NCBI GenBank assembly: GCA_965231905.1
Contig: CBDDOO010000002.1
Coordinates: forward strand, 138,192-202,191
Origin: Arenicellales bacterium
GTDB taxonomy: Bacteria > Pseudomonadota > Gammaproteobacteria > Arenicellales > Poriferihabitantaceae
DNA length: 64,000 bases
Reading direction: 5' to 3'
The notes under the pieces: model-generated
Database searches by the model: none
The model's input: the letters and a program-made list of their open reading frames with translations, nothing else
Told to the model about the DNA's origin: nothing
Part shown: positions 1 through 64,000 of the stretch, piece after piece
Position numbering within the stretch: the first letter of the stretch is position 1
How the letters are laid out: each line of letters opens with the position of its first letter
Made by a program: the position numbers and the translations under genes

Positions 1-911
1 AAGGTGGGTAAGTCAGCATCGTCATTTGTTTGTGGTTTCTCGTTTTCCAACAGCTCTCTATCCAACTGCTCTTTTTCTAATTTTCTGGAAAGATTGCTCT
101 TTTGTTTTTTCAAACAACGCAGGAAAAAACCAAGCCAGGGTTGCCAGTCTGCCACTTCGGTTTTTAGAGTTGTCTGCGTGCGCCTTAAGGCTTTGTAATA
201 AAGGTCTTTGTGTTCTTCAACAATGCTTTCTAGCGACGCATAGGGCACATAGTCATAACCGGCACGCAATAGCATGAGTGTTATCAGGATACGAGACAGC
301 CTCCCGTTACCATCCTGGAAAGGGTGAATAGCAAGAAAAACCACGTTAAATACAGCGATAATTAACAAAGGGTGCATTGATGCTTCGTCAATGGCTTTGC
401 TTGTCCACCTAACCAGTTCTTCCATTTCCCTCGGGGTATCAAAGGGAGTAGTGGTTTCGAAAACAATACCGATTTCTACACCCTGTTCATCCGTGGCGAC
501 AACCTGATTGGAAAGAGTTTTGTAAGCACCCCGATGGCGTTCGTCTTTGGTACTGTGCCTTAGCAATACCTGGTGTAATTGCCGGATATGATTTTCAGTG
601 ATGTGCAAATCTTCATAAGCCTGGAATACCATATCCATAGCTTCGGCATAACCAGCCACTTCCTGTTCATCGCGGGTTTTAAATGAGGTGGAAGTAAGAT
701 TGGATAGCAGCGTCTCTATTTGGATATCGGTCAGCTTTGCACCTTCAATCCGTGTGGATGAACCAATGCTTTCTATAGTTGCGACCTTGTGCAGCTGCTG
801 AAGCCGCTCGGGGGACATTGTTTTAAGCAATTCCCACTTCCCCTTGAACTCATCCAGCTCTGCTATAAGCTGCAAGAATTCCTGGTTAATGGCTATTTTC
901 GGTTCTTTCAT
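1..911 (-). CDS. Fic/DOC-family protein (putative AMPylase); C-terminus lies beyond window start
   Basis: Not in the ORF track because there is no stop inside the window. My translation of the minus strand from ATG at 911 (GAGG 6 nt upstream) gives MKEPKIAINQEFLQLIAELDEFKGKWELL... and stays open to position 1. The canonical Fic motif HPFQDGNGR is encoded at 300-326. Confidence 0.8.
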   Translation of the reverse strand, partial: MKEPKIAINQEFLQLIAELDEFKGKWELLKTMSPERLQQLHKVATIESIGSSTRIEGAKLTDIQIETLLSNLTSTSFKTRDEQEVAGYAEAMDMVFQAYEDLHITENHIRQLHQVLLRHSTKDERHRGAYKTLSNQVVATDEQGVEIGIVFETTTPFDTPREMEELVRWTSKAIDEASMHPLLIIAVFNVVFLAIHPFQDGNGRLSRILITLMLLRAGYDYVPYASLESIVEEHKDLYYKALRRTQTTLKTEVADWQPWLGFFLRCLKKQKSNLSRKLEKEQLDRELLENEKPQTNDDADLPT

Positions 912-1180
912 TTCAGCCTCAGGCCACCCCTGTCTGTAAGGCGCCATACCCGATTTTATTACCTGATTATACCCGAAAATACCTGATTTGGTAGGCAACC
1001 AAGGGGCAAAAGTCAATTCGATAGATTATTCAGCCTTGTTCGCTCAAAAAAAGGAGGTAGATTAGATTGTGTCGGTATTTATGACGGTATGAAGTTAAAT
1101 TTAATTTAGTAAAAGGTCTATTAAACAAATAGTTATGGTTTCTATTCAAGTCCGGCCCCGTACCATTTGGGCGCTTCTGC

Positions 1181-1915
1181 CTATTCCTGTTCCACATCGT
1201 CCGCCATCTCAGCCAGTGTATTGAAATAAAAATCGTAATCCGGCCAGGTTTCCATCCGGGCCGTGGCTCCCCAATCCCCTTTTTCTTTCAAGCGCTGCCG
1301 GTCGATCCAGGCGTTGGCGAGTCCGAAAGCCCGCGCCTGCCGGTGGTCGTGAAACAGGCTTTGGGCCGTGTGCAGAACGCCCTCCCTGCGGATGCCGAAG
1401 TCAGCATGAAGCCGACTCAGCATATATTCAAAATTACGCGGGTCCGGTTTATAGCTGCCAACATCCTGGGCGGTATAGACGGCATCGAATTCGACTCCGA
1501 GCTTGCGGTTGGATGCGGCGAATCCAACCCGGTCCACGTTGGACAAAATCACCAGCCGGTAGCGCCGCTTGAGCCGGCGCAATGCGTCCGCGCTGTCATC
1601 GAAGGCCGGCCAATGGGCAATCGCGTCTGCGAATGCCTGATCCAGTACATCCGTTGACCGCAGGCCAAACCGCTCCGCAATCCGCCGGTGAGTGATTCTC
1701 AACATATCGCAATAGCGCCTGTCCGGCGCCTCCCGCTCAAGCGCATTCTCAATTTCAGCAAAGGCTCCAAGTCCGGCGCGGCGATCAATGCGCCCGACGC
1801 CATTGTCCATCAGGAGCGGCTGAAGGGCATCCCAGATACCCGTTTCCCAGTCAATCAGGGTTCCATAACAATCGAAAGTCAGTACTTCGTATTGATCAAT
1901 TTTTCGTGAGTTCAT
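1181..1915 (-). CDS. HAD-superfamily hydrolase, type II haloacid-dehalogenase-like
   Basis: ORF 1181..2023. The internal start MNSRKIDQYEVLTFDCYGTLIDWE carries HAD motif I (DxYGT). The 36 upstream codons overlap pheA and are discounted. Confidence 0.7.
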   Translation of the reverse strand: MNSRKIDQYEVLTFDCYGTLIDWETGIWDALQPLLMDNGVGRIDRRAGLGAFAEIENALEREAPDRRYCDMLRITHRRIAERFGLRSTDVLDQAFADAIAHWPAFDDSADALRRLKRRYRLVILSNVDRVGFAASNRKLGVEFDAVYTAQDVGSYKPDPRNFEYMLSRLHADFGIRREGVLHTAQSLFHDHRQARAFGLANAWIDRQRLKEKGDWGATARMETWPDYDFYFNTLAEMADDVEQE

Positions 1916-2765
1916 TGCGAAATGGATGAGATGGATAGGCGCCAAGAATCCGGACTTCAGTCGAGAAGAACTGCAATTCCTCCAGCGCTCTGGCAACGGA
2001 AGGATCGTCCGGATGACCCTCAATGTCCGCGTAAAACCGGGTGGCGGTAAACCGTCCTTCCAGTTGATAACTTTCCAGCTTTGTCATGTTTACATTGTTG
2101 GTAGCGAATCCACCCATGGCCTTGTACAGCGCTGCTGGCAGGTTTCGCACGTTGAACACGAAAGTCGTGATTACAGGCGAGTCGGACTCCGAATGGGAGA
2201 TACGGGCGGGCTCACGTGCCAGGACGATGAATCGCGTGACATTGTTCTCTGTATCCTCTATGTTCCTCTCGACGATATTCAGTCCGTACAGCTTCGCTGC
2301 GAGCGCCGGGGAGATCGCGGCTATGGAAGGATCATCCTGTTCTGCCACCTCCCTGGCTGCGCCTGCGGTGTCGCTCGCAACCCTGGAATGCCATCCCCGA
2401 TCACGTATCACACGTCGGCACTGGCCGAGCGCATGAATGTGACTATAAACAGACCGGATGTCGGAAGCGCTGACCCCGGGCTTCACCATTAACTGGAAAT
2501 GGATCGGCATGAAATACTCTCCAACAATATATAGATTGGATTCCGGGAGGATATGATGGATATCCGCCACCCTGCCGGCAATCGTATTCTCGATAGGAAT
2601 CATGGCGAAATCTGTCTCACCATCCGTTACCGAATTGAAGGCGTCCTCGAACGTGCGACATGGACAGGGATCCATTTCCGGATACATATTCCTGCAAGCC
2701 ATGTCAGAGTTAGCGCCATATTCGCCCTGGAAAGCGATTCGATTTGTTGGTGCGAAGGCAGTCAT
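1896..2765 (-). CDS. pheA: prephenate dehydratase (monofunctional)
   Basis: ORF 1896..2783. IAFQGEYGANSDMA..., TRFIVLAREP and a C-terminal ACT-like region are typical of PDT. ATG at 2765 is preferred over GTG at 2783. Confidence 0.85.
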   Translation of the reverse strand: MTAFAPTNRIAFQGEYGANSDMACRNMYPEMDPCPCRTFEDAFNSVTDGETDFAMIPIENTIAGRVADIHHILPESNLYIVGEYFMPIHFQLMVKPGVSASDIRSVYSHIHALGQCRRVIRDRGWHSRVASDTAGAAREVAEQDDPSIAAISPALAAKLYGLNIVERNIEDTENNVTRFIVLAREPARISHSESDSPVITTFVFNVRNLPAALYKAMGGFATNNVNMTKLESYQLEGRFTATRFYADIEGHPDDPSVARALEELQFFSTEVRILGAYPSHPFRNELTKN

Positions 2766-2892
2766 TGGGTACAACCATACCACACATGATAGAATTTACG
2801 ATGCTCAGGCGTCGATAAACGATCTTTATTGGACACTCCCGATGGCTTTATCCCCATCCAATCATTACTCACCCGGATTATGACAATGTTAA

Positions 2893-4088
2893 GGAAAGTC
2901 TGAACAATACGAGTTTTGGGGATTTTGGGTAGTCATTTTTGTAAATCCGGGATATGAGTGGGTCTGAAAGACAGAATGGCCCGGAATCAGTGAGCGGGAG
3001 CGGGGAAATACAAGCATTCTCCCCCTCTTTTCATTTTTCAGGCGTACGTAGCCTGCAGTTTCAACCGCCTTTGTCTCAACAGTACTTTCTTCGCCATCAC
3101 CAGATTGCTTAAGGCACAGGCCACAACCAGTCGATGCGTGTTCTTCTCCAGCCCCCGGTAACGAACCCGGGTAAAACCGAACTGCCGCTTGAGAATACCG
3201 AACTGATGTTCCACCTTCGACCGTATCCGGGACTTGGTTCGATTCTTCAAGCGCTCCTTCTCCGTCAATTTGCGGTAGCGCGTCCCCTTCGAATGAGTGA
3301 AATCCTTCGCCTCCGGCGCTACCTGTGAAATCACCGCCTTCTGACCCGTATAGGCCGAGTCTCCCCATACACGGGTCTCTTTCCCGTGCAGAAGTTCCGG
3401 CAGAACCTGTGAATCATGAACATTCGCCGGCGTAGCCACCACCGAATGAATCAGCTTGCTGCGACTGTCCACACCGATATGCGCCTTCATACCAAAGTAC
3501 CATTGCTGCCCCTTGCGCGTCGAGTGCATCTGGGGGTCTCGTTTCTTCTCCCGGTTCTTGGTCGAACTCGGTGCGCAGATGATGCTGGCATCCACGATCG
3601 TACCCCGATTCACCTTCAGTCCGTTCTCACCCAAATATTCATTGACCAGTCCGAACAATCGTTCCCCCAGGTTATGCTTCTCCATCAGATGACGAAACTT
3701 GCAGATCGTGGTCTCGTCGGGAGCCGGCTCCCGACCCAGGTCTATGCCCACAAACCGGCGCATCGACAACGAATCGTACAACGCTTCCTCGGCAGCCGGG
3801 TCCGAAAGACTGAACCAGTGTTGCAGAAAGTGAATCCGCAACATCCGGTCTATTCCAATCGGCCTGCGGCCTGCCCCTTGCGGTTTGGGATAAAAAGGCT
3901 CGATGACTGCATTCAACTCCACCCACGGAATGATTTGCTCCATCTCATCCAGAAAACGCTCCTTGCGCGTCTGTTTCTTGTATTTGTCAAATCCAGCTTC
4001 GGAAAAAGTACTCTGGCGCATCGGAAATATCTCCAGTCAGTATGAAGTACAAAAATTATACAATAGAAACTGATTAATCAGAGATTCC
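2893..4088 (-). mobile_element. IS5-family insertion sequence, copy 1 (1196 bp)
   Basis: Imperfect terminal inverted repeats: GGAAAGTCTGAACAAT at the left end and GGAATCTCTGATTAAT as the reverse complement of the right end. Flanked by a 4-bp TTAA direct repeat (2889-2892 and 4089-4092), which fits the IS5 YTAR target. Near-identical copies lie at 49066 and 50275. Confidence 0.9.
3038..4021 (-). CDS. IS5-family DDE transposase
   Basis: 327 aa. MRQSTFSEAGFDKYKKQTRKERFLDEMEQIIPW...FYPKP..GRRP...MLRIHFLQHWFSLSD...KFRHLMEKH...IICAPSSTKN...RDP(Q)MH.T.KG.QW.FGMKAHIGVD is collinear with E. coli IS5 InsH as I recall it. Confidence 0.92.
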   Translation of the reverse strand: MRQSTFSEAGFDKYKKQTRKERFLDEMEQIIPWVELNAVIEPFYPKPQGAGRRPIGIDRMLRIHFLQHWFSLSDPAAEEALYDSLSMRRFVGIDLGREPAPDETTICKFRHLMEKHNLGERLFGLVNEYLGENGLKVNRGTIVDASIICAPSSTKNREKKRDPQMHSTRKGQQWYFGMKAHIGVDSRSKLIHSVVATPANVHDSQVLPELLHGKETRVWGDSAYTGQKAVISQVAPEAKDFTHSKGTRYRKLTEKERLKNRTKSRIRSKVEHQFGILKRQFGFTRVRYRGLEKNTHRLVVACALSNLVMAKKVLLRQRRLKLQATYA

Positions 4089-4127
4089 TTAATTCCCCGA
4101 ACGAAAACCCCGGACCTGCGTGTCCGG

Positions 4128-4622
4128 ATGCTCAATGGCGATACTTTTGATCTCTCAAGCGAATCCTCAGAACGCGGTACTCTGGTCTGCTTTTATCGAG
4201 GACTACACTGCCCGATTTGCGCCAATTACCTGACCGAACTGGAAAAGAGGGTGGATGAGTTTGCCGAGCGCGGTGTCCATGTGATTGCTGTGAGTTCGGA
4301 TGAGCAGGACCGCGCACAGGCCATGGCAGATAAAATCAAGGCCGGCAGGCTTCGCTTTGGTTATGGTCTGGATTTGGCGAAAGCCAAAGAGTGGGGGCTT
4401 TATATCTCTACTTCACGGGGCAAGACATCCATCGGTATCGAAGAGCCTGCCCTTTTTTCCGAGCCGGGACTCTTTCTGGTCACGCCCGAGCAAACCCTGT
4501 ACTACGGATCAATACAGACCATGCCGTTCGTCCGCCCCCATTTTTCCGAGCTGATCGGGGCGCTCGATTTTGCGATCAAAAACAACTATCCCGCTCGCGG
4601 GGAATATGTGGGTGGTGTGTGA
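4128..4622 (+). CDS. peroxiredoxin-like (AhpC/TSA, thioredoxin-fold) protein; native 5' end severed by IS5 copy 1
   Basis: LVCFYRGLHCPICANYL redoxin-type motif. The frame is open upstream to the IS junction. The original first four codons (ATG ACA ATG TTA) sit at 2880-2891 on the other side of the IS. Confidence 0.65.
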   Translation: MLNGDTFDLSSESSERGTLVCFYRGLHCPICANYLTELEKRVDEFAERGVHVIAVSSDEQDRAQAMADKIKAGRLRFGYGLDLAKAKEWGLYISTSRGKTSIGIEEPALFSEPGLFLVTPEQTLYYGSIQTMPFVRPHFSELIGALDFAIKNNYPARGEYVGGV

Positions 4623-4696
4623 ATAGAGCGACCATTGATCCAGTATGGATACGGATTTGTAAACAGATATGAACAAGAAAGCGCATGAGGAAGATC

Positions 4697-5086
4697 ATGA
4701 AGTATGAAAGAACCGGCTTGATACTCTGTACAGAGAAGTATGATGAATGTGTGGCATTTTATTCAGATGTGTTGAACCTTCCGATATCCGGTTCTCTTGA
4801 CGATGAACATTCAAAACTTACGGTGTTGGGTCTGGGTGTAAATACCTATCTCATGATCGAACCCGGCGGAAAAGCGATTTCGTCCGGCAAAAATGCGACA
4901 CAAAATCCGGTATGGTTGAGATTCAATGTGAGAAGTGTAGACGACGCGGCACAGGAACTTCTCGAAAAAGGCGTGGAGGTAAAAATCAGGCGGGAGATAT
5001 GGGGGACAGTGGGTGATTTCATGGACCCGGATGGGAACAGGTGCTCGTTACGGGAAGAACCATCAGACGGGTTATTTAGCCTGTGA
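4697..5086 (+). CDS. VOC (glyoxalase/bleomycin-resistance/dioxygenase) family protein
   Basis: ORF 4685..5086. Small beta-alpha-beta-beta-beta type sequence with C-terminal FMDPDGN. GAGGAAG precedes the ATG at 4697. Confidence 0.6.
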   Translation: MKYERTGLILCTEKYDECVAFYSDVLNLPISGSLDDEHSKLTVLGLGVNTYLMIEPGGKAISSGKNATQNPVWLRFNVRSVDDAAQELLEKGVEVKIRREIWGTVGDFMDPDGNRCSLREEPSDGLFSL

Positions 5087-5145
5087 ACAAAAATCGGATC
5101 ATTAACGGCCGGGACTTACTGTTTTTACCTGATAGGGCTTCTCGG

Positions 5146-5910
5146 TCAGAACAACGCCGGATTTAATGGAGAAGCGGCGGTCAATCCTCCGTCTACTATA
5201 TAACATTGTCCGGTGACGAATCGGGATTCGTCACAAGCCAGCCATACGGCCAGATTGGCGACATCGGTTGGTTGGCCCATTCGTCCGGCTGGATGACGCC
5301 GCAAGGCATCCTTCCTGGCGTTGGAGGGGTTGTCTGCAACGTCGAATGCGGCATCCGCCATTTCGGTCAGAATCCAGCCGGGGGAGATCGCGTTGCAGCG
5401 GATGGCGGGTCCATGATCCACGGCGATGGACCGGGTCAGGCTGTGAACAAAGCCTTTCGACGCATTGTAGAGGGCCAGACCGGGGTCCGCCAGATTTGCG
5501 GAGATGGACCCGATATTGATAATCGAGCCGCCCGCTTTCATGTCCGGGATCATTTCCCGGCAGGTTAAAAATGTCCCCTTTGCGTTGACGCCCATCAAGG
5601 ACTCCCAATCTTCGTCTGTTGTCTCGAGTATGTTTTTTTCAATCTGTATACCGGCGTTGTTGACCAGCACACACATCGGTCCGAGCATTTCCCTGAAGCG
5701 CTGATTCAGGGCGATCACTTGATCGGTTCGGGATACATCGGCGGTCATCCAGAATACCGAATCAGGAAGGTCTGCCGGACGCTTTCCCCTTCCGCAGGTC
5801 ATCACTGTCGCGCCTTCCATTGCGAATCGATCCACAATCGCCCGCCCGATTCCTCTTGCACCGCCGGTAACCAGGGCGGTTTTACCAGACAGCAATCCGG
5901 TTGCTGTCAT
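5146..5910 (-). CDS. SDR-family oxidoreductase
   Basis: ORF 5146..5928. TGGARGIGRAI (TGxxxGxG), NNAGI and YNASKGF (YxxxK) motifs. ATG at 5910 is preferred. Confidence 0.85.
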   Translation of the reverse strand: MTATGLLSGKTALVTGGARGIGRAIVDRFAMEGATVMTCGRGKRPADLPDSVFWMTADVSRTDQVIALNQRFREMLGPMCVLVNNAGIQIEKNILETTDEDWESLMGVNAKGTFLTCREMIPDMKAGGSIINIGSISANLADPGLALYNASKGFVHSLTRSIAVDHGPAIRCNAISPGWILTEMADAAFDVADNPSNARKDALRRHPAGRMGQPTDVANLAVWLACDESRFVTGQCYIVDGGLTAASPLNPALF

Positions 5911-5938
5911 TATCTGTCCCCCCACCAAATCCGCTTTG

Positions 5939-5967
5939 CGGATTTGACTCCCCCTCGAGGGGGGAGT
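5939..5967. repeat. REP-like palindromic unit, copy A (CGGATTTGACTCC-CCCTCGAGGGGGGAGT)
   Basis: Hairpin ACTCCCCC/TCGA/GGGGGAGT. Its GGATTTG part is also the 3' arm of a second perfect hairpin, CAAATCCGC-TTT-GCGGATTTG (5926-5946). A related copy lies at 7175-7200. Confidence 0.6.
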
Positions 5968-5991
5968 ATCTGTGTTTTAAGTCCAGTTTTT

Positions 5992-6942
5992 TTATTGGAT
6001 CGGGTTCGGAGTTTCCACCCACGGTGTTCCTCGTCGAACAATCGCATGCAAGAGCAATAACATCTTACGCATGACGGCCACCAGGGCGACCTTGCCCGGC
6101 TTGCCGCGATCTCGCAAGCCCCGGTAAAAGCGTCGCAAGTCCGGATCATGACGAACCGCCGACAGCGCCGACATATACAGTGCGCGGCGCACCGCCTGAC
6201 GGCCTCCGCGAATACTCCGCTTGCCCTGATGCTGACCACTGTCCCGTGCCCACGGCGCCACGCCCACCAGGGCGCTCAAGGACTTGCCACAACCGCTCCC
6301 CAATTCCGGCAAATAAGCTAACAATACACCTGCCGTAACTTCCCCCACTCCTTTGACGCTTCGCAGCAACTCCGCTCGCCCGGCCAGATCGCCTTGCTGG
6401 AGCATTTTGCGGATCAGCCGGTCCAAACACTCAATCTCCCGATCCAGCCAGACAATATGACGAACACACGACTCCCTCATCCAATCGGGCGGATTCTTCT
6501 CCAACCGATTCTTCTCTCCAACCCGTTGCTCCACCAACTGCCTGCGACGATCCAGATGATCGCGTAAACAACGCACAGAACGCGATACAGCTTGACTCCC
6601 GGATAACTCCAGCCTCTCTCCATACCAACACAGCAAACGCGCATCCAACGCATCCGTCTTCGCTTGCAGACCCAGCGCATGGGCAAAGGCGCGTACCCGC
6701 GACGGGTGCACCCGAACCGTCTGTATACCCGCTCCCAGCAACCCATCCAGCAATCCCCGCTCATATCCTCCACTGGCTTCCAGTACCACCTGTTCGATCT
6801 CCTGTTCTTCGACCCAGGCCAATACCTGGTTCACCCCCAACAGAGTATTCTCAAAGACCTGAACCGAACCGGGTGACCGGAATACGTCCAAACGACTCTT
6901 GCCTACATCTATACCCGCTACTCTTTGAATAGATTGTTTCAT
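5992..6942 (-). CDS. IS110-family (DEDD) transposase
   Basis: ORF 5992..7104. The start MKQSIQRVAGIDVGKSRLDV is the typical IS110 N-terminus. The C-terminal half contains GVGEVTAGVLLAYLPELG and GKRSIRGGR. Confidence 0.88.
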   Translation of the reverse strand: MKQSIQRVAGIDVGKSRLDVFRSPGSVQVFENTLLGVNQVLAWVEEQEIEQVVLEASGGYERGLLDGLLGAGIQTVRVHPSRVRAFAHALGLQAKTDALDARLLCWYGERLELSGSQAVSRSVRCLRDHLDRRRQLVEQRVGEKNRLEKNPPDWMRESCVRHIVWLDREIECLDRLIRKMLQQGDLAGRAELLRSVKGVGEVTAGVLLAYLPELGSGCGKSLSALVGVAPWARDSGQHQGKRSIRGGRQAVRRALYMSALSAVRHDPDLRRFYRGLRDRGKPGKVALVAVMRKMLLLLHAIVRRGTPWVETPNPIQ

Positions 6943-7174
6943 TTCAAACCCCCTGTACGCTACAATCAAATCCTGCTCCCCACTTGTATTCGGGACTGGT
7001 TTTCCCAGGTATCTGTTCGGAGCAGAGAATCGGCGTGAGGGGTTTCCTACTCCCCCACGGTGCAAAAACAAAACACGTTCTTCACCTGTGATGACACGAA
7101 GCACCCCTCACGCCCCCCCGATACTTTGGCCTCAATATCAGGGAATTTCAATCATACAAGTGATGCGGTTGATT
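6943..7174 (-). ncRNA. candidate IS110 bridge (guide) RNA region in the non-coding left end
   Basis: Call rests on position only. IS110-subgroup elements encode a structured RNA in the long non-coding end upstream of the recombinase. I did not fold or align it. Confidence 0.3.
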
Positions 7175-7200
7175 CGGATTTGACTCCTTCGAGGAGGAGT
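7175..7200. repeat. REP-like palindromic unit, copy B (CGGATTTGACTCC-TTCGAGGAGGAGT)
   Basis: Shares CGGATTTGACTCC and the TCGAGG-centred hairpin with 5939-5967, in the same orientation. Confidence 0.6.
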
Positions 7201-7254
7201 GATTGACTGCCGTCCGGGAAACCAATCATACCCGGTGATTGCTCGCTGGCCAAT

Positions 7255-10200
7255 TTATACGGCCCGCATGGCGCTGGCCAGGTAATCCCAGACGTATTCG
7301 GTATAGCTCCATCGCACCTGAATGTCGAACGCGGGGGTGTCGCCGGTCTTGTGCAGGAGAATGCTGGCATGGCCGAATCGGGTCTGTGTGCAGTCGCCGA
7401 CGGTGAATTTCGCCAGATGCAAATCCAGTGGGCAGGCCCTCGAGAGCAACGCAATGGTGTCGGGTCCGGTAAGATGCAGGACTGTGTAGTAATCGGTGAC
7501 CTCTGTCACGGCATGGTGAGTGTCTCGGAGTTTCGCCTGCAGGGCTCTGACCATCGGGCCGGTCGCAGCCAGCGGGCAATGCAGCAACCACTCATCGGGG
7601 CCGGTCCAGTAGCAGGTCCGATCTGCTGACGCGCGTTGTGTGTTGGGTTGCAGGGGGAGTCGAATATCGAGTACGGATTCCGCGTTTGCCAGAAATTTCC
7701 GGTTTTCGGGGTCGCCGCGCAGATTGATCTTGCCGCGCCAGGGTTGTTCCCTGAGGCGGTTTCTGCCTTCAATCGGATCCAGGTTACAGGCGGGTGAGGT
7801 GGCCTGCCATCCGGTTAGTCCGGGTTTGTCGATTGACGCGGCGGATGCGGAACCATCCGCCGGACCACCGGCGGCGGGCGGTGTGGGCGCAGGTACAGGC
7901 GCGGGCAGGAATACGGGGTCGGTCACGGTCACCTTGTGGGCGCTGCCGTCCAGCAATGGCACATGGAGTACCTGCCCCTTGCGGGCAAAACCGTCCCTGA
8001 TCAGGGCCAGGGCAATGGACCGGCCCACATTCGGACTCATATAGCTGGAACTGATATGGCCGAGCATGTCCATCGGCGGCGCACTCTTTAATTCCTCAAC
8101 CACATGGGCGCCTTCCGGCAGTACCCGTCCGGGGTCTTCGGTCAACAGCCCGACCAGTTGTTTGCGGCCTGGTCGGGCGGTGTCCGAACGGCCAAACGAC
8201 CGCTTGCCGAGGAAGTCTGCCTTGGTCTTCGATACGATCCAGTCCATGCCGAGGTCCATCGGCGTAACAGTGCCATCGGTGTCCTGTCCCACGATAATGA
8301 ATCCTTTTTCGGCGCGCAGAACATGCATCGCTTCGGTGCCGTAGGGGTAGATTCCGTGTTTTCCCCCGGCATCCATCAGCGCTGTCCACAGGGCCAGGCC
8401 GTATCGGGCCGGGACGTTGATCTCGAATGACAACTCCCCGGTAAAGCTGATGCGAAATATCCGGGCGGGAATACCGGCGATTGTGGTTTCCTTCACCGAC
8501 ATGAACGGGAAGGATTGATCGTCCAGAGGCAGGTCAACCAGTTCGCCCAGCACGTGTACGCAAGCCGGGCCATTCAACGCGACCACCGCCGATTGTTCGG
8601 TCACGCTGGTGGCATGGACTTGCCACGCAGGCCATTCGGTTTGCAGCCATTCCTCGATCCAGTTCATGACCCGCGCCGCGCCGCCTGTTGTCGTGGTGAT
8701 ATGATAATGGTGGTCGCCGAGGCAGCTGGTTACGCCATCATCGAACACCATGCCGTGTTCATCCAGCATCAGACCATAGCGGCACCGTCCGGGGGCCAGT
8801 TTGCTCCAGTCGTTGGTATAGAGCATGTTCAGCAACCGGATGCAGTCCCGGCCTTTCAAATCAATCTTGCCGAGCGTGGAAGCGTCCAGTATTCCGCAGC
8901 TTTTTCGCACTGCGATACATTCACGCTGAACGGCGTCATGCATGGTTTCTCCTTCCTTCGGGAAGTAGCGGGGGCGCTTCCAGTCTCCGACATCTTCAAA
9001 AACCGCGCCGTGGCGGTGGTGCCAGTCATGTATCGGGGTTTTTCTCGTCTGCAGGAACAACTGCCGTCGATCATGTCCCACGATGCTGCCAAAAGTCAGT
9101 GGGGTGAATGGCGGTCGAAATGTGGTGGTGCCGACTTCGGGAACCGGGATACCGCGGATTTCAGACATTACGGCCAGGGCATTCAGATTCGATGTCTTGC
9201 CCTGGTCGGTTCCCATGCCGGTTGTGGTATAGCGTTTCAGGTGTTCCACTGACTGGTAACCTTCGCGGGCGGCCAGATGAATGTCGGCCACGGTCGCGTC
9301 GTTGTGCAGTTCATGAAAATGCTTTTTCCGGCCCTGTCCGATGGGATGATCGGTCGGCAGTATCCACAATGGCCGCAATCCCCCGGATGATTCAGACAGA
9401 TTCGTCTCCAGGAGGTTGACTCCGGTCGCCGGGGGCTGCGCCGACCCGGTTTTGAATCCCGCTTTGCCGGCCGCTTGGCGCCCTGCCTTGAACCCCTGGC
9501 TGAGGCAGTCATCCAGGCGATATTCTGCATTGCAGGCGCCGGCCATAATGCTTTTGTTACTGGCGGGCATTTGATCCGCGATGAAGCAGTGCAGATCGTC
9601 CAGATATTTGAGTTTTCCTTTCGCCTGACTGTATAAATGGATGGTCGGTGTCCATCCTCCCGCAACTCCGATCAAATCACAGGACAGACGTTGTTTGGGA
9701 CCGGTCACGGAGCCTCCATCCTCGCTGAGCGCCATGATTTCGACTCCTCTGATTTTACCCCTGGAATAGTTTACCCCAACAATGGTTTTACCCGGATGGA
9801 TAGTGATCCCCTGGTTTTTTGCCCGCGCCTGGGCCGCGGAGGCATCGTTTTCCCGAATGTCAATTACGTATACCGCCGCGCCGGCTTCCTGTATGTCCAG
9901 AGCGGTCTGCCAGACGCTGTCGTTGTTGGTCAGCAATGCGATGTTTCTTCCCGGCAACACGGCAAACCGGTTGATGTAACTGCGAATGGCGCCGGAAAGC
10001 ATGACTCCGGGCCGGTCGTTATCGGCGAATACCAGGGGCCGCTCAATGGCGCCGGCGGCAATCACGACCTGTCCGGCGCGGATTTTCCACAGTCTTTCTC
10101 TGGGGGTCTGGCCGGCGCTGTTCGGGCCAATATGTTGGTCAGGCTTCTGATTGGCTACCAGGAAATTGTAGTCGTAGTAACCGGTCAGCGTCGTTCGTGT

Positions 10201-10941
10201 CAGCAGGGTGACGCTGTCCATTGCTTCGAGCCGGGCTATGGTATCGGCAACCCATTCGATTGCCCCGACCCCGCCGATGGTCGAAGACCGGTCGTTTAAC
10301 AGCGAGCCGCCGAACTCACGCATCGAATCCAGCAGAATGACTCGCGCGCCTGACTGTGCCGCCGCCAGGGCTGCGGTCAGGCCGGCCGGCCCACCTCCGA
10401 TTACCAGCACATCGCAATGGGCATAAGTCTTGTCATAAAAATCAGGGTCGATTTCAAGCGGAGACCGGCCCAGTCCGGCAGCCTTGCGAATGTATTTTTC
10501 GTAAGTCATCCATAGCGATGCCGGCCACATGAAGGTCTTGTAGTAGAAACCGGCGGGCAGCAGCCGGGACAGCCGTGAGTTGATCGCGCCCAGATCGAAT
10601 TTTACCGAGGGCCAGCAATTCTGGGAGGTGGCGCACAGACCTTCGTACAGTTCCACCTCGGTAGCGCGCATGTTGGGGGTGGTATGTGCCCCCGACTCGA
10701 GTTGCGCCAGCGCGTTTGGTTCTTCGGAGCCGGCGCTGTAGATTCCCCGTGGCCGATGATATTTGAAGCTGCGGCCAACCAGATGAACGCCATTCGCCAA
10801 CAGGGCCGAGGCCAGGGTGTCACCGGGATGTCCGAACAAGCGTTTGCCGTCATAATGGAATTCGATGGTCCTGCCGCGGTCAATGCGACCGCCGGAAGCC
10901 AACCGGTTTTTCCCGGCGCTGTTCGCGACGGGGGCAGTCAT
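7255..10941 (-). CDS. soxA: sarcosine oxidase alpha subunit fused to a gamma-subunit domain (SoxA-SoxG fusion)
   Basis: 1228 aa. The N-terminal ~1000 aa have alpha-subunit features: a 2Fe-2S-like N-terminus, VLVIGGGPAGL, and an aminomethyltransferase-like C-terminal half. A Pro/Ala linker PAPVPAPTPPAAGGPADGSASAA (about 7837-7908) follows. The last ~190 aa look like SoxG (CYWTGPDEWLL...). Confidence 0.8.
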   Translation of the reverse strand: MTAPVANSAGKNRLASGGRIDRGRTIEFHYDGKRLFGHPGDTLASALLANGVHLVGRSFKYHRPRGIYSAGSEEPNALAQLESGAHTTPNMRATEVELYEGLCATSQNCWPSVKFDLGAINSRLSRLLPAGFYYKTFMWPASLWMTYEKYIRKAAGLGRSPLEIDPDFYDKTYAHCDVLVIGGGPAGLTAALAAAQSGARVILLDSMREFGGSLLNDRSSTIGGVGAIEWVADTIARLEAMDSVTLLTRTTLTGYYDYNFLVANQKPDQHIGPNSAGQTPRERLWKIRAGQVVIAAGAIERPLVFADNDRPGVMLSGAIRSYINRFAVLPGRNIALLTNNDSVWQTALDIQEAGAAVYVIDIRENDASAAQARAKNQGITIHPGKTIVGVNYSRGKIRGVEIMALSEDGGSVTGPKQRLSCDLIGVAGGWTPTIHLYSQAKGKLKYLDDLHCFIADQMPASNKSIMAGACNAEYRLDDCLSQGFKAGRQAAGKAGFKTGSAQPPATGVNLLETNLSESSGGLRPLWILPTDHPIGQGRKKHFHELHNDATVADIHLAAREGYQSVEHLKRYTTTGMGTDQGKTSNLNALAVMSEIRGIPVPEVGTTTFRPPFTPLTFGSIVGHDRRQLFLQTRKTPIHDWHHRHGAVFEDVGDWKRPRYFPKEGETMHDAVQRECIAVRKSCGILDASTLGKIDLKGRDCIRLLNMLYTNDWSKLAPGRCRYGLMLDEHGMVFDDGVTSCLGDHHYHITTTTGGAARVMNWIEEWLQTEWPAWQVHATSVTEQSAVVALNGPACVHVLGELVDLPLDDQSFPFMSVKETTIAGIPARIFRISFTGELSFEINVPARYGLALWTALMDAGGKHGIYPYGTEAMHVLRAEKGFIIVGQDTDGTVTPMDLGMDWIVSKTKADFLGKRSFGRSDTARPGRKQLVGLLTEDPGRVLPEGAHVVEELKSAPPMDMLGHISSSYMSPNVGRSIALALIRDGFARKGQVLHVPLLDGSAHKVTVTDPVFLPAPVPAPTPPAAGGPADGSASAASIDKPGLTGWQATSPACNLDPIEGRNRLREQPWRGKINLRGDPENRKFLANAESVLDIRLPLQPNTQRASADRTCYWTGPDEWLLHCPLAATGPMVRALQAKLRDTHHAVTEVTDYYTVLHLTGPDTIALLSRACPLDLHLAKFTVGDCTQTRFGHASILLHKTGDTPAFDIQVRWSYTEYVWDYLASAMRAV

Positions 10942-11219
10942 CCTTTCACCTCAGGGCGCGGTTCGCCGGGCTTGCAGGTCGCGTGTATCCGGTCGGTGAC
11001 GGTGTCCCGGACGACATTGAACCAGCGTCTGCATCCGTGGCTATGTACCCACCTTTCGTAGTGAATGCCCTTGGTGTTTTTGCGGAAAAAGACATAGTCT
11101 CCCCATTCTTCGTCAGACAATTGTTCCGGTTGTTCGGGCCGCGTAATATACGCTTCTCCGTGCGCGGTAAATTCGCTTTGGTCGCGCTGGCCGCACCAGG
11201 GGCAGTCAATGAGGAACAT
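10938..11219 (-). CDS. soxD: sarcosine oxidase delta subunit
   Basis: 93 aa. [17 protein letters not shown]...HSHGC. ATGA overlap with soxA and TGATG overlap with soxB. Confidence 0.85.
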   Translation of the reverse strand: MFLIDCPWCGQRDQSEFTAHGEAYITRPEQPEQLSDEEWGDYVFFRKNTKGIHYERWVHSHGCRRWFNVVRDTVTDRIHATCKPGEPRPEVKG

Positions 11220-12463
11220 CAGTGCGCCACCGCCGCCGCCGCGCCTTCGTCAATCAGGGCGCCGCTATTGAATCGGTTGATCGAGAATGGTGCCGCAATC
11301 GGATGCATTTCACCGCGGGCAATCGAATGGGCGAATACATGTCCTGACCCCGGTGTCGCCTTGAATCCGCCGGTCCCCCAGCCGCAATTGAAAAACAGGT
11401 TTTCCACCGGAGTTTTGGAGATCAACGGTGAGCGGTCAACCGTCACATCGACGATCCCCCCCCACTGGCGCAGCATTTTCATTCTTGAGAAAATGGGATA
11501 AAGCTCGATCACAGGGCCGACCGTTTCCTCGATGACATCGAATCCACCGCGTTGGGAGTAGGAGTTGTAGGCGTCCGAGCCGGCACCGATCACCAGTTCC
11601 CCCTTGTCGGACTGGCTGATGTAGGCGTGGATACTGCCGGACATGACCACGCAATCGAGAATCGGCTTGACCGGTTCCGATACCAGCGCCTGGAGCGGGA
11701 AGGATTCGACCGGCAACCGGAAACCGGCCATTTCGGCAAGTACACTGCAATGTCCCGCCACTACACAACCGACTTTTCCGGCGGCAATGAATCCCTGGCT
11801 GGTTTCCACTCCCGCAATGACGTTGTCCCGCTGCCGGAATCCGGTGACTTCACAGTTCTGGATAATATCGACGCCAGCCGCGTCCGCCGCTCTGGCATAG
11901 CCCCAGGCTACCGCGTCATGCCGGGCTGTCCCCCCGCGTTTTTGCAGCAGGGCGCCCATCACCGGGTAGCGGCAGTCCAGATTGATGAAAGGAACCATCT
12001 GTTTGACCTGGGCGGGGGTCAGAAACTCCGAGTCGATTCCGTTCAGGTAAATGGCGTGGCCGCGGCGCCCGATTTCCTGCATGTCATGGACGTTATGCGC
12101 CAGATGAAGCAACCCGCGCTGGGAAAACATCACGTTGTAGTTCAGGGTCCGGCTCAAGCCTTCCCACAGCTTCATGGCGTGTTCGTAGATGGCCGCCGAT
12201 TCATCATAAAGATAATTGGAGCGCACGATGGTTGTATTGCGGCCGGTATTGCCGCCTCCGAGCCATCCTTTTTCGATCACGGCAACATTGCTGATTCCAC
12301 ATTCAGCGGCCAGATAATACGCAGTCGCCAGGCCATGACCGCCGCCACCGACGATCACGATGTCATAAGCCTTTTTCGGGATCGGGCTGCGCCATGACTG
12401 TTGCCAGTCCTGATGATAGCTGATCGCATTACGGATCAGGCTGAATATGGAGTAACGGTTCAT
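11219..12463 (-). CDS. soxB: sarcosine oxidase beta subunit (FAD)
   Basis: 414 aa. [20 protein letters not shown] dinucleotide fold. First gene of the soxBDA order. Confidence 0.85.
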
Positions 12464-12536
12464 CGCCTGGAACCGGACACTTCAGGTTGCCATGTCATCG
12501 CCTGGAATTGAGCGCTCCGGATTGTCATGTCGCCGC

Positions 12537-13073
12537 CTAGAACTCGACACCCTGGGCGGCCAGGATGCCCAGGTCGAAAGCGTGTTTGATCTTGGTCATT
12601 TCAGTTACGGTATCCGCCGCTTCGATTACCTGCGGCGCGGCATCCCGGCCGGTAAGGACCAGGTAGAGCCAGGACGGTTTGCAGTTGGTGATAAAATCCG
12701 CAATTTCTTCGCCGGTGATCCAGCCAAAGCCGCAACAATAATTAATTTCATCCAGTACGACAAGATCAAATTCCCCGGAGGTGATTTTCTCCTTGCTGAA
12801 TTCCCAGATTTCCCGGCTGGTTCTAATATCCTGTTCCGGGTTATTGGTGTCCCAGGTAAATCCATCGCCCATCACATGCCATTCAATATTATCAAATTTT
12901 TCCGCAGCAAGCTGTTCGCCGGTTTTCCATTTGCCCTTGATAAATTGAATTACGCAGACTTTCAGTCCCCAGCCGGCGGCCCGGAATACGACGCCAAAAG
13001 CGCTGGAGGACTTTCCTTTTCCGCTGCCGGTATGGACCAGTGTGACACCGTCTCGGCGCTCTCTTGATTTCAT
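12537..13073 (-). CDS. cobO: cob(I)yrinic acid a,c-diamide adenosyltransferase
   Basis: 178 aa. TGSGKGKSSSAFG P-loop, CVIQFIKG and VVLDEINY are typical of CobA/CobO/BtuR. Confidence 0.85.
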   Translation of the reverse strand: MKSRERRDGVTLVHTGSGKGKSSSAFGVVFRAAGWGLKVCVIQFIKGKWKTGEQLAAEKFDNIEWHVMGDGFTWDTNNPEQDIRTSREIWEFSKEKITSGEFDLVVLDEINYCCGFGWITGEEIADFITNCKPSWLYLVLTGRDAAPQVIEAADTVTEMTKIKHAFDLGILAAQGVEF

Positions 13074-13085
13074 GATTGTGCTGGA

Positions 13086-13769
13086 TTATCCCCCCTGAAT
13101 GATACCCCGGTTACTCAGAGATACAAATTCCCCATCTCCGACAATAATGTGATCCAGCAGTCTGACATCAATCAGTTGTAATGCCTTTTGAATCTTGACG
13201 GTGATGTCGGCATCTGACTGACTGGGTTCGGCGATACCGGACGGGTGGTTGTGGGCAATGATGATCGCCGCCGCGTTGTAGTGCAGAACCTGTTTGATGA
13301 CCTCGCGCGGGTGGACCGAAGCTGAGCCCAGTGTGCCGTGAAACATTTCTTCGTATTTGATGACCTGATGGCGGTTATCGAGAAACAGAACCGCGAATAT
13401 CTCCCGGCTCCGGTCGCGCAGGTGGAAGCTTAAGAAATCGTTGACTGATTCAGGATTGGTCATCACGTCCTGGCGTTCAATTTTCTGCCCCAGGAAGCGT
13501 TTCCCCAGTTCCAGAGCCGCCTGCAGGTATGAAAATTTTACCGGCCCCAGCCCCGGAATCCGGCAAATCAGATCCTGGCTCGCGTTCAGCACTCCTCTCA
13601 GGTCACCGAACTGGCTAATCAGGTCCCGGCTGATATCCACTGCCGATTTACCGCGCACGCCGGTACGCAGAAATATGGCGAGCAATTCGGCATCACTGAG
13701 CGTACCGACACCCTGATGCAACAGTTTCTCCCTCGGCCTCTCCAATTCTGGCCACTCCTTTATTGTCAT
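13086..13769 (-). CDS. radC: RadC-family (JAB/MPN) protein
   Basis: The ORF extends to 14171, but the typical RadC N-terminus [17 protein letters not shown] starts at 13769. HNHPSG JAMM motif. Divergent from coaBC, as in many proteobacteria. Confidence 0.85.
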
Positions 13770-13856
13770 GATTAATTTCCATACAAATACGTTAAACTCC
13801 ACACTGGCGCTTATAGACCGGCGCCACGCAAACTGCTTCATGCCGGACTCTACATT

Positions 13857-15116
13857 ATGAACCCTGCTTCGACAATACATCGATCCAAAAGAATTCTGGT
13901 CGGCGTGACTGGCGGGGTTGCGGCGTACAAATCGCCGGACCTGGTCAGAAGGCTCAGAGAGCGTGGCGCGGAGGTACGGGTCGTGATGACTGAGGCGGCG
14001 CAGGCGTTCATTACTCCACTCACTCTGCAGGCGGTCAGCGGGCATCCTGTTTCCCGGCACTTGCTGGATGCGGATGCCGAATCGGGCATGGGGCATATCG
14101 AGCTGGCGCGATGGGCGGAAATCATTGTCGTCGCTCCGGCGACCGCGAACTTTATCTCGAAGGCGGCGCACGGAGAGGCTGGTGACCTGTTATCCACCCT
14201 GATTCTGGCTTCTGAAGCGGAATTGATCATGGCCCCGGCCATGAATCAGCAGATGTGGCAGAACCGGGCGACCCGGGAGAATATTGAAAGACTGGAGGCG
14301 CGGGGAATTTGTGTGATCGGGCCGGCTCAGGGCAATCAGGCTTGCGGGGAAACCGGCCCGGGCAGGATGACTGAACCGGAACAGATCGCCCGGCAGATAC
14401 TCGGTGACGGCATCCCGCGACTGCTGGTCGGGAAATCAGTTCTGATAACGGCCGGTCCGACCTGGGAAGCGATTGATCCGGTTCGGGGAATCACCAATCG
14501 AAGTTCCGGGAAAATGGGGTTTGCCGTCGCCCGGGCAGCCGTCGACTTCGGCGCCGATGTGACTCTGGTTTGCGGGCCGGCCAATCTGGAAACGCCGCCC
14601 TCGGTCCGGCGAATCAATGTGACCTCGGCGCGGCAGATGCGTGATCAGGTCATGCGGCAGGTTGGTGAGGCGGACATTTTCATCGCGGTGGCGGCGGTGG
14701 CGGATTATCGTCCGGCGCAGACGGCGGAGCGGAAAATCAAAAAGAGCGGCGAGCGGACCACCCTGACCCTGACCCGGAACCCCGATATACTGGCGGAAGT
14801 GGCGGCATTGGAAAACAGGCCCTTCACGGCAGGATTCGCCGCCGAAACCGGGAATCTGCTGGATAACGCAACGACCAAACTGGAGATGAAGAATGTCGAT
14901 ATGATCGCGGCCAATGATGTCGCCGGCGCCGGGAATCCGGTGTTCGACAGCGAGGAGAATGCTGTTACGCTACTGTATTTCCGGGATGAGGAGAACCGGG
15001 GGCGGGGGAAAGTGGAAAAAGCCGTCCTGGCCCGAACCGACAAGTATCGGCTGGCCGTCCGGATTATCGAGAAAATCGCGGAATTGCTGGAATGCAACGC
15101 TCCATTAAAACCATGA
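13857..15116 (+). CDS. coaBC: bifunctional phosphopantothenoylcysteine decarboxylase/synthetase
   Basis: 419 aa. [13 protein letters not shown] flavoprotein N-terminal domain plus a CoaB C-terminal domain. Confidence 0.9.
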
Positions 15117-15898
15117 TGACCCGATTGAAACAATCCACCCTCCATATCGGGCTGCTACTGTGTGATGATATTGACGAAGCGGACCGGGATCAATATGGTA
15201 CGTACACCGCGATGTTTCAGAATGCCCTGGATCCAGGCGCTGATGAAATCCGCCTGACCGCGATTCGCTGTTTTGAAGGCGAAGCGCTCCCGGAGCCGGG
15301 GGAGTTTGACGGTTATGTGATTTCCGGGTCGCGTTACAGTGTGTATGAAGACCGGCCCTGGATCAAATCCCTGCAACGGTTTGTGGTTGATTGCTGGGAG
15401 CGGAATGTCCGTGTGGTGGGGATTTGCTTTGGTCATCAACTGATCGCCCATGCCCTCGGAGGCAGGGCCGAAAAGGCTCAATCCGGGTGGGGTTTCGGTA
15501 TCCAGAGCGCGAAAATCACGGACAGAAAACCATGGATGGACGACCCCGGCCTTTCATTCGACCGGAGCCGGTCCACGCAGCCGTTGGACAGCGACCGCTA
15601 CAATCTGGTCGTCATCCATCAGGATCAGGTGGTGGAAGTTCCGCCGGAATTTGAAATCATCGCGGAAAATGATTTTTGTCCCAACAGCATGATTGTCGCT
15701 GACAATAAAATGCTGGGCATCCAGGGGCACCCGGAATTCGATAAGGAATTCTGCGCTTTTCGGGCGGAATTCAGAAAGGAGATGATCGGACAGGAGGTTT
15801 ACCAGCGCACACTGCGTTCCCTTGCGCGACACGACACCGATTCAGCCACCGTCATGAAATGGATCCATAATTTTTTCCTACACGAGCAACCAAAATGA
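15113..15898 (+). CDS. class I glutamine amidotransferase-like protein
   Basis: GICFGHQLIAHALGG nucleophile elbow and GIQGHPEF. ATG at 15113 overlaps the coaBC stop (ATGATGA). Confidence 0.7.
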   Translation: MMTRLKQSTLHIGLLLCDDIDEADRDQYGTYTAMFQNALDPGADEIRLTAIRCFEGEALPEPGEFDGYVISGSRYSVYEDRPWIKSLQRFVVDCWERNVRVVGICFGHQLIAHALGGRAEKAQSGWGFGIQSAKITDRKPWMDDPGLSFDRSRSTQPLDSDRYNLVVIHQDQVVEVPPEFEIIAENDFCPNSMIVADNKMLGIQGHPEFDKEFCAFRAEFRKEMIGQEVYQRTLRSLARHDTDSATVMKWIHNFFLHEQPK

Positions 15899-16686
15899 TT
15901 ATCAAGCAAATCTGGACCGGCAATGCGTACCGGAATTTCAATTATCTGATCGCCTGCCCGGAAACCGGCGAAGCGCTGGCTATTGATCCGCTGGATCACA
16001 AGAAGTGCCTGCGGTATGCGAAAGACCAGGGATGGGATATTACCCATATCGTCAATACCCACGAACACGGTGACCACACCGGAGGAAACCGGAAAATGGT
16101 GGCCGCCACGAAGGCGCGGGTTCTGGCCCATCATCACGCGCGAACGGCGATTCCTGAAATGTCCGATGGTCTTGCGGCCGGGGATGTCATTCATGTCGGA
16201 AAAACCGTGGAACTGGAAGCGCTGGATACCCCCGGACATACGATGAGCCATGTCTGCCTGCTGAGTCATACCGAAACCCCGGCGCTGTTCAGCGGGGATA
16301 CGCTGTTCAACGCAGGCGCCGGAAACTGTCATGACGGCGGTCACCCGAAAGAGCTTTATGAAACCTTCGCGCAACAGTTAATGAGATTATCCGATGACAC
16401 GATGATCTATCCGGGGCATGACTACCTCCACAATAATCTCGAATTTACCCTGGATCGGGAGCCGGACAATCAGGCCGCGCGTTCACTGCTGGATGAAACC
16501 GCTGATCAGGACCCGGAAAAGGCGCTGGTGACCAGTCTCGGGCAGGAAAGGGAAATCAATACGTTCTTCCGATTGCAGAATCCGCAAGTGGTCGAACGGC
16601 TGCAACTGGAATTTCCTGAAATCGGCGACTCCCCGGATCCGCAAACGGTATTTCTCAAGCTGCGCGAATTGAGAAACAGCTGGTGA
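15895..16686 (+). CDS. gloB: hydroxyacylglutathione hydrolase (MBL fold)
   Basis: 263 aa. THEHGDHTGGN metallo-beta-lactamase motif and an HAGH C-terminal region. ATGA overlap with the upstream gene. Confidence 0.8.
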   Translation: MIIKQIWTGNAYRNFNYLIACPETGEALAIDPLDHKKCLRYAKDQGWDITHIVNTHEHGDHTGGNRKMVAATKARVLAHHHARTAIPEMSDGLAAGDVIHVGKTVELEALDTPGHTMSHVCLLSHTETPALFSGDTLFNAGAGNCHDGGHPKELYETFAQQLMRLSDDTMIYPGHDYLHNNLEFTLDREPDNQAARSLLDETADQDPEKALVTSLGQEREINTFFRLQNPQVVERLQLEFPEIGDSPDPQTVFLKLRELRNSW

Positions 16687-16780
16687 GGATGGATTTGACT
16701 GTAAACTGTCATATAATCCTGTAAGAGATAATGATATCTGAATCCTTGACAAGGGTTCCGAGAGAACTTGTTACAATGAT

Positions 16781-16881
<101 letters not shown>

Positions 16882-17022
16882 GATTCTGTGCGGTATCTGG
16901 CGGCGGGTTCGAAGGCTCTGGTCCGTTCTGCCCGCTTGAGTTTTTGTTTTCCGCCGCTCGCGCAACGGCGCTCTCGTCGCGCCGCCTTTGTATGTGCGGC
17001 GCGGTCTTCGCCCCGTTTGAGG

Positions 17023-20000
17023 ATGGCGGGTCGCGTAGTCCTTCTTGCGGCATTGGCCGCGGTATGCCTGGCCCTCCCGCTGGCGGCGATTGCAGCGTCA
17101 AGCGTGGTGAGTACGGCGTGGGTTAGCCCGGATGTCATCACGCCTTCCGACCCCTCCGCCTGCACGGTCTCGGCAGCCAGCCCGGCCCGGGGGAGCCGGA
17201 GCATGCACGAGAAGGGCCCCTTCACCTTCGCAACTGGCGTCGATAATGCCTGGCTTTTCGACGCCAGTTGCGACGGCGGGGCGAACAGCTTCGAGATCCA
17301 GGTTCATGAGGACTTTACGGAGGCGGACGCGGCGAGCGCCGCCCAAAAATACGGCAAGGCCGTCGGCCACCTGCCGAAGGCGCTTCGATCCGGGATCGGG
17401 ACGGCAACCGGGATTCTTATACTCCCCATACACAAGGGAAGTCATAGTTGGTTTGCGGGCCGGAGGAGCGGGAAGATTGGTGTCTATACGGAACTCGCGC
17501 AGGACAAGTATAACGAGGAAGCTATGGTTCACGAGGCGGCGCATGTGTCGCTGGACAATCGGGTCAGATCTGACCCCAAGTGGCTGGCGGCGCAGAAGGC
17601 CGACGGAAAGTATCTCTCTGACCATGCGCGGAACCATCCCCAGCGGGAGGACGTGGCGGAGTCCTTCCTGGCGTATCTGTCCGCCCGATATGTGCCGTCC
17701 CGGATCAGCCGGACCTGGGAGACGACAATCTGGCAGACGATCCCGAACCGGATCGCCTATTTTGACGCGCTGCTGTCCGCTGACGACATGAAACCCTTCA
17801 CCCGGGCCCCGCGGCGCGCGCTGGTTTCGCTGTCGGTGTCTTCCGGCCATGTCGCGGAAGCCGGCGGCACAGTCACCATCACCGCCACGCGCAGCATAGC
17901 CAACACCTCCGGTAAAGCGCTGACCATCCCGATTGCAGTCAAGACATCCGGAACCACCGCGCAGTCCGCAGACTACACCGCCCTGGCCACCTCTATCAGC
18001 ATTGCCGATAACGCTACCACCGGCACGACCACCTTCACGGCTACGGCAGATACTGTAGACGAGGCGCCGGAGACGGTCGTGGTGGAACTCGTCAATACCC
18101 GTCTCCCGACCGGTACGATAGCGGGTACCCACGATGAAGTGACCATCACCATCGTTGATGACGACCCGACCGTTGTCTGGCTGTCGCGCGTCGGCAGTGG
18201 CGAGGTATCGGAAGGCGGAGTGATTGAATTCACCGTAAGACTGTTGCGTACCCTGATCGCTGGAGAAACCATTGACGTGCCGTTATCCATCCGTGGCGCG
18301 GGCGTCACCACCGCCGACTGGACTCTGGACCTGAAGACCGCTCGAACCGGCCCCTCCCTCAACACGGGCGTGAAGTTGCTGAACCGGACCACGGCGACCC
18401 CGAAGCTGAGATTCTCCGGCGCCGGCGCCCGATTATCCACCCTGCGATTATATACCGCAGACGACACAGTAGACGAACCGACCGGCGAGAGCTATATCAT
18501 TGCCCTGGGTCCGGACGGCACCGCAACCAACGGCTTTGATGTCACGACCCTGGATACCAATGTCGGCGGCGGCGCCGACCCGGGCGCCTCCAATACCTTT
18601 ACGGTTCAGGTCCACGAAGCGGCAGACCACAGCGTATCAATCGGCATGGACACGACATCGGCCAATGAAGGCGCGGCTGGCGCCACCGCCACTTACGGCA
18701 TTGGTCTCCCCGTCACTCCGGCCCGAAGCGGCGGCTTCCACGTCCATGTCTGCGTCAGTGGCTCCGCCACCTGGATCACCGACTATGAACTCCGGGATTC
18801 ATCCGACCACCGCTTCAGTCTGGATACCAACGGCTGCGTCAGCGGCGGAGTATCCCTGCCCCTGGTGGAGTCCGTGGATGCATCTCCCGCTTTTCACATT
18901 TTTGTGAAGGGCGATGCAGACGTTGAAACCAGCGAGACCGTCATCCTGACCGTGAGCGAGCGCGCCAGTGGCAAAAACGCCACGCCCCCGGATGTCGAGA
19001 TTGATTCTGCCAACAACCGCGTCACCTTCACCATCACCAACGACGACGCTACCCCGACGATTCCGGTCATCACCATCGCCCCGACCACGGCCAACACCCC
19101 GGTCACCGAAGGCGCGGCGGCCAGTTATACCCTGACCGCCACCCCGGCGCCGGTTTCGGCGGTGACAGTGAACCTGATGGTAGCGGATGACGCCGACAGC
19201 GACTTTATCGCCGCCGCCCATGAAGGCGCCAAGACCGTCATGATCCCGACCGCTGGCACAGCGACCTATACAGTCACCACGACGGGCGACCGCGTCTACG
19301 AGGCCGATGGCTCCGTGACCGTGACCGTAGCGGCCGATGACGCCACCCCGGCGACCTACACCGTGGGCGACCCGTCGAGCGCATCCATTGAGGTAGAAGA
19401 CGATGATACGTCCGATGTATCGTTGAACGCGGCGACTCGCAGCCGCGCCGAAGACTCCGGAGCGACCGAAGCCGGCGCCGAACTGACGATTGCCGCGACC
19501 CGCGCGCTGGAGACGGCCCTGACTGTCTCCTACACGCTCGGCGGCACAGCGACCTGTGGTACGGATTACACCATCGCCGGCGCGACCTGCGACAACGACG
19601 GAACCGGAACCGGCACGATCACGCTGCCGTCCGGCGCGGCGGCGGGCGAAGGAGTCCCCATCCCGATCAGAATGGTCAACGACCATATAGCGGACAACGG
19701 AGAAACCATCATCCTGACCCTGGCGAGTGGTTCCGGATACGGACTGGGGAACCCTGCGGCCACCACTGTGACCATTTACCAGAATACCGGAGAGGCCAGC
19801 TACTCGATTCAGGGAGAACCTCATACCGGCGCGACCCTGACCATCCAGCGCGACCAATCCGACCCGGAAGGCGATGGCGGCGACCCGGATCGCAGTTACT
19901 CGTGGGCATCGAAGGCTGCCCTGACCGACCCGGTCTGGACCCCTGTTGCCGGAGAGACCGGGAATAACCTGGTGGTGGGCGCTGGTCTGTTGCATCATCA

Positions 20001-22161
20001 CCTGCGCGCCGAAGTCAGTTATGTGGACGGCAATGGTCTCGCCACCACGGTACAGACCGCATCGGTGGGTCCGGTCACCGAGCCGCCGCCGTTGCCGGTG
20101 TTGACCATCGCCACCGCCACCCCCGTCATTACCGAAGGGGAGTCGGCGTTATTTACGGTGACCTCAAACCGGGCGCTGCCGCCCGGTGAGAGCCTGGTCA
20201 TCCACCGGAGTATTGCGGATACTCCCGAAGCGGCGTCGGACTTTCTGGATGAGACGAATGCGAATGTGAGCGATGACGGAGTCTGGGTATTTTCGTTTAT
20301 TGCAAGCGACAGTGGCGCAACCGCGCGCCGTTTCGAGATTCCGACCGTATGCGACACGACGACCGAGCCGAGCGGGAACATTACGGTGAAATTGCGCCCG
20401 CGCTCCGGTGAATACACGGTCGTCAATCCCGCCACAGCCATGGTAATGGTGAATGACGGCGGCAACTGTGGCACACGGACTGCGACCACTCCCCGCCCGG
20501 CCTTCGGCGCCGGTTCCATCGCCGACCAGACCTGGGCGCGGGGACAAGAGATTGCTCCATTGCCATTTCCACAAGCGACCGGCGGCGCCGGAGCCCTGAC
20601 CTATACCCTGACCCCGGCGCCGCCATCGGGCATCCTGTATGACGCCGGCGCATACCGATTGAGCGGGATACCGGCGCAGGCGCAGACGCGGACCCAATAC
20701 GCCTGGGTAGCGACCGATGAAAACGGAGCCACCGCCACCCTGCCCTTTGCCATTACCATCACCGATGTCGCGCAACTGCGCATCCAGGACGCGGTCAGAA
20801 GCGCCTTGTCGGCGCTGGTGCGGCGTTCCCTGTCGAGCGCGATCACCAACATCAACGCGCGTTTTGCGGATCTGAACGGTTCCGGCCTGACCCTGGCCGG
20901 ATATGCGATGCCATTGGGGGGAAGCGCAACGCCCGCAGAATGGCATCCGTGTCCGGCGTATGAACCGGGTCTTTCGTATTTGGCCGGAGCCAAGGCCCCG
21001 ACGCACTGTTCGATACACAGCCGCGGATGGCGCTCTGCCGAGTTGCTCGGCTCCAGCGATTTCTCGCTCATGCCGGGCGCGTCCACCCCATCATCCGCGG
21101 ATGCCCCGCGTTGGTCGCTGTGGGGACGGGGCGACCGCGGCAGTTTTGCCGGTGGCGAGTCCAACCGCTATGACGGCAAGACACGCACCGGCTGGCTGGG
21201 AATTGACGCGCGTCAGGGCGCCTGGGTAGCGGGCCTGGCTGTCTCGCGCAGTGAAGGCGAAGCGAGCTATCATACACCGGAAGACGAAGGCGACCTGGAG
21301 ACTACAATCAACAGCGTCTACCCGTATGGACGGTGGAGCGTATCGGATCGACTGGAGATTCGGGCGCTATTGGGAACCGGAGACGGACAACTGCGTCATA
21401 CGCCACAAGGGGAGAGTCCGTCAGACAGCGCTCTGTCGATGCGTCTGGGTTCCCTGGGATTGCGCCACTCCCTGGCGCCGGGTGGCAGGATGGAACTGGC
21501 ATTACGGATAGACGCGAGTCACTCCACGCTCAAGACGCAAGACGGAGTCGGGTTCCTTCACGGACTGACGGCGGACAGTTGGCGGATTCGGGCGGGAATC
21601 GAAGCGACCCGTTCCCTGGCGTTATCCGACAACCGGGAACTTTCTCCGTTTCTGGAAATATCGATGCGCAAGGACGGCGGAGACGGATTGCGCGGAGAAG
21701 GGATTGAACTGGCGGGTGGGGCGCGTTATCAAAGACCCGGACTCTCTGTAGAGATGCGCGGACGGGTTCTGGCGGCGCACAGTGAGAAAGGCGCGAAAGA
21801 ATCGGGATTGAGTGTCACCGTGCGCGGCGGCGCAGGAGCGCAGGGACGCGGACTGTGGTTTGAACTGCAACCGAACTGGGGAGCGCACACCGGAACCGGC
21901 GCGTTATGGCAGGATACCCTGCCACAGATTGAAAGCAGATCGAATCGCGCCCTGGATGCGCGCATCGGTTATGGACTGCCGGTTTCACAAGGACTGCTGA
22001 CGCCGTATACCGGAGCGGGATGGATTCGGGGTCAGGAACGCTCGATTCGGTTGGGAACCCGGTTTCAGTCGGCCACCGGCCTGGGTCTGGAACTGTTCAG
22101 CGAACGGGAGATGGAGAAAGACGGGCAAACCTGGAAACTGACCCTGCGCCATGTATTCTGA
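17023..22161 (+). CDS. giant type Va autotransporter with HExxH region, Calx-beta repeat array, cadherin-like Ig domain and C-terminal beta-barrel
   Basis: Sec signal MAGRVVLLAALAAVCLALPLAAIA/ASS at 17023. HEAAH at 17530-17544. Repeated ~100-aa modules end in VTITIVDDD, VTFTITNDD and SIEVEDDD. The last ~350 aa (about 21109-22158) have alternating beta-strand character and end in ...KLTLRHVF. The ORF is open upstream to TTG at 16780 through the repeat. Confidence 0.8.
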   Translation: MAGRVVLLAALAAVCLALPLAAIAASSVVSTAWVSPDVITPSDPSACTVSAASPARGSRSMHEKGPFTFATGVDNAWLFDASCDGGANSFEIQVHEDFTEADAASAAQKYGKAVGHLPKALRSGIGTATGILILPIHKGSHSWFAGRRSGKIGVYTELAQDKYNEEAMVHEAAHVSLDNRVRSDPKWLAAQKADGKYLSDHARNHPQREDVAESFLAYLSARYVPSRISRTWETTIWQTIPNRIAYFDALLSADDMKPFTRAPRRALVSLSVSSGHVAEAGGTVTITATRSIANTSGKALTIPIAVKTSGTTAQSADYTALATSISIADNATTGTTTFTATADTVDEAPETVVVELVNTRLPTGTIAGTHDEVTITIVDDDPTVVWLSRVGSGEVSEGGVIEFTVRLLRTLIAGETIDVPLSIRGAGVTTADWTLDLKTARTGPSLNTGVKLLNRTTATPKLRFSGAGARLSTLRLYTADDTVDEPTGESYIIALGPDGTATNGFDVTTLDTNVGGGADPGASNTFTVQVHEAADHSVSIGMDTTSANEGAAGATATYGIGLPVTPARSGGFHVHVCVSGSATWITDYELRDSSDHRFSLDTNGCVSGGVSLPLVESVDASPAFHIFVKGDADVETSETVILTVSERASGKNATPPDVEIDSANNRVTFTITNDDATPTIPVITIAPTTANTPVTEGAAASYTLTATPAPVSAVTVNLMVADDADSDFIAAAHEGAKTVMIPTAGTATYTVTTTGDRVYEADGSVTVTVAADDATPATYTVGDPSSASIEVEDDDTSDVSLNAATRSRAEDSGATEAGAELTIAATRALETALTVSYTLGGTATCGTDYTIAGATCDNDGTGTGTITLPSGAAAGEGVPIPIRMVNDHIADNGETIILTLASGSGYGLGNPAATTVTIYQNTGEASYSIQGEPHTGATLTIQRDQSDPEGDGGDPDRSYSWASKAALTDPVWTPVAGETGNNLVVGAGLLHHHLRAEVSYVDGNGLATTVQTASVGPVTEPPPLPVLTIATATPVITEGESALFTVTSNRALPPGESLVIHRSIADTPEAASDFLDETNANVSDDGVWVFSFIASDSGATARRFEIPTVCDTTTEPSGNITVKLRPRSGEYTVVNPATAMVMVNDGGNCGTRTATTPRPAFGAGSIADQTWARGQEIAPLPFPQATGGAGALTYTLTPAPPSGILYDAGAYRLSGIPAQAQTRTQYAWVATDENGATATLPFAITITDVAQLRIQDAVRSALSALVRRSLSSAITNINARFADLNGSGLTLAGYAMPLGGSATPAEWHPCPAYEPGLSYLAGAKAPTHCSIHSRGWRSAELLGSSDFSLMPGASTPSSADAPRWSLWGRGDRGSFAGGESNRYDGKTRTGWLGIDARQGAWVAGLAVSRSEGEASYHTPEDEGDLETTINSVYPYGRWSVSDRLEIRALLGTGDGQLRHTPQGESPSDSALSMRLGSLGLRHSLAPGGRMELALRIDASHSTLKTQDGVGFLHGLTADSWRIRAGIEATRSLALSDNRELSPFLEISMRKDGGDGLRGEGIELAGGARYQRPGLSVEMRGRVLAAHSEKGAKESGLSVTVRGGAGAQGRGLWFELQPNWGAHTGTGALWQDTLPQIESRSNRALDARIGYGLPVSQGLLTPYTGAGWIRGQERSIRLGTRFQSATGLGLELFSEREMEKDGQTWKLTLRHVF

Positions 22162-22192
22162 TTCACCGGTTCTGATGGAAGGAGAGAATCCG

Positions 22193-22327
22193 ATGAAAGC
22201 GAAGTGTTCACCCACCCGAATCGGCGGGCGCGTATTCAGCCTGCCGCTGATCTCTGCGCTGTCCGGTTGCGGAGGCGGGGGGACGGGCGGGCACACAGAC
22301 CCGCCCCTGCGGGGGTTGTTCAGGTGA
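22193..22327 (+). CDS. small putative lipoprotein (44 aa), below the ORF-track size cutoff
   Basis: My translation: MKAKCSPTRIGGRVFSLPLISALSGCGGGGTGGHTDPPLRGLFR. Lipobox L-S-G-C. Strong SD GGAAGGAGAG lies 6 nt upstream. It starts 31 nt after the autotransporter stop. Confidence 0.4.
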   Translation: MKAKCSPTRIGGRVFSLPLISALSGCGGGGTGGHTDPPLRGLFR

Positions 22328-23291
22328 GCGCCCCGCCGCAACTGCTCCCGGCCCCGGCGGTACAGCCATAACAATGGCTACCAACAGCAATCAATTGATT
22401 CTCTAATTGTCGAATATCGATATCCCATAGCAACTTTCTACCCGTTGCCAACAGCGGCAGACTGAGCATCTGGTTGAAATCGCAATCATAAACATAGCCT
22501 TGCCAGTCCACACTGATCAGATTACGACACATCAACGACGATACCGTATCAGGATTGAAATTATCTGACAGAAGTTGCTCGTAGCTTTCGAGTTGCCCGG
22601 TTCTTTCCAGAAAGCGCCTGAACCGGTTGATCGGCAGATTGGTAATTGTCAGCAGATTATTGAAATCAATGTCGAAGTCCTGTTTCAGACGAGTTTTGTA
22701 ATTCGATTGTAATTCTGCCTGACCCGGCGGCAATTTCGGTCCAACCGGGTTGTAGACCAGATCAATCACAAGATCCTGATCCCGGCCATAACCGAACCGG
22801 TTGAACACCTGCAAGCCGGCAATGCTTTTACCGAAAACCCCTTTGCCTCTTTGTTGATCGACATTTTCCGGGGTATAGCAGGGAAGGGAGCAGACCAGGC
22901 GGATTTTGCGTTCGGCGTACCATGCCGCCAGGTCTTCCTGACCGGCTTCAAACTGTACAGTGATATTGCATCGCGACGTGATCCGGACGCCGTTTTCGAT
23001 CAATCCATCACACAGGTCCCTGAAGCCAGGGATCATTTCCGGCGCCCCGCCGGTAATATCGACAGAACGAACGGGGTTGCGTTTTGTCCAGTCAAGCACT
23101 TTTCCCATGGTTTCCCGGGTCATCATTTCGGTGCGTTTCGGTCCCGCTTGAACATGGCAATGCTCACACGCCTGATTACACAGGTAACCGATATTCAATT
23201 GTAATTCGGACAGCGCCGCCGCGCGCCTCAGGGGAAAGCAGCCATTGGCTTTCAGGGTGTCATTGAAGTTATGTTGTACTGCCATATCCAT
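22320..23291 (-). CDS. radical SAM/Cys-rich-domain protein (ArsS-like)
   Basis: 323 aa. CNQACEHC (CxxxCxxC) cluster motif and a C-terminal Cys-rich tail CYGCTAGAGSSCGG. The overall pattern matches the family annotated as arsenosugar radical SAM ArsS (from memory). Confidence 0.7.
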   Translation of the reverse strand: MDMAVQHNFNDTLKANGCFPLRRAAALSELQLNIGYLCNQACEHCHVQAGPKRTEMMTRETMGKVLDWTKRNPVRSVDITGGAPEMIPGFRDLCDGLIENGVRITSRCNITVQFEAGQEDLAAWYAERKIRLVCSLPCYTPENVDQQRGKGVFGKSIAGLQVFNRFGYGRDQDLVIDLVYNPVGPKLPPGQAELQSNYKTRLKQDFDIDFNNLLTITNLPINRFRRFLERTGQLESYEQLLSDNFNPDTVSSLMCRNLISVDWQGYVYDCDFNQMLSLPLLATGRKLLWDIDIRQLENQLIAVGSHCYGCTAGAGSSCGGALT

Positions 23292-23388
23292 GGAATTATT
23301 CCAGGGTCGGGTATTGTTGTCGGGATACTGCCGGAGGCGAATTTCAGAATATTGGCAGTTTACCCGATATTAGTGTGTTGTGTCGCCT

Positions 23389-24027
23389 TCAAATTCCCTT
23401 AAATTCAAAAGCGGAATCGCATAAATCATGAATCAGACACTCGCCACATTTCGGCTTTCGTGCAATACAGGTATATCGACCATGCAGAATCAACCAGTGA
23501 TGGGCGTTCAGCATGAATTGTTCAGGCACTCTTTCCAGCAATGCTTTTTCCACCGCCAGCGTAGTCTTGCCCGGCGCGATGCCAGTACGGTTGGATACCC
23601 GGAATATGTGGGTATCCACGGCAATGGCGGGCTGTCCGAAAGCCGTATTCAACATCACATTAGCGGTTTTTCTGCCCACCCCCGGCAGCGCTTCGAGCTC
23701 GAACCGGGTACGGGGCACCTGGCCATCATGCCGGTCAATCAGTTGCTTGCAGGTCTTGATGATATTTTGCGCCTTGGTATTAAACAGTCCGATCGTCCGG
23801 ATATATTCCTTCAATCCGGTTACGCCGAGCTCATGAATGGTGGCAGGGGTGTTGGCTACCCTGTAGAGTTTTTCGGTGGCCCGATTGACCGACACATCAG
23901 TAGCCTGGGCGGACAGTATGACCGAGATCAGTAACTCGAACTCACTGTCCCAGCGCAATTCCGTGGTCGGCGCGGGGTTGACGTTTTTCAGCCGGGTGAA
24001 GGCGGTGGTTATTTGCTGCGGGTTCAC
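23389..24027 (-). CDS. nth: endonuclease III
   Basis: 212 aa. HhH-GPD ([11 protein letters not shown]) and a C-terminal Cx6Cx2Cx5C cluster. Confidence 0.92.
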
Positions 24028-24713
24028 GTTGACGTAGAGAGCTGCGTTGTGGATGACCGGCGCTGCATGGATTTCCTTTTCACGGCGGCTGAAATTTCCC
24101 GCTGCATCTGCTCGCGCGCCAGGGTTTGTTTGCGATGCTTGCGGGCATTATCGAATTTTTCAATTCTGATCAATTTCTGGCCGGTCTGGAACCTGGCCTG
24201 ATCAATCTGCCGGACGGAAAAGCCGGGCCAGGGGCTGGGTGTGTCGTCCATATTGTCATTTTCCATAACCCCGGGTCGAATCAGGTCAATGCAGTCAGTC
24301 GGGCAGACCGGGACACACAGTTTACAGCCCGTGCATTCATCGGCAATCACGGTGTGCATCCGTTTCCCCGCCCCGACAATGCAATCCACCGGACAGGCCT
24401 TGATGCATAATTTGCAGCCGATACATTCATCTTCCCTGATCCATGCAATCACCTTTGGCTCGTGTTCTCCGTGATCAGGATTCAATTCGACAACCGGTTT
24501 GTCGAGCAGTTTCGCCAGAGCGGCGATTGTGATTTTCCCTCCGGGTGGGCATTGATTGATTTTTGCTTCGCCGCGCTCTATGGCTCCGGCGTATTCCCTG
24601 CAGCGGGGATAGCTGCACAATGTGCATTGCGTTTGCGGCAAACACCGATCAATCTGATCTACCAGTGGCAGGTTCGATGCGGCAGTCATTGCAGGTGAGT
24701 GGCGGGTTCTCAT
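24024..24713 (-). CDS. RnfB-related 4Fe-4S ferredoxin
   Basis: 229 aa. N-terminal CxxC..C region plus two CxxCxxCxxxCP motifs. ATGA-coupled to nth, a common synteny. Confidence 0.75.
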
Positions 24714-24835
24714 TGAAATCGGTAGTTCGCGGCAAAGCGTATTGTATGATTATATTGACTGAAGTAAATGTAGGCAGTCAATATCAAGTATATAATGCCG
24801 CTCAATCAAACACATTTAAAAAAGTACTGTATTGC

Positions 24836-26455
24836 ATGAAACCTGATCCCGGCTTGACCGGTGTGGACTTGCTGCTGAGTCCCGCCCACAATAAATCGAC
24901 GGCATTTACTGAAGAAGAACGGGATCGGCTGAAATTGCGGGGCTTGCTGCCGGCTGCGATTGGTTCGATGAAAACCCAGGTTGAGCGGGTATTGGCGAAT
25001 TTACGTCGCAAGGACAACGCCCTGGAGAAATATATTTTTCTGTCTGCCCTGCAGGATCGCAACGAACGGTTGTTTTATCAGGTGATTATCGAGAATGTCG
25101 AGGAGATTCTGCCGCTTATTTATACCCCGACGGTGGGTCAGGCCTGCAAGGAGTTTGCGAATATTTTCAGAAGGGAAAAGGGTTTTTATATTACCGCCAG
25201 GGATCGCGGGAGGATTCGTGAAATCCTGGATAACTGGCCGCACCGGGATATACGGATTATTGTGATCACGGACGGAGAAAGAATCCTCGGTCTGGGGGAC
25301 TTGGGAGCCAACGGCATGGGTATCCCGATCGGGAAACTGAGCCTGTATTGCGCCTGCGCAGGGATTCAGCCCGAACAGACACTGCCGGTCATGTTCGACA
25401 TCGGAACCGATAACGAGGAGTTGCTCAATGACCCCGTTTATCTGGGCATGAGGCAGAAAAGATGCCGGGGTGAAGACTATTATCATTTGATGGACGAGTT
25501 TATTGACGCTGCCAGGGACGCCTGGCCCGGCGCGCTGATTCAGTTCGAGGATTTTGCCGCGCAAAACGCGTTTGCATTGCTGGATAGATACCGTGACGAC
25601 ACACTGTGTTTTAATGATGATATACAGGGTACGGCGGCAGTCGTTCTGGCCGGGGTTTACGCCTCTACCCGGATTTCGGGTGTGCCATTTCGGGATTTGA
25701 AATTCACTTTTCTGGGCGCCGGTTCCGCGGCATCCGGAATAGGATCGATGATTGCGAAGGCGCTGATGGCGGAAGGTCTCAGCCAGAACGAAGCCCATCG
25801 GCGTCTTTGGTATTTCAACAGCAAAGGACTGATCACCCGATCCAGGGAAAATCTGGCGAATCACATCCGATGCTTCGCCCATGACCTGCCCGATTATCCA
25901 TTTATCGAAGCGCTGGATGTTCACCAACCCGATATACTGATCGGCGCCACCGGACGGCCCGGCATATTTTCGGAACCAATCATCCGCAAACTGGCCAGCA
26001 TCAAATCCCGCCCCGGCATATTTGCGTTATCCAATCCGACCAGCCGCTCGGAATGCACCGCCGAACAGGTTTATCAATGGACGGAAGGGAGGGGCATATT
26101 CGCAAGTGGCAGTCCATTTGACGAGGTCGTCTATAATGGCAGGACATTTCGGCCTGGACAGGGCAACAATTCGTATATATTTCCGGGTGTCGGGTTGGGG
26201 ATGATTGCCTGCGGGGCCAGGACGATACCGGACTCAATCTTCCTGGAATCTGCAAAAGCCCTGGCTGGCGCAGTGACTGACGAAGATCTCAAGGCTGGTT
26301 CGATTTATCCTGAAATCAACCAAATCCGCAGGGTTTCCCTCACGATTGCCAGCGCCATTGCCGGTTATGCCTGGCAACACGGCATTGCGCCCGAAGCGCC
26401 CCCGGAAAATCTGACCGAACACATCCAGTCATTAATGTACGACCCGGTTTATTGA
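24836..26455 (+). CDS. maeA: NAD(P)-dependent malic enzyme
   Basis: The ORF starts at 24563, but the typical N-terminus MKPDPGLTGVDLLLSPAHNKSTAFTEEERDRLKLRGLLP starts at 24836. The upstream part overlaps the rnfB-like gene. Confidence 0.88.
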   Translation: MKPDPGLTGVDLLLSPAHNKSTAFTEEERDRLKLRGLLPAAIGSMKTQVERVLANLRRKDNALEKYIFLSALQDRNERLFYQVIIENVEEILPLIYTPTVGQACKEFANIFRREKGFYITARDRGRIREILDNWPHRDIRIIVITDGERILGLGDLGANGMGIPIGKLSLYCACAGIQPEQTLPVMFDIGTDNEELLNDPVYLGMRQKRCRGEDYYHLMDEFIDAARDAWPGALIQFEDFAAQNAFALLDRYRDDTLCFNDDIQGTAAVVLAGVYASTRISGVPFRDLKFTFLGAGSAASGIGSMIAKALMAEGLSQNEAHRRLWYFNSKGLITRSRENLANHIRCFAHDLPDYPFIEALDVHQPDILIGATGRPGIFSEPIIRKLASIKSRPGIFALSNPTSRSECTAEQVYQWTEGRGIFASGSPFDEVVYNGRTFRPGQGNNSYIFPGVGLGMIACGARTIPDSIFLESAKALAGAVTDEDLKAGSIYPEINQIRRVSLTIASAIAGYAWQHGIAPEAPPENLTEHIQSLMYDPVY

Positions 26456-26465
26456 GCTTACTTTG

Positions 26466-27290
26466 ATGACCATTGCAGACCCTCATTGCCGTTCCCATTC
26501 TCTGGATGACGAAACCGCCGGGCGCCTGATCAGCCGGCTGGAAAGCCGGGCGCAGGATGACGTGTTCACCCGGTTGTTCGACCGCTATGCCGATACCCTG
26601 GAATTTTCCGACGATTCACTGACGCTGGAGGTGGGGTGCGGCACCGGAGCCATGATTCGCTCGCTGGTGAAAAAACCGAATTTCCGAGGCCGCATTGTCG
26701 GTGTCGATCAGAGCCTGGCTTTCATTGATGCGGCATCCGGCTTCGCCGATGATGCAGGTATCGCGGGCCGGGTCGAATTTCGTGTCGGCGACGCGCATAA
26801 TCTTGACAATGCAGACGGAGAATTCGACCGGGTCATCGCCCACACTGTGATCAGTCATGTTGTCGATCCGCAATCGGTGGTCAACGAGTGCGCCCGGGTT
26901 TTGCGTCCGGGGGGATTGCTGGTTGTTTTCGATGGGGATTACTCGTCTCTGACCTACGGATTTCCCGATGATCCGGAACTGGGACGGCGAATGGATCGGG
27001 CGCTTGCTGAAACCACCTTCCAGAATCCGCTGATCATGCGGGACCTGATCAGGCTGTTGCCCGAAAATGGTTTTGAGATCGAAGATACCCATGCCGAAAT
27101 CGTTTCGGAAATCGGGGAGGCCAGCTACTTCAAATCCTTTGCCGACACCTACGCGCCCATGGTGGCGAGTGGTGACAGGATGGGTGTCGGTGAGGTGGAG
27201 CATTGGGTCAATGGGCAGGCTGAACTGATTGCCAGCCAACAATTTTTCGCTTCATGCAATTACTACACCTATCGGGCACGGCGCGTCTGA
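26466..27290 (+). CDS. class I SAM-dependent methyltransferase
   Basis: LEVGCGTGAM motif I and the later RVLRPGGLLVVFD. Confidence 0.7.
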   Translation: MTIADPHCRSHSLDDETAGRLISRLESRAQDDVFTRLFDRYADTLEFSDDSLTLEVGCGTGAMIRSLVKKPNFRGRIVGVDQSLAFIDAASGFADDAGIAGRVEFRVGDAHNLDNADGEFDRVIAHTVISHVVDPQSVVNECARVLRPGGLLVVFDGDYSSLTYGFPDDPELGRRMDRALAETTFQNPLIMRDLIRLLPENGFEIEDTHAEIVSEIGEASYFKSFADTYAPMVASGDRMGVGEVEHWVNGQAELIASQQFFASCNYYTYRARRV

Positions 27291-27306
27291 GTTGTCGGAA
27301 TACTGG

Positions 27307-27555
27307 TTAACGATCAAAATAAATCAGGTGGTTGATGTCCAGCTTGATTCCCAGGCTTTCTCCGACACCGTGGTCGTGGTGGGATGGAACGAGAGTGAGT
27401 ACCCGGGTGCCGCTTGGCAATGCCAGTGTGTACAGATAACTTTCTCCGCGAAACGCTTTCTTGATGATCCTGGCCGTCGTCGGGCTGTCGTCATCGTGAA
27501 TGATGTCATCGGGCCGGATCAATACTTGGACTTTCTTCCCGGCGCCGGGTTTGAT
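27307..27555 (-). pseudogene. orphan 3' fragment of an fbpC-like ABC ATPase gene
   Basis: The 82 C-terminal codons are nearly identical to the C-terminus of the intact gene at 32174..33262. The N-terminal 280 codons are missing. The MMLTT start of the tracked ORF comes from unrelated DNA. Confidence 0.9.
27308..27555. repeat. 248-bp direct repeat, copy 1 (pairs with 32175-32422)
   Basis: My hand alignment gives 11 mismatches in 248 bp and no indels. Confidence 0.9.
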
Positions 27556-27566
27556 CGTTGTCAGCA

Positions 27567-29399
27567 TCACTCCGCTTCCTCACACAGCAGCTGATCCGGT
27601 GACCAGATCAGGGCTGCCAGTTGGCAGTAGAGTATGGAACGCTCTTCCAGATCGGCCTTGGCGAATTGTTCATGGGCCCGGAACGGCAAGCGATATTTTT
27701 CGATGGTTTGCTGAAAACCCGGATTGTTCTGGTAGAACGTTTCATGCAGCGACTGTGCCAGGGCATTGGTCTTGAGGAAATGTGGCAATTTCTCCGCATA
27801 GGTCATGTCATTCAAGCTGGCGTTGATCTTTTTGGGCAAGAGCAACAACCCGCCGATGCGGTTGCGATGGATGTCGAAGTCGTTCTGCTGGCCGAACTCC
27901 TCCGTGAACCGGTCGTAGTGGTTGGCCCAAATGTGCTCGACTTCGTAGGCGTACTTGCCGGATCGGACTATGTAGTCTTCGTACTTGCCGGGCTCTCCCA
28001 TTTGCTGCTCCAACCAGTCAGTGAAGCGGGCAAGCTGGCGATGGATAGCCTTTGAGGTGAACTGGTTGAGACCGACCGGTTCGGAAAAGTCGATTTCTTC
28101 CATCTCATTGAGCAGCCGCTTGTGCAGGATGGTTCGAACCTCGGCCAGTGACTTGCCCCTGATGCTACCGATCACCAGGAAGATGGCGTATTGCATTGAA
28201 GAGTAGCTGTTGGATTTGTAGTTCCAGAGGCGGAGGTTCAGCCAGCTATCGAGAAAGTTGGCAACGACACCCACCTTGGCTGTTGCTGTCTCCATGTCGT
28301 CATCTGCTGTGATGGCAGCGAGAGTAACATGATGTTGTAGCGTGAAGCCTGCGTCGGCGTTGTAGCGGACGCTTTCAATCCCTTCGGTGCGTGTGTTGGC
28401 AGCATCCATCAGCCGCAGGTACAGGGTCGCGAAGTAGCGGAAATCCCGCATAACAAACTGATGGAAATCGGCAGAGGTGTTGAGACCGATCTCGTGGGCG
28501 TGGTTGCGAAGCCAGCGGTGGTACTCGGTACCGATCAGATCGAAATCCTCGGGCTTGGCGTCCTTCTTCCGTTCTCTAATCTTGGTGGAATACTGCGACC
28601 GTAGCCACGCCTTGAAAAAGTCAGCATCCGTCTCCTTGCTATGCTCCGCGAAAAGGCTCAAGTACTTCTTGATCAGCTTGTCAGCTTCCAGCCGCTTGGC
28701 TTGGTTATCTATGTTAGCCAGAAGGTAGCCTTTGAGCATGTCCGTAGGAGTTAGTGACAACCCCCGGTCATTCATCGTCTCGAAGATTGTGTAGGCGTCA
28801 TCGTCTGCGTAGGCGATGATCTCGATGAGTTTCACTTTGCGCATCAACCAGTAGATGAAGAGCGGCAGGGCATTCCCGGCAAGCTCTTCGGGGAAGAGTT
28901 CGCCGAGCTCCTGGTATCGGGTAGCGAGATTGCGAACTGATTCCGAGGCATCGTCCGTGTTGAAGATCGTGTCGTTGAACAAGGCCTCCATGCAGTCGTT
29001 TCGCTCGGGGACGCTCAACTTGAATTTCTTCTCTCCAAAGTCGTCTGCGTAGACGAGCGATTGGATTGAGACCTGCTGTTCACGCTCCTTCTGGAGGTTG
29101 TTCAGGTAGATGAGCAGGATTGACAGTGAGGTTAGACGCTGCTGGCCGTCAACAATGTATCGGATGTCACCATTCTGGCTGACCACGATGGAGCCGAGGA
29201 AGTAGTGGCCATAGCTGGCGACCTTCGGCGGTGCATCCCCTGGCTGGTAGCTGTTGAGGAAGCGGCCTGTCAGATCGTCAACAAGTTCCTGAAGTTGTTT
29301 CCGACCCCATTTATATTCCCGCTGGTAGTAATCAATACCATAGCTCCCACCAGAGAGTAGTTCTTGAATTGAGCGGTCGTAGCCCTTGATATCTTGCAT
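27567..29399 (-). CDS. DUF262/DUF1524 protein (GmrSD-like type IV restriction-type nuclease)
   Basis: 610 aa. N-terminal IDYYQREYKW...DGQQRLTS (DUF262, ParB-like). C-terminal EVEHIW...HRNRIGGLLLLPKKINASLND (His-Me finger, DUF1524). Confidence 0.8.
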   Translation of the reverse strand: MQDIKGYDRSIQELLSGGSYGIDYYQREYKWGRKQLQELVDDLTGRFLNSYQPGDAPPKVASYGHYFLGSIVVSQNGDIRYIVDGQQRLTSLSILLIYLNNLQKEREQQVSIQSLVYADDFGEKKFKLSVPERNDCMEALFNDTIFNTDDASESVRNLATRYQELGELFPEELAGNALPLFIYWLMRKVKLIEIIAYADDDAYTIFETMNDRGLSLTPTDMLKGYLLANIDNQAKRLEADKLIKKYLSLFAEHSKETDADFFKAWLRSQYSTKIRERKKDAKPEDFDLIGTEYHRWLRNHAHEIGLNTSADFHQFVMRDFRYFATLYLRLMDAANTRTEGIESVRYNADAGFTLQHHVTLAAITADDDMETATAKVGVVANFLDSWLNLRLWNYKSNSYSSMQYAIFLVIGSIRGKSLAEVRTILHKRLLNEMEEIDFSEPVGLNQFTSKAIHRQLARFTDWLEQQMGEPGKYEDYIVRSGKYAYEVEHIWANHYDRFTEEFGQQNDFDIHRNRIGGLLLLPKKINASLNDMTYAEKLPHFLKTNALAQSLHETFYQNNPGFQQTIEKYRLPFRAHEQFAKADLEERSILYCQLAALIWSPDQLLCEEAE

Positions 29400-29486
29400 T
29401 GATCAATATCCTCGTTGTGTTCTGGGCCGTGGTGTAAGAGATTCACGCTTTACGCAGTACCTGGTGCACAAGGCTGGGTTCACAGC

Positions 29487-31079
29487 CTACGCGATTGACC
29501 CCTCCAACAACTCAATTTGCTTTTCCCGCCGCGGTCTCACCGATTCGGGTAACAACCCGTCGATTGCTTTCGCCGGGACATTTCCCAGTTCTTTCGGCTC
29601 CAGCTTGTGCAACCCGCCACCGTAGACGCGACCTTCTCCAAGCATTGTCTTCGGGCAAATCTCGTTCAGGAATTCCCATACCTGTCGTTTTAATTCCGGC
29701 CTGTCCTGCAAGACGAGTTTAACAGGCTCTTTCGGGTACAACATCAAGTATACATTCGCGGCCGTCGCTTTCGAATTATTCAGTAAGAAGCGAAACGGCC
29801 TACCATTCTTTTTGTCGCTTCGGCCGAGATAGGTGCAGATGAACGGTGCTGGCGGCCGGCATTCCTGCGTGTACCACAGCTTCCGGTGTCGGCAGAGATA
29901 GCGATCAGCAATGCCTTCCGCCTTGCCCTCTTCAAGATAGGTCCACAGCTTTGGATAGCGCTCCCTGATCTCGTTTTCCGTCCACGGAGGGTCAAGCAGA
30001 AACAAACGCCGTTCCAGCATGGGGTTACCCTCATGATCACCCTCAATCTCGTTGTCCGGCACATAGCGCGGACTTGGCAGAATCGGCTTGAATGCTCCCA
30101 TCGGTAGCCCGCGTCGCTCAATCTCCTGTGCCGACAGGATGAAATAGTTGTTGTTGCCTGTCGCCAGACCCCGCTTGATTTTGAAGAAATCGCTCAGCAC
30201 CGGTCCCTCGGTCGTTTCATGACTTTCCTTCACCGGATAGCGTGTCCATTTTGGATCATGGTGCAACGTCTGGACCGGCACCAGCCGTTCCAGCTTCGGT
30301 CGTTCCAGTGTTCCTCCATAGGTGAAGCGCACTTCATGTCCTGTTCGAGGAAGTTCGTTACGGAACCACACAACGGCCGATGACACAAGTGCGTCGCCGA
30401 ACTGTACATCGGTCGGGTCGAAGCGATGAATGTGCAGAAGTGTCACCTTGCTGAGTAAGTATTGTTTTATCGAGACGCCATAATTCACATCCATGAACTC
30501 GCTCGGAATCAACCACCCCGCCAGGCCGCCATCGGTCATCCATGCGTGACTCAGGCCCAGGAAATAGCAATAGAGCCCGGCCAGTCCGTTGATCTTCACG
30601 CCACAGGCATCCTTTGTGTGCATCTTCAGTCGCTGTTTTTCGCCGTTGATGATATGGTGATGCCGTACATAAGGCGGATTACTGATCAGCAGGTTAAACT
30701 TTTCGGCAGCCTCCGGCGCTTTTGCCTGAGTGAAGTCCTTCAAGCGGATATCCAACCCCGTTTCACCCCATAGTTTCGATGCCGGTCTACCGTAATGAGG
30801 ATCAATTTCATACCCCACTGCTGCATGGATACGGGTTTGCGGGAACACGTTCAGAAACGCCGAATAGAAAGAGCCTGTCCCGATTGCCGGATCAATGAAC
30901 CGCACTTTTTCGTTTTTATCGAGATGTGCATTCGCATAGCGCTGAATATCTAAAGCCAGGCTAAGCGGCGTCGCAAACTGTCCCATCCGGTTCCGCAAAG
31001 CAGTGTCCCTTCCCGCATCCAATTCGTGTTGCAGGGCCAGCCGCTGTGCCTCTAGTTTTTCAAAGGCTTTTTTCATCAT
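29487..31079 (-). CDS. N6-adenine DNA methyltransferase (Eco57I-type gamma class)
   Basis: 530 aa. FIDPAIGTGSF (motif I) and LISNPPYVRHHH (motif IV NPPY). Confidence 0.85.
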   Translation of the reverse strand: MMKKAFEKLEAQRLALQHELDAGRDTALRNRMGQFATPLSLALDIQRYANAHLDKNEKVRFIDPAIGTGSFYSAFLNVFPQTRIHAAVGYEIDPHYGRPASKLWGETGLDIRLKDFTQAKAPEAAEKFNLLISNPPYVRHHHIINGEKQRLKMHTKDACGVKINGLAGLYCYFLGLSHAWMTDGGLAGWLIPSEFMDVNYGVSIKQYLLSKVTLLHIHRFDPTDVQFGDALVSSAVVWFRNELPRTGHEVRFTYGGTLERPKLERLVPVQTLHHDPKWTRYPVKESHETTEGPVLSDFFKIKRGLATGNNNYFILSAQEIERRGLPMGAFKPILPSPRYVPDNEIEGDHEGNPMLERRLFLLDPPWTENEIRERYPKLWTYLEEGKAEGIADRYLCRHRKLWYTQECRPPAPFICTYLGRSDKKNGRPFRFLLNNSKATAANVYLMLYPKEPVKLVLQDRPELKRQVWEFLNEICPKTMLGEGRVYGGGLHKLEPKELGNVPAKAIDGLLPESVRPRREKQIELLEGSIA

Positions 31080-32042
31080 CTATAGCCCGAATTTCCCGAG
31101 ATCGTTGATACGGTGCTCCCAGACCCAGTCGATGCCTTCTGCCGCCTCATAACCGAGATAGCCACTGTCGAAATATCCGCACAAGAACAAGGTGTAGCGC
31201 ACATTGTGACCGTAGGTTCGGCGCAGTTGACTCATTTTAGTGGCTTCCTCCTTGCGTCGTTTGTTGACGTTCGCGAAATCTCCTGCTGATTTCGCTTCGA
31301 TCAGCAACGGTAGTTCTCCTGCCTTCGCATCCTTCGGCATAACTACGACATCCACAGAGATATTAACCGGTTTGGCAGTACTTTCCTGAGCGACGGGTAC
31401 GTTAAGCCGAAATGAATATGTCCCCGGCTGCATCTCGTGATACTTCGTTCCCCCGTCTGCCGTCAGACTCTTGTATCCCAAGGCCGTCAACCATTCGCTG
31501 ATCATCGCGAGTTGACGTTTTTCCTGTGCGTTGCGGATGATTGGATTGGCAACGGCCCCGCATAGGCGATCAGCCACGACTGTCGCGGCTCGATACAGAT
31601 CCTGTTTGGGCGGATTATCTTCGCGCCCCAACCAGACAAAGACATCCGGGTCCGCCATTTTCTCGATAATCTCCCCGATCTTCTTAAGATCCCTGTCCAA
31701 CTCCCGAAGCGGCATTCGCGGCGGGACTCTGTTGTTTTTCTCCATTGTCTTGATCAGGTTGCTGGAAACGCCAGCAAGGCCGATCAGTCGGTCCATGGCC
31801 AATGGTGGACAAGTGGACATTCGCAGTGACGGCAACACCGAGGGCTTCGCCTTCAGCAGTTCCATGCCCACATTCGTCAGGTTCTTCGTCGCTTTCAGCG
31901 TCGCCTCGACATCCTTTGTGGTCTGAATCCGCGTCGTTCGGTAAGCCTCCGGCGCAAAGCGCATGAACCAGTCATTGTACATGTCCACTGACTGTGCAAT
32001 GTCCTGTTTCCACCGGTCCGGCTTGTCCCTGTTAACTGCCAT
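31080..32042 (-). CDS. type II restriction endonuclease (XamI-like family, tentative)
   Basis: 320 aa, immediately upstream of and abutting the MTase. PD-ExK-like ISVDVVV...LLIEAKSAGD. The N-terminus resembles proteins I recall annotated as XamI family. Confidence 0.6.
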   Translation of the reverse strand: MAVNRDKPDRWKQDIAQSVDMYNDWFMRFAPEAYRTTRIQTTKDVEATLKATKNLTNVGMELLKAKPSVLPSLRMSTCPPLAMDRLIGLAGVSSNLIKTMEKNNRVPPRMPLRELDRDLKKIGEIIEKMADPDVFVWLGREDNPPKQDLYRAATVVADRLCGAVANPIIRNAQEKRQLAMISEWLTALGYKSLTADGGTKYHEMQPGTYSFRLNVPVAQESTAKPVNISVDVVVMPKDAKAGELPLLIEAKSAGDFANVNKRRKEEATKMSQLRRTYGHNVRYTLFLCGYFDSGYLGYEAAEGIDWVWEHRINDLGKFGL

Positions 32043-32173
32043 TACGTGCTTGTCTTTATCTGGCCCTGATTATCAGTCACTGATGCTTCCCTCACCTTAA
32101 GTTTGGAAAATATAGTTGATGTGTTCACGATTGATCCTTGATCAGATGTAGTGATCATTATAAAGGACACCGC

Positions 32174-33262
32174 CTAACGATCGAAATAAATCAGGTGATT
32201 GATGTCCAGCTTGATCCCCAGGCTTTCTCCGACACCGTGGTCGTGGTGGGATGGAACGAGAGTGAGTACCCGGGTGCCGCTTGGTAATGCCAGTGTGTAC
32301 AGATAACTTTCCCCGCGAAACGCTTTCTTTATGATCCGGGCCGTCGTCGGGCTGTCGTCATCGTGAATGATGTCATCGGGCCGGATCAATACCTGGACCT
32401 TCTTCCCGGAGCCGGGTTTGATTTTCCGCAGGTCCTGTTGAATCCGGTCATCGGATACGTCACCGATCAGGTCCCGTTCACCGTACTGTGAAAGTTCACA
32501 TTGAATTTTGCCATCAGATACTAAAGTACCATTCAGAAACACGCCGTCACCGACGAAGTTCGCGACAAACCGGGTTTCAGGCTGATGGTAGATATTGTAT
32601 GGGGTTCCCCATTGTTCTATCCGGCCCTGGTTCATCACCCCGACCATATCGCCAAAGGTGAATGCGTCCTGTTGGTCATGGGTAACCAGAATGCAGGTTG
32701 TACCGATTTCCTTCAACAAATCCCGCACTTCCTGTCCCAGACTCTCGCGCAGTTCGAAATCCAGATTGGAAAAAGGTTCATCCATCAGCAGCAGTCCCGG
32801 TTTTGGCGCCAGCGCCCGCGCCAGCGCTACCCGCTGTTGCTGGCCTCCTGACAGTTCATGGGGATAACGCTTGCTGTAGTCGGAGAGGCGGACGTATTCC
32901 AGTATCTCTTTAACGGCCGCTTTCCTGGATGACGGTTCTTTTCCATACAGCCCCGCCTCGACATTTTTTTGTACGGTGAGATGGGGAAAGAGGGCGTAGT
33001 CCTGGAACACCATGCTGATATTTCTTTTTTCAGGGGGAATATTGACGCGGGCGCTGGAAATACAAATTTCGTGGAGAGTGATTGAGCCGCCAGCCAGTTT
33101 CTGAAAACCTGCAATTGCCCGTAATACAGTAGTTTTCCCGCAACCACTCGGGCCGAGAAGACAGGCCAGCGCGCCCTCTTCCAGGTCGAAGGAAGTCTGA
33201 TCGACGGCGCTCTCACTTTCGTATCGACAGCTGATGTTATCTACTTTCAGGATAGAGGACAT
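32174..33262 (-). CDS. fbpC: Fe(3+)/polyamine-type ABC transporter ATP-binding protein
   Basis: 362 aa. Walker A GPSGCGKTT, signature LSGGQQQR, Walker B LLLMDEP. Confidence 0.85.
   Translation of the reverse strand: MSSILKVDNISCRYESESAVDQTSFDLEEGALACLLGPSGCGKTTVLRAIAGFQKLAGGSITLHEICISSARVNIPPEKRNISMVFQDYALFPHLTVQKNVEAGLYGKEPSSRKAAVKEILEYVRLSDYSKRYPHELSGGQQQRVALARALAPKPGLLLMDEPFSNLDFELRESLGQEVRDLLKEIGTTCILVTHDQQDAFTFGDMVGVMNQGRIEQWGTPYNIYHQPETRFVANFVGDGVFLNGTLVSDGKIQCELSQYGERDLIGDVSDDRIQQDLRKIKPGSGKKVQVLIRPDDIIHDDDSPTTARIIKKAFRGESYLYTLALPSGTRVLTLVPSHHDHGVGESLGIKLDINHLIYFDR
32175..32422. repeat. 248-bp direct repeat, copy 2 (3' end of intact fbpC)
   Basis: Pairs with 27308-27555. Confidence 0.9.
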
Positions 33263-33308
33263 GGGCCTGGATGCAGCGTCAAGATGACAAGTTGATCGGG
33301 AACAGGAA

Positions 33309-35024
33309 TCAGTCGGCTTTTTGTTTCAGCAACTGAGAATACGAAATTGTTTTGCTCAAGACAATAACCGGAACCAGCCCCGTCAGGACGATCATCAACG
33401 CGGACAGGGCGCTGTGTTCTATCATTTCGTCCGAAGCGAACAGGTACACATGGGTGGCAAGCGTTTCAAAGTTGAAGGGCCTCAGCAGCAGGGTGGCTGG
33501 CAGTTCCTTCATGCAATCGACGAATACGATCAGCATGGCGGTAAAGATGCCGCTTTTGATCAGTGGGATATGAAACAGGCGAAGGGTTCGCAATGGGGGG
33601 TGGCCCAGGGTGCGGGCAGCCATGTCGATAGACCCCGGAACCTTGGAGAAGCTGGATTCGATGCTGCCCGTGGAAATCGCGAGAAACCGGATAATATAGG
33701 TGAGGATCAGCGCGAAGATGGTGCCGGTCAGTATCAGTCCGGTCGAGAAGCCGAAATGCAGCCTGGAAAGGCCATCGACCCAGTTCTCGAACGTGGTCAG
33801 GGAAATGACGATTCCCACTGCCAGAACCGAACCGGGAACCGCATATCCGAGTGATGAGATTTTCGACAGGGAAGTGAACCAGGACGGGGTGATGATTCTC
33901 CGGGAATAGACAATCACAATGGAAATGGCGGCGCAACTGACCGCGGCGATGCCGGAAACGGTCAGGCTGTTGAATGCGTATTCACGAAACTCCGTAGTCC
34001 AGGACTGATCGAAATACCGTATGCCATAATGGACCAGCATGGCAAAGGGGATCAGGAATCCGGCCAGGACCGGCAGAAAGCAGAGGGTAAAGGCAATCCA
34101 TTTGGCGATGCCGTGTAACGGGGTCTTTTCCCGGCGGGTGAATCTGCCGGCGCTCTGGTAAAAACGGATTTTGCTTCGTCCGGCCTGTTCCAGAGCCAGC
34201 AGGATCAGCACGAAAGTCAGCATGACCAGCGCTATCTGGGCCGCCCCGCCCAGATTATTCATGTTCAACCAGACATCGAACAAGCCTGCGGTCAGGGCAT
34301 GTACGGCGAAATAATCCACCGTGCCGAAGTCGTTGAGTGTTTCCATCAGCGCCAGGGCGGTGCCGATGGCGATACCCGGCCTGGCGATAGGCAGGGAAAC
34401 AAACAGAAACGTATTGAAGCGGGATCGCCCCATCAGGCGGCATGCGTCGAGTAAATGAGGAGATTGTTCGAGAAATGAAGAACGCGCCATCAGATAAACG
34501 TAAGGGTATAGCGTCAGACCCATCAGCATGATGGCGCCGCCCATGCTGCGCACGTTCGGGAACCAGTAATCCCTGGCGAGTTCCCAGCCGAAGATTTCTC
34601 TCAAGAAGCCTTGAACCGGCCCGGCAAATTCGAGCAGGTCAGTATAAAGATAGGCGATCACATAAGCAGGCACGGCCAATGGCAGTAATAGCATCCATTC
34701 GAAAATCCGGCTACCGGGAAATGACCAGGCGCTGATCAGCCAGGCGGTGGTGACCCCTGTCAAAAAAACCGATATCCCGACACCCGCCATCAATATAAAG
34801 GTATTCGACAGATAGCGCGGCAGGGAGGTGCTTACCAGATGGGGCCATATATTTTCTGTTGGTGAAAACGCCACCCAAATGATGGCCATCAGCGGCAACA
34901 GGGCGACCAGCGCCACGCAAACGGCGCCCGTCCCCCAGAAGCTGCCCCCAGGGCCGGACCCTGAATGGCCAGGGTTTACGTCGGCGGGGGAGCCGACAGA
35001 ACGCTCAATTGTCGTAGCCGACAC
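33309..35024 (-). CDS. fbpB: iron(III) ABC transporter permease (duplicated two-module type)
   Basis: 571 aa, highly hydrophobic, with two permease modules. Sits between the ATPase and SBP genes. Confidence 0.8.
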   Translation of the reverse strand: MSATTIERSVGSPADVNPGHSGSGPGGSFWGTGAVCVALVALLPLMAIIWVAFSPTENIWPHLVSTSLPRYLSNTFILMAGVGISVFLTGVTTAWLISAWSFPGSRIFEWMLLLPLAVPAYVIAYLYTDLLEFAGPVQGFLREIFGWELARDYWFPNVRSMGGAIMLMGLTLYPYVYLMARSSFLEQSPHLLDACRLMGRSRFNTFLFVSLPIARPGIAIGTALALMETLNDFGTVDYFAVHALTAGLFDVWLNMNNLGGAAQIALVMLTFVLILLALEQAGRSKIRFYQSAGRFTRREKTPLHGIAKWIAFTLCFLPVLAGFLIPFAMLVHYGIRYFDQSWTTEFREYAFNSLTVSGIAAVSCAAISIVIVYSRRIITPSWFTSLSKISSLGYAVPGSVLAVGIVISLTTFENWVDGLSRLHFGFSTGLILTGTIFALILTYIIRFLAISTGSIESSFSKVPGSIDMAARTLGHPPLRTLRLFHIPLIKSGIFTAMLIVFVDCMKELPATLLLRPFNFETLATHVYLFASDEMIEHSALSALMIVLTGLVPVIVLSKTISYSQLLKQKAD

Positions 35025-36018
35025 GATCCGCGATTTTCGAGGCTTCAGCGCGATTGGCCGCCACCGCCGTCAGACTTACGCTGTCCTGTTTGAACGCGCC
35101 CCAGGCCCTGACTGCATCCGCCAACTCGATACCGGGCTTTACGGCATATTCTCCGTTGAGCTGCGCGTACATCTCCTGCGCTGTGCCGCTTGCCAGAAAT
35201 CTCATCAGTTTCAGCGCGTTGTCCCTGTTCGGCGCATGTCGGGTCATCGCCATTCCGCTTACGTTCATGTGCGCGCCGCGGCCGTCCTGATTGGGAAACA
35301 CGACATTGACCGCGTCTGCCCACGCTTTTTGATCCGGATTCGAGATCATTTTGTACATGTAATAATGGTTGATTACGGCGATATCGCATACGCCTTCCTT
35401 GATCGCCTTGACCTGCGCCCGGTCATTGCCTTCCGGTTTGCGCGCCCGGTTGGATTTTACATTTTGCAGCCATTCCTGCGCCCCTTCCACTCCATGATGC
35501 ACAATCATCGAAGCGATCAATGCCACCATATAGGAGTGTTTCCCGGACCGGGTGCAGACCAGGCCCTTGAATTCGGGCTTGGCGAGGTCTTCATAAGTCG
35601 AGACAGCGCCATCGGCGACCCGGTCCCTGGAGGTGACGATAACCCTGGCTCTGGAGGTGAGGCCGTACCAGTGATTACCAGCGTCTCTCAAGTTTTCCGG
35701 GATATTGTCCAACAGGGTTTGATCCGTCACGGCCTGGGTCAGGTTCGCGTTCTTGATGTCAGACAGGCGGCCGATGTCTACCGTGAACACCAGGTCAGCC
35801 GGGCTGTTTCTGCCTTCGCTTTTCAACTTCTCCAGCATCCCCTTTTTGGCGAAGACAACATTGACTGCGATACCCGTATCCGCGGTAAACCGATCAAACA
35901 TGGGTTGAATCAATTCCGGGTTCCGGTAGGAATATACATTGACCTCTTCCGAGGTGTAACCCGTTTCCACAAGCCCGATAAAGAGCGCGGATGCGATAAC
36001 AAGATATTTTGATTTCAT
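35005..36018 (-). CDS. fbpA: Fe(3+) ABC transporter periplasmic substrate-binding protein
   Basis: 337 aa. Signal peptide, then VNVYSYRNPELIQPMFDRFTADTGIAVNVVFA...NSPADLVFTVD, typical of FbpA/AfuA. Confidence 0.8.
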   Translation of the reverse strand: MKSKYLVIASALFIGLVETGYTSEEVNVYSYRNPELIQPMFDRFTADTGIAVNVVFAKKGMLEKLKSEGRNSPADLVFTVDIGRLSDIKNANLTQAVTDQTLLDNIPENLRDAGNHWYGLTSRARVIVTSRDRVADGAVSTYEDLAKPEFKGLVCTRSGKHSYMVALIASMIVHHGVEGAQEWLQNVKSNRARKPEGNDRAQVKAIKEGVCDIAVINHYYMYKMISNPDQKAWADAVNVVFPNQDGRGAHMNVSGMAMTRHAPNRDNALKLMRFLASGTAQEMYAQLNGEYAVKPGIELADAVRAWGAFKQDSVSLTAVAANRAEASKIADRVGYDN

Positions 36019-36053
36019 GACAATTTCAAGGTGAATGTCAGGATGGGGTGCGA

Positions 36054-36082
36054 ATAATATTCTAAATGCAAATAATTATCAA
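36054..36082 (-). promoter_or_regulatory. sigma70-type promoter of the fbpABC operon (TTGATA-17 nt-TATTAT)
   Basis: Read on the minus strand: -35 at 36082-36077 and -10 at 36059-36054, about 35 nt upstream of the fbpA ATG. Confidence 0.5.
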
Positions 36083-36089
36083 CATCATT
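36071..36089. promoter_or_regulatory. candidate Fur box
   Basis: AATAATTATCAACATCATT matches GATAATGATAATCATTATC at 13/19 positions. It overlaps the -35 element and lies inside the dyad AAATGCAAAT...ATTCGCATTT (36064-36096). Confidence 0.5.
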
Positions 36090-36196
36090 CGCATTTATTT
36101 TTACATTCCAGCTTTTACTTCCTTGCGCCCGGGTCAAAAGGTACAATCGCGCTTCATCCCGAAGCTTCACCCTGATACCCGATTACCTCGAAAAAC

Positions 36197-37948
36197 ATGA
36201 AAAACACGGTCATACGACTCCTCTGTCAGGCAGTCAGCGTATTGAAAATTCCGGCTGTGACGGGTGAATCAGTCATTGATCTGATCCGTGTCGAGCGTAC
36301 ACGGGATTCCAGCCATGGGGATTTTGCCTGCAATCTTGCATTGAAACTCGCCAAACCGCTTAAACAGAATCCCCGTGTTCTGGCAGAAGAAATTGTTGCG
36401 GCCATGCCGGCCTCACAACTGGATTCGGGACAGATCAGGAAGGTCGAAATTGCCGGGCCTGGTTTTATCAATTTTTATTTCAGGCGAGAGGCGTATTACA
36501 AGCTGATCAGCCATATACAGGCTCACGCCAATGACTATGGTAAGAGTGATTCCGGTCATGGTCAGCGTATCATGGTGGAGTTCGTTTCCACCAACCCTAC
36601 AGGCCCGTTACATGTCGGTCATGGCCGCGGCGCCGCCTTTGGTGATGCGCTGGTTCGTGTTTTAAGGGCGGCGGGTTATGATACGCATAGCGAATACTAC
36701 ATCAATGACGCCGGCCGGCAGATGGACATTCTGGCAGTGAGTGTGTGGATGCGCTATCTTGAGTTGTGTGGCCGCGAAATCGTTTTTCCGGCCAATGCCT
36801 ACCAGGGTGAATATGTAAAGGATATTGCCGGAAGATTAAGACAGATGAAAGGCGATGCCTGTTGTGCGGACACCGGGGAGCTTTTTTGTGATCTGCCGGA
36901 AGATGTCGAGCAGTCAATCGACAGGCTGATCAGACGTTGCAAGCAGGCTCTGGGGCCAACAGACTACGAAGTGGTGTTTGATCTTGCCTGTGACGCCATG
37001 GTGGAAGACATTCGTCAGGATCTGGAAGAATTCGGCGTGGTATTCCAGGAGTGGTTTTCGGAACGAAGCCTGCTGGACAGGGATGACATCCGTCAGGCTA
37101 TTGCGACACTTGAGAAAAATGGCCATATTTTCGAGAAAGAAGGCGCCTTATGGTTCAGGGCAACCGACTTCGGTGACGAAAAGGACCGTGTCGTGGTCAG
37201 GGCCAACGGCGCTCATACCTATTTTGCTTCTGATATTGCCTATCATTACAACAAGGCGGAACGCGGCTTTGACCGTATTATCAATATCTTTGGCTCGGAT
37301 CACCATGGTTACATAAAGAGGATTGAAGCTTCTTTCGAAGCGTTGGGCAATGACCCTGAGCGCCTGAAATTTTTATTGGTGCAGTTTGCGGCGCTGTATC
37401 GCGGTAACCAGAAAGTTTCAATGTCTACGCGTGACGGCCAGTTTGTGACACTGCGGGAATTGAGGAAGGAAGTTGGAAATGATGCGGCCCGATTTTTTTA
37501 TGTGTTGCGAAAGCCCGACCAGCACATGGAGTTTGATCTTGAACTTGCGAAATCCCGGTCATCGGACAATCCGGTTTATTACATTCAGTATGCGCATGCG
37601 AGAATTTGCAGCGTATTTCGGCAACTCGATGAAAAAGCCATGCCGGACCCGGGTGATGCAGGCGCTGACTACAGCCTGCTGACCGAATCCCGGGAAATGG
37701 ATCTTCTGGTCGCCGTGTCGCGTTTCCCGGAAGTGGTCGAACTTGCGGCTGACAGCTATGAGCCTCATCAACTGGCATATTATCTGCGTGACCTCGCTCA
37801 TGCGTTCCATACCTATTATAACGCCCATCCGTTTCTTTCCAGCACAGACGAACTGAGGTGGGCGCGTTTGGGGTTGATTGACGCCGCGCGGGTCGTGATT
37901 GCGAATGGTCTGGCAATGCTGGGCGTAACCGCGCCGGACAGGATGTAA
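36197..37948 (+). CDS. argS: arginine--tRNA ligase
   Basis: 583 aa. PTGPLHVGHGRG (HIGH) and SMSTRDG (KMSK-like). Confidence 0.92.
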   Translation: MKNTVIRLLCQAVSVLKIPAVTGESVIDLIRVERTRDSSHGDFACNLALKLAKPLKQNPRVLAEEIVAAMPASQLDSGQIRKVEIAGPGFINFYFRREAYYKLISHIQAHANDYGKSDSGHGQRIMVEFVSTNPTGPLHVGHGRGAAFGDALVRVLRAAGYDTHSEYYINDAGRQMDILAVSVWMRYLELCGREIVFPANAYQGEYVKDIAGRLRQMKGDACCADTGELFCDLPEDVEQSIDRLIRRCKQALGPTDYEVVFDLACDAMVEDIRQDLEEFGVVFQEWFSERSLLDRDDIRQAIATLEKNGHIFEKEGALWFRATDFGDEKDRVVVRANGAHTYFASDIAYHYNKAERGFDRIINIFGSDHHGYIKRIEASFEALGNDPERLKFLLVQFAALYRGNQKVSMSTRDGQFVTLRELRKEVGNDAARFFYVLRKPDQHMEFDLELAKSRSSDNPVYYIQYAHARICSVFRQLDEKAMPDPGDAGADYSLLTESREMDLLVAVSRFPEVVELAADSYEPHQLAYYLRDLAHAFHTYYNAHPFLSSTDELRWARLGLIDAARVVIANGLAMLGVTAPDRM

Positions 37949-37974
37949 GTCGGCGCTCATCGGAATACAGGATC

Positions 37975-38607
37975 ATGCCCCAGGCAAAACGAACGGCCCG
38001 CAAGCGCTCAGCGCCACCCAGGCGTAGGTTATCTCATGGTTTCGGAATGCTGATTGTCGGCATGATAACCGGTTCACTGGCAACCATTCTCTGGCAGGGG
38101 ATGCGGATTGGAGATAGTGGAACAGGAAGCGGTATCCGCAAGGTGGTCGAACAATCCCTGCAGCAATCCAGAGAGGAAGATCAGGAAACCTCTGGTCAAA
38201 AGATCAACCAGACAGACAAGCCGGTAGAGCAACAGACCCGTTTCGATTTTTTTACGGTATTGCCCGAGATTGAGATGGTGGTGCCGGGTAGCGAGCCTCC
38301 ATCGCCTGAGGCCACGGATGAAAAACCAGATCCTCCCGCAGCCATTCAGACGGTATCGAAGAAAAGCGCATACATGTTGCAGGCAGGCTCTTACCGGAAA
38401 AAAAACGACGCCGATCAATTGAAAGCCAAATTAGCGCTCTGGGGGCACGCGTCGCAGATACAAAAAGTCACAATCCAGGGTCGGGGTGATTTTTATCGTG
38501 TGCGGCTTGGCCCTTATTTCAGCTATGACGAGATGGTGGACGCCGACAAGAGTCTGGCTTCTTTTGGCATTGAATCGTTAAGACTCAAGATATCCGGGGG
38601 CGGGTGA
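37975..38607 (+). CDS. SPOR domain-containing protein
   Basis: 210 aa. N-terminal TM segment, low-complexity linker, and a C-terminal SPOR-like YMLQAGSYRKKNDADQLKAKLA...FYRVRLGPY. Confidence 0.75.
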   Translation: MPQAKRTARKRSAPPRRRLSHGFGMLIVGMITGSLATILWQGMRIGDSGTGSGIRKVVEQSLQQSREEDQETSGQKINQTDKPVEQQTRFDFFTVLPEIEMVVPGSEPPSPEATDEKPDPPAAIQTVSKKSAYMLQAGSYRKKNDADQLKAKLALWGHASQIQKVTIQGRGDFYRVRLGPYFSYDEMVDADKSLASFGIESLRLKISGGG

Positions 38608-38626
38608 GGGTTATACCGGTGAGATC

Positions 38627-39556
38627 ATGGCCGTCATTCGCATAGGTACACGTACAAGCCAACTCGCGCTCTGGCAGGCCAACCATGTCCGGGAGGCGTT
38701 GTTGTCCACCCGCCAGGGGTTGCGGGTCGAGTTGGTTGAAATCATCTCTGCGGGTGACAAAACCCTGGATGTTCCGTTATCCCGGGTGGGCGGCAAGGGC
38801 TTGTTTCTGAAGGAGTTGGAAAGCGCTTTGCTGGACCGGGAGATTGATCTGGCCGTTCATTCGATGAAGGATGTCACAGTCGAACTTCCCGAAGGGCTGC
38901 ACATCCCGGTTTATTGTTCCAGAGAGGATTCCAGGGATGCCCTGGTCTCGAACAAATTCAGCGGCCTGGATGAGTTGCCGGAAGGTGCAATTGTCGGAAC
39001 CTGCAGTTTGCGGAGACAGTGCCAGATAAAAGCGAACTACCCTCATTTACAATTGAAAAACCTGAGAGGAAACGTCAATACCCGTTTGCAGAAACTCGAT
39101 TCCGGCCTGTACGATGCCATTGTTCTGGCCGTGGCGGGTTTGAAGCGGCTGGGAATGGAAGACCGGATCGCTCAGGTCATTCCAACGTCAATCTGCCTCC
39201 CCGCGGTCGGTCAGGGCGTAGTCGGGATTGAATGCCGTGTAGATGATACGGATATTCATCCATTGATTCTGCCGTTGAATGATCCGCAATCAGCGACCGA
39301 AACACGGGCGGAGCGTACCGCGAATGAGAAAATTGGAGGAGGTTGTCATGTGCCCGTCGCTTTTCATTGTGAGCGATCAGACCAGCGGCTGACCCTGCGC
39401 GGTCTGGTCGGGGAGCCGGATGGTTCCAGGGTGTTGCGGTCTGAAAAGCGGGGTTCCGTTTCAGATCCTGTGCAGTTGGGTATTGCAGTGGCGGAGGATC
39501 TGGTTGACCAGGGGGCGAAGGACATCCTCGACCGTGTTTATATGAATGATGCGTGA
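38627..39556 (+). CDS. hemC: hydroxymethylbilane synthase
   Basis: 309 aa. IRIGTRTSQLALWQA...GDK...GGKGLFLKELE. Confidence 0.92.
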   Translation: MAVIRIGTRTSQLALWQANHVREALLSTRQGLRVELVEIISAGDKTLDVPLSRVGGKGLFLKELESALLDREIDLAVHSMKDVTVELPEGLHIPVYCSREDSRDALVSNKFSGLDELPEGAIVGTCSLRRQCQIKANYPHLQLKNLRGNVNTRLQKLDSGLYDAIVLAVAGLKRLGMEDRIAQVIPTSICLPAVGQGVVGIECRVDDTDIHPLILPLNDPQSATETRAERTANEKIGGGCHVPVAFHCERSDQRLTLRGLVGEPDGSRVLRSEKRGSVSDPVQLGIAVAEDLVDQGAKDILDRVYMNDA

Positions 39557-39568
39557 TGACGCAGGACG

Positions 39569-40372
39569 ATGCGGACTGAATCCCTGAACGGACTCCGGGT
39601 TCTGATCACCAGGCCCGATCCTTTGGGTAATGACATTGCTGAGGCAATTGAGGAACACGGCGGGATAGCGGCAAAGTTCCCGGTCATCGAAATTTCAGCG
39701 CCGGACAGCTTTGTTGCCCTGGATGCACTGCTGCGCGGCATTGCGGGCTTTGATCTGCTGGTTTTTGTCAGTGCCGCCGCGGTAGAGGGATTTGTGTCCA
39801 GACTGGAACAGCAGAATGTTATGCTTCCCGAGGCCCTTAAAATCGCCGCAATGGGACCAAAAACCGCCAGACTGGGTCGGGACAAGGGACTGAATATTGA
39901 TTTCGTCCCCGAACCGGGTCCGGGCAGTGAGGGACTGCTGGTTTCATTGCTGGACAGGGAGAGGGGTATGGAGCTGAAAAATACCCGGATTGCCATATTG
40001 AGAGGGCAGTCCGGCCGGGATCTGTTGAAAATTGAACTGGAGAAACGCGGCGCCGAGGTCGTTCTGGTTCCCTGTTATACGAGGAGGATCACAAGTCGGC
40101 CGATACAGCCGATTGTCGATATCTGGTCCGCCGGGAAAATTGACACGGTATTGATTACCAGCGTTTCAATACTGGACGGGCTGATCGAATTGCTGGGCCC
40201 GCAAAATGTGGCATTATTACATGAGTCACCGGTGGTCACGATCAGTGAACGTATCCGGGATCAGTGCATCCGGCGCGGCATCGCCCGTGTCCGGGTTGCC
40301 GGGGGAGTTTCGAATGATTGTTTGATTGATGCCCTGTCAGAGGTGGCAATTGATGTTGCGGACACAAAATGA
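39569..40372 (+). CDS. hemD: uroporphyrinogen-III synthase
   Basis: 267 aa. Position after hemC and HEM4-like sequence. Confidence 0.8.
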   Translation: MRTESLNGLRVLITRPDPLGNDIAEAIEEHGGIAAKFPVIEISAPDSFVALDALLRGIAGFDLLVFVSAAAVEGFVSRLEQQNVMLPEALKIAAMGPKTARLGRDKGLNIDFVPEPGPGSEGLLVSLLDRERGMELKNTRIAILRGQSGRDLLKIELEKRGAEVVLVPCYTRRITSRPIQPIVDIWSAGKIDTVLITSVSILDGLIELLGPQNVALLHESPVVTISERIRDQCIRRGIARVRVAGGVSNDCLIDALSEVAIDVADTK

Positions 40373-40460
40373 CAAGCGTGGTGGGTTGCGGTAGGATTGA
40401 CGCACAGGCAGAAGTATAAAGATAAAGGTGGCTGAAAAGATTCAGCGGGTAAACAGGAAA

Positions 40461-41840
40461 ATGGCAGAAGACGAAATCAATGAACCTTCGGGAACCCGGG
40501 TCCCATCGAAGAAAAAAACCACAAGGGCAAAAAAACGCCCGGCGCCTGAACCGGCATCGGTTGACCAGAACACCGGAAACAACCCCGCTCCGGCAACCCC
40601 CGTCACTCGCCCCGCCGGTTCGGGCGGACAGGCTATGGTTTCATGGTTTGCATTGGTTCTCGGCGTTGTCGCGACAGGCGTGGGAGGATATGCCTGGTAT
40701 CAGGGCGCAGTGGACTCGAAACTGAATGCCGGGCAACAGGAAACCAGATTGAATCTGATTGAGCGGCGTATCGACGAGGTTCTGCAAACGCAAACCGGGC
40801 TGGAAACCGAGATCAGTACCGGGGTTCGTGAACTGGGAGATTCGTTGGCCCGTAACGATGAACATCTCCAGGATCTCGGTCGGCGGTATGATGCTCTTCA
40901 TCAGTCCGATACGGATATCCATGCACAGATACAGGGCATCCGGGACGAAATGGAGAATCAGGATGATGTGGTTGGCGAGCGGATTGACAAGGAAGTGGAT
41001 GCGCTCTCGGGCCAGATTGCGGCGCTGCGTACGCAACTTGACAGCGACCTCGATGGATGGGTTCTTGAAGAAACGGAACAACTCATTGTCATCGCTCATC
41101 AACGCCTGCGGTTCACAGGCGAGACCGGTCTGGCAAAACAGGCTTTGCAACTTGCCGATCAACGCCTGAAACAACTTTCCGGTTCCGGCGTGGATGAGGT
41201 TCGTCAACTGTTGTCTTCAGATATTGCCGCGCTCGACAGTGTGCCGTCGATTGACGTGCCTGGCCTGTTGAATGAATTGTCGGCGCTGTCTGCGCAGGTC
41301 GATACGTTACCGCTTGCAGGAGACATCGTAATGGATGCGGATGTCGATTCAGACGCAGGCCGGGAAAAGGAGGATGAGTTGCGGGGGACCGAGGCACAGG
41401 GAATCGGGACAGAGGGGACTGATTCGCAAGGTGACGTCAACGAAACCGCGACGCTTGACCGTTACCTGAAGCCGGTGATAGACGCCGGCGCCGCGCTGCT
41501 GACGAATTTGGGAGACCTTGTCCAGGTAGAGAAAAACGCCAGCCCTGTCAAACCGGTGATTTCTGCGCAAATACGCGAAATGACATACACAAGAATCAGG
41601 CTGATTCTGGAATCGGCCCAGGTCGCGCTGGTTCGTGGAAACCCTGGGGTGTACAGCCATAGAATCAATGCCGCCAGTGAGTGGGTCAAGCATCATTTCA
41701 ATCGTGACGCCGCCGGGACCCTGAACTGGATCGAACGACTCAACCGGGCGGGGTCATCGTATCGGGAAACCGGGATTCCCGATATTTCAGCGACGTTATC
41801 CGCTATTCGCGCTCTTGGCGGGAGTGAGTCCGCTCTTTAG
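40461..41840 (+). CDS. hemX: HemX-like membrane protein
   Basis: ORF from GTG at 40428; ATG at 40461 has an AGGA SD. Charged N-terminus, one TM segment, then a coiled-coil periplasmic part. Position in hemCDXY. Confidence 0.7.
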   Translation: MAEDEINEPSGTRVPSKKKTTRAKKRPAPEPASVDQNTGNNPAPATPVTRPAGSGGQAMVSWFALVLGVVATGVGGYAWYQGAVDSKLNAGQQETRLNLIERRIDEVLQTQTGLETEISTGVRELGDSLARNDEHLQDLGRRYDALHQSDTDIHAQIQGIRDEMENQDDVVGERIDKEVDALSGQIAALRTQLDSDLDGWVLEETEQLIVIAHQRLRFTGETGLAKQALQLADQRLKQLSGSGVDEVRQLLSSDIAALDSVPSIDVPGLLNELSALSAQVDTLPLAGDIVMDADVDSDAGREKEDELRGTEAQGIGTEGTDSQGDVNETATLDRYLKPVIDAGAALLTNLGDLVQVEKNASPVKPVISAQIREMTYTRIRLILESAQVALVRGNPGVYSHRINAASEWVKHHFNRDAAGTLNWIERLNRAGSSYRETGIPDISATLSAIRALGGSESAL

Positions 41841-41863
41841 GCAATGATAACGGACGTTTTGTC

Positions 41864-43171
41864 ATGAAACTGTTCATCACCATCATTATCGCATTGATTG
41901 TTTCAGTCGGGCTGGGGGCGCTGGCCGTCGACGACCCGGGATATGTTGTCCTGACCCGGGATCCCTGGGTGGTACGGCTGCCCTTGCTGTTGTTTATTGG
42001 CATCCTTTTCCTGACCTTCGTATTGTTGTATCTGTTGCTCAACTTTATCGCAAGCCTGTTTCGGGCGCCTGCGATGTATCGTAAATGGAGAACCCGGAAC
42101 CAGGAAAACAGCGCTCAGCAGCACACCATGCAGGGTTATGCGTACCTGATAGAAGGAAACTGGCCGAAGGCTGAATCGACGCTGCTGAACAAACTCGAAT
42201 TCAACAAAACACCATTGATGAATTATCTGGGCGCAGCCTACTCGGCGCAACAACAGGGCTTGATGGACCGAAGGGACCGCTATCTGGATGAAGCGCTAGC
42301 CAGACATCCTTCAAATGAACTGGCGATCAATCTTACTCGCGCCAGGCTTCTGTATCATGCCGGATCGTTAACTGAATCCAGGGATTATCTTGAGAAATTG
42401 CGAACCGTTTCTTCCAGGAATGTGGCCGTGGCAAGGCTGCTGGCGGATGTTTACAAGGAGTTGGAAGACTGGGATTCATTAACCGGACTGGTTGCCTCGT
42501 TGAGGAAGCTCGAAGCATTTCCCGAGGAGGAGACGAAAATCCGGGAACAGCATGCCTTCGAGCAATTGATTTCGTCTCCGGCGCTGCTGCAGGGGGAATC
42601 GGAGCGGTCGGCCAAAACCTGGAAATCGTTACCCGCGAAAAAGAGAAAAGACCCGGATATGATTGTCAGTTACGTCAACCAGTTGATAAAAGCCGACAAA
42701 TTGAAAGAGGCGGAAAAAGAGCTCCGGACAGCGCTGAACAGGGGGCTGGATAAAAAACTGATCCATCTGTATGGCAAGGTCAGGAGTCCTTTTGTCAGTT
42801 ATCAGATTGAACTGGTCGAATCGTTCATCAAACAGCACGATAACGACCCTGATTTGTTGCTCGCTCTGGCACGGTTGTATCGTTATGAGAAGAATTATGC
42901 AAAAGCAAAAGATTTGTATAAAAAATCAATCAGAGCCGGGGCACAGGGTGAAGCCTGCATTGATCTGGCATCGCTTCTGGAGCAAATGGGGGAAACCGAT
43001 GAGGCGTTATTCTTTTTCAAGGAGGGGACTGTCGGTCTGTTGAGCGACCCTGACATCCGGACCAGGACGGCGGCAAAGAGTGAAATTGTACTGACCGGCG
43101 ACCATTCCAGTGTGGTCAGGGATGTGGTCAGCCATGAGTCAAAACCCGGTGTAATGCCGGTCGTGCGCTGA
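41864..43171 (+). CDS. hemY: HemY-like TPR membrane protein
   Basis: 435 aa. Two N-terminal TM segments plus TPR-like repeats. Position after hemX. Confidence 0.7.
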   Translation: MKLFITIIIALIVSVGLGALAVDDPGYVVLTRDPWVVRLPLLLFIGILFLTFVLLYLLLNFIASLFRAPAMYRKWRTRNQENSAQQHTMQGYAYLIEGNWPKAESTLLNKLEFNKTPLMNYLGAAYSAQQQGLMDRRDRYLDEALARHPSNELAINLTRARLLYHAGSLTESRDYLEKLRTVSSRNVAVARLLADVYKELEDWDSLTGLVASLRKLEAFPEEETKIREQHAFEQLISSPALLQGESERSAKTWKSLPAKKRKDPDMIVSYVNQLIKADKLKEAEKELRTALNRGLDKKLIHLYGKVRSPFVSYQIELVESFIKQHDNDPDLLLALARLYRYEKNYAKAKDLYKKSIRAGAQGEACIDLASLLEQMGETDEALFFFKEGTVGLLSDPDIRTRTAAKSEIVLTGDHSSVVRDVVSHESKPGVMPVVR

Positions 43172-43223
43172 CCCGGTGGAGCGGGTCGTAAGCAACCCGG
43201 ACCAGACTGAACCAGAGGGTTAT

Positions 43224-44243
43224 CTATGGCTGGCTGGCAAACTCGAAGGAGTCAAAATGGAAGCGGGCCGGGTCCATACCCTTCTCCAGCAGACTGCTGC
43301 GCACGCAATCAATCATGACGGGCGGGCCGCTGGCGTAGATATCAAATCGCTCGAACCGGTCATAAGTTCTGCAGACGGCGTCATGAACAAAGCCTTTCTC
43401 GCCGTTCCATGATTCAGACTTGCTTTCTGATAGCACAGGGGTGTATTTCAGATTCGGATACGAACCCAACCACTGCCTTACCAGACTATCCATGTAGAGA
43501 TCCTGCTCATCGCGAGCGCCCCAGAACAGGTGAATATTCTGGTTGGGATTGCGTTCCATTGCATTTTCAATGAGTCCCTTGATGGGAGAAAACCCGGTGC
43601 CTCCGGCAATCATGATGATCGGTGTATCCGTTTCAGATTGAAGAATATAGGCGCCGAACGGGCCTTCAAACCGCAGCAGGTCGCGTTCCTTCATCGAATC
43701 GAATACGCGGGGCGTAAAATGCCCATCCGGTACGTTGCGGATATGCAACTCCAGGCCGTGCTCCAGCGCATGCTGCGGCAGATTGGCCAGGGAAAAACTT
43801 CGTCTTTGACCATCCTTCAACAGGATGTCGATATATTGTCCCGGAAGGAAATTGAATTCCTGGGTTTTGGGAAGAGCCAGGAAAAGCCGGATCACATCCT
43901 CCGCCAGTTTGTCGATTTCCCGAACCCGGCAGGGCAATACCTTGATCTGGACACTGGTCCCGGTCATGACCTCCTCTACATCAAGGACCACGTCCCCGAG
44001 TGGTTTCGCCTGGCAGATCAGGACTTTTCCCTGTTCCTTTTCCTCATCCGGCAGCGCAAAACCCTCATAGTCGCCGTAATCGACCTGGCCGCTGACCAGA
44101 GTGCATTTGCAGGCGCCGCAGACGCCGCTGCGACACCCGTAAGGGTAGACCCGGTTGTCTCTCAGCGCAGCGTCGAGGATGGTTTCATTGTCATTGACAA
44201 CAAAAGCTGTATTATTCCGTTCGTTGGTAACAGAAAAAGGCAT
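43224..44243 (-). CDS. 2Fe-2S ferredoxin / FNR-type FAD-NAD(P) oxidoreductase
   Basis: 339 aa. CRSGVCGACKC plant-type ferredoxin motif, RSFSLAN flavin motif, GGTGFSP NAD motif. Confidence 0.8.
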   Translation of the reverse strand: MPFSVTNERNNTAFVVNDNETILDAALRDNRVYPYGCRSGVCGACKCTLVSGQVDYGDYEGFALPDEEKEQGKVLICQAKPLGDVVLDVEEVMTGTSVQIKVLPCRVREIDKLAEDVIRLFLALPKTQEFNFLPGQYIDILLKDGQRRSFSLANLPQHALEHGLELHIRNVPDGHFTPRVFDSMKERDLLRFEGPFGAYILQSETDTPIIMIAGGTGFSPIKGLIENAMERNPNQNIHLFWGARDEQDLYMDSLVRQWLGSYPNLKYTPVLSESKSESWNGEKGFVHDAVCRTYDRFERFDIYASGPPVMIDCVRSSLLEKGMDPARFHFDSFEFASQP

Positions 44244-44307
44244 GTCGAGAATGGCCTGAGAATAACGGTAGCCTTATATATAGAGTAAACAGCAGGTTGT
44301 CAATAAT

Positions 44308-45123
44308 ATGCCAGAGCTTCCTGAAGTCGAAACAACCCTGAATGGAATTCGCCCCTTTTTGCAGGGGTTGAAGATTACCCGGCTTGATGTCCGACAACGA
44401 AATTTGAGGTGGCCGATTGCCGGAAACCTGGAAAGCGAGGTGAGCGATTCCGGGGTCGTCTGGTTGCAACGAAGGGGAAAATACATCCTGATCCACCTGG
44501 AGCGGGGCGGATTGATTGTTCACCTCGGGATGTCGGGTTCCATGAGGGTATTATTGAATGACGAGTCACCGGGCCGACATGACCATTTCGATATTATTAA
44601 CCAGCATGGACAGATCATTCGATACCGCGACCCCAGGAGATTCGGTTGCCTGCTCTACACACCGGACGATCCGTTGCAACATCCGAGATTGGTCAACCTC
44701 GGTGTCGAGCCGCTCAGTGACGATTTCACCGGACAGGGTTTGTACCGATTGTCCAGAAAACGGACTGCCCCGATCAAGTCATTCCTGATGGACGGTCGGA
44801 TCGTCGTTGGAGTGGGTAATATCTATGTCAGTGAGGCGTTGTTCCTGGCTGGAGTCAGCCCGGTTCGGCAATGCGGGAAAATATCCCTGAGTCGTTACCG
44901 GTTATTGGCAGAGGCCATCCGGACCGTCCTGATGAGAGCGCTCAGGCAGGGAGGGACGACCTTGCAGGATTTTGTCGGAGCGGACGGGGAGCCGGGATAC
45001 TTCACGCAATCCTTGTCCGTCTATGGGCGGGAGGGTGAAAAATGCCTGAAATGTCCAGCCACAATCAAAAGGCGGGTGATCGCCCAAAGGTCCACATTTT
45101 ACTGCCCGAAGTGCCAGACCTGA
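44308..45123 (+). CDS. mutM: formamidopyrimidine-DNA glycosylase
   Basis: 271 aa. MPELPEVETT N-terminus and a C-terminal zinc finger CLKC...FYCPKCQT. Confidence 0.93.
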   Translation: MPELPEVETTLNGIRPFLQGLKITRLDVRQRNLRWPIAGNLESEVSDSGVVWLQRRGKYILIHLERGGLIVHLGMSGSMRVLLNDESPGRHDHFDIINQHGQIIRYRDPRRFGCLLYTPDDPLQHPRLVNLGVEPLSDDFTGQGLYRLSRKRTAPIKSFLMDGRIVVGVGNIYVSEALFLAGVSPVRQCGKISLSRYRLLAEAIRTVLMRALRQGGTTLQDFVGADGEPGYFTQSLSVYGREGEKCLKCPATIKRRVIAQRSTFYCPKCQT

Positions 45124-45130
45124 CAGCCGG
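45096..45130 (+). repeat. 35-bp direct repeat, copy 1 (attL-like; last 28 nt of mutM including the stop, plus 7 nt)
   Basis: ATTTTACTGCCCGAAGTGCCAGACCTGACAGCCGG. 32/35 identical to 57043-57077. Confidence 0.85.
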
Positions 45131-45167
45131 GCCCGGCCGATTTGATTATTTCTCCCCAACGCATGTC

Positions 45168-45187
45168 ATTCCCGCGGAGGCGGGAAT
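45168..45187. repeat. GC-rich hairpin ATTCCCGC-GGAG-GCGGGAAT
   Basis: Perfect 8-bp stem read directly. Single copy in this window. Confidence 0.5.
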
Positions 45188-45273
45188 CTACAACCGATGC
45201 GCACTGACCGGTCATATCGTAGAAACAACCCTTTGTGGTTGTCCGATTTACATCAGGATGTCCACCATCAAGG

Positions 45274-46164
45274 TTACAGTTTTTCGGGGTCTGGCAACCT
45301 GGACAATATAATTCCCCCCAAAGTGATACATACCGACCCAATAATAACCGGCATCCCCAATTCTTCTCCGAACAGGAAATATCCGAGTAACGCGGCAAAA
45401 ACTATCCATGTGTAATTGATCGGTGTAACCAGGGCAACGTCTGCCAACTTATAGGCTATTACCCAACAATACTGGGCAGAAATTGCAATCGGCCCGAGTA
45501 AAATCATGAAAACCAGTTCCCCGATACCGGGGGTGTGCCAATTATAAAATGCCGGAACAGCCATGATAAATATCGAGAAAAAGTTTACATACAAAAGAAT
45601 AGTCAGCGGTCTTTCAGTAAATGTAAAAACTTTAATCAAAAGGCTTTCCACAGATAGCAAAAACGCGGCAAACAAAGCTAACCACAGGCCTATGCCCAGG
45701 TTTTCGAACAAAACTCCTTCGGTGGACCCGTAGACCACAATACAGGCTCCCATGCCGCAGAAAAAAGCTCCTGCCCATTGTATTTTTCTTACCTTCTCTC
45801 CCAGAAACAATATGGATAGCAGCATGGTTATTAATCCATCCGTTAATCCCAGGGCGGTGACATCTGCAATTGGTGATATGACCCCGGCATGTATGATGCA
45901 TACCCCGCCCATTGAGCCGCAAAGAGATCGGAGAAAATGATAGTGTGGACGCTTGCTGGAGTACTTTTTCAGACCTGAATCTTTTGAATTGGATCGCTTT
46001 ACCAGCACAACAATTGCGACCGTGAAAAATCCACTGACAAAACGGATAAACATGATTTGAAATGCTGATATTTCCCCACCAGTCAACTTTGCTGAAGCAT
46101 AGACCAGAGTAAACAACAGGGTGCCGAGCAGACCCCAGATTATTGCAGTTACTCCGTTGTTCAT
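45274..46164 (-). CDS. DMT-superfamily (EamA-like) transporter
   Basis: 296 aa, about 10 hydrophobic segments with duplicated EamA-like halves. GC is lower than in the neighbouring core genes. Confidence 0.75.
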   Translation of the reverse strand: MNNGVTAIIWGLLGTLLFTLVYASAKLTGGEISAFQIMFIRFVSGFFTVAIVVLVKRSNSKDSGLKKYSSKRPHYHFLRSLCGSMGGVCIIHAGVISPIADVTALGLTDGLITMLLSILFLGEKVRKIQWAGAFFCGMGACIVVYGSTEGVLFENLGIGLWLALFAAFLLSVESLLIKVFTFTERPLTILLYVNFFSIFIMAVPAFYNWHTPGIGELVFMILLGPIAISAQYCWVIAYKLADVALVTPINYTWIVFAALLGYFLFGEELGMPVIIGSVCITLGGIILSRLPDPEKL

Positions 46165-46253
46165 TATTGAGCGCCTTGAGCGTTTTCCAATCCAGAGATG
46201 AGCCTGAGGGGGCAGTATTTTGTGAGTCTATTGATCGACATTGAGAGTGGTTG

Positions 46254-47510
46254 TCAGGCGGCGTGACTTTGGGATTTGTTAAAAGATAGAAACAGTTTGT
46301 TGCGGGCTTTGTTGAGTCTTCGCGCGGCTTCATTATCACTGTATTTGTGAGCGAAGTCATCGAGTATTTTGAGTGTGATTCCGGATTTGAGATATTGCTG
46401 TGCATGGGGCAGGGAACGGAGTTTCTGGTACGGAGTCTGGATCAGTGAGTCCGGGTATTTGCGGATGCGTTTTCCCTGATTGTTGATTTCTTCCTTTGCG
46501 AACAAGCAGGGTCGGTGATAGTTCAGGTAGGGATTGAGGTCGTTTGTGAGGAAGTGGTTGACGGGTTGAGCGAAGCGCTGTGAGATGTGTTCGTATCCCA
46601 GATGCTTGCGGATGACGGAGCCGTTCTTGCCTTCGACCAGGGCGTTGTCATTGCTCTGTCGGGGACGGGATTTGGTTTGTTCGATCTGGAGTTTTTGCAG
46701 GAGTTTAGCGACTTGTCGATTGATATACTCTGAACCGTTATCGGAATGGAACCCCTGGAGCGTGAAGGGGAAGGCATCCAGGAGTTGATGCAGAGCCGGG
46801 ATGAGATAGCTTTCGGAGATTCTCTGTACACAGACCACGGCCTGCATCTGGGTGACTTCATCGACAGCATTGATGTGATACAGTCCCTTGATGCCGTCCT
46901 GATCGCCCTGATGGACGGTATCGACGCGCAAGAAGCCGGGACGGCCATCGGGTCTGGGTTTGCGTCGCTCCCCGATTCGCACGGGCGTATAGCGGGTCTT
47001 TTGGAAGTGTCGTCTCTGGCGCTGGTAGGAATCCGAGTGGCGCAGGTTGTACAAGTGTCCATTGGAGATGGCGGCCAGTCGCCGGTATCGGGTATCGCCG
47101 AATACCGAAAAAGCCCGTTCACACAGTTTCCGGGTGGCCGGGCCGGACAGGTTGCCGTGCAGGGTATCGGTTTCCACCAGTAAAGCCACATCTTCCGGGG
47201 TATAACGTCGACAGAAGGCATTGGCGGGTCGCCCCCGGCGATCCCGAATGCGGCCACTATCGCGGTATTGGCGGATCAGCCGGGTGATCTGGGCGCGGGA
47301 TAAGCCACTGACCTTCTCCAGGTAGGCTTTCACCACACCCCGGTCGGCCTTGCTCAATGCGCCATAACGCAACTGCCGCAGGCTGTCACAAATCCACGGA
47401 TAGGACTCCTCGCGGGACTGGGGTTCAAAATCAAAAGTAGTGGCTCCGTTCAAAAACGAACGAATCTCCTCCACCGTCTGTAAACGCTGGCTGTGTAATT
47501 TCACGATCAT
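46254..47510 (-). CDS. DDE transposase/integrase with rve (retroviral-integrase-type) core; IS family unresolved
   Basis: 418 aa. N-terminal HTH-like region and a DD(35)E triad (VDTVHQGD, FHSDNGSEY, NALVEGKN). Possible short inverted repeats: GAGAGTGGTTGTC (46243-46255) and GGACAACTCTCC (47592-47603). Confidence 0.75.
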   Translation of the reverse strand: MIVKLHSQRLQTVEEIRSFLNGATTFDFEPQSREESYPWICDSLRQLRYGALSKADRGVVKAYLEKVSGLSRAQITRLIRQYRDSGRIRDRRGRPANAFCRRYTPEDVALLVETDTLHGNLSGPATRKLCERAFSVFGDTRYRRLAAISNGHLYNLRHSDSYQRQRRHFQKTRYTPVRIGERRKPRPDGRPGFLRVDTVHQGDQDGIKGLYHINAVDEVTQMQAVVCVQRISESYLIPALHQLLDAFPFTLQGFHSDNGSEYINRQVAKLLQKLQIEQTKSRPRQSNDNALVEGKNGSVIRKHLGYEHISQRFAQPVNHFLTNDLNPYLNYHRPCLFAKEEINNQGKRIRKYPDSLIQTPYQKLRSLPHAQQYLKSGITLKILDDFAHKYSDNEAARRLNKARNKLFLSFNKSQSHAA

Positions 47511-47997
47511 CCTCCGATGATCCCAAAATCAGCCCCTTCAAACTCATCTCCCGTTGGAAATACAGCTTATCCTTCAGGCTCATCTTCCATTGGACAACTC
47601 TCCTTGTATGATAATTGTCAGTAATATAATACTATTATAAATTTTTATGCACGTTATATTTTATATAATAATTACTCTTATTATTCTTTTTCCCAATGCT
47701 CGGTATCATATTTATGCTTCTTTTTGATGTCTGGGAACTGATCGGAGAGAGATTTTAAGTTATGCCCTGATCGGGTTCTTTATTTCATTCTTTGAATAAA
47801 TTCTCAGAATAGACGAAACCGTTCCAGATTATGGGTTGGTCGCAAAGTGATCTGCGACCCGTAAAAACATGAAAATAGGTGGGTGCTTGACCAAGAGAAT
47901 TCAGGCGATGGCATTAATTCAAAGTGAAAACAAATTAAAAAGTACTAAGTGTGCTAGAGATAGCACAAACAAAAATTTTTAACCTGAGGGAATAGCT

Positions 47998-48189
47998 ATG
48001 GAAACACTTAAAAAAAGTAGCAAAAAGCCTACAATTGAAAACGGCAAACTCGATAGGCGCAGTAAAGTACGTATTACGGTAGATCTTACAGAAAAAGAAC
48101 ATAAAGCACTAAAAATCCATGCAGCAACAAAGGGAGTAACTAGTAGCACAATTATCCGTCGGTTGCTTCGAAAATACTGCAATCAGTAA
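47998..48189 (+). CDS. ribbon-helix-helix (CopG/ParG-like) DNA-binding protein
   Basis: 63 aa. Basic N-terminal tail, then RITVDLTEKEHKALKIHAATKGVTSSTIIRRLL (beta-strand, helix, helix pattern). Confidence 0.55.
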   Translation: METLKKSSKKPTIENGKLDRRSKVRITVDLTEKEHKALKIHAATKGVTSSTIIRRLLRKYCNQ

Positions 48190-48307
48190 TTCAGTAGAAT
48201 TTTGCAAGAAGTAAAGACTAAGTGCTATTAACAATACTTAGAAAAATAACCCATATATTTTTTAGGGGGTTACATAGAATGGCAGATGAACTAAAGGAGA
48301 GAGTTAA

Positions 48308-49065
48308 ATGAAACTATTGCCTGTCATTGATTCAACTATTCTAAAACTATTGACCAAAGATGTAAGTAAGATATTTGAGCTATCAAATGCATTTGGTTCT
48401 CCCATCCATATCCTGTTCCCACAAAACTTTTGTAATAACATCCTTTCTTTTAAGAATGTATTTGCAAAAAACAATGTAAATGGCTTGGTTTATTTTGCGG
48501 CGAAAGTGAATCGCTCAAATGTGTTCGTTAAAGAATCATTTAAAACGAAAATAGGTCTTGATGTTGCAAGCGAAAACGAGTTAAGAGCCGCCCTCAGCAT
48601 CGGAGTAAAAGGAAAAAATACCTGTATGTCTGGACCAATTAAAGATAAACCGTTTTTGAATCTTGGTATTAACGTCAACTCAACAATATCAATAGATTCG
48701 CTAGAAGAACTCGAGATCATATATTCGGTTGCGGATTCTCGGTCTTGTGAAAATGAGATCTATGTTTTGTTGAGATGGGAGGGCACTTCCTCCAATGCGA
48801 GTCGATTTGGGATGAATGAAAAGGAGATACTTCAAGCAATTAGGTCAATTAGGGCGAATAGTTCTAAAAAAGTAATACTCAGAGGATTCCACTTCCATAT
48901 ATTCGGATATTCTATAAAAGAGAGAGTGTCCAGTATTGAAAAACTATTAAGCTACATGGACTACTCCAAAGAGCAAGGACTTAGTCCATTTATGATTGAT
49001 ATTGGAGGTGGTTTCCCAGTCAACTACTTGGATCAGGAAAGCTGGGACAAATATCTAGTGCTTAA
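48308..49065 (+). pseudogene. fold-type III PLP-dependent decarboxylase (Orn/DAP/Arg decarboxylase family), 3' part lost
   Basis: YFAAKVN (PLP lysine context), HFHIFGY and IDIGGGFP. The reading frame is cut at the TTAA target of IS5 copy 2. Nine further in-frame nt (TCATGATGA) survive at 50266-50274. Confidence 0.8.
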
Positions 49066-50261
49066 GGAAAGTCTGAACAATACGAGTTTTGGGGATTTTG
49101 GGTAGTCATTTTTGTAAATCCGGGATATGAGTGGGTCTGAAAGACAGAATGGCCCGGAATCAGTGAGCGGGAGCGGGGAAATACAAGCATTCTCCCCCTC
49201 TTTTCATTTTTCAGGCGTACGTAGCCTGCAGTTTCAACCGCCTTTGTCTCAACAGTACTTTCTTCGCCATCACCAGATTGCTTAAGGCACAGGCCACAAC
49301 CAGTCGATGCGTGTTCTTCTCCAGCCCCCGGTAACGAACCCGGGTAAAACCGAACTGCCGCTTGAGAATACCGAACTGATGTTCCACCTTCGACCGTATC
49401 CGGGACTTGGTTCGATTCTTCAAGCGCTCCTTCTCCGTCAATTTGCGGTAGCGCGTCCCCTTCGAATGAGTGAAATCCTTCGCCTCCGGCGCTACCTGTG
49501 AAATCACCGCCTTCTGACCCGTATAGGCCGAGTCTCCCCATACACGGGTCTCTTTCCCGTGCAGAAGTTCCGGCAGAACCTGTGAATCATGAACATTCGC
49601 CGGCGTAGCCACCACCGAATGAATCAGCTTGCTGCGACTGTCCACACCGATATGCGCCTTCATACCAAAGTACCATTGCTGCCCCTTGCGCGTCGAGTGC
49701 ATCTGGGGGTCTCGTTTCTTCTCCCGGTTCTTGGTCGAACTCGGTGCGCAGATGATGCTGGCATCCACGATCGTACCCCGATTCACCTTCAGTCCGTTCT
49801 CACCCAAATATTCATTGACCAGTCCGAACAATCGTTCCCCCAGGTTATGCTTCTCCATCAGATGACGAAACTTGCAGATCGTGGTCTCGTCGGGAGCCGG
49901 CTCCCGACCCAGGTCTATGCCCACAAACCGGCGCATCGACAACGAATCGTACAACGCTTCCTCGGCAGCCGGGTCCGAAAGACTGAACCAGTGTTGCAGA
50001 AAGTGAATCCGAAGCATCCGGTCTATTCCAATCGGCCTGCGGCCTGCCCCTTGCGGTTTGGGATAAAAAGGTTCGATGACTGCATTCAACTCCACCCACG
50101 GAATGATTTGCTCCATCTCATCCAGAAAACGCTCCTTGCGCGTCTGTTTCTTGTATTTGTCAAATCCAGCTTCGGAAAAAGTACTCTGGCGCATCGGAAA
50201 TATCTCCAGTCAGTATGAAGTACAAAAATTATACAATAGAAACTGATTAATCAGAGATTCC
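49066..50261 (-). mobile_element. IS5-family insertion sequence, copy 2 (1196 bp)
   Basis: Same ends as copy 1. TTAA on both sides (49062-49065 and 50262-50265). Confidence 0.9.
49211..50194 (-). CDS. IS5-family DDE transposase
   Basis: The 327-aa protein is identical to copies 1 and 3. Three nucleotide differences were seen, all synonymous. Confidence 0.92.
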   Translation of the reverse strand: MRQSTFSEAGFDKYKKQTRKERFLDEMEQIIPWVELNAVIEPFYPKPQGAGRRPIGIDRMLRIHFLQHWFSLSDPAAEEALYDSLSMRRFVGIDLGREPAPDETTICKFRHLMEKHNLGERLFGLVNEYLGENGLKVNRGTIVDASIICAPSSTKNREKKRDPQMHSTRKGQQWYFGMKAHIGVDSRSKLIHSVVATPANVHDSQVLPELLHGKETRVWGDSAYTGQKAVISQVAPEAKDFTHSKGTRYRKLTEKERLKNRTKSRIRSKVEHQFGILKRQFGFTRVRYRGLEKNTHRLVVACALSNLVMAKKVLLRQRRLKLQATYA

Positions 50262-50274
50262 TTAATCATGATGA

Positions 50275-51470
50275 GGAAAGTCTGAACAATACGAGTTTTG
50301 GGGATTTTGGGTAGTCATTTTTGTAAATCCGGGATATGAGTGGGTCTGAAAGACAGAATGGCCCGGAATCAGTGAGCGGGAGCGGGGAAATACAAGCATT
50401 CTCCCCCTCTTTTCATTTTTCAGGCGTACGTAGCCTGCAGTTTCAACCGCCTTTGTCTCAACAGTACTTTCTTCGCCATCACCAGATTGCTTAAGGCACA
50501 GGCCACAACCAGTCGATGCGTGTTCTTCTCCAGCCCCCGGTAACGAACCCGGGTAAAACCGAACTGCCGCTTGAGAATACCGAACTGATGTTCCACCTTC
50601 GACCGTATCCGGGACTTGGTTCGATTCTTCAAGCGCTCCTTCTCCGTCAATTTGCGGTAGCGCGTCCCCTTCGAATGAGTGAAATCCTTCGCCTCCGGCG
50701 CTACCTGTGAAATCACCGCCTTCTGACCCGTATAGGCCGAGTCTCCCCATACACGGGTCTCTTTCCCGTGCAGAAGTTCCGGCAGAACCTGTGAATCATG
50801 AACATTCGCCGGCGTAGCCACCACCGAATGAATCAGCTTGCTGCGACTGTCCACACCGATATGCGCCTTCATACCAAAGTACCATTGCTGCCCCTTGCGC
50901 GTCGAGTGCATCTGGGGGTCTCGTTTCTTCTCCCGGTTCTTGGTCGAACTCGGTGCGCAGATGATGCTGGCATCCACGATCGTACCCCGATTCACCTTCA
51001 GTCCGTTCTCACCCAAATATTCATTGACCAGTCCGAACAATCGTTCCCCCAGGTTATGCTTCTCCATCAGATGACGAAACTTGCAGATCGTGGTCTCGTC
51101 GGGAGCCGGCTCCCGACCCAGGTCTATGCCCACAAACCGGCGCATCGACAACGAATCGTACAACGCTTCCTCGGCAGCCGGGTCCGAAAGACTGAACCAG
51201 TGTTGCAGAAAGTGAATCCGCAACATCCGGTCTATTCCAATCGGCCTGCGGCCTGCCCCTTGCGGTTTGGGATAAAAAGGCTCGATGACTGCATTCAACT
51301 CCACCCACGGAATGATTTGCTCCATCTCATCCAGAAAACGCTCCTTGCGCGTCTGTTTCTTGTATTTGTCAAATCCAGCTTCGGAAAAAGTACTCTGGCG
51401 CATCGGAAATATCTCCAGTCAGTATGAAGTACAAAAATTATACAATAGAAACTGATTAATCAGAGATTCC
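50275..51470 (-). mobile_element. IS5-family insertion sequence, copy 3 (1196 bp)
   Basis: Same ends as copy 1. Left flank is ATGA and right flank is TTAA, so there is no matched target duplication. Confidence 0.9.
50420..51403 (-). CDS. IS5-family DDE transposase
   Basis: Identical to the copy 1 protein. Confidence 0.92.
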   Translation of the reverse strand: MRQSTFSEAGFDKYKKQTRKERFLDEMEQIIPWVELNAVIEPFYPKPQGAGRRPIGIDRMLRIHFLQHWFSLSDPAAEEALYDSLSMRRFVGIDLGREPAPDETTICKFRHLMEKHNLGERLFGLVNEYLGENGLKVNRGTIVDASIICAPSSTKNREKKRDPQMHSTRKGQQWYFGMKAHIGVDSRSKLIHSVVATPANVHDSQVLPELLHGKETRVWGDSAYTGQKAVISQVAPEAKDFTHSKGTRYRKLTEKERLKNRTKSRIRSKVEHQFGILKRQFGFTRVRYRGLEKNTHRLVVACALSNLVMAKKVLLRQRRLKLQATYA

Positions 51471-51474
51471 TTAA

Positions 51475-52031
51475 GAGTTCAAAACCCAAATCTCCATGTA
51501 ATAGCCGTTGATCATAATCTGAGCGTATTATTTGGACCGACGTCAGATAGTGTCTCAGAGCTTTGTAGGGAGAGTTATAACAGCCTACTCGGAATGGGAG
51601 CAGATATAGTGTCTCAAAACTTAGACCATACACAGTGCGATGAAGTACATTGGATCCCTGTTTCAAAAATGGTGGAAGCTGTTCATTATATTCACAGGAA
51701 ATATGGAGTATTAGTTGGGCCTACGGGTGGTGCGGCTCATGTGGCTGCGGATTGGTATGCAAAAACAAATCCAGGAAAGCGAGTATTTACGGTATTCCCG
51801 GACCATGGTGTGAGATATGCAGACACTATTTTCAACTATCACTGGCTAAGAAGACATAATGTAGATTTGGAGAGGAAGTATAGCAACCCAACTACGGTAA
51901 TTTGTCCAACTAAAGTGGGTGCAGGATGGGAACGATTCCCTTGGGGACGTCGTACATATAAAGAAATACTTGGACACTCTCCAGTACCAAGGTCCGGTAA
52001 TAGGAAAAACTTTGGCAAGGATGCTGCTTAA
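51475..52031 (+). pseudogene. C-terminal fragment of a fold-type II PLP enzyme (CysK/CBS/SbnA-like)
   Basis: The frame is open from the IS junction: RVQNPNLHVIAVDHNLSVLFG...GMGADIVSQNLD...DEVHWIPVSKMVEAV...GVLVGPTGGAAHVAA...VFTVFPDHGVRY. The N-terminal half, including the PLP lysine, is absent. Confidence 0.75.
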
Positions 52032-52057
52032 CTAGGAATAATTTTGAGGAGAAGAAA

Positions 52058-52786
52058 ATGCGAAACAGTTATCTTAGCGCAGAACAGCTCTATAACAAAC
52101 TAAGCGAGATATATAAGTCAACTGATGAGGATTGGAATGAATGGGTAAGACAAACCCAGACAATACAGGAAGTTTTGCTCAGAGAATACTGCCCAAACGT
52201 AAGAACCATACTCGACTGTGCGGCAGGCATAGGTACACAGTCGTTAATTTACTCTAGTATGGGATATGAGGTTACAGCAACCGATATCTCGGAGAAATCC
52301 TTGGTTAAATTAGAGAACGAGGCCCGAAACAAGAATCTAGATGTCGTCACAAAAAAATGTGAATGGTCGAATTTGGCAAATATTTTCTCGAGGGAATCTT
52401 TTGATTTGGTAGTTTGTTTTGCGAATTCATTGGCCCATTGTCCAGATAATAAGTCGCTCGTTGAGGCAGTTAGCAATATGTCTAGAGTACTTAAAAAAGA
52501 TGGGAAGATCCTGTTAAGTGTCAGAGACTACGACGTAATAATTAAAGAAAGAATAACCGGAACACCAGCAGATAGAAAAGAGGCAGATATTTATTATCAG
52601 GAATGGGAATGGGTGGATAATCTACGTTACCATGCAGAGTGGTTTATACGCGCAGAATCTCAAGGAAAAACACTAATGAGAGCAATATGCAAAGAAGAAA
52701 TAATTGAGATAGGAAAATTATTGGATCTACGAGTGAAATTTAGAAAAGATCTTTACGAAATGGTAGTTGTTATACTAACTAAGTGA
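52058..52786 (+). CDS. class I SAM-dependent methyltransferase, glycine/sarcosine N-methyltransferase-like
   Basis: 242 aa. ILDCAAGIGTQSL (motif I), VTATDISEKSL, DLVVCFANSLAHCPD and VLKKDGKILLSVRDYD resemble GNMT-type enzymes. AT-rich. Confidence 0.65.
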   Translation: MRNSYLSAEQLYNKLSEIYKSTDEDWNEWVRQTQTIQEVLLREYCPNVRTILDCAAGIGTQSLIYSSMGYEVTATDISEKSLVKLENEARNKNLDVVTKKCEWSNLANIFSRESFDLVVCFANSLAHCPDNKSLVEAVSNMSRVLKKDGKILLSVRDYDVIIKERITGTPADRKEADIYYQEWEWVDNLRYHAEWFIRAESQGKTLMRAICKEEIIEIGKLLDLRVKFRKDLYEMVVVILTK

Positions 52787-52898
52787 CCTGGTTATTTTCG
52801 TTTGTCTAGTGATTTCGTATAGACTACTAAACACGACGGCCCACTTCTGTGTAAATGTTGTCGCATAGATTTTTTGTTAGAGTAATCGGTAACAGTAT

Positions 52899-54053
52899 AT
52901 GAGGCAACTTGATGAGACAGATATATGTGCAGAACTTAGTTGGTGTCAAGTCTCTCAATATCTAAAGTGGAAAACCGTCAAGGATGGATATTTGCCTATG
53001 GATAGTGGAGAGCATGATTATAGACCTGCCGATCAGGTAAAAAAGTACTTGTTGGAAGCTCTTGATCGCAATCAGATGTCATATGGTCCTTTAACAGGAC
53101 TAGAAGAAGCAATATCTTGTACGACCAAATTACAATCACATCAGCATGATTATCTGTTATCTCCAGAGTGTTTCACATTTTGCCCATCGGCCACAGTAGC
53201 GTTGGCTCTTTGTTCTGGGGCGTTACTAGCACCGAATGATCATGCTATATTCCTAGGATCCCCAATCTATTATGCCCTAATTAATCCAGTGCTCTCCCTG
53301 GGGGCTGATACAACTATTGTGCCGTTTACAAAAAGCGGGGATGTGGATATCGGAAACTTGGAAGGTTCAATTAGAACTAATACAAAAATAATATTTATTA
53401 CAAACCCACATAGCCCGACTGGAGAAACGTATAGTTTAGAAGATCTGCGAAAAGTTGCGTCAATATGTGAAAAAAATAATATAGTCGTAATATCAGATGA
53501 AGTATATGAACATTTTGTTATGGAAGGGCAACATACGCCTTTATACAAGAGTCATGATTATTTTCTAAAGAATGGCATAGTGATCAGTAGCCTTTCTAAG
53601 TGTTTTAATGTTACAGGCGCAGGTGCAGCATTTTTAGTTGCCAATCCACATTTAATAAAGGCTATCGAAAATTATTATGGTGGTCCGATTTTCATGACTT
53701 CGATCATTGCTCAACTAATTACACAAGGCTGTGCCGAATTTTCAGAATGGATTCCAGAATTTGTTAATAAATTAAAAATATCTAGAGATAAAATAGTACG
53801 AGGCCTTTCTAATCTTCCAAGAATAAATTTTATATCGCCTGATGCAGGAATGTTTATTTGGATCACAATTGATTACAAAAATTCAAAACCGGTATGCGAG
53901 GCGTTAGCTGAACAAGCTAAAATTAAAGTCTATCCATCTACATATTTTGCTGGTGGTGAACCCAACCAAGTACGAGTGAACTTTGCTACACACCCAGAAG
54001 TAATTGAAGTATTTTTAGAACGCTTTGGAATTTGGTTGACATCTCGTACGTAA
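52899..54053 (+). CDS. class I/II PLP-dependent aminotransferase
   Basis: 384 aa. FITNPHSPTGE, ISDEVYEHF and SSLSKCFNVTGAG (SxSK PLP lysine). The last ~6 codons lie inside the inferred end of the adjacent IS. Confidence 0.8.
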   Translation: MRQLDETDICAELSWCQVSQYLKWKTVKDGYLPMDSGEHDYRPADQVKKYLLEALDRNQMSYGPLTGLEEAISCTTKLQSHQHDYLLSPECFTFCPSATVALALCSGALLAPNDHAIFLGSPIYYALINPVLSLGADTTIVPFTKSGDVDIGNLEGSIRTNTKIIFITNPHSPTGETYSLEDLRKVASICEKNNIVVISDEVYEHFVMEGQHTPLYKSHDYFLKNGIVISSLSKCFNVTGAGAAFLVANPHLIKAIENYYGGPIFMTSIIAQLITQGCAEFSEWIPEFVNKLKISRDKIVRGLSNLPRINFISPDAGMFIWITIDYKNSKPVCEALAEQAKIKVYPSTYFAGGEPNQVRVNFATHPEVIEVFLERFGIWLTSRT

Positions 54054-54826
54054 ACTTTTGTAAGCTTCCCCGAAACTCAATACAACCGTATTGCCTCGCT
54101 ACTCCCGAAGCAGCGAGGCAATGTCAGTTTTTCGAATCTGCAAGTGCTCAACGGCATTCTGTATGTGGCAGAGCACGGCTGCAAGTGGCGTGGTCTGCCG
54201 GAGCGGTTCGGCAATTGGCACACGATCTACACACGAATGAACCGATGGTCGAAGAACGGCGTTCTGGACCGGGTGTTCGAACAACTGCAGCGAGACCAGA
54301 TCGTTCGAATCAAAGTCGAGGCGTTTGGTCTCGACAGCGCCAGCATCAAGGTACACCCGGACGGCACGGGCGCCCGAAAAAAAACGGAGCGCAATCCATC
54401 GGCAAGTCCCGTGGCGGCTGGAACACCAAGCTTCATATGGTTGCCGCGGATGCTCGAACAGCGACTGCCTTCACGCTCTCCCCCGGTAACGCCCATGATG
54501 CCCCGGAGGGACGAAAGCTCCTGAGCCGACTGGAGAAACCATCGAACAGCCCGGCGCTGATCATGGATCGGGCATACGAAGACGATGCCACTCGCCAGTG
54601 GGTACTCAACTGCGGATTCATTCCTGTGGTTCCACCAAAGAGCAACCGGGTCGCTCCCTGGCAGTACGACCGGGAACTCTACAAGCGGCGAAACGAGGTA
54701 GAGCGGTTGTTCCGGCGGCTCAAAGGCTTCCGCAGGATCTTCTCACGCTTCGACAAACTCGATGTCATCTTCCTCGGATTCATCGTTTTCGTGCTCATCA
54801 TTGATTTATTACGATAGTGTTAACAC
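54035..54826 (+). mobile_element. small IS5-family element (IS427/IS1031-like); boundaries tentative
   Basis: Abrupt AT-rich to GC-rich switch near 54040. Imperfect terminal repeats: GTTGACATCTCGTACGTAAA on the left and, on the reverse complement of the right end, GTTAACACTATCGTAATAAA. Confidence 0.5.
54144..54817 (+). CDS. IS5-family transposase OrfAB; needs a -1 frameshift at the A8 run (54377-54384)
   Basis: Frame A reads ...VLNGILYVAEHGCKWRGLPERFGNWHTIYTRMNRW...IKVHPDGTGARKK. Frame B continues NGAQSIGKSRGGWNTKLHMVAAD...IMDRAYEDD...NEVERLFRRLKGFRRIFSRFDK. No canonical start codon precedes the conserved LPETQYNRIASLLP segment (54069-54110). Confidence 0.7.
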
Positions 54827-54896
54827 GCCCTAGTAGAGACTCCCGGTAGAATAACCGCAGGAGGTACTCGTGAGAAAATCGCACGGTTCTATGAGG

Positions 54897-55571
54897 GACG
54901 GGGCGCGACAACGGGAGAGTATAAAGATTTCTGTGTAAATGGTCGTGGATCATGTCAGACAGGCACCCTGTCACCGTACAGGATAATAAACTGATTGAGT
55001 GCAGCCTTCCAGTCCCGGATCGGCATGGTCCATTTTTTCGATGCGTTTTTCAATCCCAGGTACAGTAATTTCCGGATGGTGTCATCATGGGGAAAGGCTC
55101 CTCGCCCCTGGATGATCTTCCTCAGACGCTCCCAGTTCCGCTCCCAGCCCGACGTGGTCGCCGAATAGTGCTCACCCCAGTGTCCGGCAAACGCACCCAG
55201 GGCAACTCTGACGGCCTCCACCGTCGGTGCCGTGTAGACCGCCCGCAGGTCAGCGGCTACCCGCTTGCGATCTTTCCAAGTGACGCACCTCAAGCTGTTG
55301 CGGACCTGATGCACGATACACAACTGAACCTGGGTATGCGGATACACGGTCTCAATGGTTTCCGGCAGTCCCTTCAACCACGCATTTTCGAAGTTGATTC
55401 ATCAGGCCGTCCAGACCCATAACCGCTTCGGTATTGCCCTTGAAATCTTCGAGAAGCTCGTCGAGTAGGAATTCTTGTTTTTCAGTCAGCTTGGTCATCT
55501 TTTCCCCTATGGGAAGTATAATGGATGACCATTTACACAGTTTTGTTTACACCCTCGGCAACGGCCCCGTC
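54897..55571 (-). mobile_element. internally deleted IS256-family element (675 bp)
   Basis: Terminal inverted repeats GACGGGGC...CTGTGTAAATGGTC are present at both ends (54897 onward, and the reverse complement of 55571 going inward). Only about 180 codons of transposase remain. Confidence 0.75.
54955..55497 (-). pseudogene. IS256-family (mutator-type) transposase remnant
   Basis: The N-terminal ~38 codons (MTKLTEKQEFLLDELLEDFKGNTEAVMGLDGLMNQLRK) are joined out of frame near 55380 to the C-terminal 140 codons (GLPETIETVYPHTQVQLCIVHQVRNS...). The catalytic middle is missing. Confidence 0.8.
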
Positions 55572-55579
55572 TACTCGGA

Positions 55580-56683
55580 CTACCGATGAAACAAATCTTT
55601 GATGGATAGGTTGGAGTAATACTTCGGTAAACTTTCAACTATTAGTCTATTATTTCGATCTAAATACTTTTTATCCATTGTTGTTTGAGCCCACCTGATA
55701 ACACGATCAATAAATGGGGTATCAACCCCTAACAAGACTGCAACATATTTAATAAAACACAACCCAAATGGAATGTCATCCTTGAAGTAACGATGGTTTG
55801 CGTCTGAATGAATGTTTCTATCAACTGTTATATTTTGTAACGACTCCGAATTGGCAATACATTGATGCATGTTGCTACCGCTTATGCCCCATCGATTGTT
55901 CCATTCAGAGAGGATCGAAGAGTTGTTTATATTTAACCTGTTATCTAATTCATTTAATGCGTCAACAACTTTTATTCTTTCATTGTCCAATTCCTCGACA
56001 GCCGCACCTGACATGTACGCTACGTTTCCATAAAAGTAAGGGCTTGATGAGTGTACTAAATATCGACCATAGCAAATCCCAGGATGCAACAAGCTGTTAG
56101 ACGGAAAGAAGCTTTCAGTCGAAAATGCTATAAGTCTAATATTTTTGGATTTGTCAGTATGTATGCTTCGAATCCACTCTAAGTGATCATCATAAATATT
56201 AGAGTTTTTGCGTATAGCCAAGTCACAGCTCTGATCTCCTGTATTGTTAACCCGCTCGCCATATTTCACTATACGACACACTCATGGAATTTGGACAAAT
56301 GCAAAACATGGATATCCATAACCAATTGTAAAATCCACCATTTTGTCAAATCTTGCTTGACCAAATATGGTGCCAACCAGAGTATTTTTTGAAATAAAGG
56401 GTGCCAAATTCGATAATATCTCGATTTGAACATGTACCGGGCTACATATAAAAACAACATTCGCAGATTTCACATGTTTGTAATCATTTGTTACTTTAAA
56501 AAATTCTCCATTAAAACACTTGTCAGTGGGTGTATAGCACATATCTACTCCGTAATCGGTCCATTCATTCGGACGGCGTGTAATTAATATCGTATTAATC
56601 TTGCTTCGCGTCAATAAATTAACTAGGACATGTGCACTGTTACCACCGCCAACAACAGCTACAGTTAAAGGGCCAGATTCCAT
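55580..56683 (-). pseudogene. opine (octopine/nopaline-type) dehydrogenase with an in-frame TGA
   Basis: ORFs 56282..56683 and 55580..56281 are contiguous in one frame, separated only by TGA (56282-56284). N-terminal Rossmann VAVVGGGNSAHVL. C-terminal HRYFKDDIPFGL...GVDTPFIDRVIRW resembles the Octopine_DH domain. Confidence 0.7.
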
Positions 56684-57042
56684 AAATGGTTCCGAAGCTA
56701 TGTGATTGGCAAAATGAATTTTTCGTGAATTTGTAAGATCATGTCGGATTAAATGTGAACAATACCCATAGTCATGAATATATTGATTAACGATTCGAGA
56801 GAAATTACATGGGTGAATTTATAGTGTTAAAAACACTTCTACAGCTAGCAAAAAACAAATAACACCAACAAAACTAAACCGCAAATTGTTACTGCATTAC
56901 TGAGCTCTCGACTTGTTAAAGAACCAGAACTAAATGATTTGGTAAATAATTAACTGATACCGCCAGTATCTGTTATGAGACAAGTAACGGACTTACTTCG
57001 AGGAAGGTAAGCCCCAATTCCGCGATAGAAGTGTTTTGGTAT

Positions 57043-57077
57043 ATTTTACTGCCCGGAATGTCAGACCTGACAGCCGG
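57043..57077 (+). repeat. 35-bp direct repeat, copy 2 (attR-like; mutM 3'-end look-alike)
   Basis: ATTTTACTGCCCGGAATGTCAGACCTGACAGCCGG. It still reads IFYCPECQT-stop. Confidence 0.85.
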
Positions 57078-59728
57078 ATATCCCGTGCGGAGGGGACTCT
57101 CTCGGTGGCGCCACACGCTCAGATGGCGCCATAATCGAGTCATGCATCGGGTTTATGAATACCGTCGACAAATCGAAAGAAATGGCAAAAAAGCTGCAAG
57201 CAGAAACAGTACGAAATTGGGTGCAAAAGTGGATGAAAGACAATCGCGCTGATCAGGAGACAGCCCATTACCAACTTGAGCATCTTGATGCATCCAGCAA
57301 TGTTACTGCCCGGGAAAATGCAAAAAGCCGACTGGCCGCCGCCAATTCAGAGAGTCCTCATGCTGTCCTTAATGTGGGCATCTTCGGGGAGGGAACAGAT
57401 GCCCCATCACTCAGTGCCGTAGCCTTTCTTGAATCAAGAAAGAGCCCGATTGATGTAATCCAGGCGGTTGGACGAGCGATACAGGCCGATGGGTGTACGA
57501 TAGGCGCCCTCATCATGATGAACGCCGCCATGCTTCACCAACGTATTGCAACCGGGAAATGGTTGCCCGGAATAACAGGCATGGCTGAAATCAAGAATAA
57601 AGCAAATATCGCCAAGCAGATATTGCGGCAATGGCACATGATTTCGATACATGACTTTCTTCCCATTCTGAAGCCGGCGATTGAAGTGATTGAGAAAATT
57701 GAGGACACCGGAAAATTGGCTGGACTTGAACGCGCGTTGCATCACATTACTACCGAGGCGGAGCGTATCGCTGAGACTTATGCGGATATGGGCGCCGACC
57801 ATGCTGGACTGTTATTCAACAAGGTCATGGGAAATCAGGATTCTGACGGCGCTTTTTTTACTCGGCCAGTCGCGGCCGCAATCGCTGCTCGCATCACACT
57901 CGATATGCTCGGCGATACGAAGTGGAGCAACCCGGATAGCTGGAAAAACCACAAGATCGTGGACCTTGCTTGCGGTAGCGGTACTTTGCTGGCTGCCACC
58001 ATGACTGACATGAAACGTCGTGCTAAAGAACAAGGCGCTGACGAAGCATCCCTTGCTCAGCTCCAGAAGATTGCTGTTGAAGAAACTATCAAGGGGTTGG
58101 ATATCAATCCGGTATCGATGCAATTGGCGGCTTCCCAGCTAACGGCGGGCAATCACGAAATACGCTATCGCCGCATGGGGTTACACCTGATGCCTTATGG
58201 GCATGATGCCAGCAGTCCCTGGAAAGTGCCTGTGGGAACCCTTGAGCTTATTGGGCAACGATCTATTGTGCCCAAAGGTAACGATCTATTCCGGGAAGAT
58301 CGGGTGGCTGAATCAAACATTGTGTGGGATCAACCAAACGATTCTGTTTTTGAAGATGCCGTGGAAGCGGTCAAGGATGCAAGTATCGTCATTATGAATC
58401 CACCTTTCACCAATAGATCGAAGATGGGGGAGAAGTTCGCCAAAGGCATCCAGAAGAAAATGCGGGAAAAAACGGACCGTCTGGAACAGCTTCTGATCGA
58501 CAACGACATGGAAATGGTAAATTTTATGGACAAGAATTCAATTGGTCCTCTATTCGTGGCTCTCGCTGACCGGTGTGTAAACTCCTCAAGCGGAATTTTG
58601 GCAATGGTGAATCCAACTATAGCTTTGGTCAGCACATCTGGACAGCATGAACGTGTAATTCTCGCGCAACGTTTCCACATACACACTGTAATTTCCTGCC
58701 ATCTGCCGGGGCAGATCAATCTGAGTCAGAATACCTCAATCAATGAGAGCATAGTAATTGCACGGCGGCCCAATGGTCAAAGAGTGCCCACAAAGTTCAT
58801 AAATCTTGACAGATTCCCGAAAAACGAAGCAGAAGTTGAAGACCTGCATCAAGGTCTTATGGATTGCTCTACCGGACTTATTCCAAATGGTTGGGGAGAA
58901 GTATCCGAATGGCCGATAGAACGGATTGAGGCAGGCGATTGGAGTGCTGCAATCTGGCGCTCCCCTACTCTTGCCGAATCAGCGACCACATTCGCGAATC
59001 ATGACCGGTTAATCAGGTTGCGCGACCTGGGGATGACACCCGCGGCCACAGGCCAACAGTTGCGAGGCGCCTTCGAGCCATCGACATCTGATTCGCTCGG
59101 TAGTTTCCCCATACTTAAATCCAAATCGGCGGACGCGCAAGTAAAAATTCAGAGCACACCGGACGAATACTGGATTCCGAAGAAAAAGTCCGAATTCGGG
59201 TTCACAGCCAAGGATGATGGATGCCCGAAGGTAGACAGAATTCTGCAAAAGGCCGGTTATCTGCTGATCACCGCTGGTCAACGTAACAGTTCGGCTCGAT
59301 TGACTGCTGTCGCGAATGATGAAAAATATGTGGGTAATGGCTGGATGCCGGTTACCGGGCCAGACCCGCAGGAAGCGAAGGCTATCGCAATTTTTCTGAA
59401 TTCGACAGTGGGGCGACTGCAAATCATGAGAAAGCCGGGTAAGACACTGGAATTCCCTGTATACAGCGCTGCGGAGACGAAAGAAATCAGAGTGCCAGAT
59501 CTCCGTGAAAAGAATATTCTTCGCATTCTTCTCAACTGTTGGGAGCGCACATCAGGGATGGTTGTCCCACAATTTCGAGACGGAGAATGTGATGTACGGA
59601 GGATTTGGGATGAGGCGGTAGCCGAAGCTCTGGGTTGGGACGCTGATGAACTGGCAAGGTTGCGTCAATTACTACACAGAGAGCCGCATGTTCGCGGACT
59701 GGGGTATAATCAATATGGCGATGGGTAG
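57071..59728 (+). pseudogene. 5'-truncated SF2 helicase / N6-adenine methyltransferase fusion (type ISP-like restriction-modification protein)
   Basis: The tracked ORF is 57155..59728, and the frame is open back to 57071. It starts inside helicase motifs V-VI (VLNVGIFGEGTDAPSLSAVAFLESRKSPIDVIQAVGRAI), with no Walker A or DExH upstream. MTase motif I is VDLACGSGTLLAA and motif IV is VIMNPPF. Confidence 0.65.
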
Positions 59729-59755
59729 GAGGATAGAGGTCTTGCGCCACTATCT

Positions 59756-60364
59756 CTAATCCGGGGAATGTTGATCAATCTCTGTATGAAGTTTGTTCAA
59801 GGAGGATAATACCTTGTCCCTCAATTCCAGAGCTATGACTCGCGTAAGTTTTTCCACATCTATGCCCTCATCATACGCCACTTCGTGTATTTTGTTATAC
59901 AGATCAATATGATTCTCCTTTAATTCCTGTAGCAGTTCTTCTCTGGATAATGAAAAACAGTATTCTTGTATCTGGTACGCATTAAGCTCTTTGACAGCGT
60001 GAGTTGCTCTGTCTATTTGCATTTCTGCTATCTCTGAAGCGCTGATTTTTTGAGATAGATTTTTTCCATAATCAGTCAAGGATATCGGACTGGTGACTCT
60101 TTCAAGTGGCTCTCCGGGTAGTCGTTTGAATATCTCTTTTATATCCTCACTGATTCTATCCAATTTATTGGATAGACCTGTTGTAAGAGTTTCCAGCCCA
60201 CCCAATCGGGTTTCTGTCTTCTCTATCCTGTGCTCTATCCCGGAATGCCATTTTGATACGCGCCATAGTAAAATCGCTCCGCCGACAATTACCCAGGCTA
60301 AAGGATTCCCGATAATTTCGAGTATTATTGAAAGGGAACCTGAATCCTGTTGAGTAATTCTCAT
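59756..60364 (-). CDS. hypothetical membrane-anchored coiled-coil protein
   Basis: 202 aa. One N-terminal TM segment (LAWVIVGGAILLW), followed by heptad-like charged sequence. Low GC. I recognise no family. Confidence 0.5.
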   Translation of the reverse strand: MRITQQDSGSLSIILEIIGNPLAWVIVGGAILLWRVSKWHSGIEHRIEKTETRLGGLETLTTGLSNKLDRISEDIKEIFKRLPGEPLERVTSPISLTDYGKNLSQKISASEIAEMQIDRATHAVKELNAYQIQEYCFSLSREELLQELKENHIDLYNKIHEVAYDEGIDVEKLTRVIALELRDKVLSSLNKLHTEIDQHSPD

Positions 60365-60753
60365 CTTATCTCCTTAATCTGTTCAATCTGAGTGAATTGT
60401 CAATGGCGCGATCTGTTAACCGAAACATTGATTGACAAAACCTGATTTTTTGGCAATGTCTATACTACAGTCAGTCAGATGATAACATGATGAGCAAGAG
60501 AACCGCCAAAACATTATCCCTGAATGAGACAAGTCCCGCACAAGCCGGAATCCACAGTTATCGGGCAGGCGCGGAGACCCGCCCTGCATCGTTCGGGCAG
60601 GAGTTAGTTACTAAGCGTTTGGACAACACTCTGGTTTTTGACGGAATCCCCGGAAAAGACTATAATCCGGGAGCTTTCCACCATGTGGCGGCCTTATGAC
60701 GCGCACATGCCCTGACTTTCAGATAATTTTATATTCTCAGTGACGAGGACATT

Positions 60754-60936
60754 ATGGCTGTACAAAAAAATCGTAAAACACCATCAAAGCGTGGTATGCG
60801 CCGCTCTCACGATGGTCTCAAAAAACCAACCGTGTCGATTGATCCGGTTACCGGAGAAGAGCACAGGCGTCATCATATTACTGCCGATGGCTATTATCGC
60901 GGGAAGAAAGTGGTCGAGATCAGAGCTGGAAGTTGA
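60754..60936 (+). CDS. rpmF: 50S ribosomal protein L32
   Basis: 60 aa. [20 protein letters not shown]. Confidence 0.95.
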
Positions 60937-61010
60937 CATTCCATTTTGTACGCGGAACACCTTGCCAGGGTGGCTTGTGTCGTAACTCCGGCATTTACAG
61001 CTTCCGGTAG

Positions 61011-62024
61011 ATGACCACTCTCTCCATTGATGCCATGGGAGGCGATAATGGCCTGGATGTCACAGTCCCCGCGGCGTTCGATATTCTGAAGGCGCATCAG
61101 GATGTTGAGTTGATTCTGGTCGGGAACCGGGACCGGATTGCCACAGAGATCAACAACCATCGTGATCGTCGTAACTGCATCGACGACCGGATCACGATCC
61201 AGCATGCTACAGAAGTGGTGACCATGGATGAGCATCCGACTTCCGCCGTTCGCAGGAAAAAGGATTCTTCGATGCGGGTGGCCATCAATCTGGTCAAGGA
61301 GGGCGTATCGGATGGATGTATAAGCTCTGGCAATACCGGCGCGTTGCTGGCCGTCGCGCGGTTCGTGTTGAGAACCATTCCGGGAATCAATCGTCCTGCA
61401 ATCTGTGCGCCGTTGCCCCGTCGTGACGGCCAGACATGGATGCTTGATCTGGGAGCGAATGTGGATACTACTCCGGAAATCCTGCTGCAGTTCGGCATAA
61501 TGGGAGCGCAGTTGGTGCGCTGCCTGAATGGAAATGCGAATCCGAGTGTGGGATTGTTGAATATCGGGGTGGAGGAAATGAAAGGCTCCGACATGATCAA
61601 GTCTACCGCGGAGCTATTCAAAAAAAGCCAACTGAACTATTCGGGCTTTGTCGAGGCGGATGAGATTTATCTGGGGAAAACCGACCTGGTAGTATGCGAC
61701 GGCGTTCTCGGAAATGTCGCGTTGAAGGCCTCTGAAGGGGTCGCGCAAATGATCATGAGTGTGATCAAGGAGGAGTTTACCCGCAATATCGTGACCAGAG
61801 GAGCGGGATTGCTGGCTACCCCCGGATTGAAAGCGGTTAAAGCGCGCCTGGATCATCGCCGATTCAACGGCGCCAGTTTTTTAGGGTTGCGGGGTACAGT
61901 GGTTAAATCCCACGGCGGAACCGACCGGTTCGGTTTTCGTCATGCGATCGAGGTCGCTATCGAAGCAGTCGAAAATAATCTGGTAGAACAAATTCAATTC
62001 GCGTTGGCGGAAACCTTGCATTGA
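61011..62024 (+). CDS. plsX: phosphate acyltransferase
   Basis: 337 aa. IDAMGGD N-terminus and position after rpmF. Confidence 0.92.
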   Translation: MTTLSIDAMGGDNGLDVTVPAAFDILKAHQDVELILVGNRDRIATEINNHRDRRNCIDDRITIQHATEVVTMDEHPTSAVRRKKDSSMRVAINLVKEGVSDGCISSGNTGALLAVARFVLRTIPGINRPAICAPLPRRDGQTWMLDLGANVDTTPEILLQFGIMGAQLVRCLNGNANPSVGLLNIGVEEMKGSDMIKSTAELFKKSQLNYSGFVEADEIYLGKTDLVVCDGVLGNVALKASEGVAQMIMSVIKEEFTRNIVTRGAGLLATPGLKAVKARLDHRRFNGASFLGLRGTVVKSHGGTDRFGFRHAIEVAIEAVENNLVEQIQFALAETLH

Positions 62025-62063
62025 TGCAGTTTACCGGCCATTAGTGATCGCACTCACGGACAG

Positions 62064-63032
62064 ATGAATTACTCTCGAATCATCGGTACGGGCAGCTATC
62101 TGCCGGAAAAGGTATTGACCAATTCCGGGCTTGAGAAAATGGTTGAAACCAATGATACCTGGATTCAATCGAGGACCGGCATCCGGGAGCGAAGAATTGC
62201 GGCGGAAAATGAATTCACCTGTGATCTGGCCGAGCGGGCGGCGTTGGCCGCGATTGAATCCGCAGGCATATCAAACCAGGAAATCGACCTGATTGTGGTC
62301 GCTACGACCACTGCGGATCAGGTCTTCCCAAGCACGGCCTGCCTGTTGCAGCATCGGCTCGGAATTGAAGGCCCGCCTGCATTTGACGTACAGGCGGTAT
62401 GTGCCGGATTCATGTTCGCGGTCGATATCGCAGACAAGTTTATTCGCACAGGGAGCGCTAAAACCGCATTGGTAACAGGGGCCGAGACTTTTTCCCGGAT
62501 TATCGACTGGACAGACCGAAGAACCTGTGTGTTGTTTGGAGACGGCGCCGGCGCCGTGGTATTGCGCAGGGATAACCAGCCCGGAATTTTATCCACCCAC
62601 CTGCATAGTGACGGCAAGTACAAGGATCTGCTGTGTGTTCCGGCGGGTGTGTCCAGGAATTACCAGACGGTCTGGTCCGGCAATGCATTTACGACCATGG
62701 AAGGGAGTGAGGTATTTCGCTGGGCGGTGAAGGCATTGAGTGATATTGTTCAGGAAACACTGACGGCCAACAACATGGAGGTCGAACAACTGGATTGGCT
62801 GGTTCCCCACCAGGCTAACATCAGAATCATTAACGCAGTTGGAAAGCGTGCCCGCATTCCGTCCGAGAAGGTGGTGGTGACGATCGAGCGGCACGGCAAC
62901 ACCTCTGCCGCATCGATTCCCCTGGCGCTGGATGAGGCGGTACGGGACGGGAGGATCCGGCCAGGACATCATGTTTTGATCGAGGGATTCGGCGGAGGCT
63001 TCACCTGGGGTTCGGCCATGATCAGAATTTAG
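62064..63032 (+). CDS. fabH: beta-ketoacyl-ACP synthase III
   Basis: 322 aa. [20 protein letters not shown], active-site CAGF, HQAN, GNTSAAS. Confidence 0.93.
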
Positions 63033-63092
63033 CCGCCGGTCCCGAGAGGCGAATTACGAGTGAATAGCGATTGAAAACAGCAGACGAGTCCA

Positions 63093-63842
63093 ATGGAAAA
63101 TCTGTTAAAAGGTAAGGTTTGTCTGGTGACAGGCGCCACCCGGGGAATCGGCAGGGCGATTGCCGGTTCATTCTTCGAGCAGGGCGCTATTGTTTACGGG
63201 ACTGCGACGACCGAACAGGGCGCCGAATCGATTTGCGAATACTTCGACCAGCGGGGGGCGGGTGGTCAGGGCTGCAAACTCGATGTCAGGAATGATGAAC
63301 AGGTTAATGAACTGGTAGCTATGATCACACAGAAATCAGGCAGCCCCGACATACTGGTCAACAATGCCGGTATCACTCGTGACAATCTGTTATTGAGAAT
63401 GAAGGAATCGGAATGGGATGACATTATGGACGTCAATCTGAGATCGGTTTATACCTTGTGCAAAGCCTGTGTGCGAGGCATGGTCAAGGCTCGCCGCGGA
63501 AGGATAATCAATATTACCTCGGTAATCGGATTGATCGGGAACGCGGGCCAATCGAATTATGCGGCGGCCAAGGCGGGGCTGATCGGCTTTTCAAAATCTC
63601 TTGCCCGGGAGGTCGCTTCCCGGAACATTACGGTGAATTGCCTTGCGCCCGGATTCATCGAAACCGATATGACGGAAGGATTGACGGATGACCAACGCAA
63701 TTCAATCATACAGAATATACCGTTAGCCAGATTGGGGTCGCCCGAAGATATCGCTTCCGCCGCCGTTTTCCTGGCCTCGGACATGGGGGGATATATCACC
63801 GGAGAAACCCTTCACGTCAATGGTGGAATGTATATGGATTGA
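63093..63842 (+). CDS. fabG: 3-oxoacyl-ACP reductase
   Basis: 249 aa. VTGATRGIGRAI, NNAGITRD, YAAAKAG, and C-terminal HVNGGMYMD. Confidence 0.92.
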   Translation: MENLLKGKVCLVTGATRGIGRAIAGSFFEQGAIVYGTATTEQGAESICEYFDQRGAGGQGCKLDVRNDEQVNELVAMITQKSGSPDILVNNAGITRDNLLLRMKESEWDDIMDVNLRSVYTLCKACVRGMVKARRGRIINITSVIGLIGNAGQSNYAAAKAGLIGFSKSLAREVASRNITVNCLAPGFIETDMTEGLTDDQRNSIIQNIPLARLGSPEDIASAAVFLASDMGGYITGETLHVNGGMYMD

Positions 63843-64000
63843 TGAGTCAATAATTATTGGACTTGTTTCGGTCGATTGTTTACTATCGCATCTGTCCAAA
63901 AAGATCAAATTCCTGATTTTTTCATACATCGGATTCCTTGAAGGTCCGGGTCAGGTATGTCTGTGATGTCAGGTTGTAACCCATTACTTATTTATTTGGA

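Follow-up and report, generated by a model that had tools for sequence, protein, structure and literature searches.

How did the 3' end of fbpC, the gene for the ATPase of an Fe3+ ABC transporter, come to lie on both sides of a set of restriction genes? In the window, as we call the whole 64,000 nt stretch of DNA analysed here, two copies of this gene end enclose about 4.6 kb that carries a XamI-family type II restriction-modification (R-M) pair and a GmrSD type IV enzyme. The genome of the window, a metagenome-assembled genome (MAG), is here called G000, and the genomes used for comparison are G001-G005, G007 and E311-E313.

Two alleles of the fbpC end

The full-length fbpC (32174-33262, minus strand) encodes 362 aa with the Pfam domains ABC_tran and TOBE_2. 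Its last 248 nt (32175-32422, minus strand), which are attached to the islet, recur in the same orientation at 27308-27555, as an initial annotation of this DNA had reported. The pair (96% identity, spacing 4867) was the sole family returned by a repeat search, a genome-wide search found only these two copies of the fbpC end, and in a pairwise alignment the similarity breaks off sharply at either end. The displaced copy, here named the remnant (27307-27555, minus strand), comprises codons 281-362 and a TAA stop and adjoins a methyltransferase gene, which is the ancestral context. A base-by-base count gave 10 mismatches within the 248 nt. The third base of the stop codon also differs (T at 27307, C at 32174), making it TAA in the remnant and TAG in the full-length gene and bringing the total to 11 differences in 249 nt (95.6% identity), the same figures that had been obtained by eye. 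On the minus strand, nine of the differences are synonymous, one fewer than originally reckoned, with the stop codon counted separately. The sole non-synonymous difference is the one already recorded, at codon 285, which is TCC (Ser) in the full-length fbpC and GCC (Ala) in the remnant.

Nei-Gojobori counts of 59.3 synonymous and 186.7 non-synonymous sites gave a dS of 0.169 and a dN of 0.0054, a dN/dS of about 0.03. With 24% of sites synonymous, the probability that nine or more of 10 neutral changes would be synonymous is 2.2e-5. The differences between the copies arose under purifying selection, and a local duplication followed by decay does not, therefore, account for them. Polarised against 10 orthologues, the full-length copy has approximately six derived states, all of them synonymous, and of the 11 differing sites, 6 have the majority state in the remnant, which also has three changes of its own, one of which is non-synonymous. 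At the synonymous rate of the full-length copy (6/59 sites), about 25 changes would be expected in an equally old remnant evolving neutrally. As the actual one has only three, most of the divergence is older than the junction. We conclude that the copies are two fbpC alleles that had diverged as working genes (dS approximately 0.17) before they met, as the initial annotation had argued.

At 4.4% divergence, the remnant and the full-length copy are closer to one another than to any of the 10 sampled orthologues (88-93% identity), and because they differ so little the donor was a close relative. A maximum-likelihood tree of the 249 nt, which addresses the earlier suggestion that each copy be placed among its orthologues, pairs the full-length genes of G000 and its sister genome G002 and leaves the remnant outside, with moderate support (84/90), and it groups a remnant found in G002 with G007 (89/73). 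Derived states at gene positions 864, 925 and 1047 are common to the full-length copies of G000 and G002. The mismatches are evenly scattered over the repeat with no long identical tract, the states of 6 of the 11 differing sites occur in other species too, and no switch point is visible among the 11. The tree is built on 249 nt from a genus in which recombination is visible.

Restriction genes between the repeats

Pfam searches agreed with the original description of the islet as carrying a restriction endonuclease, a methyltransferase and a DUF262/DUF1524 gene. Closest to fbpC is the XamI-family type II restriction endonuclease (31080-32042, minus strand), which matches RE_XamI (PF09572) over the full length of the profile (positions 1-256 of 256, E = 1e-114) and REase_II in PADLOC (1.5e-111), and is 97.5% identical in amino acids to the copy in G002 (dS 0.092). 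The adjoining gene (29487-31079, minus strand) encodes a type II N6-adenine DNA methyltransferase of the Eco57I-like gamma class (Pfam Eco57I and N6_Mtase; PADLOC MTase_II, 2e-135) and is the predicted partner of the nuclease; such a methyltransferase adjoins a XamI homologue in 80/80 related loci from many phyla. Nowhere else in those 80 loci is the pair linked to fbpC. The sequence GTCGAC, which we take to be the XamI recognition site, has an observed/expected ratio of 0.52 genome-wide, but this ranks 12th of 64 palindromic hexamers and is therefore non-specific.

The spacer between fbpC and the XamI gene (32043-32173, minus strand) is partly common to G002. Approximately 45 nt directly below the fbpC stop is common to G002 only (about 86-91%), and from around 32119 into the XamI gene (to 31712) the two genomes are 100% identical. 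A 113-codon ORF that is intact in G002 is a relic here (from a GTG at 32128), about 310 bp having been deleted at a CAAC microhomology.

The third gene (27567-29399, minus strand) is apparently intact and encodes 610 aa. Its product matches GmrSD_N (4e-33) and, at 22.7 bits, falls just below the cutoff of 23 for GmrSD_C; its best PADLOC match is HEC-06 (1e-34). It includes the motifs DGQQR at residue 84, in the N-terminal DUF262, and EVEHIW at residue 488, in the C-terminal DUF1524 His-Me nuclease. By these domains it is classed with the GmrSD-family type IV restriction enzymes, and its activity is predicted to be modification-dependent. Over its full length it aligns at 79-81% amino acid identity with genes inside hsdM-GmrSD-hsdS-hsdR operons, in which hsdS starts at a TGATG overlap with the GmrSD stop (ATG TTG/CTG ...). 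The same overlap is present here, at the start of a 5'-end relic of hsdS, a type I R-M specificity gene (27556-27567, minus strand; ATG CTG ACA ACG). On the other side of the GmrSD gene, the spacer that separates it from the DNA methyltransferase (29400-29486, minus strand) differs even between G000 and G002, bar the stretch before the GmrSD start, and only TGATCAATG in that stretch resembles the hsdM stop/GmrSD start of relatives. All that is left of the type I operon is the hsdM stop and four hsdS codons. The GmrSD gene was excised from a type I R-M operon, where its nearest relatives still reside.

The hsdS relic and the fbpC remnant together form an 86-aa ORF (P0137) that is predicted by gene callers, and its start codon is inherited from hsdS, not evolved. 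The relic joins fbpC codon 281 at an apparent microhomology, CAAACC (27554-27549), as judged from the hsdS relic of G002 in place of the real donor.

Pfam and PADLOC scans of the islet ORFs found no integrase or transposase domain, in agreement with the initial annotation, and no replication, mobilisation or recombinase genes. No tyrosine or serine recombinase gene was found in 27307-32173 or the flanking 10 kb, and a repeat search at the islet returned neither terminal inverted repeats nor a short target-site duplication.

The uninterrupted site and a second junction

Synteny with annotated relatives identified the flanks as ordinary core genes. The rest of the operon, fbpB (permease; 33309-35024, minus strand; Pfam BPD_transp_1) and fbpA (binding protein; 35005-36018, minus strand; Pfam SBP_bac family), forms the conserved left flank and is 88-95% identical to relatives, with no identity step. 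Beyond the remnant lie a class I SAM-dependent methyltransferase gene (26463-27290, plus strand; Pfam Methyltransf_11/25/31), which neighbours fbpC at the uninterrupted site, and the NAD(P)-malic enzyme gene (24563-26455, plus strand; Pfam malic and Malic_M). The latter is 84-90% identical across all same-genus genomes, bounds the variable interval and is a possible homologous anchor.

The uninterrupted junction that the initial annotation had proposed to look for is present in same-genus genomes, which carry fbpC, the methyltransferase and the malic enzyme. In G004, G003 and G007 the methyltransferase converges on fbpC, and the downstream flank of the remnant aligns with that of fbpC in G004 and G003. 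The methyltransferase is elsewhere in the genome in G001 and G005, and in G001 and E311 fbpC directly faces the malic enzyme. Only 8-22 nt separate fbpC from its convergent neighbour. The fbpC-malic enzyme interval is a variable hotspot in this sponge-symbiont genus (Arenicellales, Ca. Poriferihabitaceae). No genome closer than approximately 93% to G000 was found, and neither the donor allele nor a within-species uninterrupted site was thus seen.

The sister genome G002 carries the same islet and a second, independent fbpC remnant. This remnant starts 199 nt from the fbpC end, compared with 248 nt in G000, and is joined inside GmrSD, at codon 80. Both parents of this joint are known (GmrSD ...AATGGTGACATC|CGAT and fbpC ...CCCGATGACATCATAC), and they share a 7-nt microhomology, TGACATC; our criterion for the illegitimate joint of homology-facilitated illegitimate recombination (HFIR) was that sequences with no other relationship share a short microhomology (about 3-12 nt). 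A junction elsewhere in fbpC, at a 7-nt microhomology, fits illegitimate recombination and not a site-specific element. The G002 remnant is 94% identical to G007, against a G002 background of 86-88%, and is decaying (three non-synonymous changes and three indels). In G002, a GmrSD 3'-end relic and the hsdS start lie directly beside the malic enzyme gene, with approximately 10 nt between relic and gene; ATGCCGGCAACGACCAAACC is the hsdS relic retained there. The original distal end of the islet therefore abuts the malic enzyme in G002 without an fbpC repeat, and G002 has two stacked cassettes plus nested relics. In both genomes the remnant is in frame with the upstream gene piece.

Between G000 and G002, the islet is younger than its flanks. 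The dS is 0.09 for the XamI gene and 0.07-0.13 for the GmrSD pieces, compared with 0.34-0.44 for the malic enzyme and fbpC, and one 400-bp tract of the islet is 100% identical. The fbpC 3' end and adjoining spacer have a dS of 0.51, a divergence like that of core genes, and so were not recently co-transferred with the near-identical XamI region.

One-sided recombination, its alternatives and known systems

We consider, with moderate confidence, that the islet is best explained by HFIR at the variable fbpC-malic enzyme hotspot. A single recombination event, with homology guiding one side and an illegitimate joint closing the other, would have united the two fbpC alleles. DNA from a close relative, carrying fbpC, the islet and the hsdS relic, would have paired through its fbpC with that of the recipient, and its far end would have joined the recipient's own fbpC at codon 281 via the short match CAAACC. 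As the donor supplied a complete 3' end, fbpC would have stayed intact, and the recipient's own last 248 nt would have been displaced downstream to become a young pseudogene, in frame with the hsdS start codon. We infer the direction of transfer, the exact crossover and the uptake of linear DNA. The initial annotation had offered HFIR and an element carrying a surrogate 3' end as possibilities; the absence of a recombinase and the position of the G002 junction speak for the first and leave the second without support. Its proposal that the islet came with a piece of a foreign fbpC holds insofar as there are two alleles and the donor was a close relative, but the map alone leaves the incoming copy undecided, because a mirror-image event yields the same map. 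The fbpC end attached to the islet differs from the displaced end and groups with that of G002. Identity profiles of both flanks revealed no import boundary, and there is no identity step in fbpC/fbpB or the malic enzyme, a close relative for comparison being lacking.

In the mirror-image event, the islet would already have been resident between fbpC and the malic enzyme, as in the ancestor of G002, and the import would have consisted of the last 248 nt of fbpC, the methyltransferase (the cargo) and the malic enzyme, all from a relative in which these genes lie in that order. With the homologous anchor in the malic enzyme and the illegitimate join at the hsdS relic, the remnant would be the foreign piece. 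The position of the hsdS relic in G002 would put the CAAACC joint immediately at the anchor's end and cost the recipient almost no DNA, the textbook geometry of HFIR. The remnant in G002 is indeed an allele foreign to its own background, and the fbpC 3' end and spacer diverge at the core rate, as if long inherited with the islet. However, two events, islet and then methyltransferase, would be needed in the G000 lineage, and the closest sampled relatives of G000 (E311-E313, 91-96%) are without the islet. The remnant also has majority or ancestral states and lies within the widespread gene order, and the derived states of the full-length copy are common to G002, the only other islet-bearing genome. 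We therefore regard this reading as unlikely, if still deserving of weight.

Integration of the Campbell type is improbable. A circular fragment or small replicon bearing the islet and a 248-nt fbpC 3' fragment, with the hsdS/fbpC joint pre-formed, would have entered by a single homologous crossover in fbpC that duplicated the fragment. An intact gene and a 3' fragment around the insert, as observed, is what such a crossover produces, and reciprocal chimeras could explain derived states on both copies, but the 11 differing sites show no switch point. No gene for replication or mobilisation and no recombinase gene lies in the islet, an illegitimate joint is needed anyway, and the G002 junction, at another fbpC position and inside GmrSD, would call for a separate circle per event.

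It is very improbable that an old duplication or insertion arose in situ and that gene conversion, or selection on a stand-alone TOBE-domain peptide, kept the copies alike. The copies are mutually nearest (95.6% versus at most 93%), and the remnant forms an intact ORF behind a coupled start codon and, as in G002, continues the frame of the gene piece upstream of it. However, the start codon came from hsdS, the remnant in G002 decays, the differences are evenly spread with no long identical tract, and 6 of the 11 differing sites have states found in other species. To our knowledge, no mechanism would flank 4.6 kb of foreign DNA with a duplicated 248-nt target.

It is common for islands to restore the 3' end of the gene that they target, and strain mixing is conceivable in a MAG, but we give hardly any credence to an integrase-borne island at the fbpC end (a surrogate end with attL/attR) that later lost its integrase, as no integrase turned up, the repeat, at 248 nt and 4.4% divergence, is unlike a short identical core, the islet ends distally in a truncated gene (hsdS) and not an element terminus, and the G002 junctions (199 versus 248 nt) share no att core, or to a two-strain assembly chimera, as a strain switch is expected in homologous sequence and not at the non-homologous hsdS/fbpC joint, and the independent assembly of G002 bears the same kind of scar.

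Outside laboratory transformation experiments, well-resolved natural footprints of one-sided homologous recombination are scarce. This locus combines two allelic gene ends, a datable young pseudogene and an hsdS relic that reveals the origin of the cargo, and G002 adds a second junction, formed independently, at a proven microhomology. Together, these features show how related symbionts can exchange defence genes with no enzyme from a mobile element, and how a type IV enzyme can leave a type I operon and recombine with a type II pair. That the fbpC end may be an integrase-free stacking site for defence cassettes is a tentative suggestion. As the neighbouring gene is only 8-22 nt away, a one-sided import would be harmless only if its illegitimate joint fell in the donor-supplied stretch of fbpC. 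If the suggestion is correct, each import would leave an allelic gene-end orphan, as in Rhs/T6SS arrays, on a housekeeping gene, and repeated rounds would be a general route of defence-gene turnover in sponge symbionts, with no mobile-element machinery at the site. Such orphans, which continue in frame from a translationally coupled start, might be expressed as well.

The locus is a clear natural example of a known process, not a new process or kind of system. HFIR has been reported in naturally transformable bacteria (de Vries and Wackernagel 2002; Prudhomme et al. 2002; Meier and Wackernagel 2003, as cited in PMC5361080). As in laboratory HFIR, there would be one homologous anchor in a conserved gene, foreign DNA lies beside that gene, the far joint is at a microhomology of a few nt (7 nt in G002 and apparently 6 nt here), and there are no recombinase genes, inverted repeats or fixed site. 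Unlike those studies, which as cited there were done in the laboratory under selection, the islet is a natural footprint in an uncultured symbiont. Its joint also falls inside a part of the anchor gene that the donor carried as well, so that this piece occurs in duplicate, as two alleles.

For stacked 'orphan' 3' modules, the published model is HFIR, with an anchor and a joint at a microhomology (PMC5361080). Such modules include the sequential displacement arrays of T6SS effector-immunity modules in Vibrio cholerae (PMC5361080) and the orphan 3' modules of Rhs and CDI toxin genes (Poole 2011 and Koskiniemi 2014, as cited in PMC5361080). In those arrays, as here, the conserved gene stays complete, the new cassette enters beside it and the old 3' end is pushed distally as an orphan that retains a stretch of homology. 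However, this locus is anchored in a housekeeping ABC-transporter ATPase that ends in a conserved TOBE domain and not in a variable toxin domain, it carries restriction systems as its cargo, and its orphan is without evident function. As the anchor is no polymorphic toxin, we do not count the locus among the Rhs/CDI/T6SS arrays; the likeness is one of topology and proposed mechanism only.

With integrase-borne islands the islet shares a replacement 3' end that keeps the target gene intact and gene-end direct repeats that flank the insert, but it differs in lacking an integrase, in its long diverged repeat, in ending in a broken gene and in a junction that varies (248 versus 199 nt). Type I R-M or Hma clusters can contain GmrSD-like type IV enzymes, examples being TgvAB of VPI-2 (PMC11411939) and HEC-06 of PADLOC. 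As in such clusters, the nearest relatives of the GmrSD gene are flanked by hsdM and hsdS, with stop and start codons that overlap, whereas the gene described here has been taken out of that setting and now lies next to a type II pair.

The duplicated fbpC end and the genes it brackets

The fbpC gene (32174–33262, minus strand; ABC_tran and TOBE_2 domains) is followed, after a 131 nt spacer between 32174 and 32042, by genes for a XamI-family endonuclease (31080–32042), an Eco57I-like N6-adenine methyltransferase (29487–31079) and a GmrSD-family enzyme (27567–29399), all on the minus strand and identified with Pfam domain searches and PADLOC. Just 11 nt separates the GmrSD gene from a displaced fbpC end, here called the remnant, towards which genes for malic enzyme (24563–26455) and a SAM-dependent methyltransferase (26463–27290) run on the plus strand. 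GC content did not set the islet apart, and promoter and terminator scans returned fewer sites than in shuffled sequence.

A repeat search recovered the fbpC-end duplication exactly where the initial annotation had placed it, as direct repeats of 248 nt with 96% identity and a spacing of 4867, one being the remnant (27308–27555) and the other the end of the intact gene (32175–32422; the full copy). In pairwise alignment the similarity stops sharply at either edge. The copies differ by 10 mismatches and the third base of the stop codon (TAA versus TAG). Read on the minus strand, nine of the mismatches are synonymous and one exchanges Ser and Ala at codon 285, giving a dS of 0.169 and a dN of 0.0054 (Nei–Gojobori); the probability of at least 9/10 changes being synonymous under neutrality is 2e-5. 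No third copy was found in a search of the whole genome, which consists of two contigs; the window corresponds to C2:138192–202191.

When the genome was compared with itself in search of further islets bracketed by diverged direct repeats, one match was found around another restriction-modification (R-M) islet. This 208 nt repeat (C2:837073–837279 and 840733–840940, on the same contig but outside the window; 95.7% identity) encloses genes for an NgoMIV-family nuclease, an N4/N6 methyltransferase and a zeta-toxin-like kinase. A TTCCCGCGGAAGCGGGAA hairpin lies within the repeat, which resembles a dispersed non-coding element and not a gene end.

Relatives, the uninterrupted site and the ages of the two ends

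The genus-mates of this genome (G000) are MAGs of sponge symbionts named Arenicellales or Ca. Poriferihabitaceae. The fbpC genes of seven same-genus genomes (G001–G007) and of three further assemblies (E311–E313) have 86–93% nucleotide identity to that of G000; the last three loci, 91–93% identical, were reached through 90% clusters of FbpC. The collections searched contained no relative nearer to G000 than about 93%, the best match among metagenome contigs scanned with FbpC was only 69%, and exact look-ups of the FbpC and XamI proteins returned no recorded match. A 122 aa protein entry resembling the remnant, P0134, was considered as another remnant and rejected, being a frameshifted fbpC on a contig of 2x coverage.

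The uninterrupted convergent junction that the initial annotation had proposed looking for, in which fbpC faces the methyltransferase, is present in G004, G003 and G007, and fbpC directly faces malic enzyme in G001 and E311. In G004 and G003, the DNA downstream of fbpC aligns to the sequence that directly follows the remnant in G000; the remnant is therefore in the ancestral context, and the islet is joined to the end of the full copy. The interval between fbpC and malic enzyme is a variable hotspot. It contains genes for an outer-membrane protein, a RES-Xre toxin-antitoxin pair and a YgjP-like peptidase in G005, an Ig-domain giant protein and an IS transposase in G006, and other genes in E312 and E313, while 11 kb separates the methyltransferase from malic enzyme in G004.

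Using ten orthologues as outgroups to polarise the 11 differences between the repeats, about six derived states, all synonymous, were assigned to the full copy, three of them common to the sister genome G002, and three, one of them non-synonymous, to the remnant; two further sites were unresolved. Duplication on the spot predicts branches of equal age. A remnant of that age, free of constraint and changing at the synonymous rate of the full copy (6 per 59 sites), is expected to carry about 25 changes, mostly non-synonymous, and only 3 or 4 were seen. Most of the divergence therefore arose in working genes of different genomes, as first claimed from inspection of the sequence, and the remnant became a pseudogene only a short time ago. 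In a maximum-likelihood tree built from 249 nt, the full copies of G000 and G002 group together (84/90) with the remnant outside them, and G007 pairs with a remnant found in G002 (89/73). Further into fbpC, a patch at 32490–32600 (codons about 220–255) is 94–95% identical to G005 and G001 and 83–88% identical to the others, and fbpC itself appears from this to be a mosaic of alleles swapped within the genus.

The islet in G002 and the source of its genes

G002 carries the same XamI pair in the same position, with the same sequence directly below the fbpC stop. Its map reads malic enzyme; about 10 nt; an hsdS relic and the last 47 codons of GmrSD; a second defence islet and a small ORF; a second fbpC remnant (last 199 nt); the first 79 codons of GmrSD; and then the methyltransferase, XamI, a 113-codon ORF and fbpC. 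The second islet (G002 locus L101, 3782–7498), which sits within the broken GmrSD gene, carries genes for an MTaX1-HNH nuclease and an N4/N6 methyltransferase, together with a ThsB-like TIR gene and, behind it, one for a SLATT_3/SLATT_1 membrane protein. In G002, GmrSD and fbpC are joined at a 7 nt microhomology, TGACATC, for which both parent sequences are known. Because the G002 remnant is 94% identical to the G007 allele, versus only 86–88% for the G002 background, and contains three non-synonymous changes and three indels, it is an older orphan that came from a different lineage and is decaying.

The 113-codon ORF (G002 locus L149, 4907–5245) matched nothing in Pfam or PADLOC, and no homologue of it was found beside other XamI genes. 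A deletion of about 310 bp, at a CAAC microhomology, has left only a short relic of it in G000 (32097–32128), whose new frame terminates in a TAATG that overlaps the start of XamI. In G002 (L101 12250–14001 and L149 1–3770), fbpB does not lie before fbpC, and the DNA there is unrelated and rich in GGGAATACCCC/CGTAGGGGAGGG-type repeats; the fbp operon is therefore broken or rearranged.

Between G000 and G002, dS is 0.44 for fbpC, 0.335 for malic enzyme, 0.26 for the methyltransferase, 0.092 for XamI and 0.07–0.13 for the GmrSD pieces. Over a 400 bp tract (32119–31712; L149 about 5230–5640), made up of the spacer end and the first 330 nt of XamI, the two genomes are 100% identical, against about 90% otherwise, a sign that the lineages recombined within the islet very recently. 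From this tract and the lower dS of the islet, we conclude that the islet was exchanged between the lineages after their split. The fbpC 3' ends (dS 0.51) and adjoining spacer have diverged like core DNA and so lay outside the most recent exchange.

Elsewhere, XamI and its partner methyltransferase are a fixed pair that recurs, at aa identities reaching 86%, in MAGs from many phyla characteristic of sponge microbiomes. No case of the XamI pair or GmrSD linked to fbpC was found outside this genus. GTCGAC, examined as a sign of XamI-type activity, is under-represented in G000 (observed/expected 0.52) and not outstanding among palindromes. Genome-wide ratios are 0.12 for CATATG, 0.22 for ACGCGT and about 0.36 for ATCGAT, CGTACG and AAGCTT; strong avoidance of many palindromic hexamers suggests long exposure to many restriction systems.

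The closest relatives of GmrSD (79–81% aa identity), from Rhodobacterales, Rhizobiaceae and Ca. Poriferihabitans, are embedded in type I R-M operons in the order hsdM-GmrSD-hsdS-hsdR, and GmrSD-like genes inside such operons have been described previously (PMC11411939). There, the GmrSD stop overlaps the hsdS start in TGATG. G000 retains TGATG, then ATG CTG ACA ACG, then fbpC codon 281; the 86/87-codon remnant ORF therefore begins with a start codon left over from hsdS, not one that evolved for the remnant. On the 5' side of GmrSD, the sole remainder is the hsdM stop region (TGATCAATG). The G002 relic beside malic enzyme reads ATGCCGGCAACGACCAAACC, then a C-tract and the malic enzyme stop, and its G000 counterpart is ATGCTGACAACGATCAAACCCGG. 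The G000 joint seems to have used CAAACC, common to the hsdS relic and fbpC codons 282–283. In a Ca. Poriferihabitans locus (L113), the GmrSD gene of a type I operon has an identical Mutator-family IS copy on either side (6542–7897 and 10224–11579), one between hsdM and GmrSD and the other inside hsdS, and such pairs are a possible route for cutting GmrSD out of its operon.

Acquisition of the islet

One-sided homology, a microhomology joint opposite, the absence of a recombinase and of any fixed site, and a far end formed by a broken gene all match homology-facilitated illegitimate recombination (HFIR). Together with the uninterrupted sites, these features support the essentials of the initial interpretation. 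Incoming DNA with fbpC and the islet would have been anchored in the recipient fbpC, and its far end would have been joined to the recipient fbpC at codon 281. Alternatively, the incoming piece may have been the last 248 nt of fbpC with the SAM-dependent methyltransferase, anchored through malic enzyme and joined to an hsdS relic already in place. This would yield an identical map by a more canonical geometry, and the G002 remnant is itself the allele foreign to its genome. However, import of fbpC with the islet takes one event, the nearest relatives of G000 lack the islet and the remnant lies in the common gene order, and for these reasons we favour it. An element carrying a surrogate 3' end, also raised initially, is rejected as there is no recombinase and no fixed site.

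Sliding identity profiles over fbpA–C and over malic enzyme and its neighbours, with the nearest genome at about 93%, contained no step marking an import boundary. Since only 8–22 nt separates fbpC from its convergent neighbour, a joint inside the part of fbpC also supplied by the donor is plausibly one of few harmless outcomes, which may be why the joints are found within fbpC. HFIR has also been put forward to explain orphan modules stacked beside conserved genes (PMC5361080), and this locus is a clear natural case of that already known type of event, at a defence hotspot, instructive but unsurprising.

Follow-up and report, generated by a model that had tools for sequence, protein, structure and literature searches.

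Several integrase-borne elements lie in the 3′ ends of protein-coding genes and carry a surrogate gene end, as do phage 21 and e14 in icd, SGI1 in trmE/thdF, GIsul2 in guaA, and ICESt1/3 in fda. Degenerate islands that have att sites and no integrase, the cis-mobilisable elements (CIMEs), have been described for streptococcal ICE remnants. The "hot spot", a defence island or variable region between conserved core genes, is a general concept. Nobusato et al. reportedly described an "insertion with long target duplication" of restriction-modification (R-M) units in 2000. Integrase-borne islands and prophages in the 3′ ends of protein genes are treated in PMC2297512 and PMC9376610, and the insertion of R-M units with long target duplication was analyzed by Furuta, Abe and Kobayashi in 2010 (PMC2853133), who set a limit of 30 bp between integrase repeats and "long target duplications". 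Among the cases they give are 46-bp repeats (44/46 identical) that lie over gene 3′ ends and border low-GC inserts without mobility genes, and the repeat identity in the class is ~95% (PMC2853133).

We describe here an island of 11.9 kb (island A, 45131-57042) between two copies of the mutM 3′ end in a 64-kb stretch of DNA, which we call the window. The account we favour, to which we give an even chance, is that a recombinase integrated the island site-specifically and was lost afterwards.

Results

The repeat and the gene that it ends are as follows.
44308..45123, + strand: mutM (formamidopyrimidine-DNA glycosylase), 271 aa, intact, C-terminal zinc finger included
45096..45130, + strand: direct repeat copy 1, which takes in the final 28 nt of mutM (stop codon among them) and the next 7 nt
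57043..57077, + strand: direct repeat copy 2, an orphan mutM 3′ end reading FYCPECQT and a stop codon, plus 7 nt

The two copies of 35 nt have the same orientation and are identical at 32/35 positions, with mismatches at positions 14, 16, and 19 and perfect blocks of 13 nt to the left and 16 nt to the right of them. Coordinates, sequences, and identity agree with those of an earlier note on this DNA, as does the in-frame reading of copy 2. Both copies keep the open frame, the zinc-finger cysteines, and the stop codon. MutM has the Pfam domains Fapy_DNA_glyco, H2TH, and zf-FPG_IleRS, and copy 1 completes the gene functionally. The pair gave a blastn E-value of 8.9e-07 (15.5-kb region against the 64-kb window), which puts it well outside chance. 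The 35-mer is not a dispersed repeat, a case the earlier note had named as refuting its reading: no third copy occurs in the window at 24/35 or better, the 16-nt right block is matched nowhere else there, even with up to three mismatches allowed, and the 20-kb loci of eight relatives each hold a single copy, always at the mutM end. The 35-mer of relative L166 matches copy 1 at 35/35 and copy 2 at 32/35. The MutM end PKCQT is native in L165 and L166, and PECQT is native in L169, of which the FYCPECQT peptide of copy 2 is the native MutM C-terminus. The three mismatches are compatible with two alleles that already existed, rather than with a recent duplication. At copy 2 the GC content steps from ~35% to ~50%.

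In three close relatives (L162, L163, and L166; MutM 83-90% identical), mutM is followed after 190-320 bp by rpmF-plsX-fabH-fabG. Because these empty sites have nothing more, the DNA between mutM and rpmF in the window is an insertion, and the repeat copies coincide exactly with the insert boundary that the empty sites set, as the earlier note had supposed in saying that the repeat brackets inserted DNA. Among relatives with the same synteny, MutM identity is 78-90%. The core genome returns in the following region.
60633..63842, + strand: core genome resumes, with the rpmF promoter region, rpmF (60754-60936), plsX (61011-62024), fabH (62064-63032), and fabG (63093-63842)

This region has Pfam matches and aligns collinearly (77-92% identity) with what lies immediately 3′ of mutM in L162-L166 and L170. 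Since core synteny is back only at 60633, the total insert is 15.5 kb (45131-60632) and has two layers, island A and an apparently older Type ISP remnant layer (57101-60364); the ~11.9 kb given previously holds for island A but not for the whole insert. The cargo of the mutM-rpmF spacer differs among relatives: some have a Type ISP R-M gene, others a Type III R-M system with GmrSD or small ORFs, and some nothing. Across the clade this spacer is a general hot spot of variable DNA. Homologous exchange could be the source of some of this variation. The neighbouring ferredoxin-reductase gene shows mosaic similarity among relatives, which indicates that such exchange is frequent in the clade.

Three features lie between copy 2 and the core genome.
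57078..57100, + strand: native mutM-downstream spacer remnant, ~23 nt, ending at a deletion junction
57101..59728, + strand: remnant of a single-polypeptide Type ISP (LlaGI/LlaBIII-like) R-M gene, with an 857-aa ORF left at 57155-59728
59756..60364, − strand: 202-aa ORF that travels with the Type ISP gene, GC 41%

The 16 nt right of 57077 match the native mutM-downstream spacer of L162 at 12/16 in a fixed register (P ~4e-5), the next best of 45 pairs reaching 6/16, and this match identifies copy 2 as the displaced original end of the locus. The deletion junction shares CGGTGG with the L166 spacer and the interior of the restriction gene, and the best explanation is that copy 2 was later fused by deletion to that interior. 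The Type ISP gene has lost its first ~1.48 kb (the Mrr nuclease and the N-terminal helicase half) and an in-frame 867 bp. Homology begins at LlaBIII residue 482 (phmmer against the PDB), the PADLOC profile REase_MTase_IIG is matched from position 486/1646, and the remnant has 88-94% DNA identity to the full-length L168 gene from L168 nt 1647, with L168 2027-2893 absent. In L164 and L168 the gene lies 226 bp 3′ of mutM, and L164 has a different, independent deletion in it. The 202-aa ORF has the same position in L164 and L168 (~88-90% DNA identity) and is a 64-bp relic in L165; Pfam gave nothing above threshold for it, FlaC_arch being hit faintly, and NCBIfam and PADLOC gave no match. With GC3 values of 0.51 and 0.38, the Type ISP gene and the 202-aa ORF are foreign too. 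The earlier expectation that mutM of relatives adjoins the sequence right of 57077 survives through the spacer match and the 226-bp distance, but the sequence beyond the ~23 nt is not core genome.

Island A contains the following features.
45131..45273, no strand: left inner arm, 143 bp non-coding, ~54% GC
45274..46164, − strand: EamA/DMT-family transporter, 296 aa (Pfam EamA, 3.5e-23)
46196..47585, − strand: IS481-like IS, 418-aa HTH+rve transposase (46254-47510), 15-nt inverted repeats at its ends
47998..48189, + strand: small, AT-rich ribbon-helix-helix (RHH; CopG/ParD-like) ORF, 63 aa
48308..49065, + strand: N-terminal fragment of a PLP-dependent (Orn/DAP/Arg-type) decarboxylase (Pfam Orn_Arg_deC_N positions 14-210/247 only)
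49066..50261, − strand: IS5-family IS, 1196 bp, 327-aa transposase (NCBIfam IS5_4, 3e-108)
50275..51470, − strand: second IS5 copy, 9 nt past the first, no matching TTAA on its left
51594..52031, + strand: C-terminal fragment of a PALP-fold (cysteine-synthase-like) enzyme, weak Pfam PALP match
52058..52786, + strand: SAM-dependent methyltransferase (Pfam Methyltransf_25/11), AT-rich, GC 38%
52899..54053, + strand: class I/II PLP aminotransferase, 384 aa, apparently intact (Pfam Aminotran_1_2, 9e-44), GC3 0.27
54032..54817, + strand: IS5-family (IS5_3 type) transposase ORF (NCBIfam IS5_3, 5e-38, profile positions 102-256/258)
54915..55556, − strand: internally deleted IS256-family remnant, 140-aa transposase fragment (54955-55377), 39-nt imperfect inverted repeats
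55580..56683, − strand: opine (octopine/nopaline-type) dehydrogenase pseudogene (Pfam Octopine_DH, 2e-23, and N-terminal NAD-binding matches)

All the contents reported earlier were found, namely the EamA transporter, the rve transposase, the RHH gene, the AT-rich biosynthetic genes, and five IS copies or remnants (one IS481-like, two IS5, one further IS5-family, and one IS256 remnant). The island is compositionally mosaic, its left 1.1 kb having 44-54% GC and the remainder ~36%. The AT-rich genes have 36-43% GC and GC3 of 0.27-0.38, against GC3 of 0.62-0.64 in core genes, and the EamA gene is intermediate (GC 44%, GC3 0.475) and had no DNA match in the relatives' loci. The left arm has a perfect, REP/dRS3-like hairpin at 45168-45187 (ATTCCCGC-GGAG-GCGGGAAT), and its first 16 nt had no match to the relatives' mutM-downstream spacers (at most 6/16). 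Matches of the RHH ORF were weak (RHH_1, ParD, and NikA-like, E 0.004-0.05, all under the Pfam cut-offs), as was the PALP match (E 0.004; 16.9 bits against a cut-off of 35; profile positions 240-295/295 only). The nearest homologue of the aminotransferase in a collection of 5.8 billion proteins, the source genome's own copy excluded, is 44% identical.

Island A is heavily decayed, with IS copies, truncated biosynthetic genes, and an opine dehydrogenase gene that one in-frame stop (56282-56284) splits into adjacent ORFs of 133 and 233 aa in one frame. The first IS5 copy, whose insertion cut the decarboxylase gene short, has TTAA target duplications at 49062-49065 and 50262-50265, and it is 99.75% identical to the second copy and to another at 2893-4088. 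Since the second copy has no TTAA on its left, an IS-associated deletion is indicated; around the pair, the decarboxylase has lost its C-terminus and the PALP enzyme its N-terminus. The IS5_3-type ORF, an IS or IS fragment of host-like GC, abuts the aminotransferase gene with a GC jump. The IS256 fragment spans positions 235-318/379 of Pfam Transposase_mut and 196-289/338 of NCBIfam IS256. The IS481-like transposase matches Pfam rve, has NCBIfam IS481 as its best match yet below the cut-off, and has a GC3 of 0.644; the rve gene was rejected as the island integrase, being an ordinary IS transposase of host-like composition.

The earlier note had stated that no tyrosine or serine integrase is present, and our search agrees: no such recombinase domain was found in the island ORFs or any large ORF of the window, and six-frame translations of two non-coding stretches of the island (47560-48320 and 56660-57160) held no recombinase remnant. 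No tRNA, tmRNA, or Rfam RNA was found in the window. That mutM is not a usual integration site is likewise upheld, as 166 other mutM loci had no second copy of the mutM end within 10 kb, among the genes adjoining mutM in 123 loci no integrase family turned up more than once, and the searchable literature holds no report of mutM as such a site. One exact-pattern scan of viral contigs gave no attP-like match. The lack of a recombinase gene or remnant and of any identified mutM-targeting integrase counts against a recombinase origin, as does a repeat length of 35 nt, just above the 30-bp limit for integrase repeats (PMC2853133).

A second island in the window (27308-32422) encodes an XamI-type endonuclease, an Eco57I-type methylase, and GmrSD, and had no integrase. 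On both sides of it stands a copy of the 3′ end of an ABC-ATPase gene, a duplication of 248 nt with 96% identity that begins 1 nt inside the stop codon, and the island fits the class of insertions with long target duplication fully. As an integrase-less island of the same geometry, it suggests that the lineage may gain islands at gene ends without integrases. This second island, the mosaic composition of island A, and the hot-spot nature of the mutM-rpmF spacer also count against a recombinase origin.

Discussion

We infer that a site-specific recombinase made the junctions of island A and that its gene was lost via IS-associated deletion. A horizontally acquired integrative element would have entered by conservative site-specific recombination at an attB reaching from 28 nt before the end of mutM to 7 nt after it, carrying its own look-alike of the mutM 3′ end, 32/35 identical, so that mutM was left intact with copy 1 completing it. 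Strand exchange could have taken place in either perfect block, 13 nt left or 16 nt right. Copy 2 would be the other hybrid site, pushed 11.9 kb off with its native spacer still attached; native spacer right of copy 2 and none right of copy 1 is as expected for attR = P-O-B′ and attL = B-O-P′. A repeat that runs from inside the 3′ end of a gene to 7 nt past its stop codon has the classic surrogate-gene-end geometry. The Type ISP gene and the 202-aa ORF may have been in the recipient already or have come later, and a microhomology-mediated deletion would then have joined the Type ISP gene, at a point inside it, to the spacer ~23 nt past the att site. Host IS elements would have invaded the island, parts of which were truncated or deleted, presumably including the recombinase gene; the loss around the IS5 pair, with one copy lacking a target duplication and both neighbour genes truncated, is evident. 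The island would now be immobile unless a recombinase acts in trans.

Of the attL/attR architecture proposed in the earlier note, the bracketing of the insert stands, but an integrase need not be its source, because a long target duplication gives the same geometry. We consider it possible, though rather doubtful, that host recombination or repair inserted the segment without an integrase and duplicated ~35 nt of target. The segment was possibly a circle with a short piece of a relative's mutM end, and the mismatches would have arisen as the orphan copy drifted, or because donor and recipient had different alleles. This would suit the absence of an integrase or remnant, the integrase-less second island with its 248-nt repeat, and the finding that both 35-mers are alleles native to the clade, and the class itself is documented (Furuta et al. 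2010, PMC2853133); with divergence of 4%, as in the 248-nt repeat, a stretch of 35 nt would not be unlikely to show at least three mismatches (P ~0.17, Poisson estimate). However, the class is documented for R-M units and its mechanism is without experimental demonstration, whereas island A has biosynthetic and transport genes and no R-M, and 35 nt is the short extreme of the class and typical of att sites. Efficient RecA recombination in E. coli has a minimum of roughly 25 nt, and the longest perfect block here, 16 nt, falls below it.

It is improbable, in our judgement, that a chromosomal fragment came in from a related donor in which island A was already at mutM. One end would have recombined homologously in or upstream of mutM and the other illegitimately at CGGTGG in the recipient Type ISP gene, so that a single event brought in island A together with copy 2 and ~23 nt of the donor's spacer, at the cost of the recipient spacer and of 1.48 kb from the 5′ end of the restriction gene. 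The adjacency would be explained without a separate deletion, the abrupt switch from ~23 nt of L162-type spacer to the restriction gene at CGGTGG would follow, and the ferredoxin-reductase mosaicism speaks for frequent exchange. Yet mutM itself shows no recombination breakpoint, a separate deletion is just as simple (L164 has a different one in the same gene), and the origin of the repeat is merely moved to the donor, where a recombinase or a target duplication would still be needed. It is scarcely credible that the repeat is a chance match, a dispersed repeat, or a transposon target-site duplication with no bearing on the arrival of the island. Only the absence of an integrase favours this; the E-value, the two copies in 64 kb and one per relative locus at the mutM end, and the exact match to the empty-site boundary all oppose it, and as far as the available sequence allows it is already refuted. 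The ends of island A have no terminal inverted repeats, so it is not a transposon, and to our knowledge the target duplications of DDE transposases are far shorter than 35 nt.

Recombinase-mediated integration, our favoured account, sets island A beside the integrase-borne islands. Like them, it has imperfect direct repeats of tens of nucleotides that cover a gene 3′ end and a few bases, leaves its target gene intact, is absent from relatives with a single attB-like copy, and carries cargo of foreign base composition. Unlike them, it lacks an integrase, an excisionase, or a remnant of either, and the searchable literature does not list mutM among att sites. The insertion site is unusual, but the island is of an ordinary kind. 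With the CIMEs it shares att-like repeats, the lack of recombination and transfer genes, and a tandem arrangement with another foreign segment; it differs in that no cognate ICE or integrase for the mutM site is known or was found and in that the neighbouring Type ISP remnant carries no att repeat itself. As in long target duplication, the repeats exceed 30 bp against a single copy in the empty genome, overlap a gene 3′ end, and enclose a low-GC insert without an integrase, but island A is free of R-M genes, and its repeat is about as short as the class allows. Hot-spot turnover by flanking homologous recombination alone makes no gene-end direct repeat, in contrast to island A, while the mutM-rpmF spacer resembles the hot spots in holding different cargo in different relatives.

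The repeat at the 3' end of mutM

Two copies of a 35-mer, in the same orientation and 32/35 identical, bracket 11.9 kb of DNA (45131–57042, here island A) that begins at the 3' end of mutM.

44308–45123: mutM, with Fapy_DNA_glyco, H2TH and zf-FPG domains
45096–45130: copy 1, ATTTTACTGCCCGAAGTGCCAGACCTGACAGCCGG, the last 28 nt of mutM plus 7 nt
57043–57077: copy 2, ATTTTACTGCCCGGAATGTCAGACCTGACAGCCGG, in-frame translation ...FYCPECQT*

The sequence of both copies agrees exactly with the coordinates and identity reported in the earlier note, and in-frame translation bears out its reading of copy 2 as FYCPECQT followed by a stop. Both copies encode FYCP(K/E)CQT and then a stop, and mutM, rebuilt by sequence brought by the element, has its full length and an undamaged zinc finger. 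The three differences between these direct repeats of the target gene's end (35 nt, 32/35) are flanked by perfect blocks of 13 and 16 nt, and the pair gives a blastn E value of 8.9e-07 within the window. As far as the available sequence goes, a chance match and a dispersed repeat were both excluded as sources of the pair. No third copy was found in the window, where no other site exceeded 25/35 and the right-hand 16-mer had no further match at ≤3 mismatches; nor was any tRNA, tmRNA or Rfam RNA found there.

The mutM-rpmF interval in related genomes

Relatives were found by a word-indexed protein search (MutM 78–90% identical), and the fetched contigs, representing nine loci around mutM (L162–L170), were compared by blastn. 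Like the source genome, these close relatives are contigs from long-read metagenomes. Pattern-based MutM scans, run over genome and metagenome contigs, were dominated by the generic MPELPEVE motif and returned only relatives of ≤58% identity, of no use in looking for an empty site. The upstream order hemC-hemD-hemX-hemY, ferredoxin reductase, mutM is kept in eight of the nine relatives; in L167 only the reductase adjoins mutM, and the downstream synteny also differs.

The empty site that the earlier note had proposed to look for is present in L162, L163 and L166 (MutM 90, 88 and 83% identical), in which mutM is followed by 190–320 bp and then by rpmF-plsX-fabH-fabG-acpP. Each of these uninterrupted sites has a single copy of the 35-mer. 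Translation of the L162 and L163 spacers gives ...TPMEYDQRLIQTTC*, a sequence that we take to resemble the C-terminus of an IS3-family transposase. Other relatives have filled the interval in different ways. L170 has one 200-aa ORF ahead of rpmF, and in L165 the interval holds ~1 kb of unrelated DNA that includes a poly-C run, along with a 64-bp relic of a 202-aa ORF. In L164, a Type ISP restriction-modification gene with a large internal deletion begins 226 bp past mutM and is followed by the 202-aa ORF and rpmF; L168, a strain variant from the same sample, has the full-length Type ISP gene, broken only by a 15-G tract. After mutM, other defence genes take up at least 10 kb in L169; they encode a Type III R-M system, GmrSD and PDDEXK_9/AAA proteins. 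Across this clade, the mutM-rpmF spacer (~10817–12300 in L162–L170, 45131–60632 in the window) is a hot spot for variable DNA.

The single 35-mer of L166 is identical to copy 1 (35/35) and matches copy 2 at 32/35. In L169 the native MutM has the C-terminal peptide of copy 2, FYCPECQT*, and the 35-mer there is 32/35 identical to that copy. Judged from these sequences, both copies are alleles natural to the clade. The differences at three positions may predate the insertion. Within the ferredoxin-reductase gene, window 43324–43574 is 91–95% identical to L166 over ~250 nt, although L166 otherwise belongs to the more distant relatives (~80–86%); this mosaic is a signal of homologous exchange among these lineages. 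A sliding-window breakpoint search in mutM recovered mosaicism in the neighboring gene and nothing decisive at the mutM end.

The junction to the right of copy 2

Collinearity of the window with the relatives ends at 45123–45133, depending on the relative, and restarts at 60633–60637. From these points the whole insert amounts to 15.5 kb, made up of island A and a remnant to its right that is common to L164, L165 and L168.

57155–59728: ORF for the C-terminal two-thirds of a single-polypeptide Type ISP restriction-modification enzyme
59756–60364: 202-aa ORF, unassigned product, GC 41%

Homology of the Type ISP ORF to LlaBIII in a PDB search starts at residue 482, and its PADLOC match starts at position 486 of the 1646-position REase_MTase_IIG profile. 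Both ORFs are of non-host composition, and core DNA therefore does not restart at 57078. The earlier picture of an island between the repeats stands, with the amendment that the DNA to the right of copy 2 is also foreign and the insert is 15.5 kb. A model of tandem islands with three att sites is unsupported, because the Type ISP segment does not have a degenerate third copy of the repeat at its right end.

Homology to the intact Type ISP gene of L168 begins at window 57101 (L168 nt 1647, ~1.48 kb into the gene), and the window copy lacks L168 2027–2893, an in-frame loss of 867 bp. The same gene is found in three independent states of decay: 5' truncation and the in-frame 867-bp deletion in the window (57101–59728), a 4.5-kb internal deletion in L164 (11043–11378), and near-complete loss in L165. 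In L168 the 15-G homopolymer (1584–1598), which may provide phase variation, divides it into ORFs of 480 and 1149 aa.

In fixed register, the 16 nt that directly follow copy 2 (ATATCCCGTGCGGAGG) agree at 12/16 with those that directly follow the L162 35-mer (ACATCCTGTGTGGACG), with a chance probability of ~4e-5. The runner-up among 45 pairwise flank comparisons reaches 6/16, and for the flank of copy 1 there is no match. The motif CGGTGG lies at the switch point, and it is present both in the native spacer of L166 and in the restriction gene. Together, the spacer match and this motif show that ~23 nt of the true spacer downstream of mutM follow copy 2, and that a microhomology deletion has fused this spacer to the inside of the restriction gene. 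In relatives that lack the AT-rich genes of island A, mutM does adjoin the sequence to the right of 57077, an adjacency on which the earlier note had made its island depend.

Contents and decay of island A

Island A contains the following features, those without coordinates lying in its AT-rich backbone.

45168–45187: perfect hairpin ATTCCCGC-GGAG-GCGGGAAT in the left arm (143 bp, ~54% GC)
45274–46164, minus: EamA transporter gene, GC 44%
46196–47585: IS481-like IS, 1.39 kb, 15-nt inverted repeats, HTH+rve transposase, host-like GC3
RHH ORF
PLP-decarboxylase (Orn/DAP-type) fragment, cut by an IS5 copy
PALP-enzyme C-terminal fragment, weak match
SAM methyltransferase gene
Class I/II aminotransferase gene, apparently intact
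IS5-family transposase ORF, after the aminotransferase gene
IS256 remnant, internally deleted
Opine dehydrogenase gene with one in-frame stop (nonsense mutation)

The hairpin of the arm is shaped like the REP/dRS3-type repeats of other proteobacteria, with similar copies in loci from Pseudoxanthomonas (L050) and Herminiimonas (L053). In the present clade it does not form a repeat family. The backbone has a GC content of 32–43%, and its genes have GC3 values of 0.27–0.38 versus 0.62–0.64 for mutM, plsX and fabH. The count of five IS copies or remnants made in the earlier note holds. An IS5-family IS of 1196 bp occurs in three copies in the window (49062–51474 and 2889–4092) that are ≥99.75% identical and target TTAA. 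Two of them lie 9 nt apart inside island A, and the second lacks the left TTAA duplication, which indicates that an IS-associated deletion there removed the C-terminus of the decarboxylase and the N-terminus of the PALP enzyme. Near the third copy, an IS110-family (DEDD) transposase gene (5992–7104) adjoins a fused sarcosine-oxidase-like gene.

The AT-rich cargo (45274–46164 and 48308–56683) resembles a small-molecule pathway that has been broken, with EamA as its possible exporter, and judging by its gene content the product may have been an opine-type or siderophore-like compound. Homologues of the aminotransferase are rare, the nearest from another genome being 44% identical; the one homologue context examined (L161) is an unrelated NRPS/radical-SAM cluster without an integrase or a link to mutM. 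Searches of the backbone against plasmids by blastn and tblastn gave nothing informative. Island A is now a wreck, with pseudogenized cargo and full of IS elements, and its present-day effect on the host is probably nil, perhaps excepting the EamA transporter.

Search for a recombinase

The statement of the earlier note that no integrase is present was confirmed. No tyrosine or serine recombinase lies next to the att site in island A, no ORF of the island or of the rest of the window has a recombinase domain, and six-frame Pfam scans of two non-coding stretches (47560–48320 and 56660–57160) returned the RHH ORF only. The rve protein was rejected as the integrase of the island because it lies inside a 1.39-kb IS with inverted repeats of its own and has host-like codon composition, and because DDE enzymes, to our knowledge, never make 35-nt imperfect repeats.

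A second copy of the gene end within 10 kb was found in none of 166 other mutM loci, and no integrase family was common to two or more genes adjacent to mutM among 123 loci, in which the commonest neighbors were dynamin-like proteins, MutY, CoaD and RsmD. No cognate element or integrase using the 35-mer site was found within 10 kb of mutM in the nine relatives or in these 166 and 123 loci, and in viral contigs an attP-like sequence, sought as an exact pattern, had 0 matches. The searchable literature yielded no report of the mutM 3' end as an att site. These loci and the literature agree with the earlier claim that mutM is not a usual integration site, and its 3' end appears to be unreported as a target.

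A second island and other repeats in the window

27308–27555 and 32175–32422: 248-nt direct repeat, 96% identical, 10 mismatches
32174–33262, minus: ABC-transporter ATPase gene

The 248-nt repeat starts 1 nt inside the stop codon of the ATPase gene, and its second copy consists of the 3'-terminal 246 nt of this gene and two bases of the stop codon. Between the copies lies a 4.9-kb block of host-like GC that encodes a XamI-type endonuclease, an Eco57I-type methylase and GmrSD. No integrase was found in the block (27308–32422), which has both R and M genes, has no other mobility genes and is smaller than 20 kb. In gene content and geometry, it fits the "insertion with long target duplication" described for R-M units (PMC2853133).

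Two further repeats were seen. At 16782–16877, ~24 tandem copies of GCCA occupy the extreme 5' end of a 1793-aa ORF with Calx-beta domains (16780–22161), in a segment of 62–65% GC, and this may be a contingency (phase-variable) locus. At 12460–12564, a 35-nt unit occurs in three tandem copies, with 66–74% identity to the first; they lie at the start of a FAD-dependent oxidoreductase (DAO) gene (11219–12463, minus) or slightly upstream of it.

Origin of island A

Conservative site-specific integration at the mutM 3' end, by a recombinase that has since been lost, is the best explanation we can offer, and we hold it with no better than even confidence. The element would have entered by conservative site-specific recombination at this gene end, with strand exchange in either of the perfect blocks of 13 or 16 nt. 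It would have rebuilt mutM, leaving the displaced gene end attached to its native flank, and the recombinase gene would have disappeared during the IS-driven decay of island A, a decay that is demonstrable from the tandem IS5 copies, the missing target duplication and the truncated neighbors. We prefer this explanation because the repeat is imperfect, tens of nucleotides long and extends from inside a gene to just past its stop, and because the gene is rebuilt, the displaced end carries native flank, the composition is foreign and the empty sites are single copy. Our confidence is limited because no remnant of an integrase is present, no integrase with specificity for mutM is known or turned up in the searches, and a documented integrase-free class, of which the window holds an apparent case, gives the same picture. 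The attL/attR architecture read by the earlier note is upheld by the repeat, the empty sites and the rebuilt gene, but the recombinase was not found and an integrase-free route fits too. Insertion of a DDE transposon or IS composite was excluded: the ends of the island have neither terminal inverted repeats nor a short target-site duplication, and the repeat is 35 nt long and imperfect.

It is possible, but in our judgment rather unlikely, that the mutM repeat was made without an integrase, by an insertion with long target duplication. The lack of an integrase remnant in island A and the presence in the same window of a second island of the same geometry that fits this class speak for such an origin; however, island A does not have the R-M cargo that defines the class. 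We are a little more doubtful still of the general form of this idea, that this uncultured gammaproteobacterial lineage repeatedly captures foreign DNA at the 3' ends of core genes, with duplication of the gene end and no element-encoded integrase, for which 64 kb provides two cases: a 35-nt repeat at mutM enclosing metabolic cargo, and a 248-nt repeat at the ABC-ATPase gene enclosing R-M/GmrSD cargo. Arrival of island A on a chromosomal fragment from a related donor, with one end recombined homologously and the other joined at the CGGTGG microhomology, seems improbable; such an arrival would account for the deletion by a single event, but only shifts the origin of the repeat to the donor.

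Implications

If site-specific integration is correct, the mutM 3' end joins the protein-coding att sites, which would be useful to island-finding software and to integrase prospecting, and the clade would have an as yet unseen recombinase family with specificity for the mutM end. If the insertion was integrase-free, the window offers two neighboring examples of island capture with gene-end duplication, and if such capture is repeated, Kobayashi's "insertion with long target duplication" would extend past R-M units to general cargo. The firmest product of the analysis is the layered mutM-rpmF insertion hot spot reconstructed across nine related genomes.

Comparison with known systems

The integrase-free class of "insertion with long target duplication" was described by Furuta et al. 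2010 (PMC2853133), whose examples include 46-bp repeats, 44/46 identical, that overlap gene 3' ends around low-GC inserts. It was defined by a repeat of >30 bp aligning to a single copy in an insert-free genome, and by an insert of <20 kb with both R and M genes and no other mobility genes. The 35-nt repeat and the single copy in L166 agree with the first part of this definition, but island A differs in having no R-M genes and five IS copies or remnants. We do not file it among the integrase-bearing islands either, because a recombinase was looked for and is absent. Island A works like an integrative genomic island or CIME, being att-flanked and without recombination or transfer genes, and as a phenomenon it is ordinary: an island in decay, bounded by copies of a gene end and lying in a variable hot spot.

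Follow-up and report, generated by a model that had tools for sequence, protein, structure and literature searches.

The low-GC block of the window, the term used here for the whole 64,000 nt stretch analysed, is probably what is left of a defunct operon that was gained by horizontal transfer and belongs to a very rare and uncharacterised family of small-molecule biosynthetic loci. SbnA-type C-N coupling would most likely have given a diamino-acid or diamine product that was N-methylated and exported. The conserved core consists of an EamA exporter, a SbnA-like PLP beta-replacement enzyme, a distinctive enzyme of the class-I aminotransferase fold, a glycine/sarcosine-type N-methyltransferase, and a LysA-like fold-III decarboxylase. 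An intact relative, locus L001, shows what the window cluster has lost. The pathway cannot work in this genome, since the decarboxylase 3' half, the SbnA-like 5' half, and the stretch between them are gone, the opine dehydrogenase gene carries a nonsense codon, and an insertion sequence (IS) parts the exporter from its promoter region. An earlier sequence-only reading had described a decaying cluster for an opine-type metabolite; its observations are confirmed and its interpretation is partly supported.

The island and its insertion site

The genome that carries the cluster is that of a gammaproteobacterium living with sponges (Arenicellales / Ca. Poriferihabitaceae). An insertion of ~15.5 kb, containing the low-GC cluster wreck and a second accessory segment, sits between mutM and plsX, and the related sponge-associated Arenicellales MAG L014 (OY760176.1) has an empty site at this location. 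The left flank, window 44635-45142, corresponds to L014 positions 1-508, and the right flank, window 60633-63021, to L014 positions 624-3011. On its right the low-GC block is bordered by a relic duplicate of the mutM 3' terminus, which agrees with the real one at 32/35 positions (Table 1).

The composition is as the sequence-only reading had given it, with 37% GC across the block at 47.6-57.0 kb. The cluster genes have a GC of 0.37-0.43 and a GC3 of 0.27-0.36, against a GC3 of 0.61-0.64 for core genes and 0.64-0.70 for the IS elements. That the site is empty in L014 and that the GC3 values differ in this way supports horizontal acquisition of the cluster.

Table 1. Features of the insertion and its borders, in window coordinates
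Feature	Position	Strand	Remarks
mutM real 3' end (FYCPKCQT*)	45096..45130	+	first copy of 35-nt imperfect direct repeat
15,490-bp insertion	45143..60632		relative to empty site in L014
EamA/DMT transporter	45274..46164	-	Pfam EamA; intact ORF, 296 aa
IS with rve-domain transposase	46196..47585	-	15-nt terminal inverted repeats
AT-rich intergenic region	47586..47997		33% GC; presumed divergent promoter region
Ribbon-helix-helix (RHH, CopG-type) protein	47998..48189	+	Pfam RHH_1, E=8e-5; 63 aa
Fold-III PLP decarboxylase, N-terminal part	48308..49065	+	Pfam Orn_Arg_deC_N; ~253 codons
IS5-family copy A	49066..50261	-	simple insertion, TTAA target duplication
IS5-family copy B	50275..51470	-	no target duplication (ATGA vs TTAA)
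SbnA/CysK-like fold-II PLP enzyme (PALP)	51471..52031	+	C-terminal remnant
GSMT/GNMT-like SAM-dependent N-methyltransferase	52058..52786	+	Pfam class-I SAM methyltransferase; intact ORF, 242 aa
Class I/II aminotransferase-fold PLP enzyme	52899..54053	+	Pfam Aminotran_1_2; rare subfamily
IS5-family (IS427-like) element	54054..54830	+	two-ORF transposase, A8 slippery run
IS256-family element, internally deleted	54915..55556	-	Pfam Transposase_mut positions 235-318 of 379
Opine dehydrogenase pseudogene, eukaryote-like type	55580..56683	-	Pfam Octopine_DH
Relic mutM 3'-end copy (FYCPECQT*)	57043..57077	+	right border of low-GC block

Cluster genes and their lesions

Pfam HMMs return every gene family named in the sequence-only reading, at the same coordinates, the PALP match being weak. 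The EamA gene, which is divergent from the operon, is to judge by its 40-43% identity to the cluster-linked EamA genes of L001, L006-L008, and L010 a true member of the cluster. An IS with an rve-domain transposase, additional to those of the sequence-only reading, has inserted between this gene and the AT-rich control region, and a search of the presumed promoter for Fur/Zur boxes found nothing above chance. The RHH protein, which matches NikA and ParD more weakly than RHH_1, is not conserved among the related loci, L001 having a LysR regulator in its stead; it may be a regulator or the leftover of a mobile element.

The decarboxylase fragment (Orn_Arg_deC_N match 48308-49105, E=2e-19) keeps the PLP-Lys motif AAKVN and aligns at 36% identity with residues 1-210 of its L001 counterpart, which has 405 aa; the full protein would be ~405 aa. 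It is interrupted by IS5 copy A, and 9 more nucleotides of the gene remain at 50266-50274. Copy B is 99.7% identical to copy A, has no target duplication, and is flanked by two different genes, which indicates that it marks a deletion, one that has taken the decarboxylase 3' half, any intervening genes, and the 5' half of the PALP gene. The matching interval in L001 is occupied by the SbnB-like and SET genes. The PALP remnant is in frame from 51471 by tblastn and covers residues ~177-354 of its L001 homologue, a protein of 361 aa, with 45% identity to L001 and 53% to L006. It lacks the catalytic lysine region, and its Pfam match (51594-52031) covers profile positions 240-295 only.

The methyltransferase has its conserved motifs, with a top NCBIfam match to glycine/sarcosine N-methyltransferase at 66 bits, against a cut-off of 350, and a top PDB match to GSMT 5gwx (E=2e-15). 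The aminotransferase-fold enzyme bears the subfamily motifs M[AD]SGEHDF, NPHSPTG, SxxKC, and YGGP and is in essence complete: its alignment with homologues runs on to their C-terminal ends, it keeps the PLP lysine and all family-invariant residues, and it stops at a TAA at 54051-54053. The proposal that an IS over its 3' end inactivates it was overstated, the IS427-like element that abuts this stop codon being itself truncated, with its 5' end missing (no start codon). The aminotransferase-fold enzyme is also similar to C-S lyases and to the cyclodehydratase GntC, and so may not transaminate.

The IS256-family element still has its terminal inverted repeats at both ends but only a portion of its transposase. 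The opine dehydrogenase frame is intact except for a single TGG to TGA change at 56282-56284, on the minus strand, in place of a Trp found without exception in six homologues; the nonsense codon reported earlier is present, a few bases from where the list of open reading frames by itself would put it. The IS structure and the TGA at this invariant Trp are evidence for decay of the cluster, and the IS5 pair with its deletion, the IS256 remnant, and the TGA all stand as the independent lesions first proposed.

Related loci and rarity

Homologues of the window cluster genes are linked, with identities of 33-53% and no fixed gene order, on six independent environmental contigs from different samples. 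One of these, L001, provides the intact version whose existence elsewhere had been suggested. It is a same-strand operon (EamA, AT3, DC, OCD, SET, PALP, AT12, MT) under a LysR regulator, adjoining the relaxase and MobC genes of a mobile element, and five window genes match its genes at 33-45% identity. Beyond the core, it encodes an EctB-type diaminobutyrate transaminase (AT3, above the EctB equivalog cut-off of NCBIfam), a SbnB-like NAD dehydrogenase of the OCD family (best PDB match SbnB, 4m54), and a SET-domain methyltransferase. None of these three genes is present in the window, and only the gene order of L001 suggests that they were once there. All specific NCBIfam matches other than that to EctB are far below the equivalog cut-offs.

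L001 is the one full-length intact cluster recovered, the other relatives being fragments of 2-3 kb. Homologues of the EamA, PALP, aminotransferase, methyltransferase, and decarboxylase genes are linked on L001, L006 (PALP-EamA-AT12), L007 and L008 (both EamA-AT12), and L010 (AT12-MT-EamA), so that the co-localisation on which the sequence-only reading depended is seen elsewhere. On L004 and L005 (both AT12-SET) the aminotransferase gene has a SET gene as its partner, as it does on L009, where a BBOX/TmpA-like dioxygenase accompanies them. The SET proteins retain the NH and GEE...Y catalytic motifs.

The cluster family is extremely rare and uncharacterised. Among 5.8 billion protein clusters there are nine relatives of the methyltransferase and seven of the aminotransferase, and among 1.84 billion there are ~6 close aminotransferase representatives and ~14 more distant. 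The JGI metagenomes contain one relative, and there is none in 185,579 species-representative genomes or in PLSDB. No described pathway was found to match the family, in agreement with the earlier statement that the full gene set fits none.

Proposed chemistry

One of the closest parallels to the core is the SbnA/SbnB module for L-2,3-diaminopropionate, together with the decarboxylase SbnH, of staphyloferrin B in S. aureus. The L001 PALP matches the SbnA family (TIGR03945, 179 bits) and the SbnA structure 5d87 best and conserves both the PLP lysine and the O-phosphoserine-binding Arg132 of SbnA, but the glutamate-binding residues are altered (Tyr152 to His, Ser185 to Gly). The SbnB-like dehydrogenase of L001 and the fold-III decarboxylase (cf. 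SbnH) extend the likeness, and the former adds to the resemblance to diaminopropionate chemistry that had been noticed in the SbnA-like and decarboxylase genes. However, the scores against the Sbn module are far under the equivalog cut-offs, and the cluster has no NIS synthetases, citrate synthase, or iron regulation, while the EctB-type transaminase, the SET and GSMT-like methyltransferases, and the special aminotransferase go beyond that system.

In the pathway envisaged, the order of which is conjectural and the substrates and product inferred, a diamino acid or diamine would first be supplied, in L001 as EctB-made diaminobutyrate, from which the fold-III enzyme may remove a carboxyl group. 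The SbnA-like enzyme would then join a non-glutamate amine to aminoacrylate from O-phosphoserine, giving a polyamino acid with a secondary amine, Dap-like or aza-lysine-like in type. This coupling product would be remodelled by the aminotransferase and a secondary-amine dehydrogenase, which is SbnB-like in L001 and in the window may have been the opine dehydrogenase. Its amines would be N-methylated by the SET and GSMT-like enzymes, and the product exported by EamA. For a SET enzyme that methylates free lysine there is a precedent (Trievel 2003, as cited in PMC8085414).

There is also a likeness to trimethylammonium metabolism, in that the SET-aminotransferase pair of L009 lies directly downstream of the dioxygenase, the C-terminus of which has its best matches in BBOX, TmpA, and TMLD. 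BBOX and TMLD belong to the carnitine pathway, TmpA is a 2-trimethylaminoethylphosphonate enzyme, and SET enzymes produce trimethyl-lysine. A more distant relative of the aminotransferase sits with PEP mutase and phosphonopyruvate decarboxylase. Unlike those systems, however, the window and L001 have no such dioxygenase, and there is no aldolase or aldehyde dehydrogenase.

The opine dehydrogenase and alternative origins

The chances are about even that the opine dehydrogenase is an unrelated passenger of eukaryotic ancestry, lying beside the operon and never part of its pathway. It is convergent with the operon, on the opposite strand and with its own upstream region, and is found in none of the related loci L001 and L004-L010. 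Its nearest relatives are in foraminifera (51-53% identity; Bolivina, Ammonia), a picoeukaryote-like contig, and diatoms. The best solved relative is the Pecten maximus octopine dehydrogenase 3c7a (profile E=6e-40, full length), with which the window protein shares the catalytic His and the Arg/Asp region; unlike the Pecten enzyme, it is bacterially encoded, low in GC, and a pseudogene, and its closest relatives are foraminiferal rather than metazoan. Against a passenger origin, it shares the unusually low GC3 of the operon, lies within the same low-GC block, and would be tail-to-tail with the aminotransferase gene after removal of the IS elements. By established enzymology, an opine dehydrogenase acts on secondary amines through the same reaction class as a SbnB/OCD enzyme, which makes non-orthologous replacement of a SbnB-like gene plausible and likewise counts against a passenger. 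A passenger would be compatible with the decayed biosynthetic operon and touches only the term 'opine'; as a label for the cluster, 'opine-type' is not supported, given the absence of this gene from the related loci and its eukaryotic relatives.

It is unlikely that the block was an opine-type or aminopolycarboxylate metallophore locus, staphylopine/pseudopaline-like or staphyloferrin-B/EDDS-like, in which SbnA/SbnB would make diaminopropionate, the decarboxylase trim it, the opine dehydrogenase attach a carboxyalkyl arm, and the chelator leave the cell through the DMT protein. The SbnA-like, SbnB-like, and decarboxylase triad of L001 is in keeping with such a route, as is the presence of a cluster-linked DMT/EamA exporter and an opine dehydrogenase of the same GC3 in one block, a combination shared with the cnt loci (staphylopine, pseudopaline, yersinopine). 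Unlike the cnt loci, however, the cluster has no CntL (nicotianamine-synthase-like), CntK, importer, or Zur/Fur box beyond chance, and its dehydrogenase, of the Pecten/foraminiferal type, is not conserved in the family; a profile of the dehydrogenase clade run against PDB structures gave no CntM match even at E<=10. The analogy first drawn with staphylopine and pseudopaline is for these reasons not upheld. Neither the window block nor L001 has a nicotianamine-synthase-like or NIS synthetase gene, as already remarked in the sequence-only reading, or a C-N lyase gene. Near L001 there is neither a TonB receptor nor an ABC importer, the two N-methyltransferases would cap amine ligands, and the glutamate-binding residues of SbnA are not conserved.

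The aminopolycarboxylate zincophores/siderophores EDDS and EDHA involve a LysA-like decarboxylase and are not known to need NIS synthetases. These Amycolatopsis compounds (Spohn et al. 2016, 2018, cited in PMC9248904 and PMC4993170) come from non-NRPS, non-NIS pathways, cited with a Dap supply of the sbnA/sbnB type (PMC9248904), which favours a metallophore. The cluster family differs from them in its methyltransferases, SET domain, and EctB and in having LysR in place of Zur control, and no C-N lyase-type gene was seen in it.

It is quite improbable that the island served to break down or salvage an amine, opine, or ectoine-like solute taken from the host. In that case EamA would import the solute, an OCD or opine dehydrogenase would split a secondary amine, and central metabolism would receive the pieces by way of the PLP enzymes and transaminases. 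Ectoine catabolism does combine a class-III DABA transaminase, a PALP-fold enzyme, and the OCD-family EutC, which matches the L001 OCD protein (E=3.5e-8); LysR regulators are common in catabolic operons, and a sponge symbiont is exposed to host solutes. However, the two conserved SAM-dependent methyltransferases are biosynthetic in character, the PALP is of the SbnA/CysK type (179 bits) and not the dehydratase type (~26 bits), the transaminase scores as EctB, and the aminotransferase-SET pair recurs in PKS/NRPS biosynthetic contexts.

That IS activity brought unrelated genes together by accident is scarcely credible even with five IS elements or remnants within ~10 kb, and is refuted for the EamA, PALP, aminotransferase, methyltransferase, and decarboxylase set, the same families being linked on the six independent contigs and the linked genes having a common distinctive composition.

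The cluster and its relatives

The sequence-only reading had described an AT-rich block encoding a decaying gene set for an amino-acid-derived metabolite, with an EamA exporter-type gene at its edge, and its gene calls agree with the predicted ORFs and their Pfam matches. Coding sequence in the block has 37% GC and a GC3 of 0.27–0.36, as against 53% GC and a GC3 of 0.61–0.64 in the neighbouring core genes; the GC3 of the IS elements is 0.64–0.70.

The gene set of the window is a real cluster, of which EamA is a genuine member. The best relative of the window methyltransferase (41% identity) lies on a 52 kb contig (L001; Logan SRR27762948 contig 1495), in an intact, tightly spaced operon on a single strand, with EamA through methyltransferase at locus coordinates 2615–10747. 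Five of the window genes are 33–45% identical to their counterparts here. The possibility had been raised that such genes are never found together elsewhere, but they are, and their linkage is conserved across the relatives. The cluster is marked only by methyltransferase homologues of at least 40% identity; those of 31–33% (L002, L003, and a JGI contig), tried as markers, are in unrelated neighbourhoods. In L006, a groEL C-terminal fragment directly follows the aminotransferase (2763–2897), and in L010 the methyltransferase is apparently frameshifted or truncated (558–1042). Relatives of the cluster may be decaying elsewhere too.

Features of the window cluster and of its relatives
Locus	Feature	Coordinates	Remarks
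Window	EamA transporter	45274–46164	
Window	Ribbon-helix-helix protein	47998–48189	63 aa; ORF list and Pfam
Window	Fold-III PLP decarboxylase	48308–49065	N-terminal ~253 codons; Orn_Arg_deC_N, E=2e-19
Window	IS5-family element, copy A	49066–50261	99.7% identical to copy B
Window	IS5-family element, copy B	50275–51470	
Window	Fold-II PLP enzyme (PALP)	51471–52031	C-terminal half, in frame
Window	Class-I SAM methyltransferase	52058–52786	242 aa
Window	Class I/II aminotransferase-fold protein	52899–54053	384 aa; E=9e-44
Window	IS256 element	54915–55556	Internally deleted; both inverted repeats kept
Window	Opine dehydrogenase	56683–55580	367 codons; opposite strand
L001	LysR regulator		Divergent from operon
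L001	EamA		First operon gene listed
L001	Class-III aminotransferase		After EamA
L001	Fold-III decarboxylase		405 aa
L001	OCD/mu-crystallin dehydrogenase		333 aa
L001	SET-domain protein		141 aa
L001	PALP enzyme		361 aa
L001	Class-I aminotransferase		389 aa
L001	Methyltransferase		248 aa
L006	PALP-EamA-aminotransferase		Short contig
L007, L008	EamA-aminotransferase		Short contigs
L010	Aminotransferase-methyltransferase-EamA		Short contig
L009	Dioxygenase-SET-aminotransferase		Short contig
L004, L005	Aminotransferase-SET		PKS/NRPS context with HemN-like radical SAM enzyme

The cluster family is almost absent from public data, being known from a few metagenomic contigs. At E<=1e-5, a search of 5.8 billion protein clusters gave nine relatives of the methyltransferase; the aminotransferase, with seven, is equally rare. 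When all 1.84 billion representatives were searched with the latter by HMMER, ~6 close and ~14 more distant clusters stood above the generic aminotransferase background. Scans with the aminotransferase alignment gave no relative among 185,579 species-representative genomes, where the window's own genome was also not recovered, and in the JGI metagenomes L006 alone, for a second time. Literature searches found no paper on such a cluster. It is an uncharacterised small-molecule cluster assembled from known enzyme families, for which no matching described pathway was found.

Inactivation of the window copy

Several of the lesions claimed from the sequence alone are present, namely the IS5 pair with its deletion, the IS256 remnant, and a TGA in the opine dehydrogenase. 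IS5 copy A is a simple insertion inside the decarboxylase, with a TTAA duplication. Copy B has no target duplication, and it is flanked by decarboxylase codon ~256 on the left and by sequence corresponding to residue ~177 of the PLP enzyme on the right; since these flanks are in two genes and there is no duplication, an IS-associated deletion took everything in between. The N-terminal half of the PALP enzyme is wholly missing, and the gene order in L001 suggests that the SbnB-like and SET genes may have been removed by the same deletion. No remnants of EctB, the SbnB-like dehydrogenase (OCD), or SET were found when the L001 proteins were searched against the whole window by tblastn. In the opine dehydrogenase, a single TGA (56282–56284) replaces a Trp that is invariant in six homologues, with the rest of the gene intact.

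The list of IS lesions had omitted an rve-type IS at 46196–47585, between EamA and the AT-rich intergenic region, and had included inactivation of the aminotransferase by an IS over its 3' end. This gene is essentially complete: its product aligns with homologues through to their C-terminal ends and keeps all family-invariant residues, including the PLP lysine; it is the adjoining IS427-like element that is truncated. The pathway is dead in the window, where the cluster is a degraded copy without a current phenotype. The locus documents genome erosion in a sponge symbiont, with accessory metabolism destroyed by IS elements. The IS5-family element has a third copy at 2895–4088, 99.7% identical and with a TTAA duplication, which points to recent IS expansion in the genome.

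Enzyme identities

The class-III aminotransferase of L001 scores 582.8 bits against the EctB equivalog (TIGR02407), above the cut-off of 552.2, and is therefore a diaminobutyrate-forming transaminase. The PALP enzyme is nearest to SbnA (PDB 5d87), although at 179 bits it is below the TIGR03945 cut-off of 350. In SbnA, Lys47 is reportedly the PLP lysine, Arg132 belongs to the phosphoserine site, and Tyr152 and Ser185 to the glutamate site. The L001 enzyme keeps the PLP lysine and Arg132, with His in place of Tyr152 and Gly in place of Ser185, residues which suggest that it would use O-phosphoserine as the electrophile and an amine other than glutamate as the nucleophile. The OCD dehydrogenase of L001, at 36 bits, is below the SbnB cut-off (TIGR03944, 327), its best PDB match being a weak one to SbnB (4m54), and the decarboxylase is nearest to LysA. 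The window methyltransferase is likewise below the cut-off for glycine/sarcosine N-methyltransferase (NF051855; 66 bits against 350), yet GSMT and GNMT are its best PDB matches, and the resemblance is therefore at the family level only.

The SET proteins (PF00856) of L001, L004, L005, and L009 have the SET fold, with its NH motif and a GEE..Y motif that contains the catalytic Tyr. The aminotransferase-fold enzyme is about equally similar to archaeal aromatic/aspartate aminotransferases, PatB C-S lyases, and GntC. It is paired with a small SET gene in L004 (10001–11553), L005 (4325–5965), and L009 (316–1934), and the PKS/NRPS cluster around the pair in L004 and L005 also holds KAS III and a thioesterase. 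The aminotransferase-SET pair looks like a portable two-gene module. In L009, the best matches to the C-terminus of the dioxygenase upstream of the pair are the dioxygenases of gamma-butyrobetaine, TMAEP, and trimethyllysine (BBOX/TmpA-like). A more distant aminotransferase relative in another locus, L094 (2–3477; 295 bits against the family profile), is in a phosphonate biosynthetic context, upstream of an unannotated 469 aa gene, PEP mutase, and phosphonopyruvate decarboxylase. The contexts in L009 and L094 hint at a primary amine that is made by the aminotransferase and then methylated by the SET protein. For methylation of free lysine by a SET enzyme there is a precedent (PMC8085414).

The opine dehydrogenase

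The opine dehydrogenase is a member of its family (Octopine_DH helical domain, PF02317; 83 bits against a Pfam cut-off of 30), with the N-terminal Rossmann motif (GxGxxA/G) and catalytic His present and the motifs VGGGNSAH and HPGICYG conserved. Its composition is that of the operon, to which it is tail-to-tail once the IS elements are removed, but it is absent from every related locus. Opine dehydrogenases and SbnB/OCD enzymes both act on secondary-amine dicarboxylates, and because of this the window gene may have taken the place of the SbnB-like dehydrogenase by non-orthologous replacement; alternatively, it may be a passenger gene. A 31%-identical homologue has a eukaryotic neighbourhood (JmjC, zf-CHY, VKOR), without the cluster.

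The nearest relatives are eukaryotic and not bacterial: those of the foraminifera Bolivina argentea and Ammonia sp. share 51–53% identity, and those of a eukaryote-like contig and of diatoms come next. The best solved relative is the octopine dehydrogenase of Pecten. A sponge symbiont carrying a eukaryote-type, foraminifera-like opine dehydrogenase is a candidate case of interdomain transfer, the alternative being that the foraminiferal matches are transcriptome contamination.

Comparison with known systems

The opine dehydrogenase and the exporter had been taken to recall opine-type metallophore loci (staphylopine/pseudopaline). The EamA exporter is indeed present and conserved among relatives, but the metallophore reading fails on the CntL and CntM features and probably on regulation and import. 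No nicotianamine-synthase-like (CntL) domain was found among the block ORFs or the L001 genes. A profile of the opine dehydrogenase clade matched only Pecten octopine dehydrogenase and Arthrobacter CENDH in the PDB, with no staphylopine or pseudopaline dehydrogenase (CntM) at E<=10. No importer was found in the L001 neighbourhood, and Fur/Zur boxes in the promoter regions of the window and L001, sought with consensus sequences from other taxa, were no better than in shuffled sequence.

A staphyloferrin-B reading fails for want of IucA/IucC-type NIS synthetases, which are absent from the window block, as had been noted from the sequence, and from L001. Ectoine biosynthesis differs in that neither L001 nor the window has the EctA acetyltransferase or EctC ectoine synthase. 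An EDDS/EDHA model leaves the two methyltransferases of the cluster unexplained. Of the earlier interpretation, the observed cluster itself stands, as does the proposal of an undescribed pathway with an intact copy elsewhere, of which L001 is the exemplar; the opine-type metallophore is not supported.

A possible pathway

In the route proposed here, EctB, alone or together with the decarboxylase, would supply a diamino acid or diamine, which the SbnA-like enzyme would join to a serine-derived aminoacrylate. The product would then be processed by a secondary-amine dehydrogenase and the aminotransferase, N-methylated by the two methyltransferases, and exported by EamA. The general outline of this mechanism is probably correct; the naming of any specific product is doubtful. 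A fuller version, which we regard as rather unlikely, is that intact members direct the synthesis of a quaternary-ammonium or poly-N-methylated lysine-like metabolite ('aza-lysine'/diamino-acid betaine) by a route not yet described in bacteria. Here the SET protein would methylate a free small molecule and not a protein, O-phosphoserine would be coupled in the manner of SbnA to a diamine from EctB and the LysA-like decarboxylase, and the aminotransferase-SET pair would be a portable amine-trimethylating module also borrowed by PKS/NRPS clusters.

The family joins SbnA/SbnB-type C-N bond chemistry to a dedicated exporter and a pair of amine methyltransferases that includes a SET protein. If the SET protein acts on a free metabolite, bacterial SET-domain biology would reach beyond protein methylation. 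The wrecked copy in the window points to a rare, tractable, and unexplored cluster family, and L001 offers one intact, mobile-element-borne operon of ~8 kb that is open to heterologous expression.

Insertion site and other regions of the window

The PlsX of the window is 94–95% identical to that of MAGs labelled Ca. Poriferihabitaceae and Arenicellales, the first of these being a family name applied to metagenomic bins of the sponge Phakellia ventilabrum (PMC12859430). In the related Arenicellales MAG locus OY760176.1 (L014), only ~115 bp separate the 3' end of mutM from sequence matching the window from 60633 onward, and therefore 45143–60632 of the window (15,490 bp) is an insertion; core sequence starts again at 61011 with plsX, fabH, and fabG. 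The empty site in L014, the deviant GC3, and the IS elements mark it as horizontally acquired. Relaxase and MobC genes adjoin the L001 operon. PLSDB plasmids gave no relative: aminotransferase matches there were at most 26% identical and the L001 relaxase had no match.

The right border of the low-GC block is a 35 nt relic of the mutM 3' end (57043–57077). It forms an imperfect direct repeat with 45096–45130, matching at 32 of the 35 positions, and still reads FYCPECQT*. The two copies bracket the block. They are not simple attL and attR sites, as the native sequence that belongs downstream continues from the first copy and not from the second.

The insertion has a second accessory segment, with ORFs at 57155–59728 (+) and 59756–60364 (-). 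The first, of 857 aa, starts inside a helicase C-terminal domain and runs into an N6-adenine methylase domain, resembling a truncated restriction enzyme of ISP/IIG-like type; the second, of 202 aa, is without a Pfam match. Elsewhere in the window, a 1793 aa ORF at 16780–22161 (+), with Calx-beta as its sole Pfam match, is in a stretch of 62–65% GC, against a window mean of ~53%. This may be the gene of a giant adhesin-like or surface protein, and it may lie in another acquired region.
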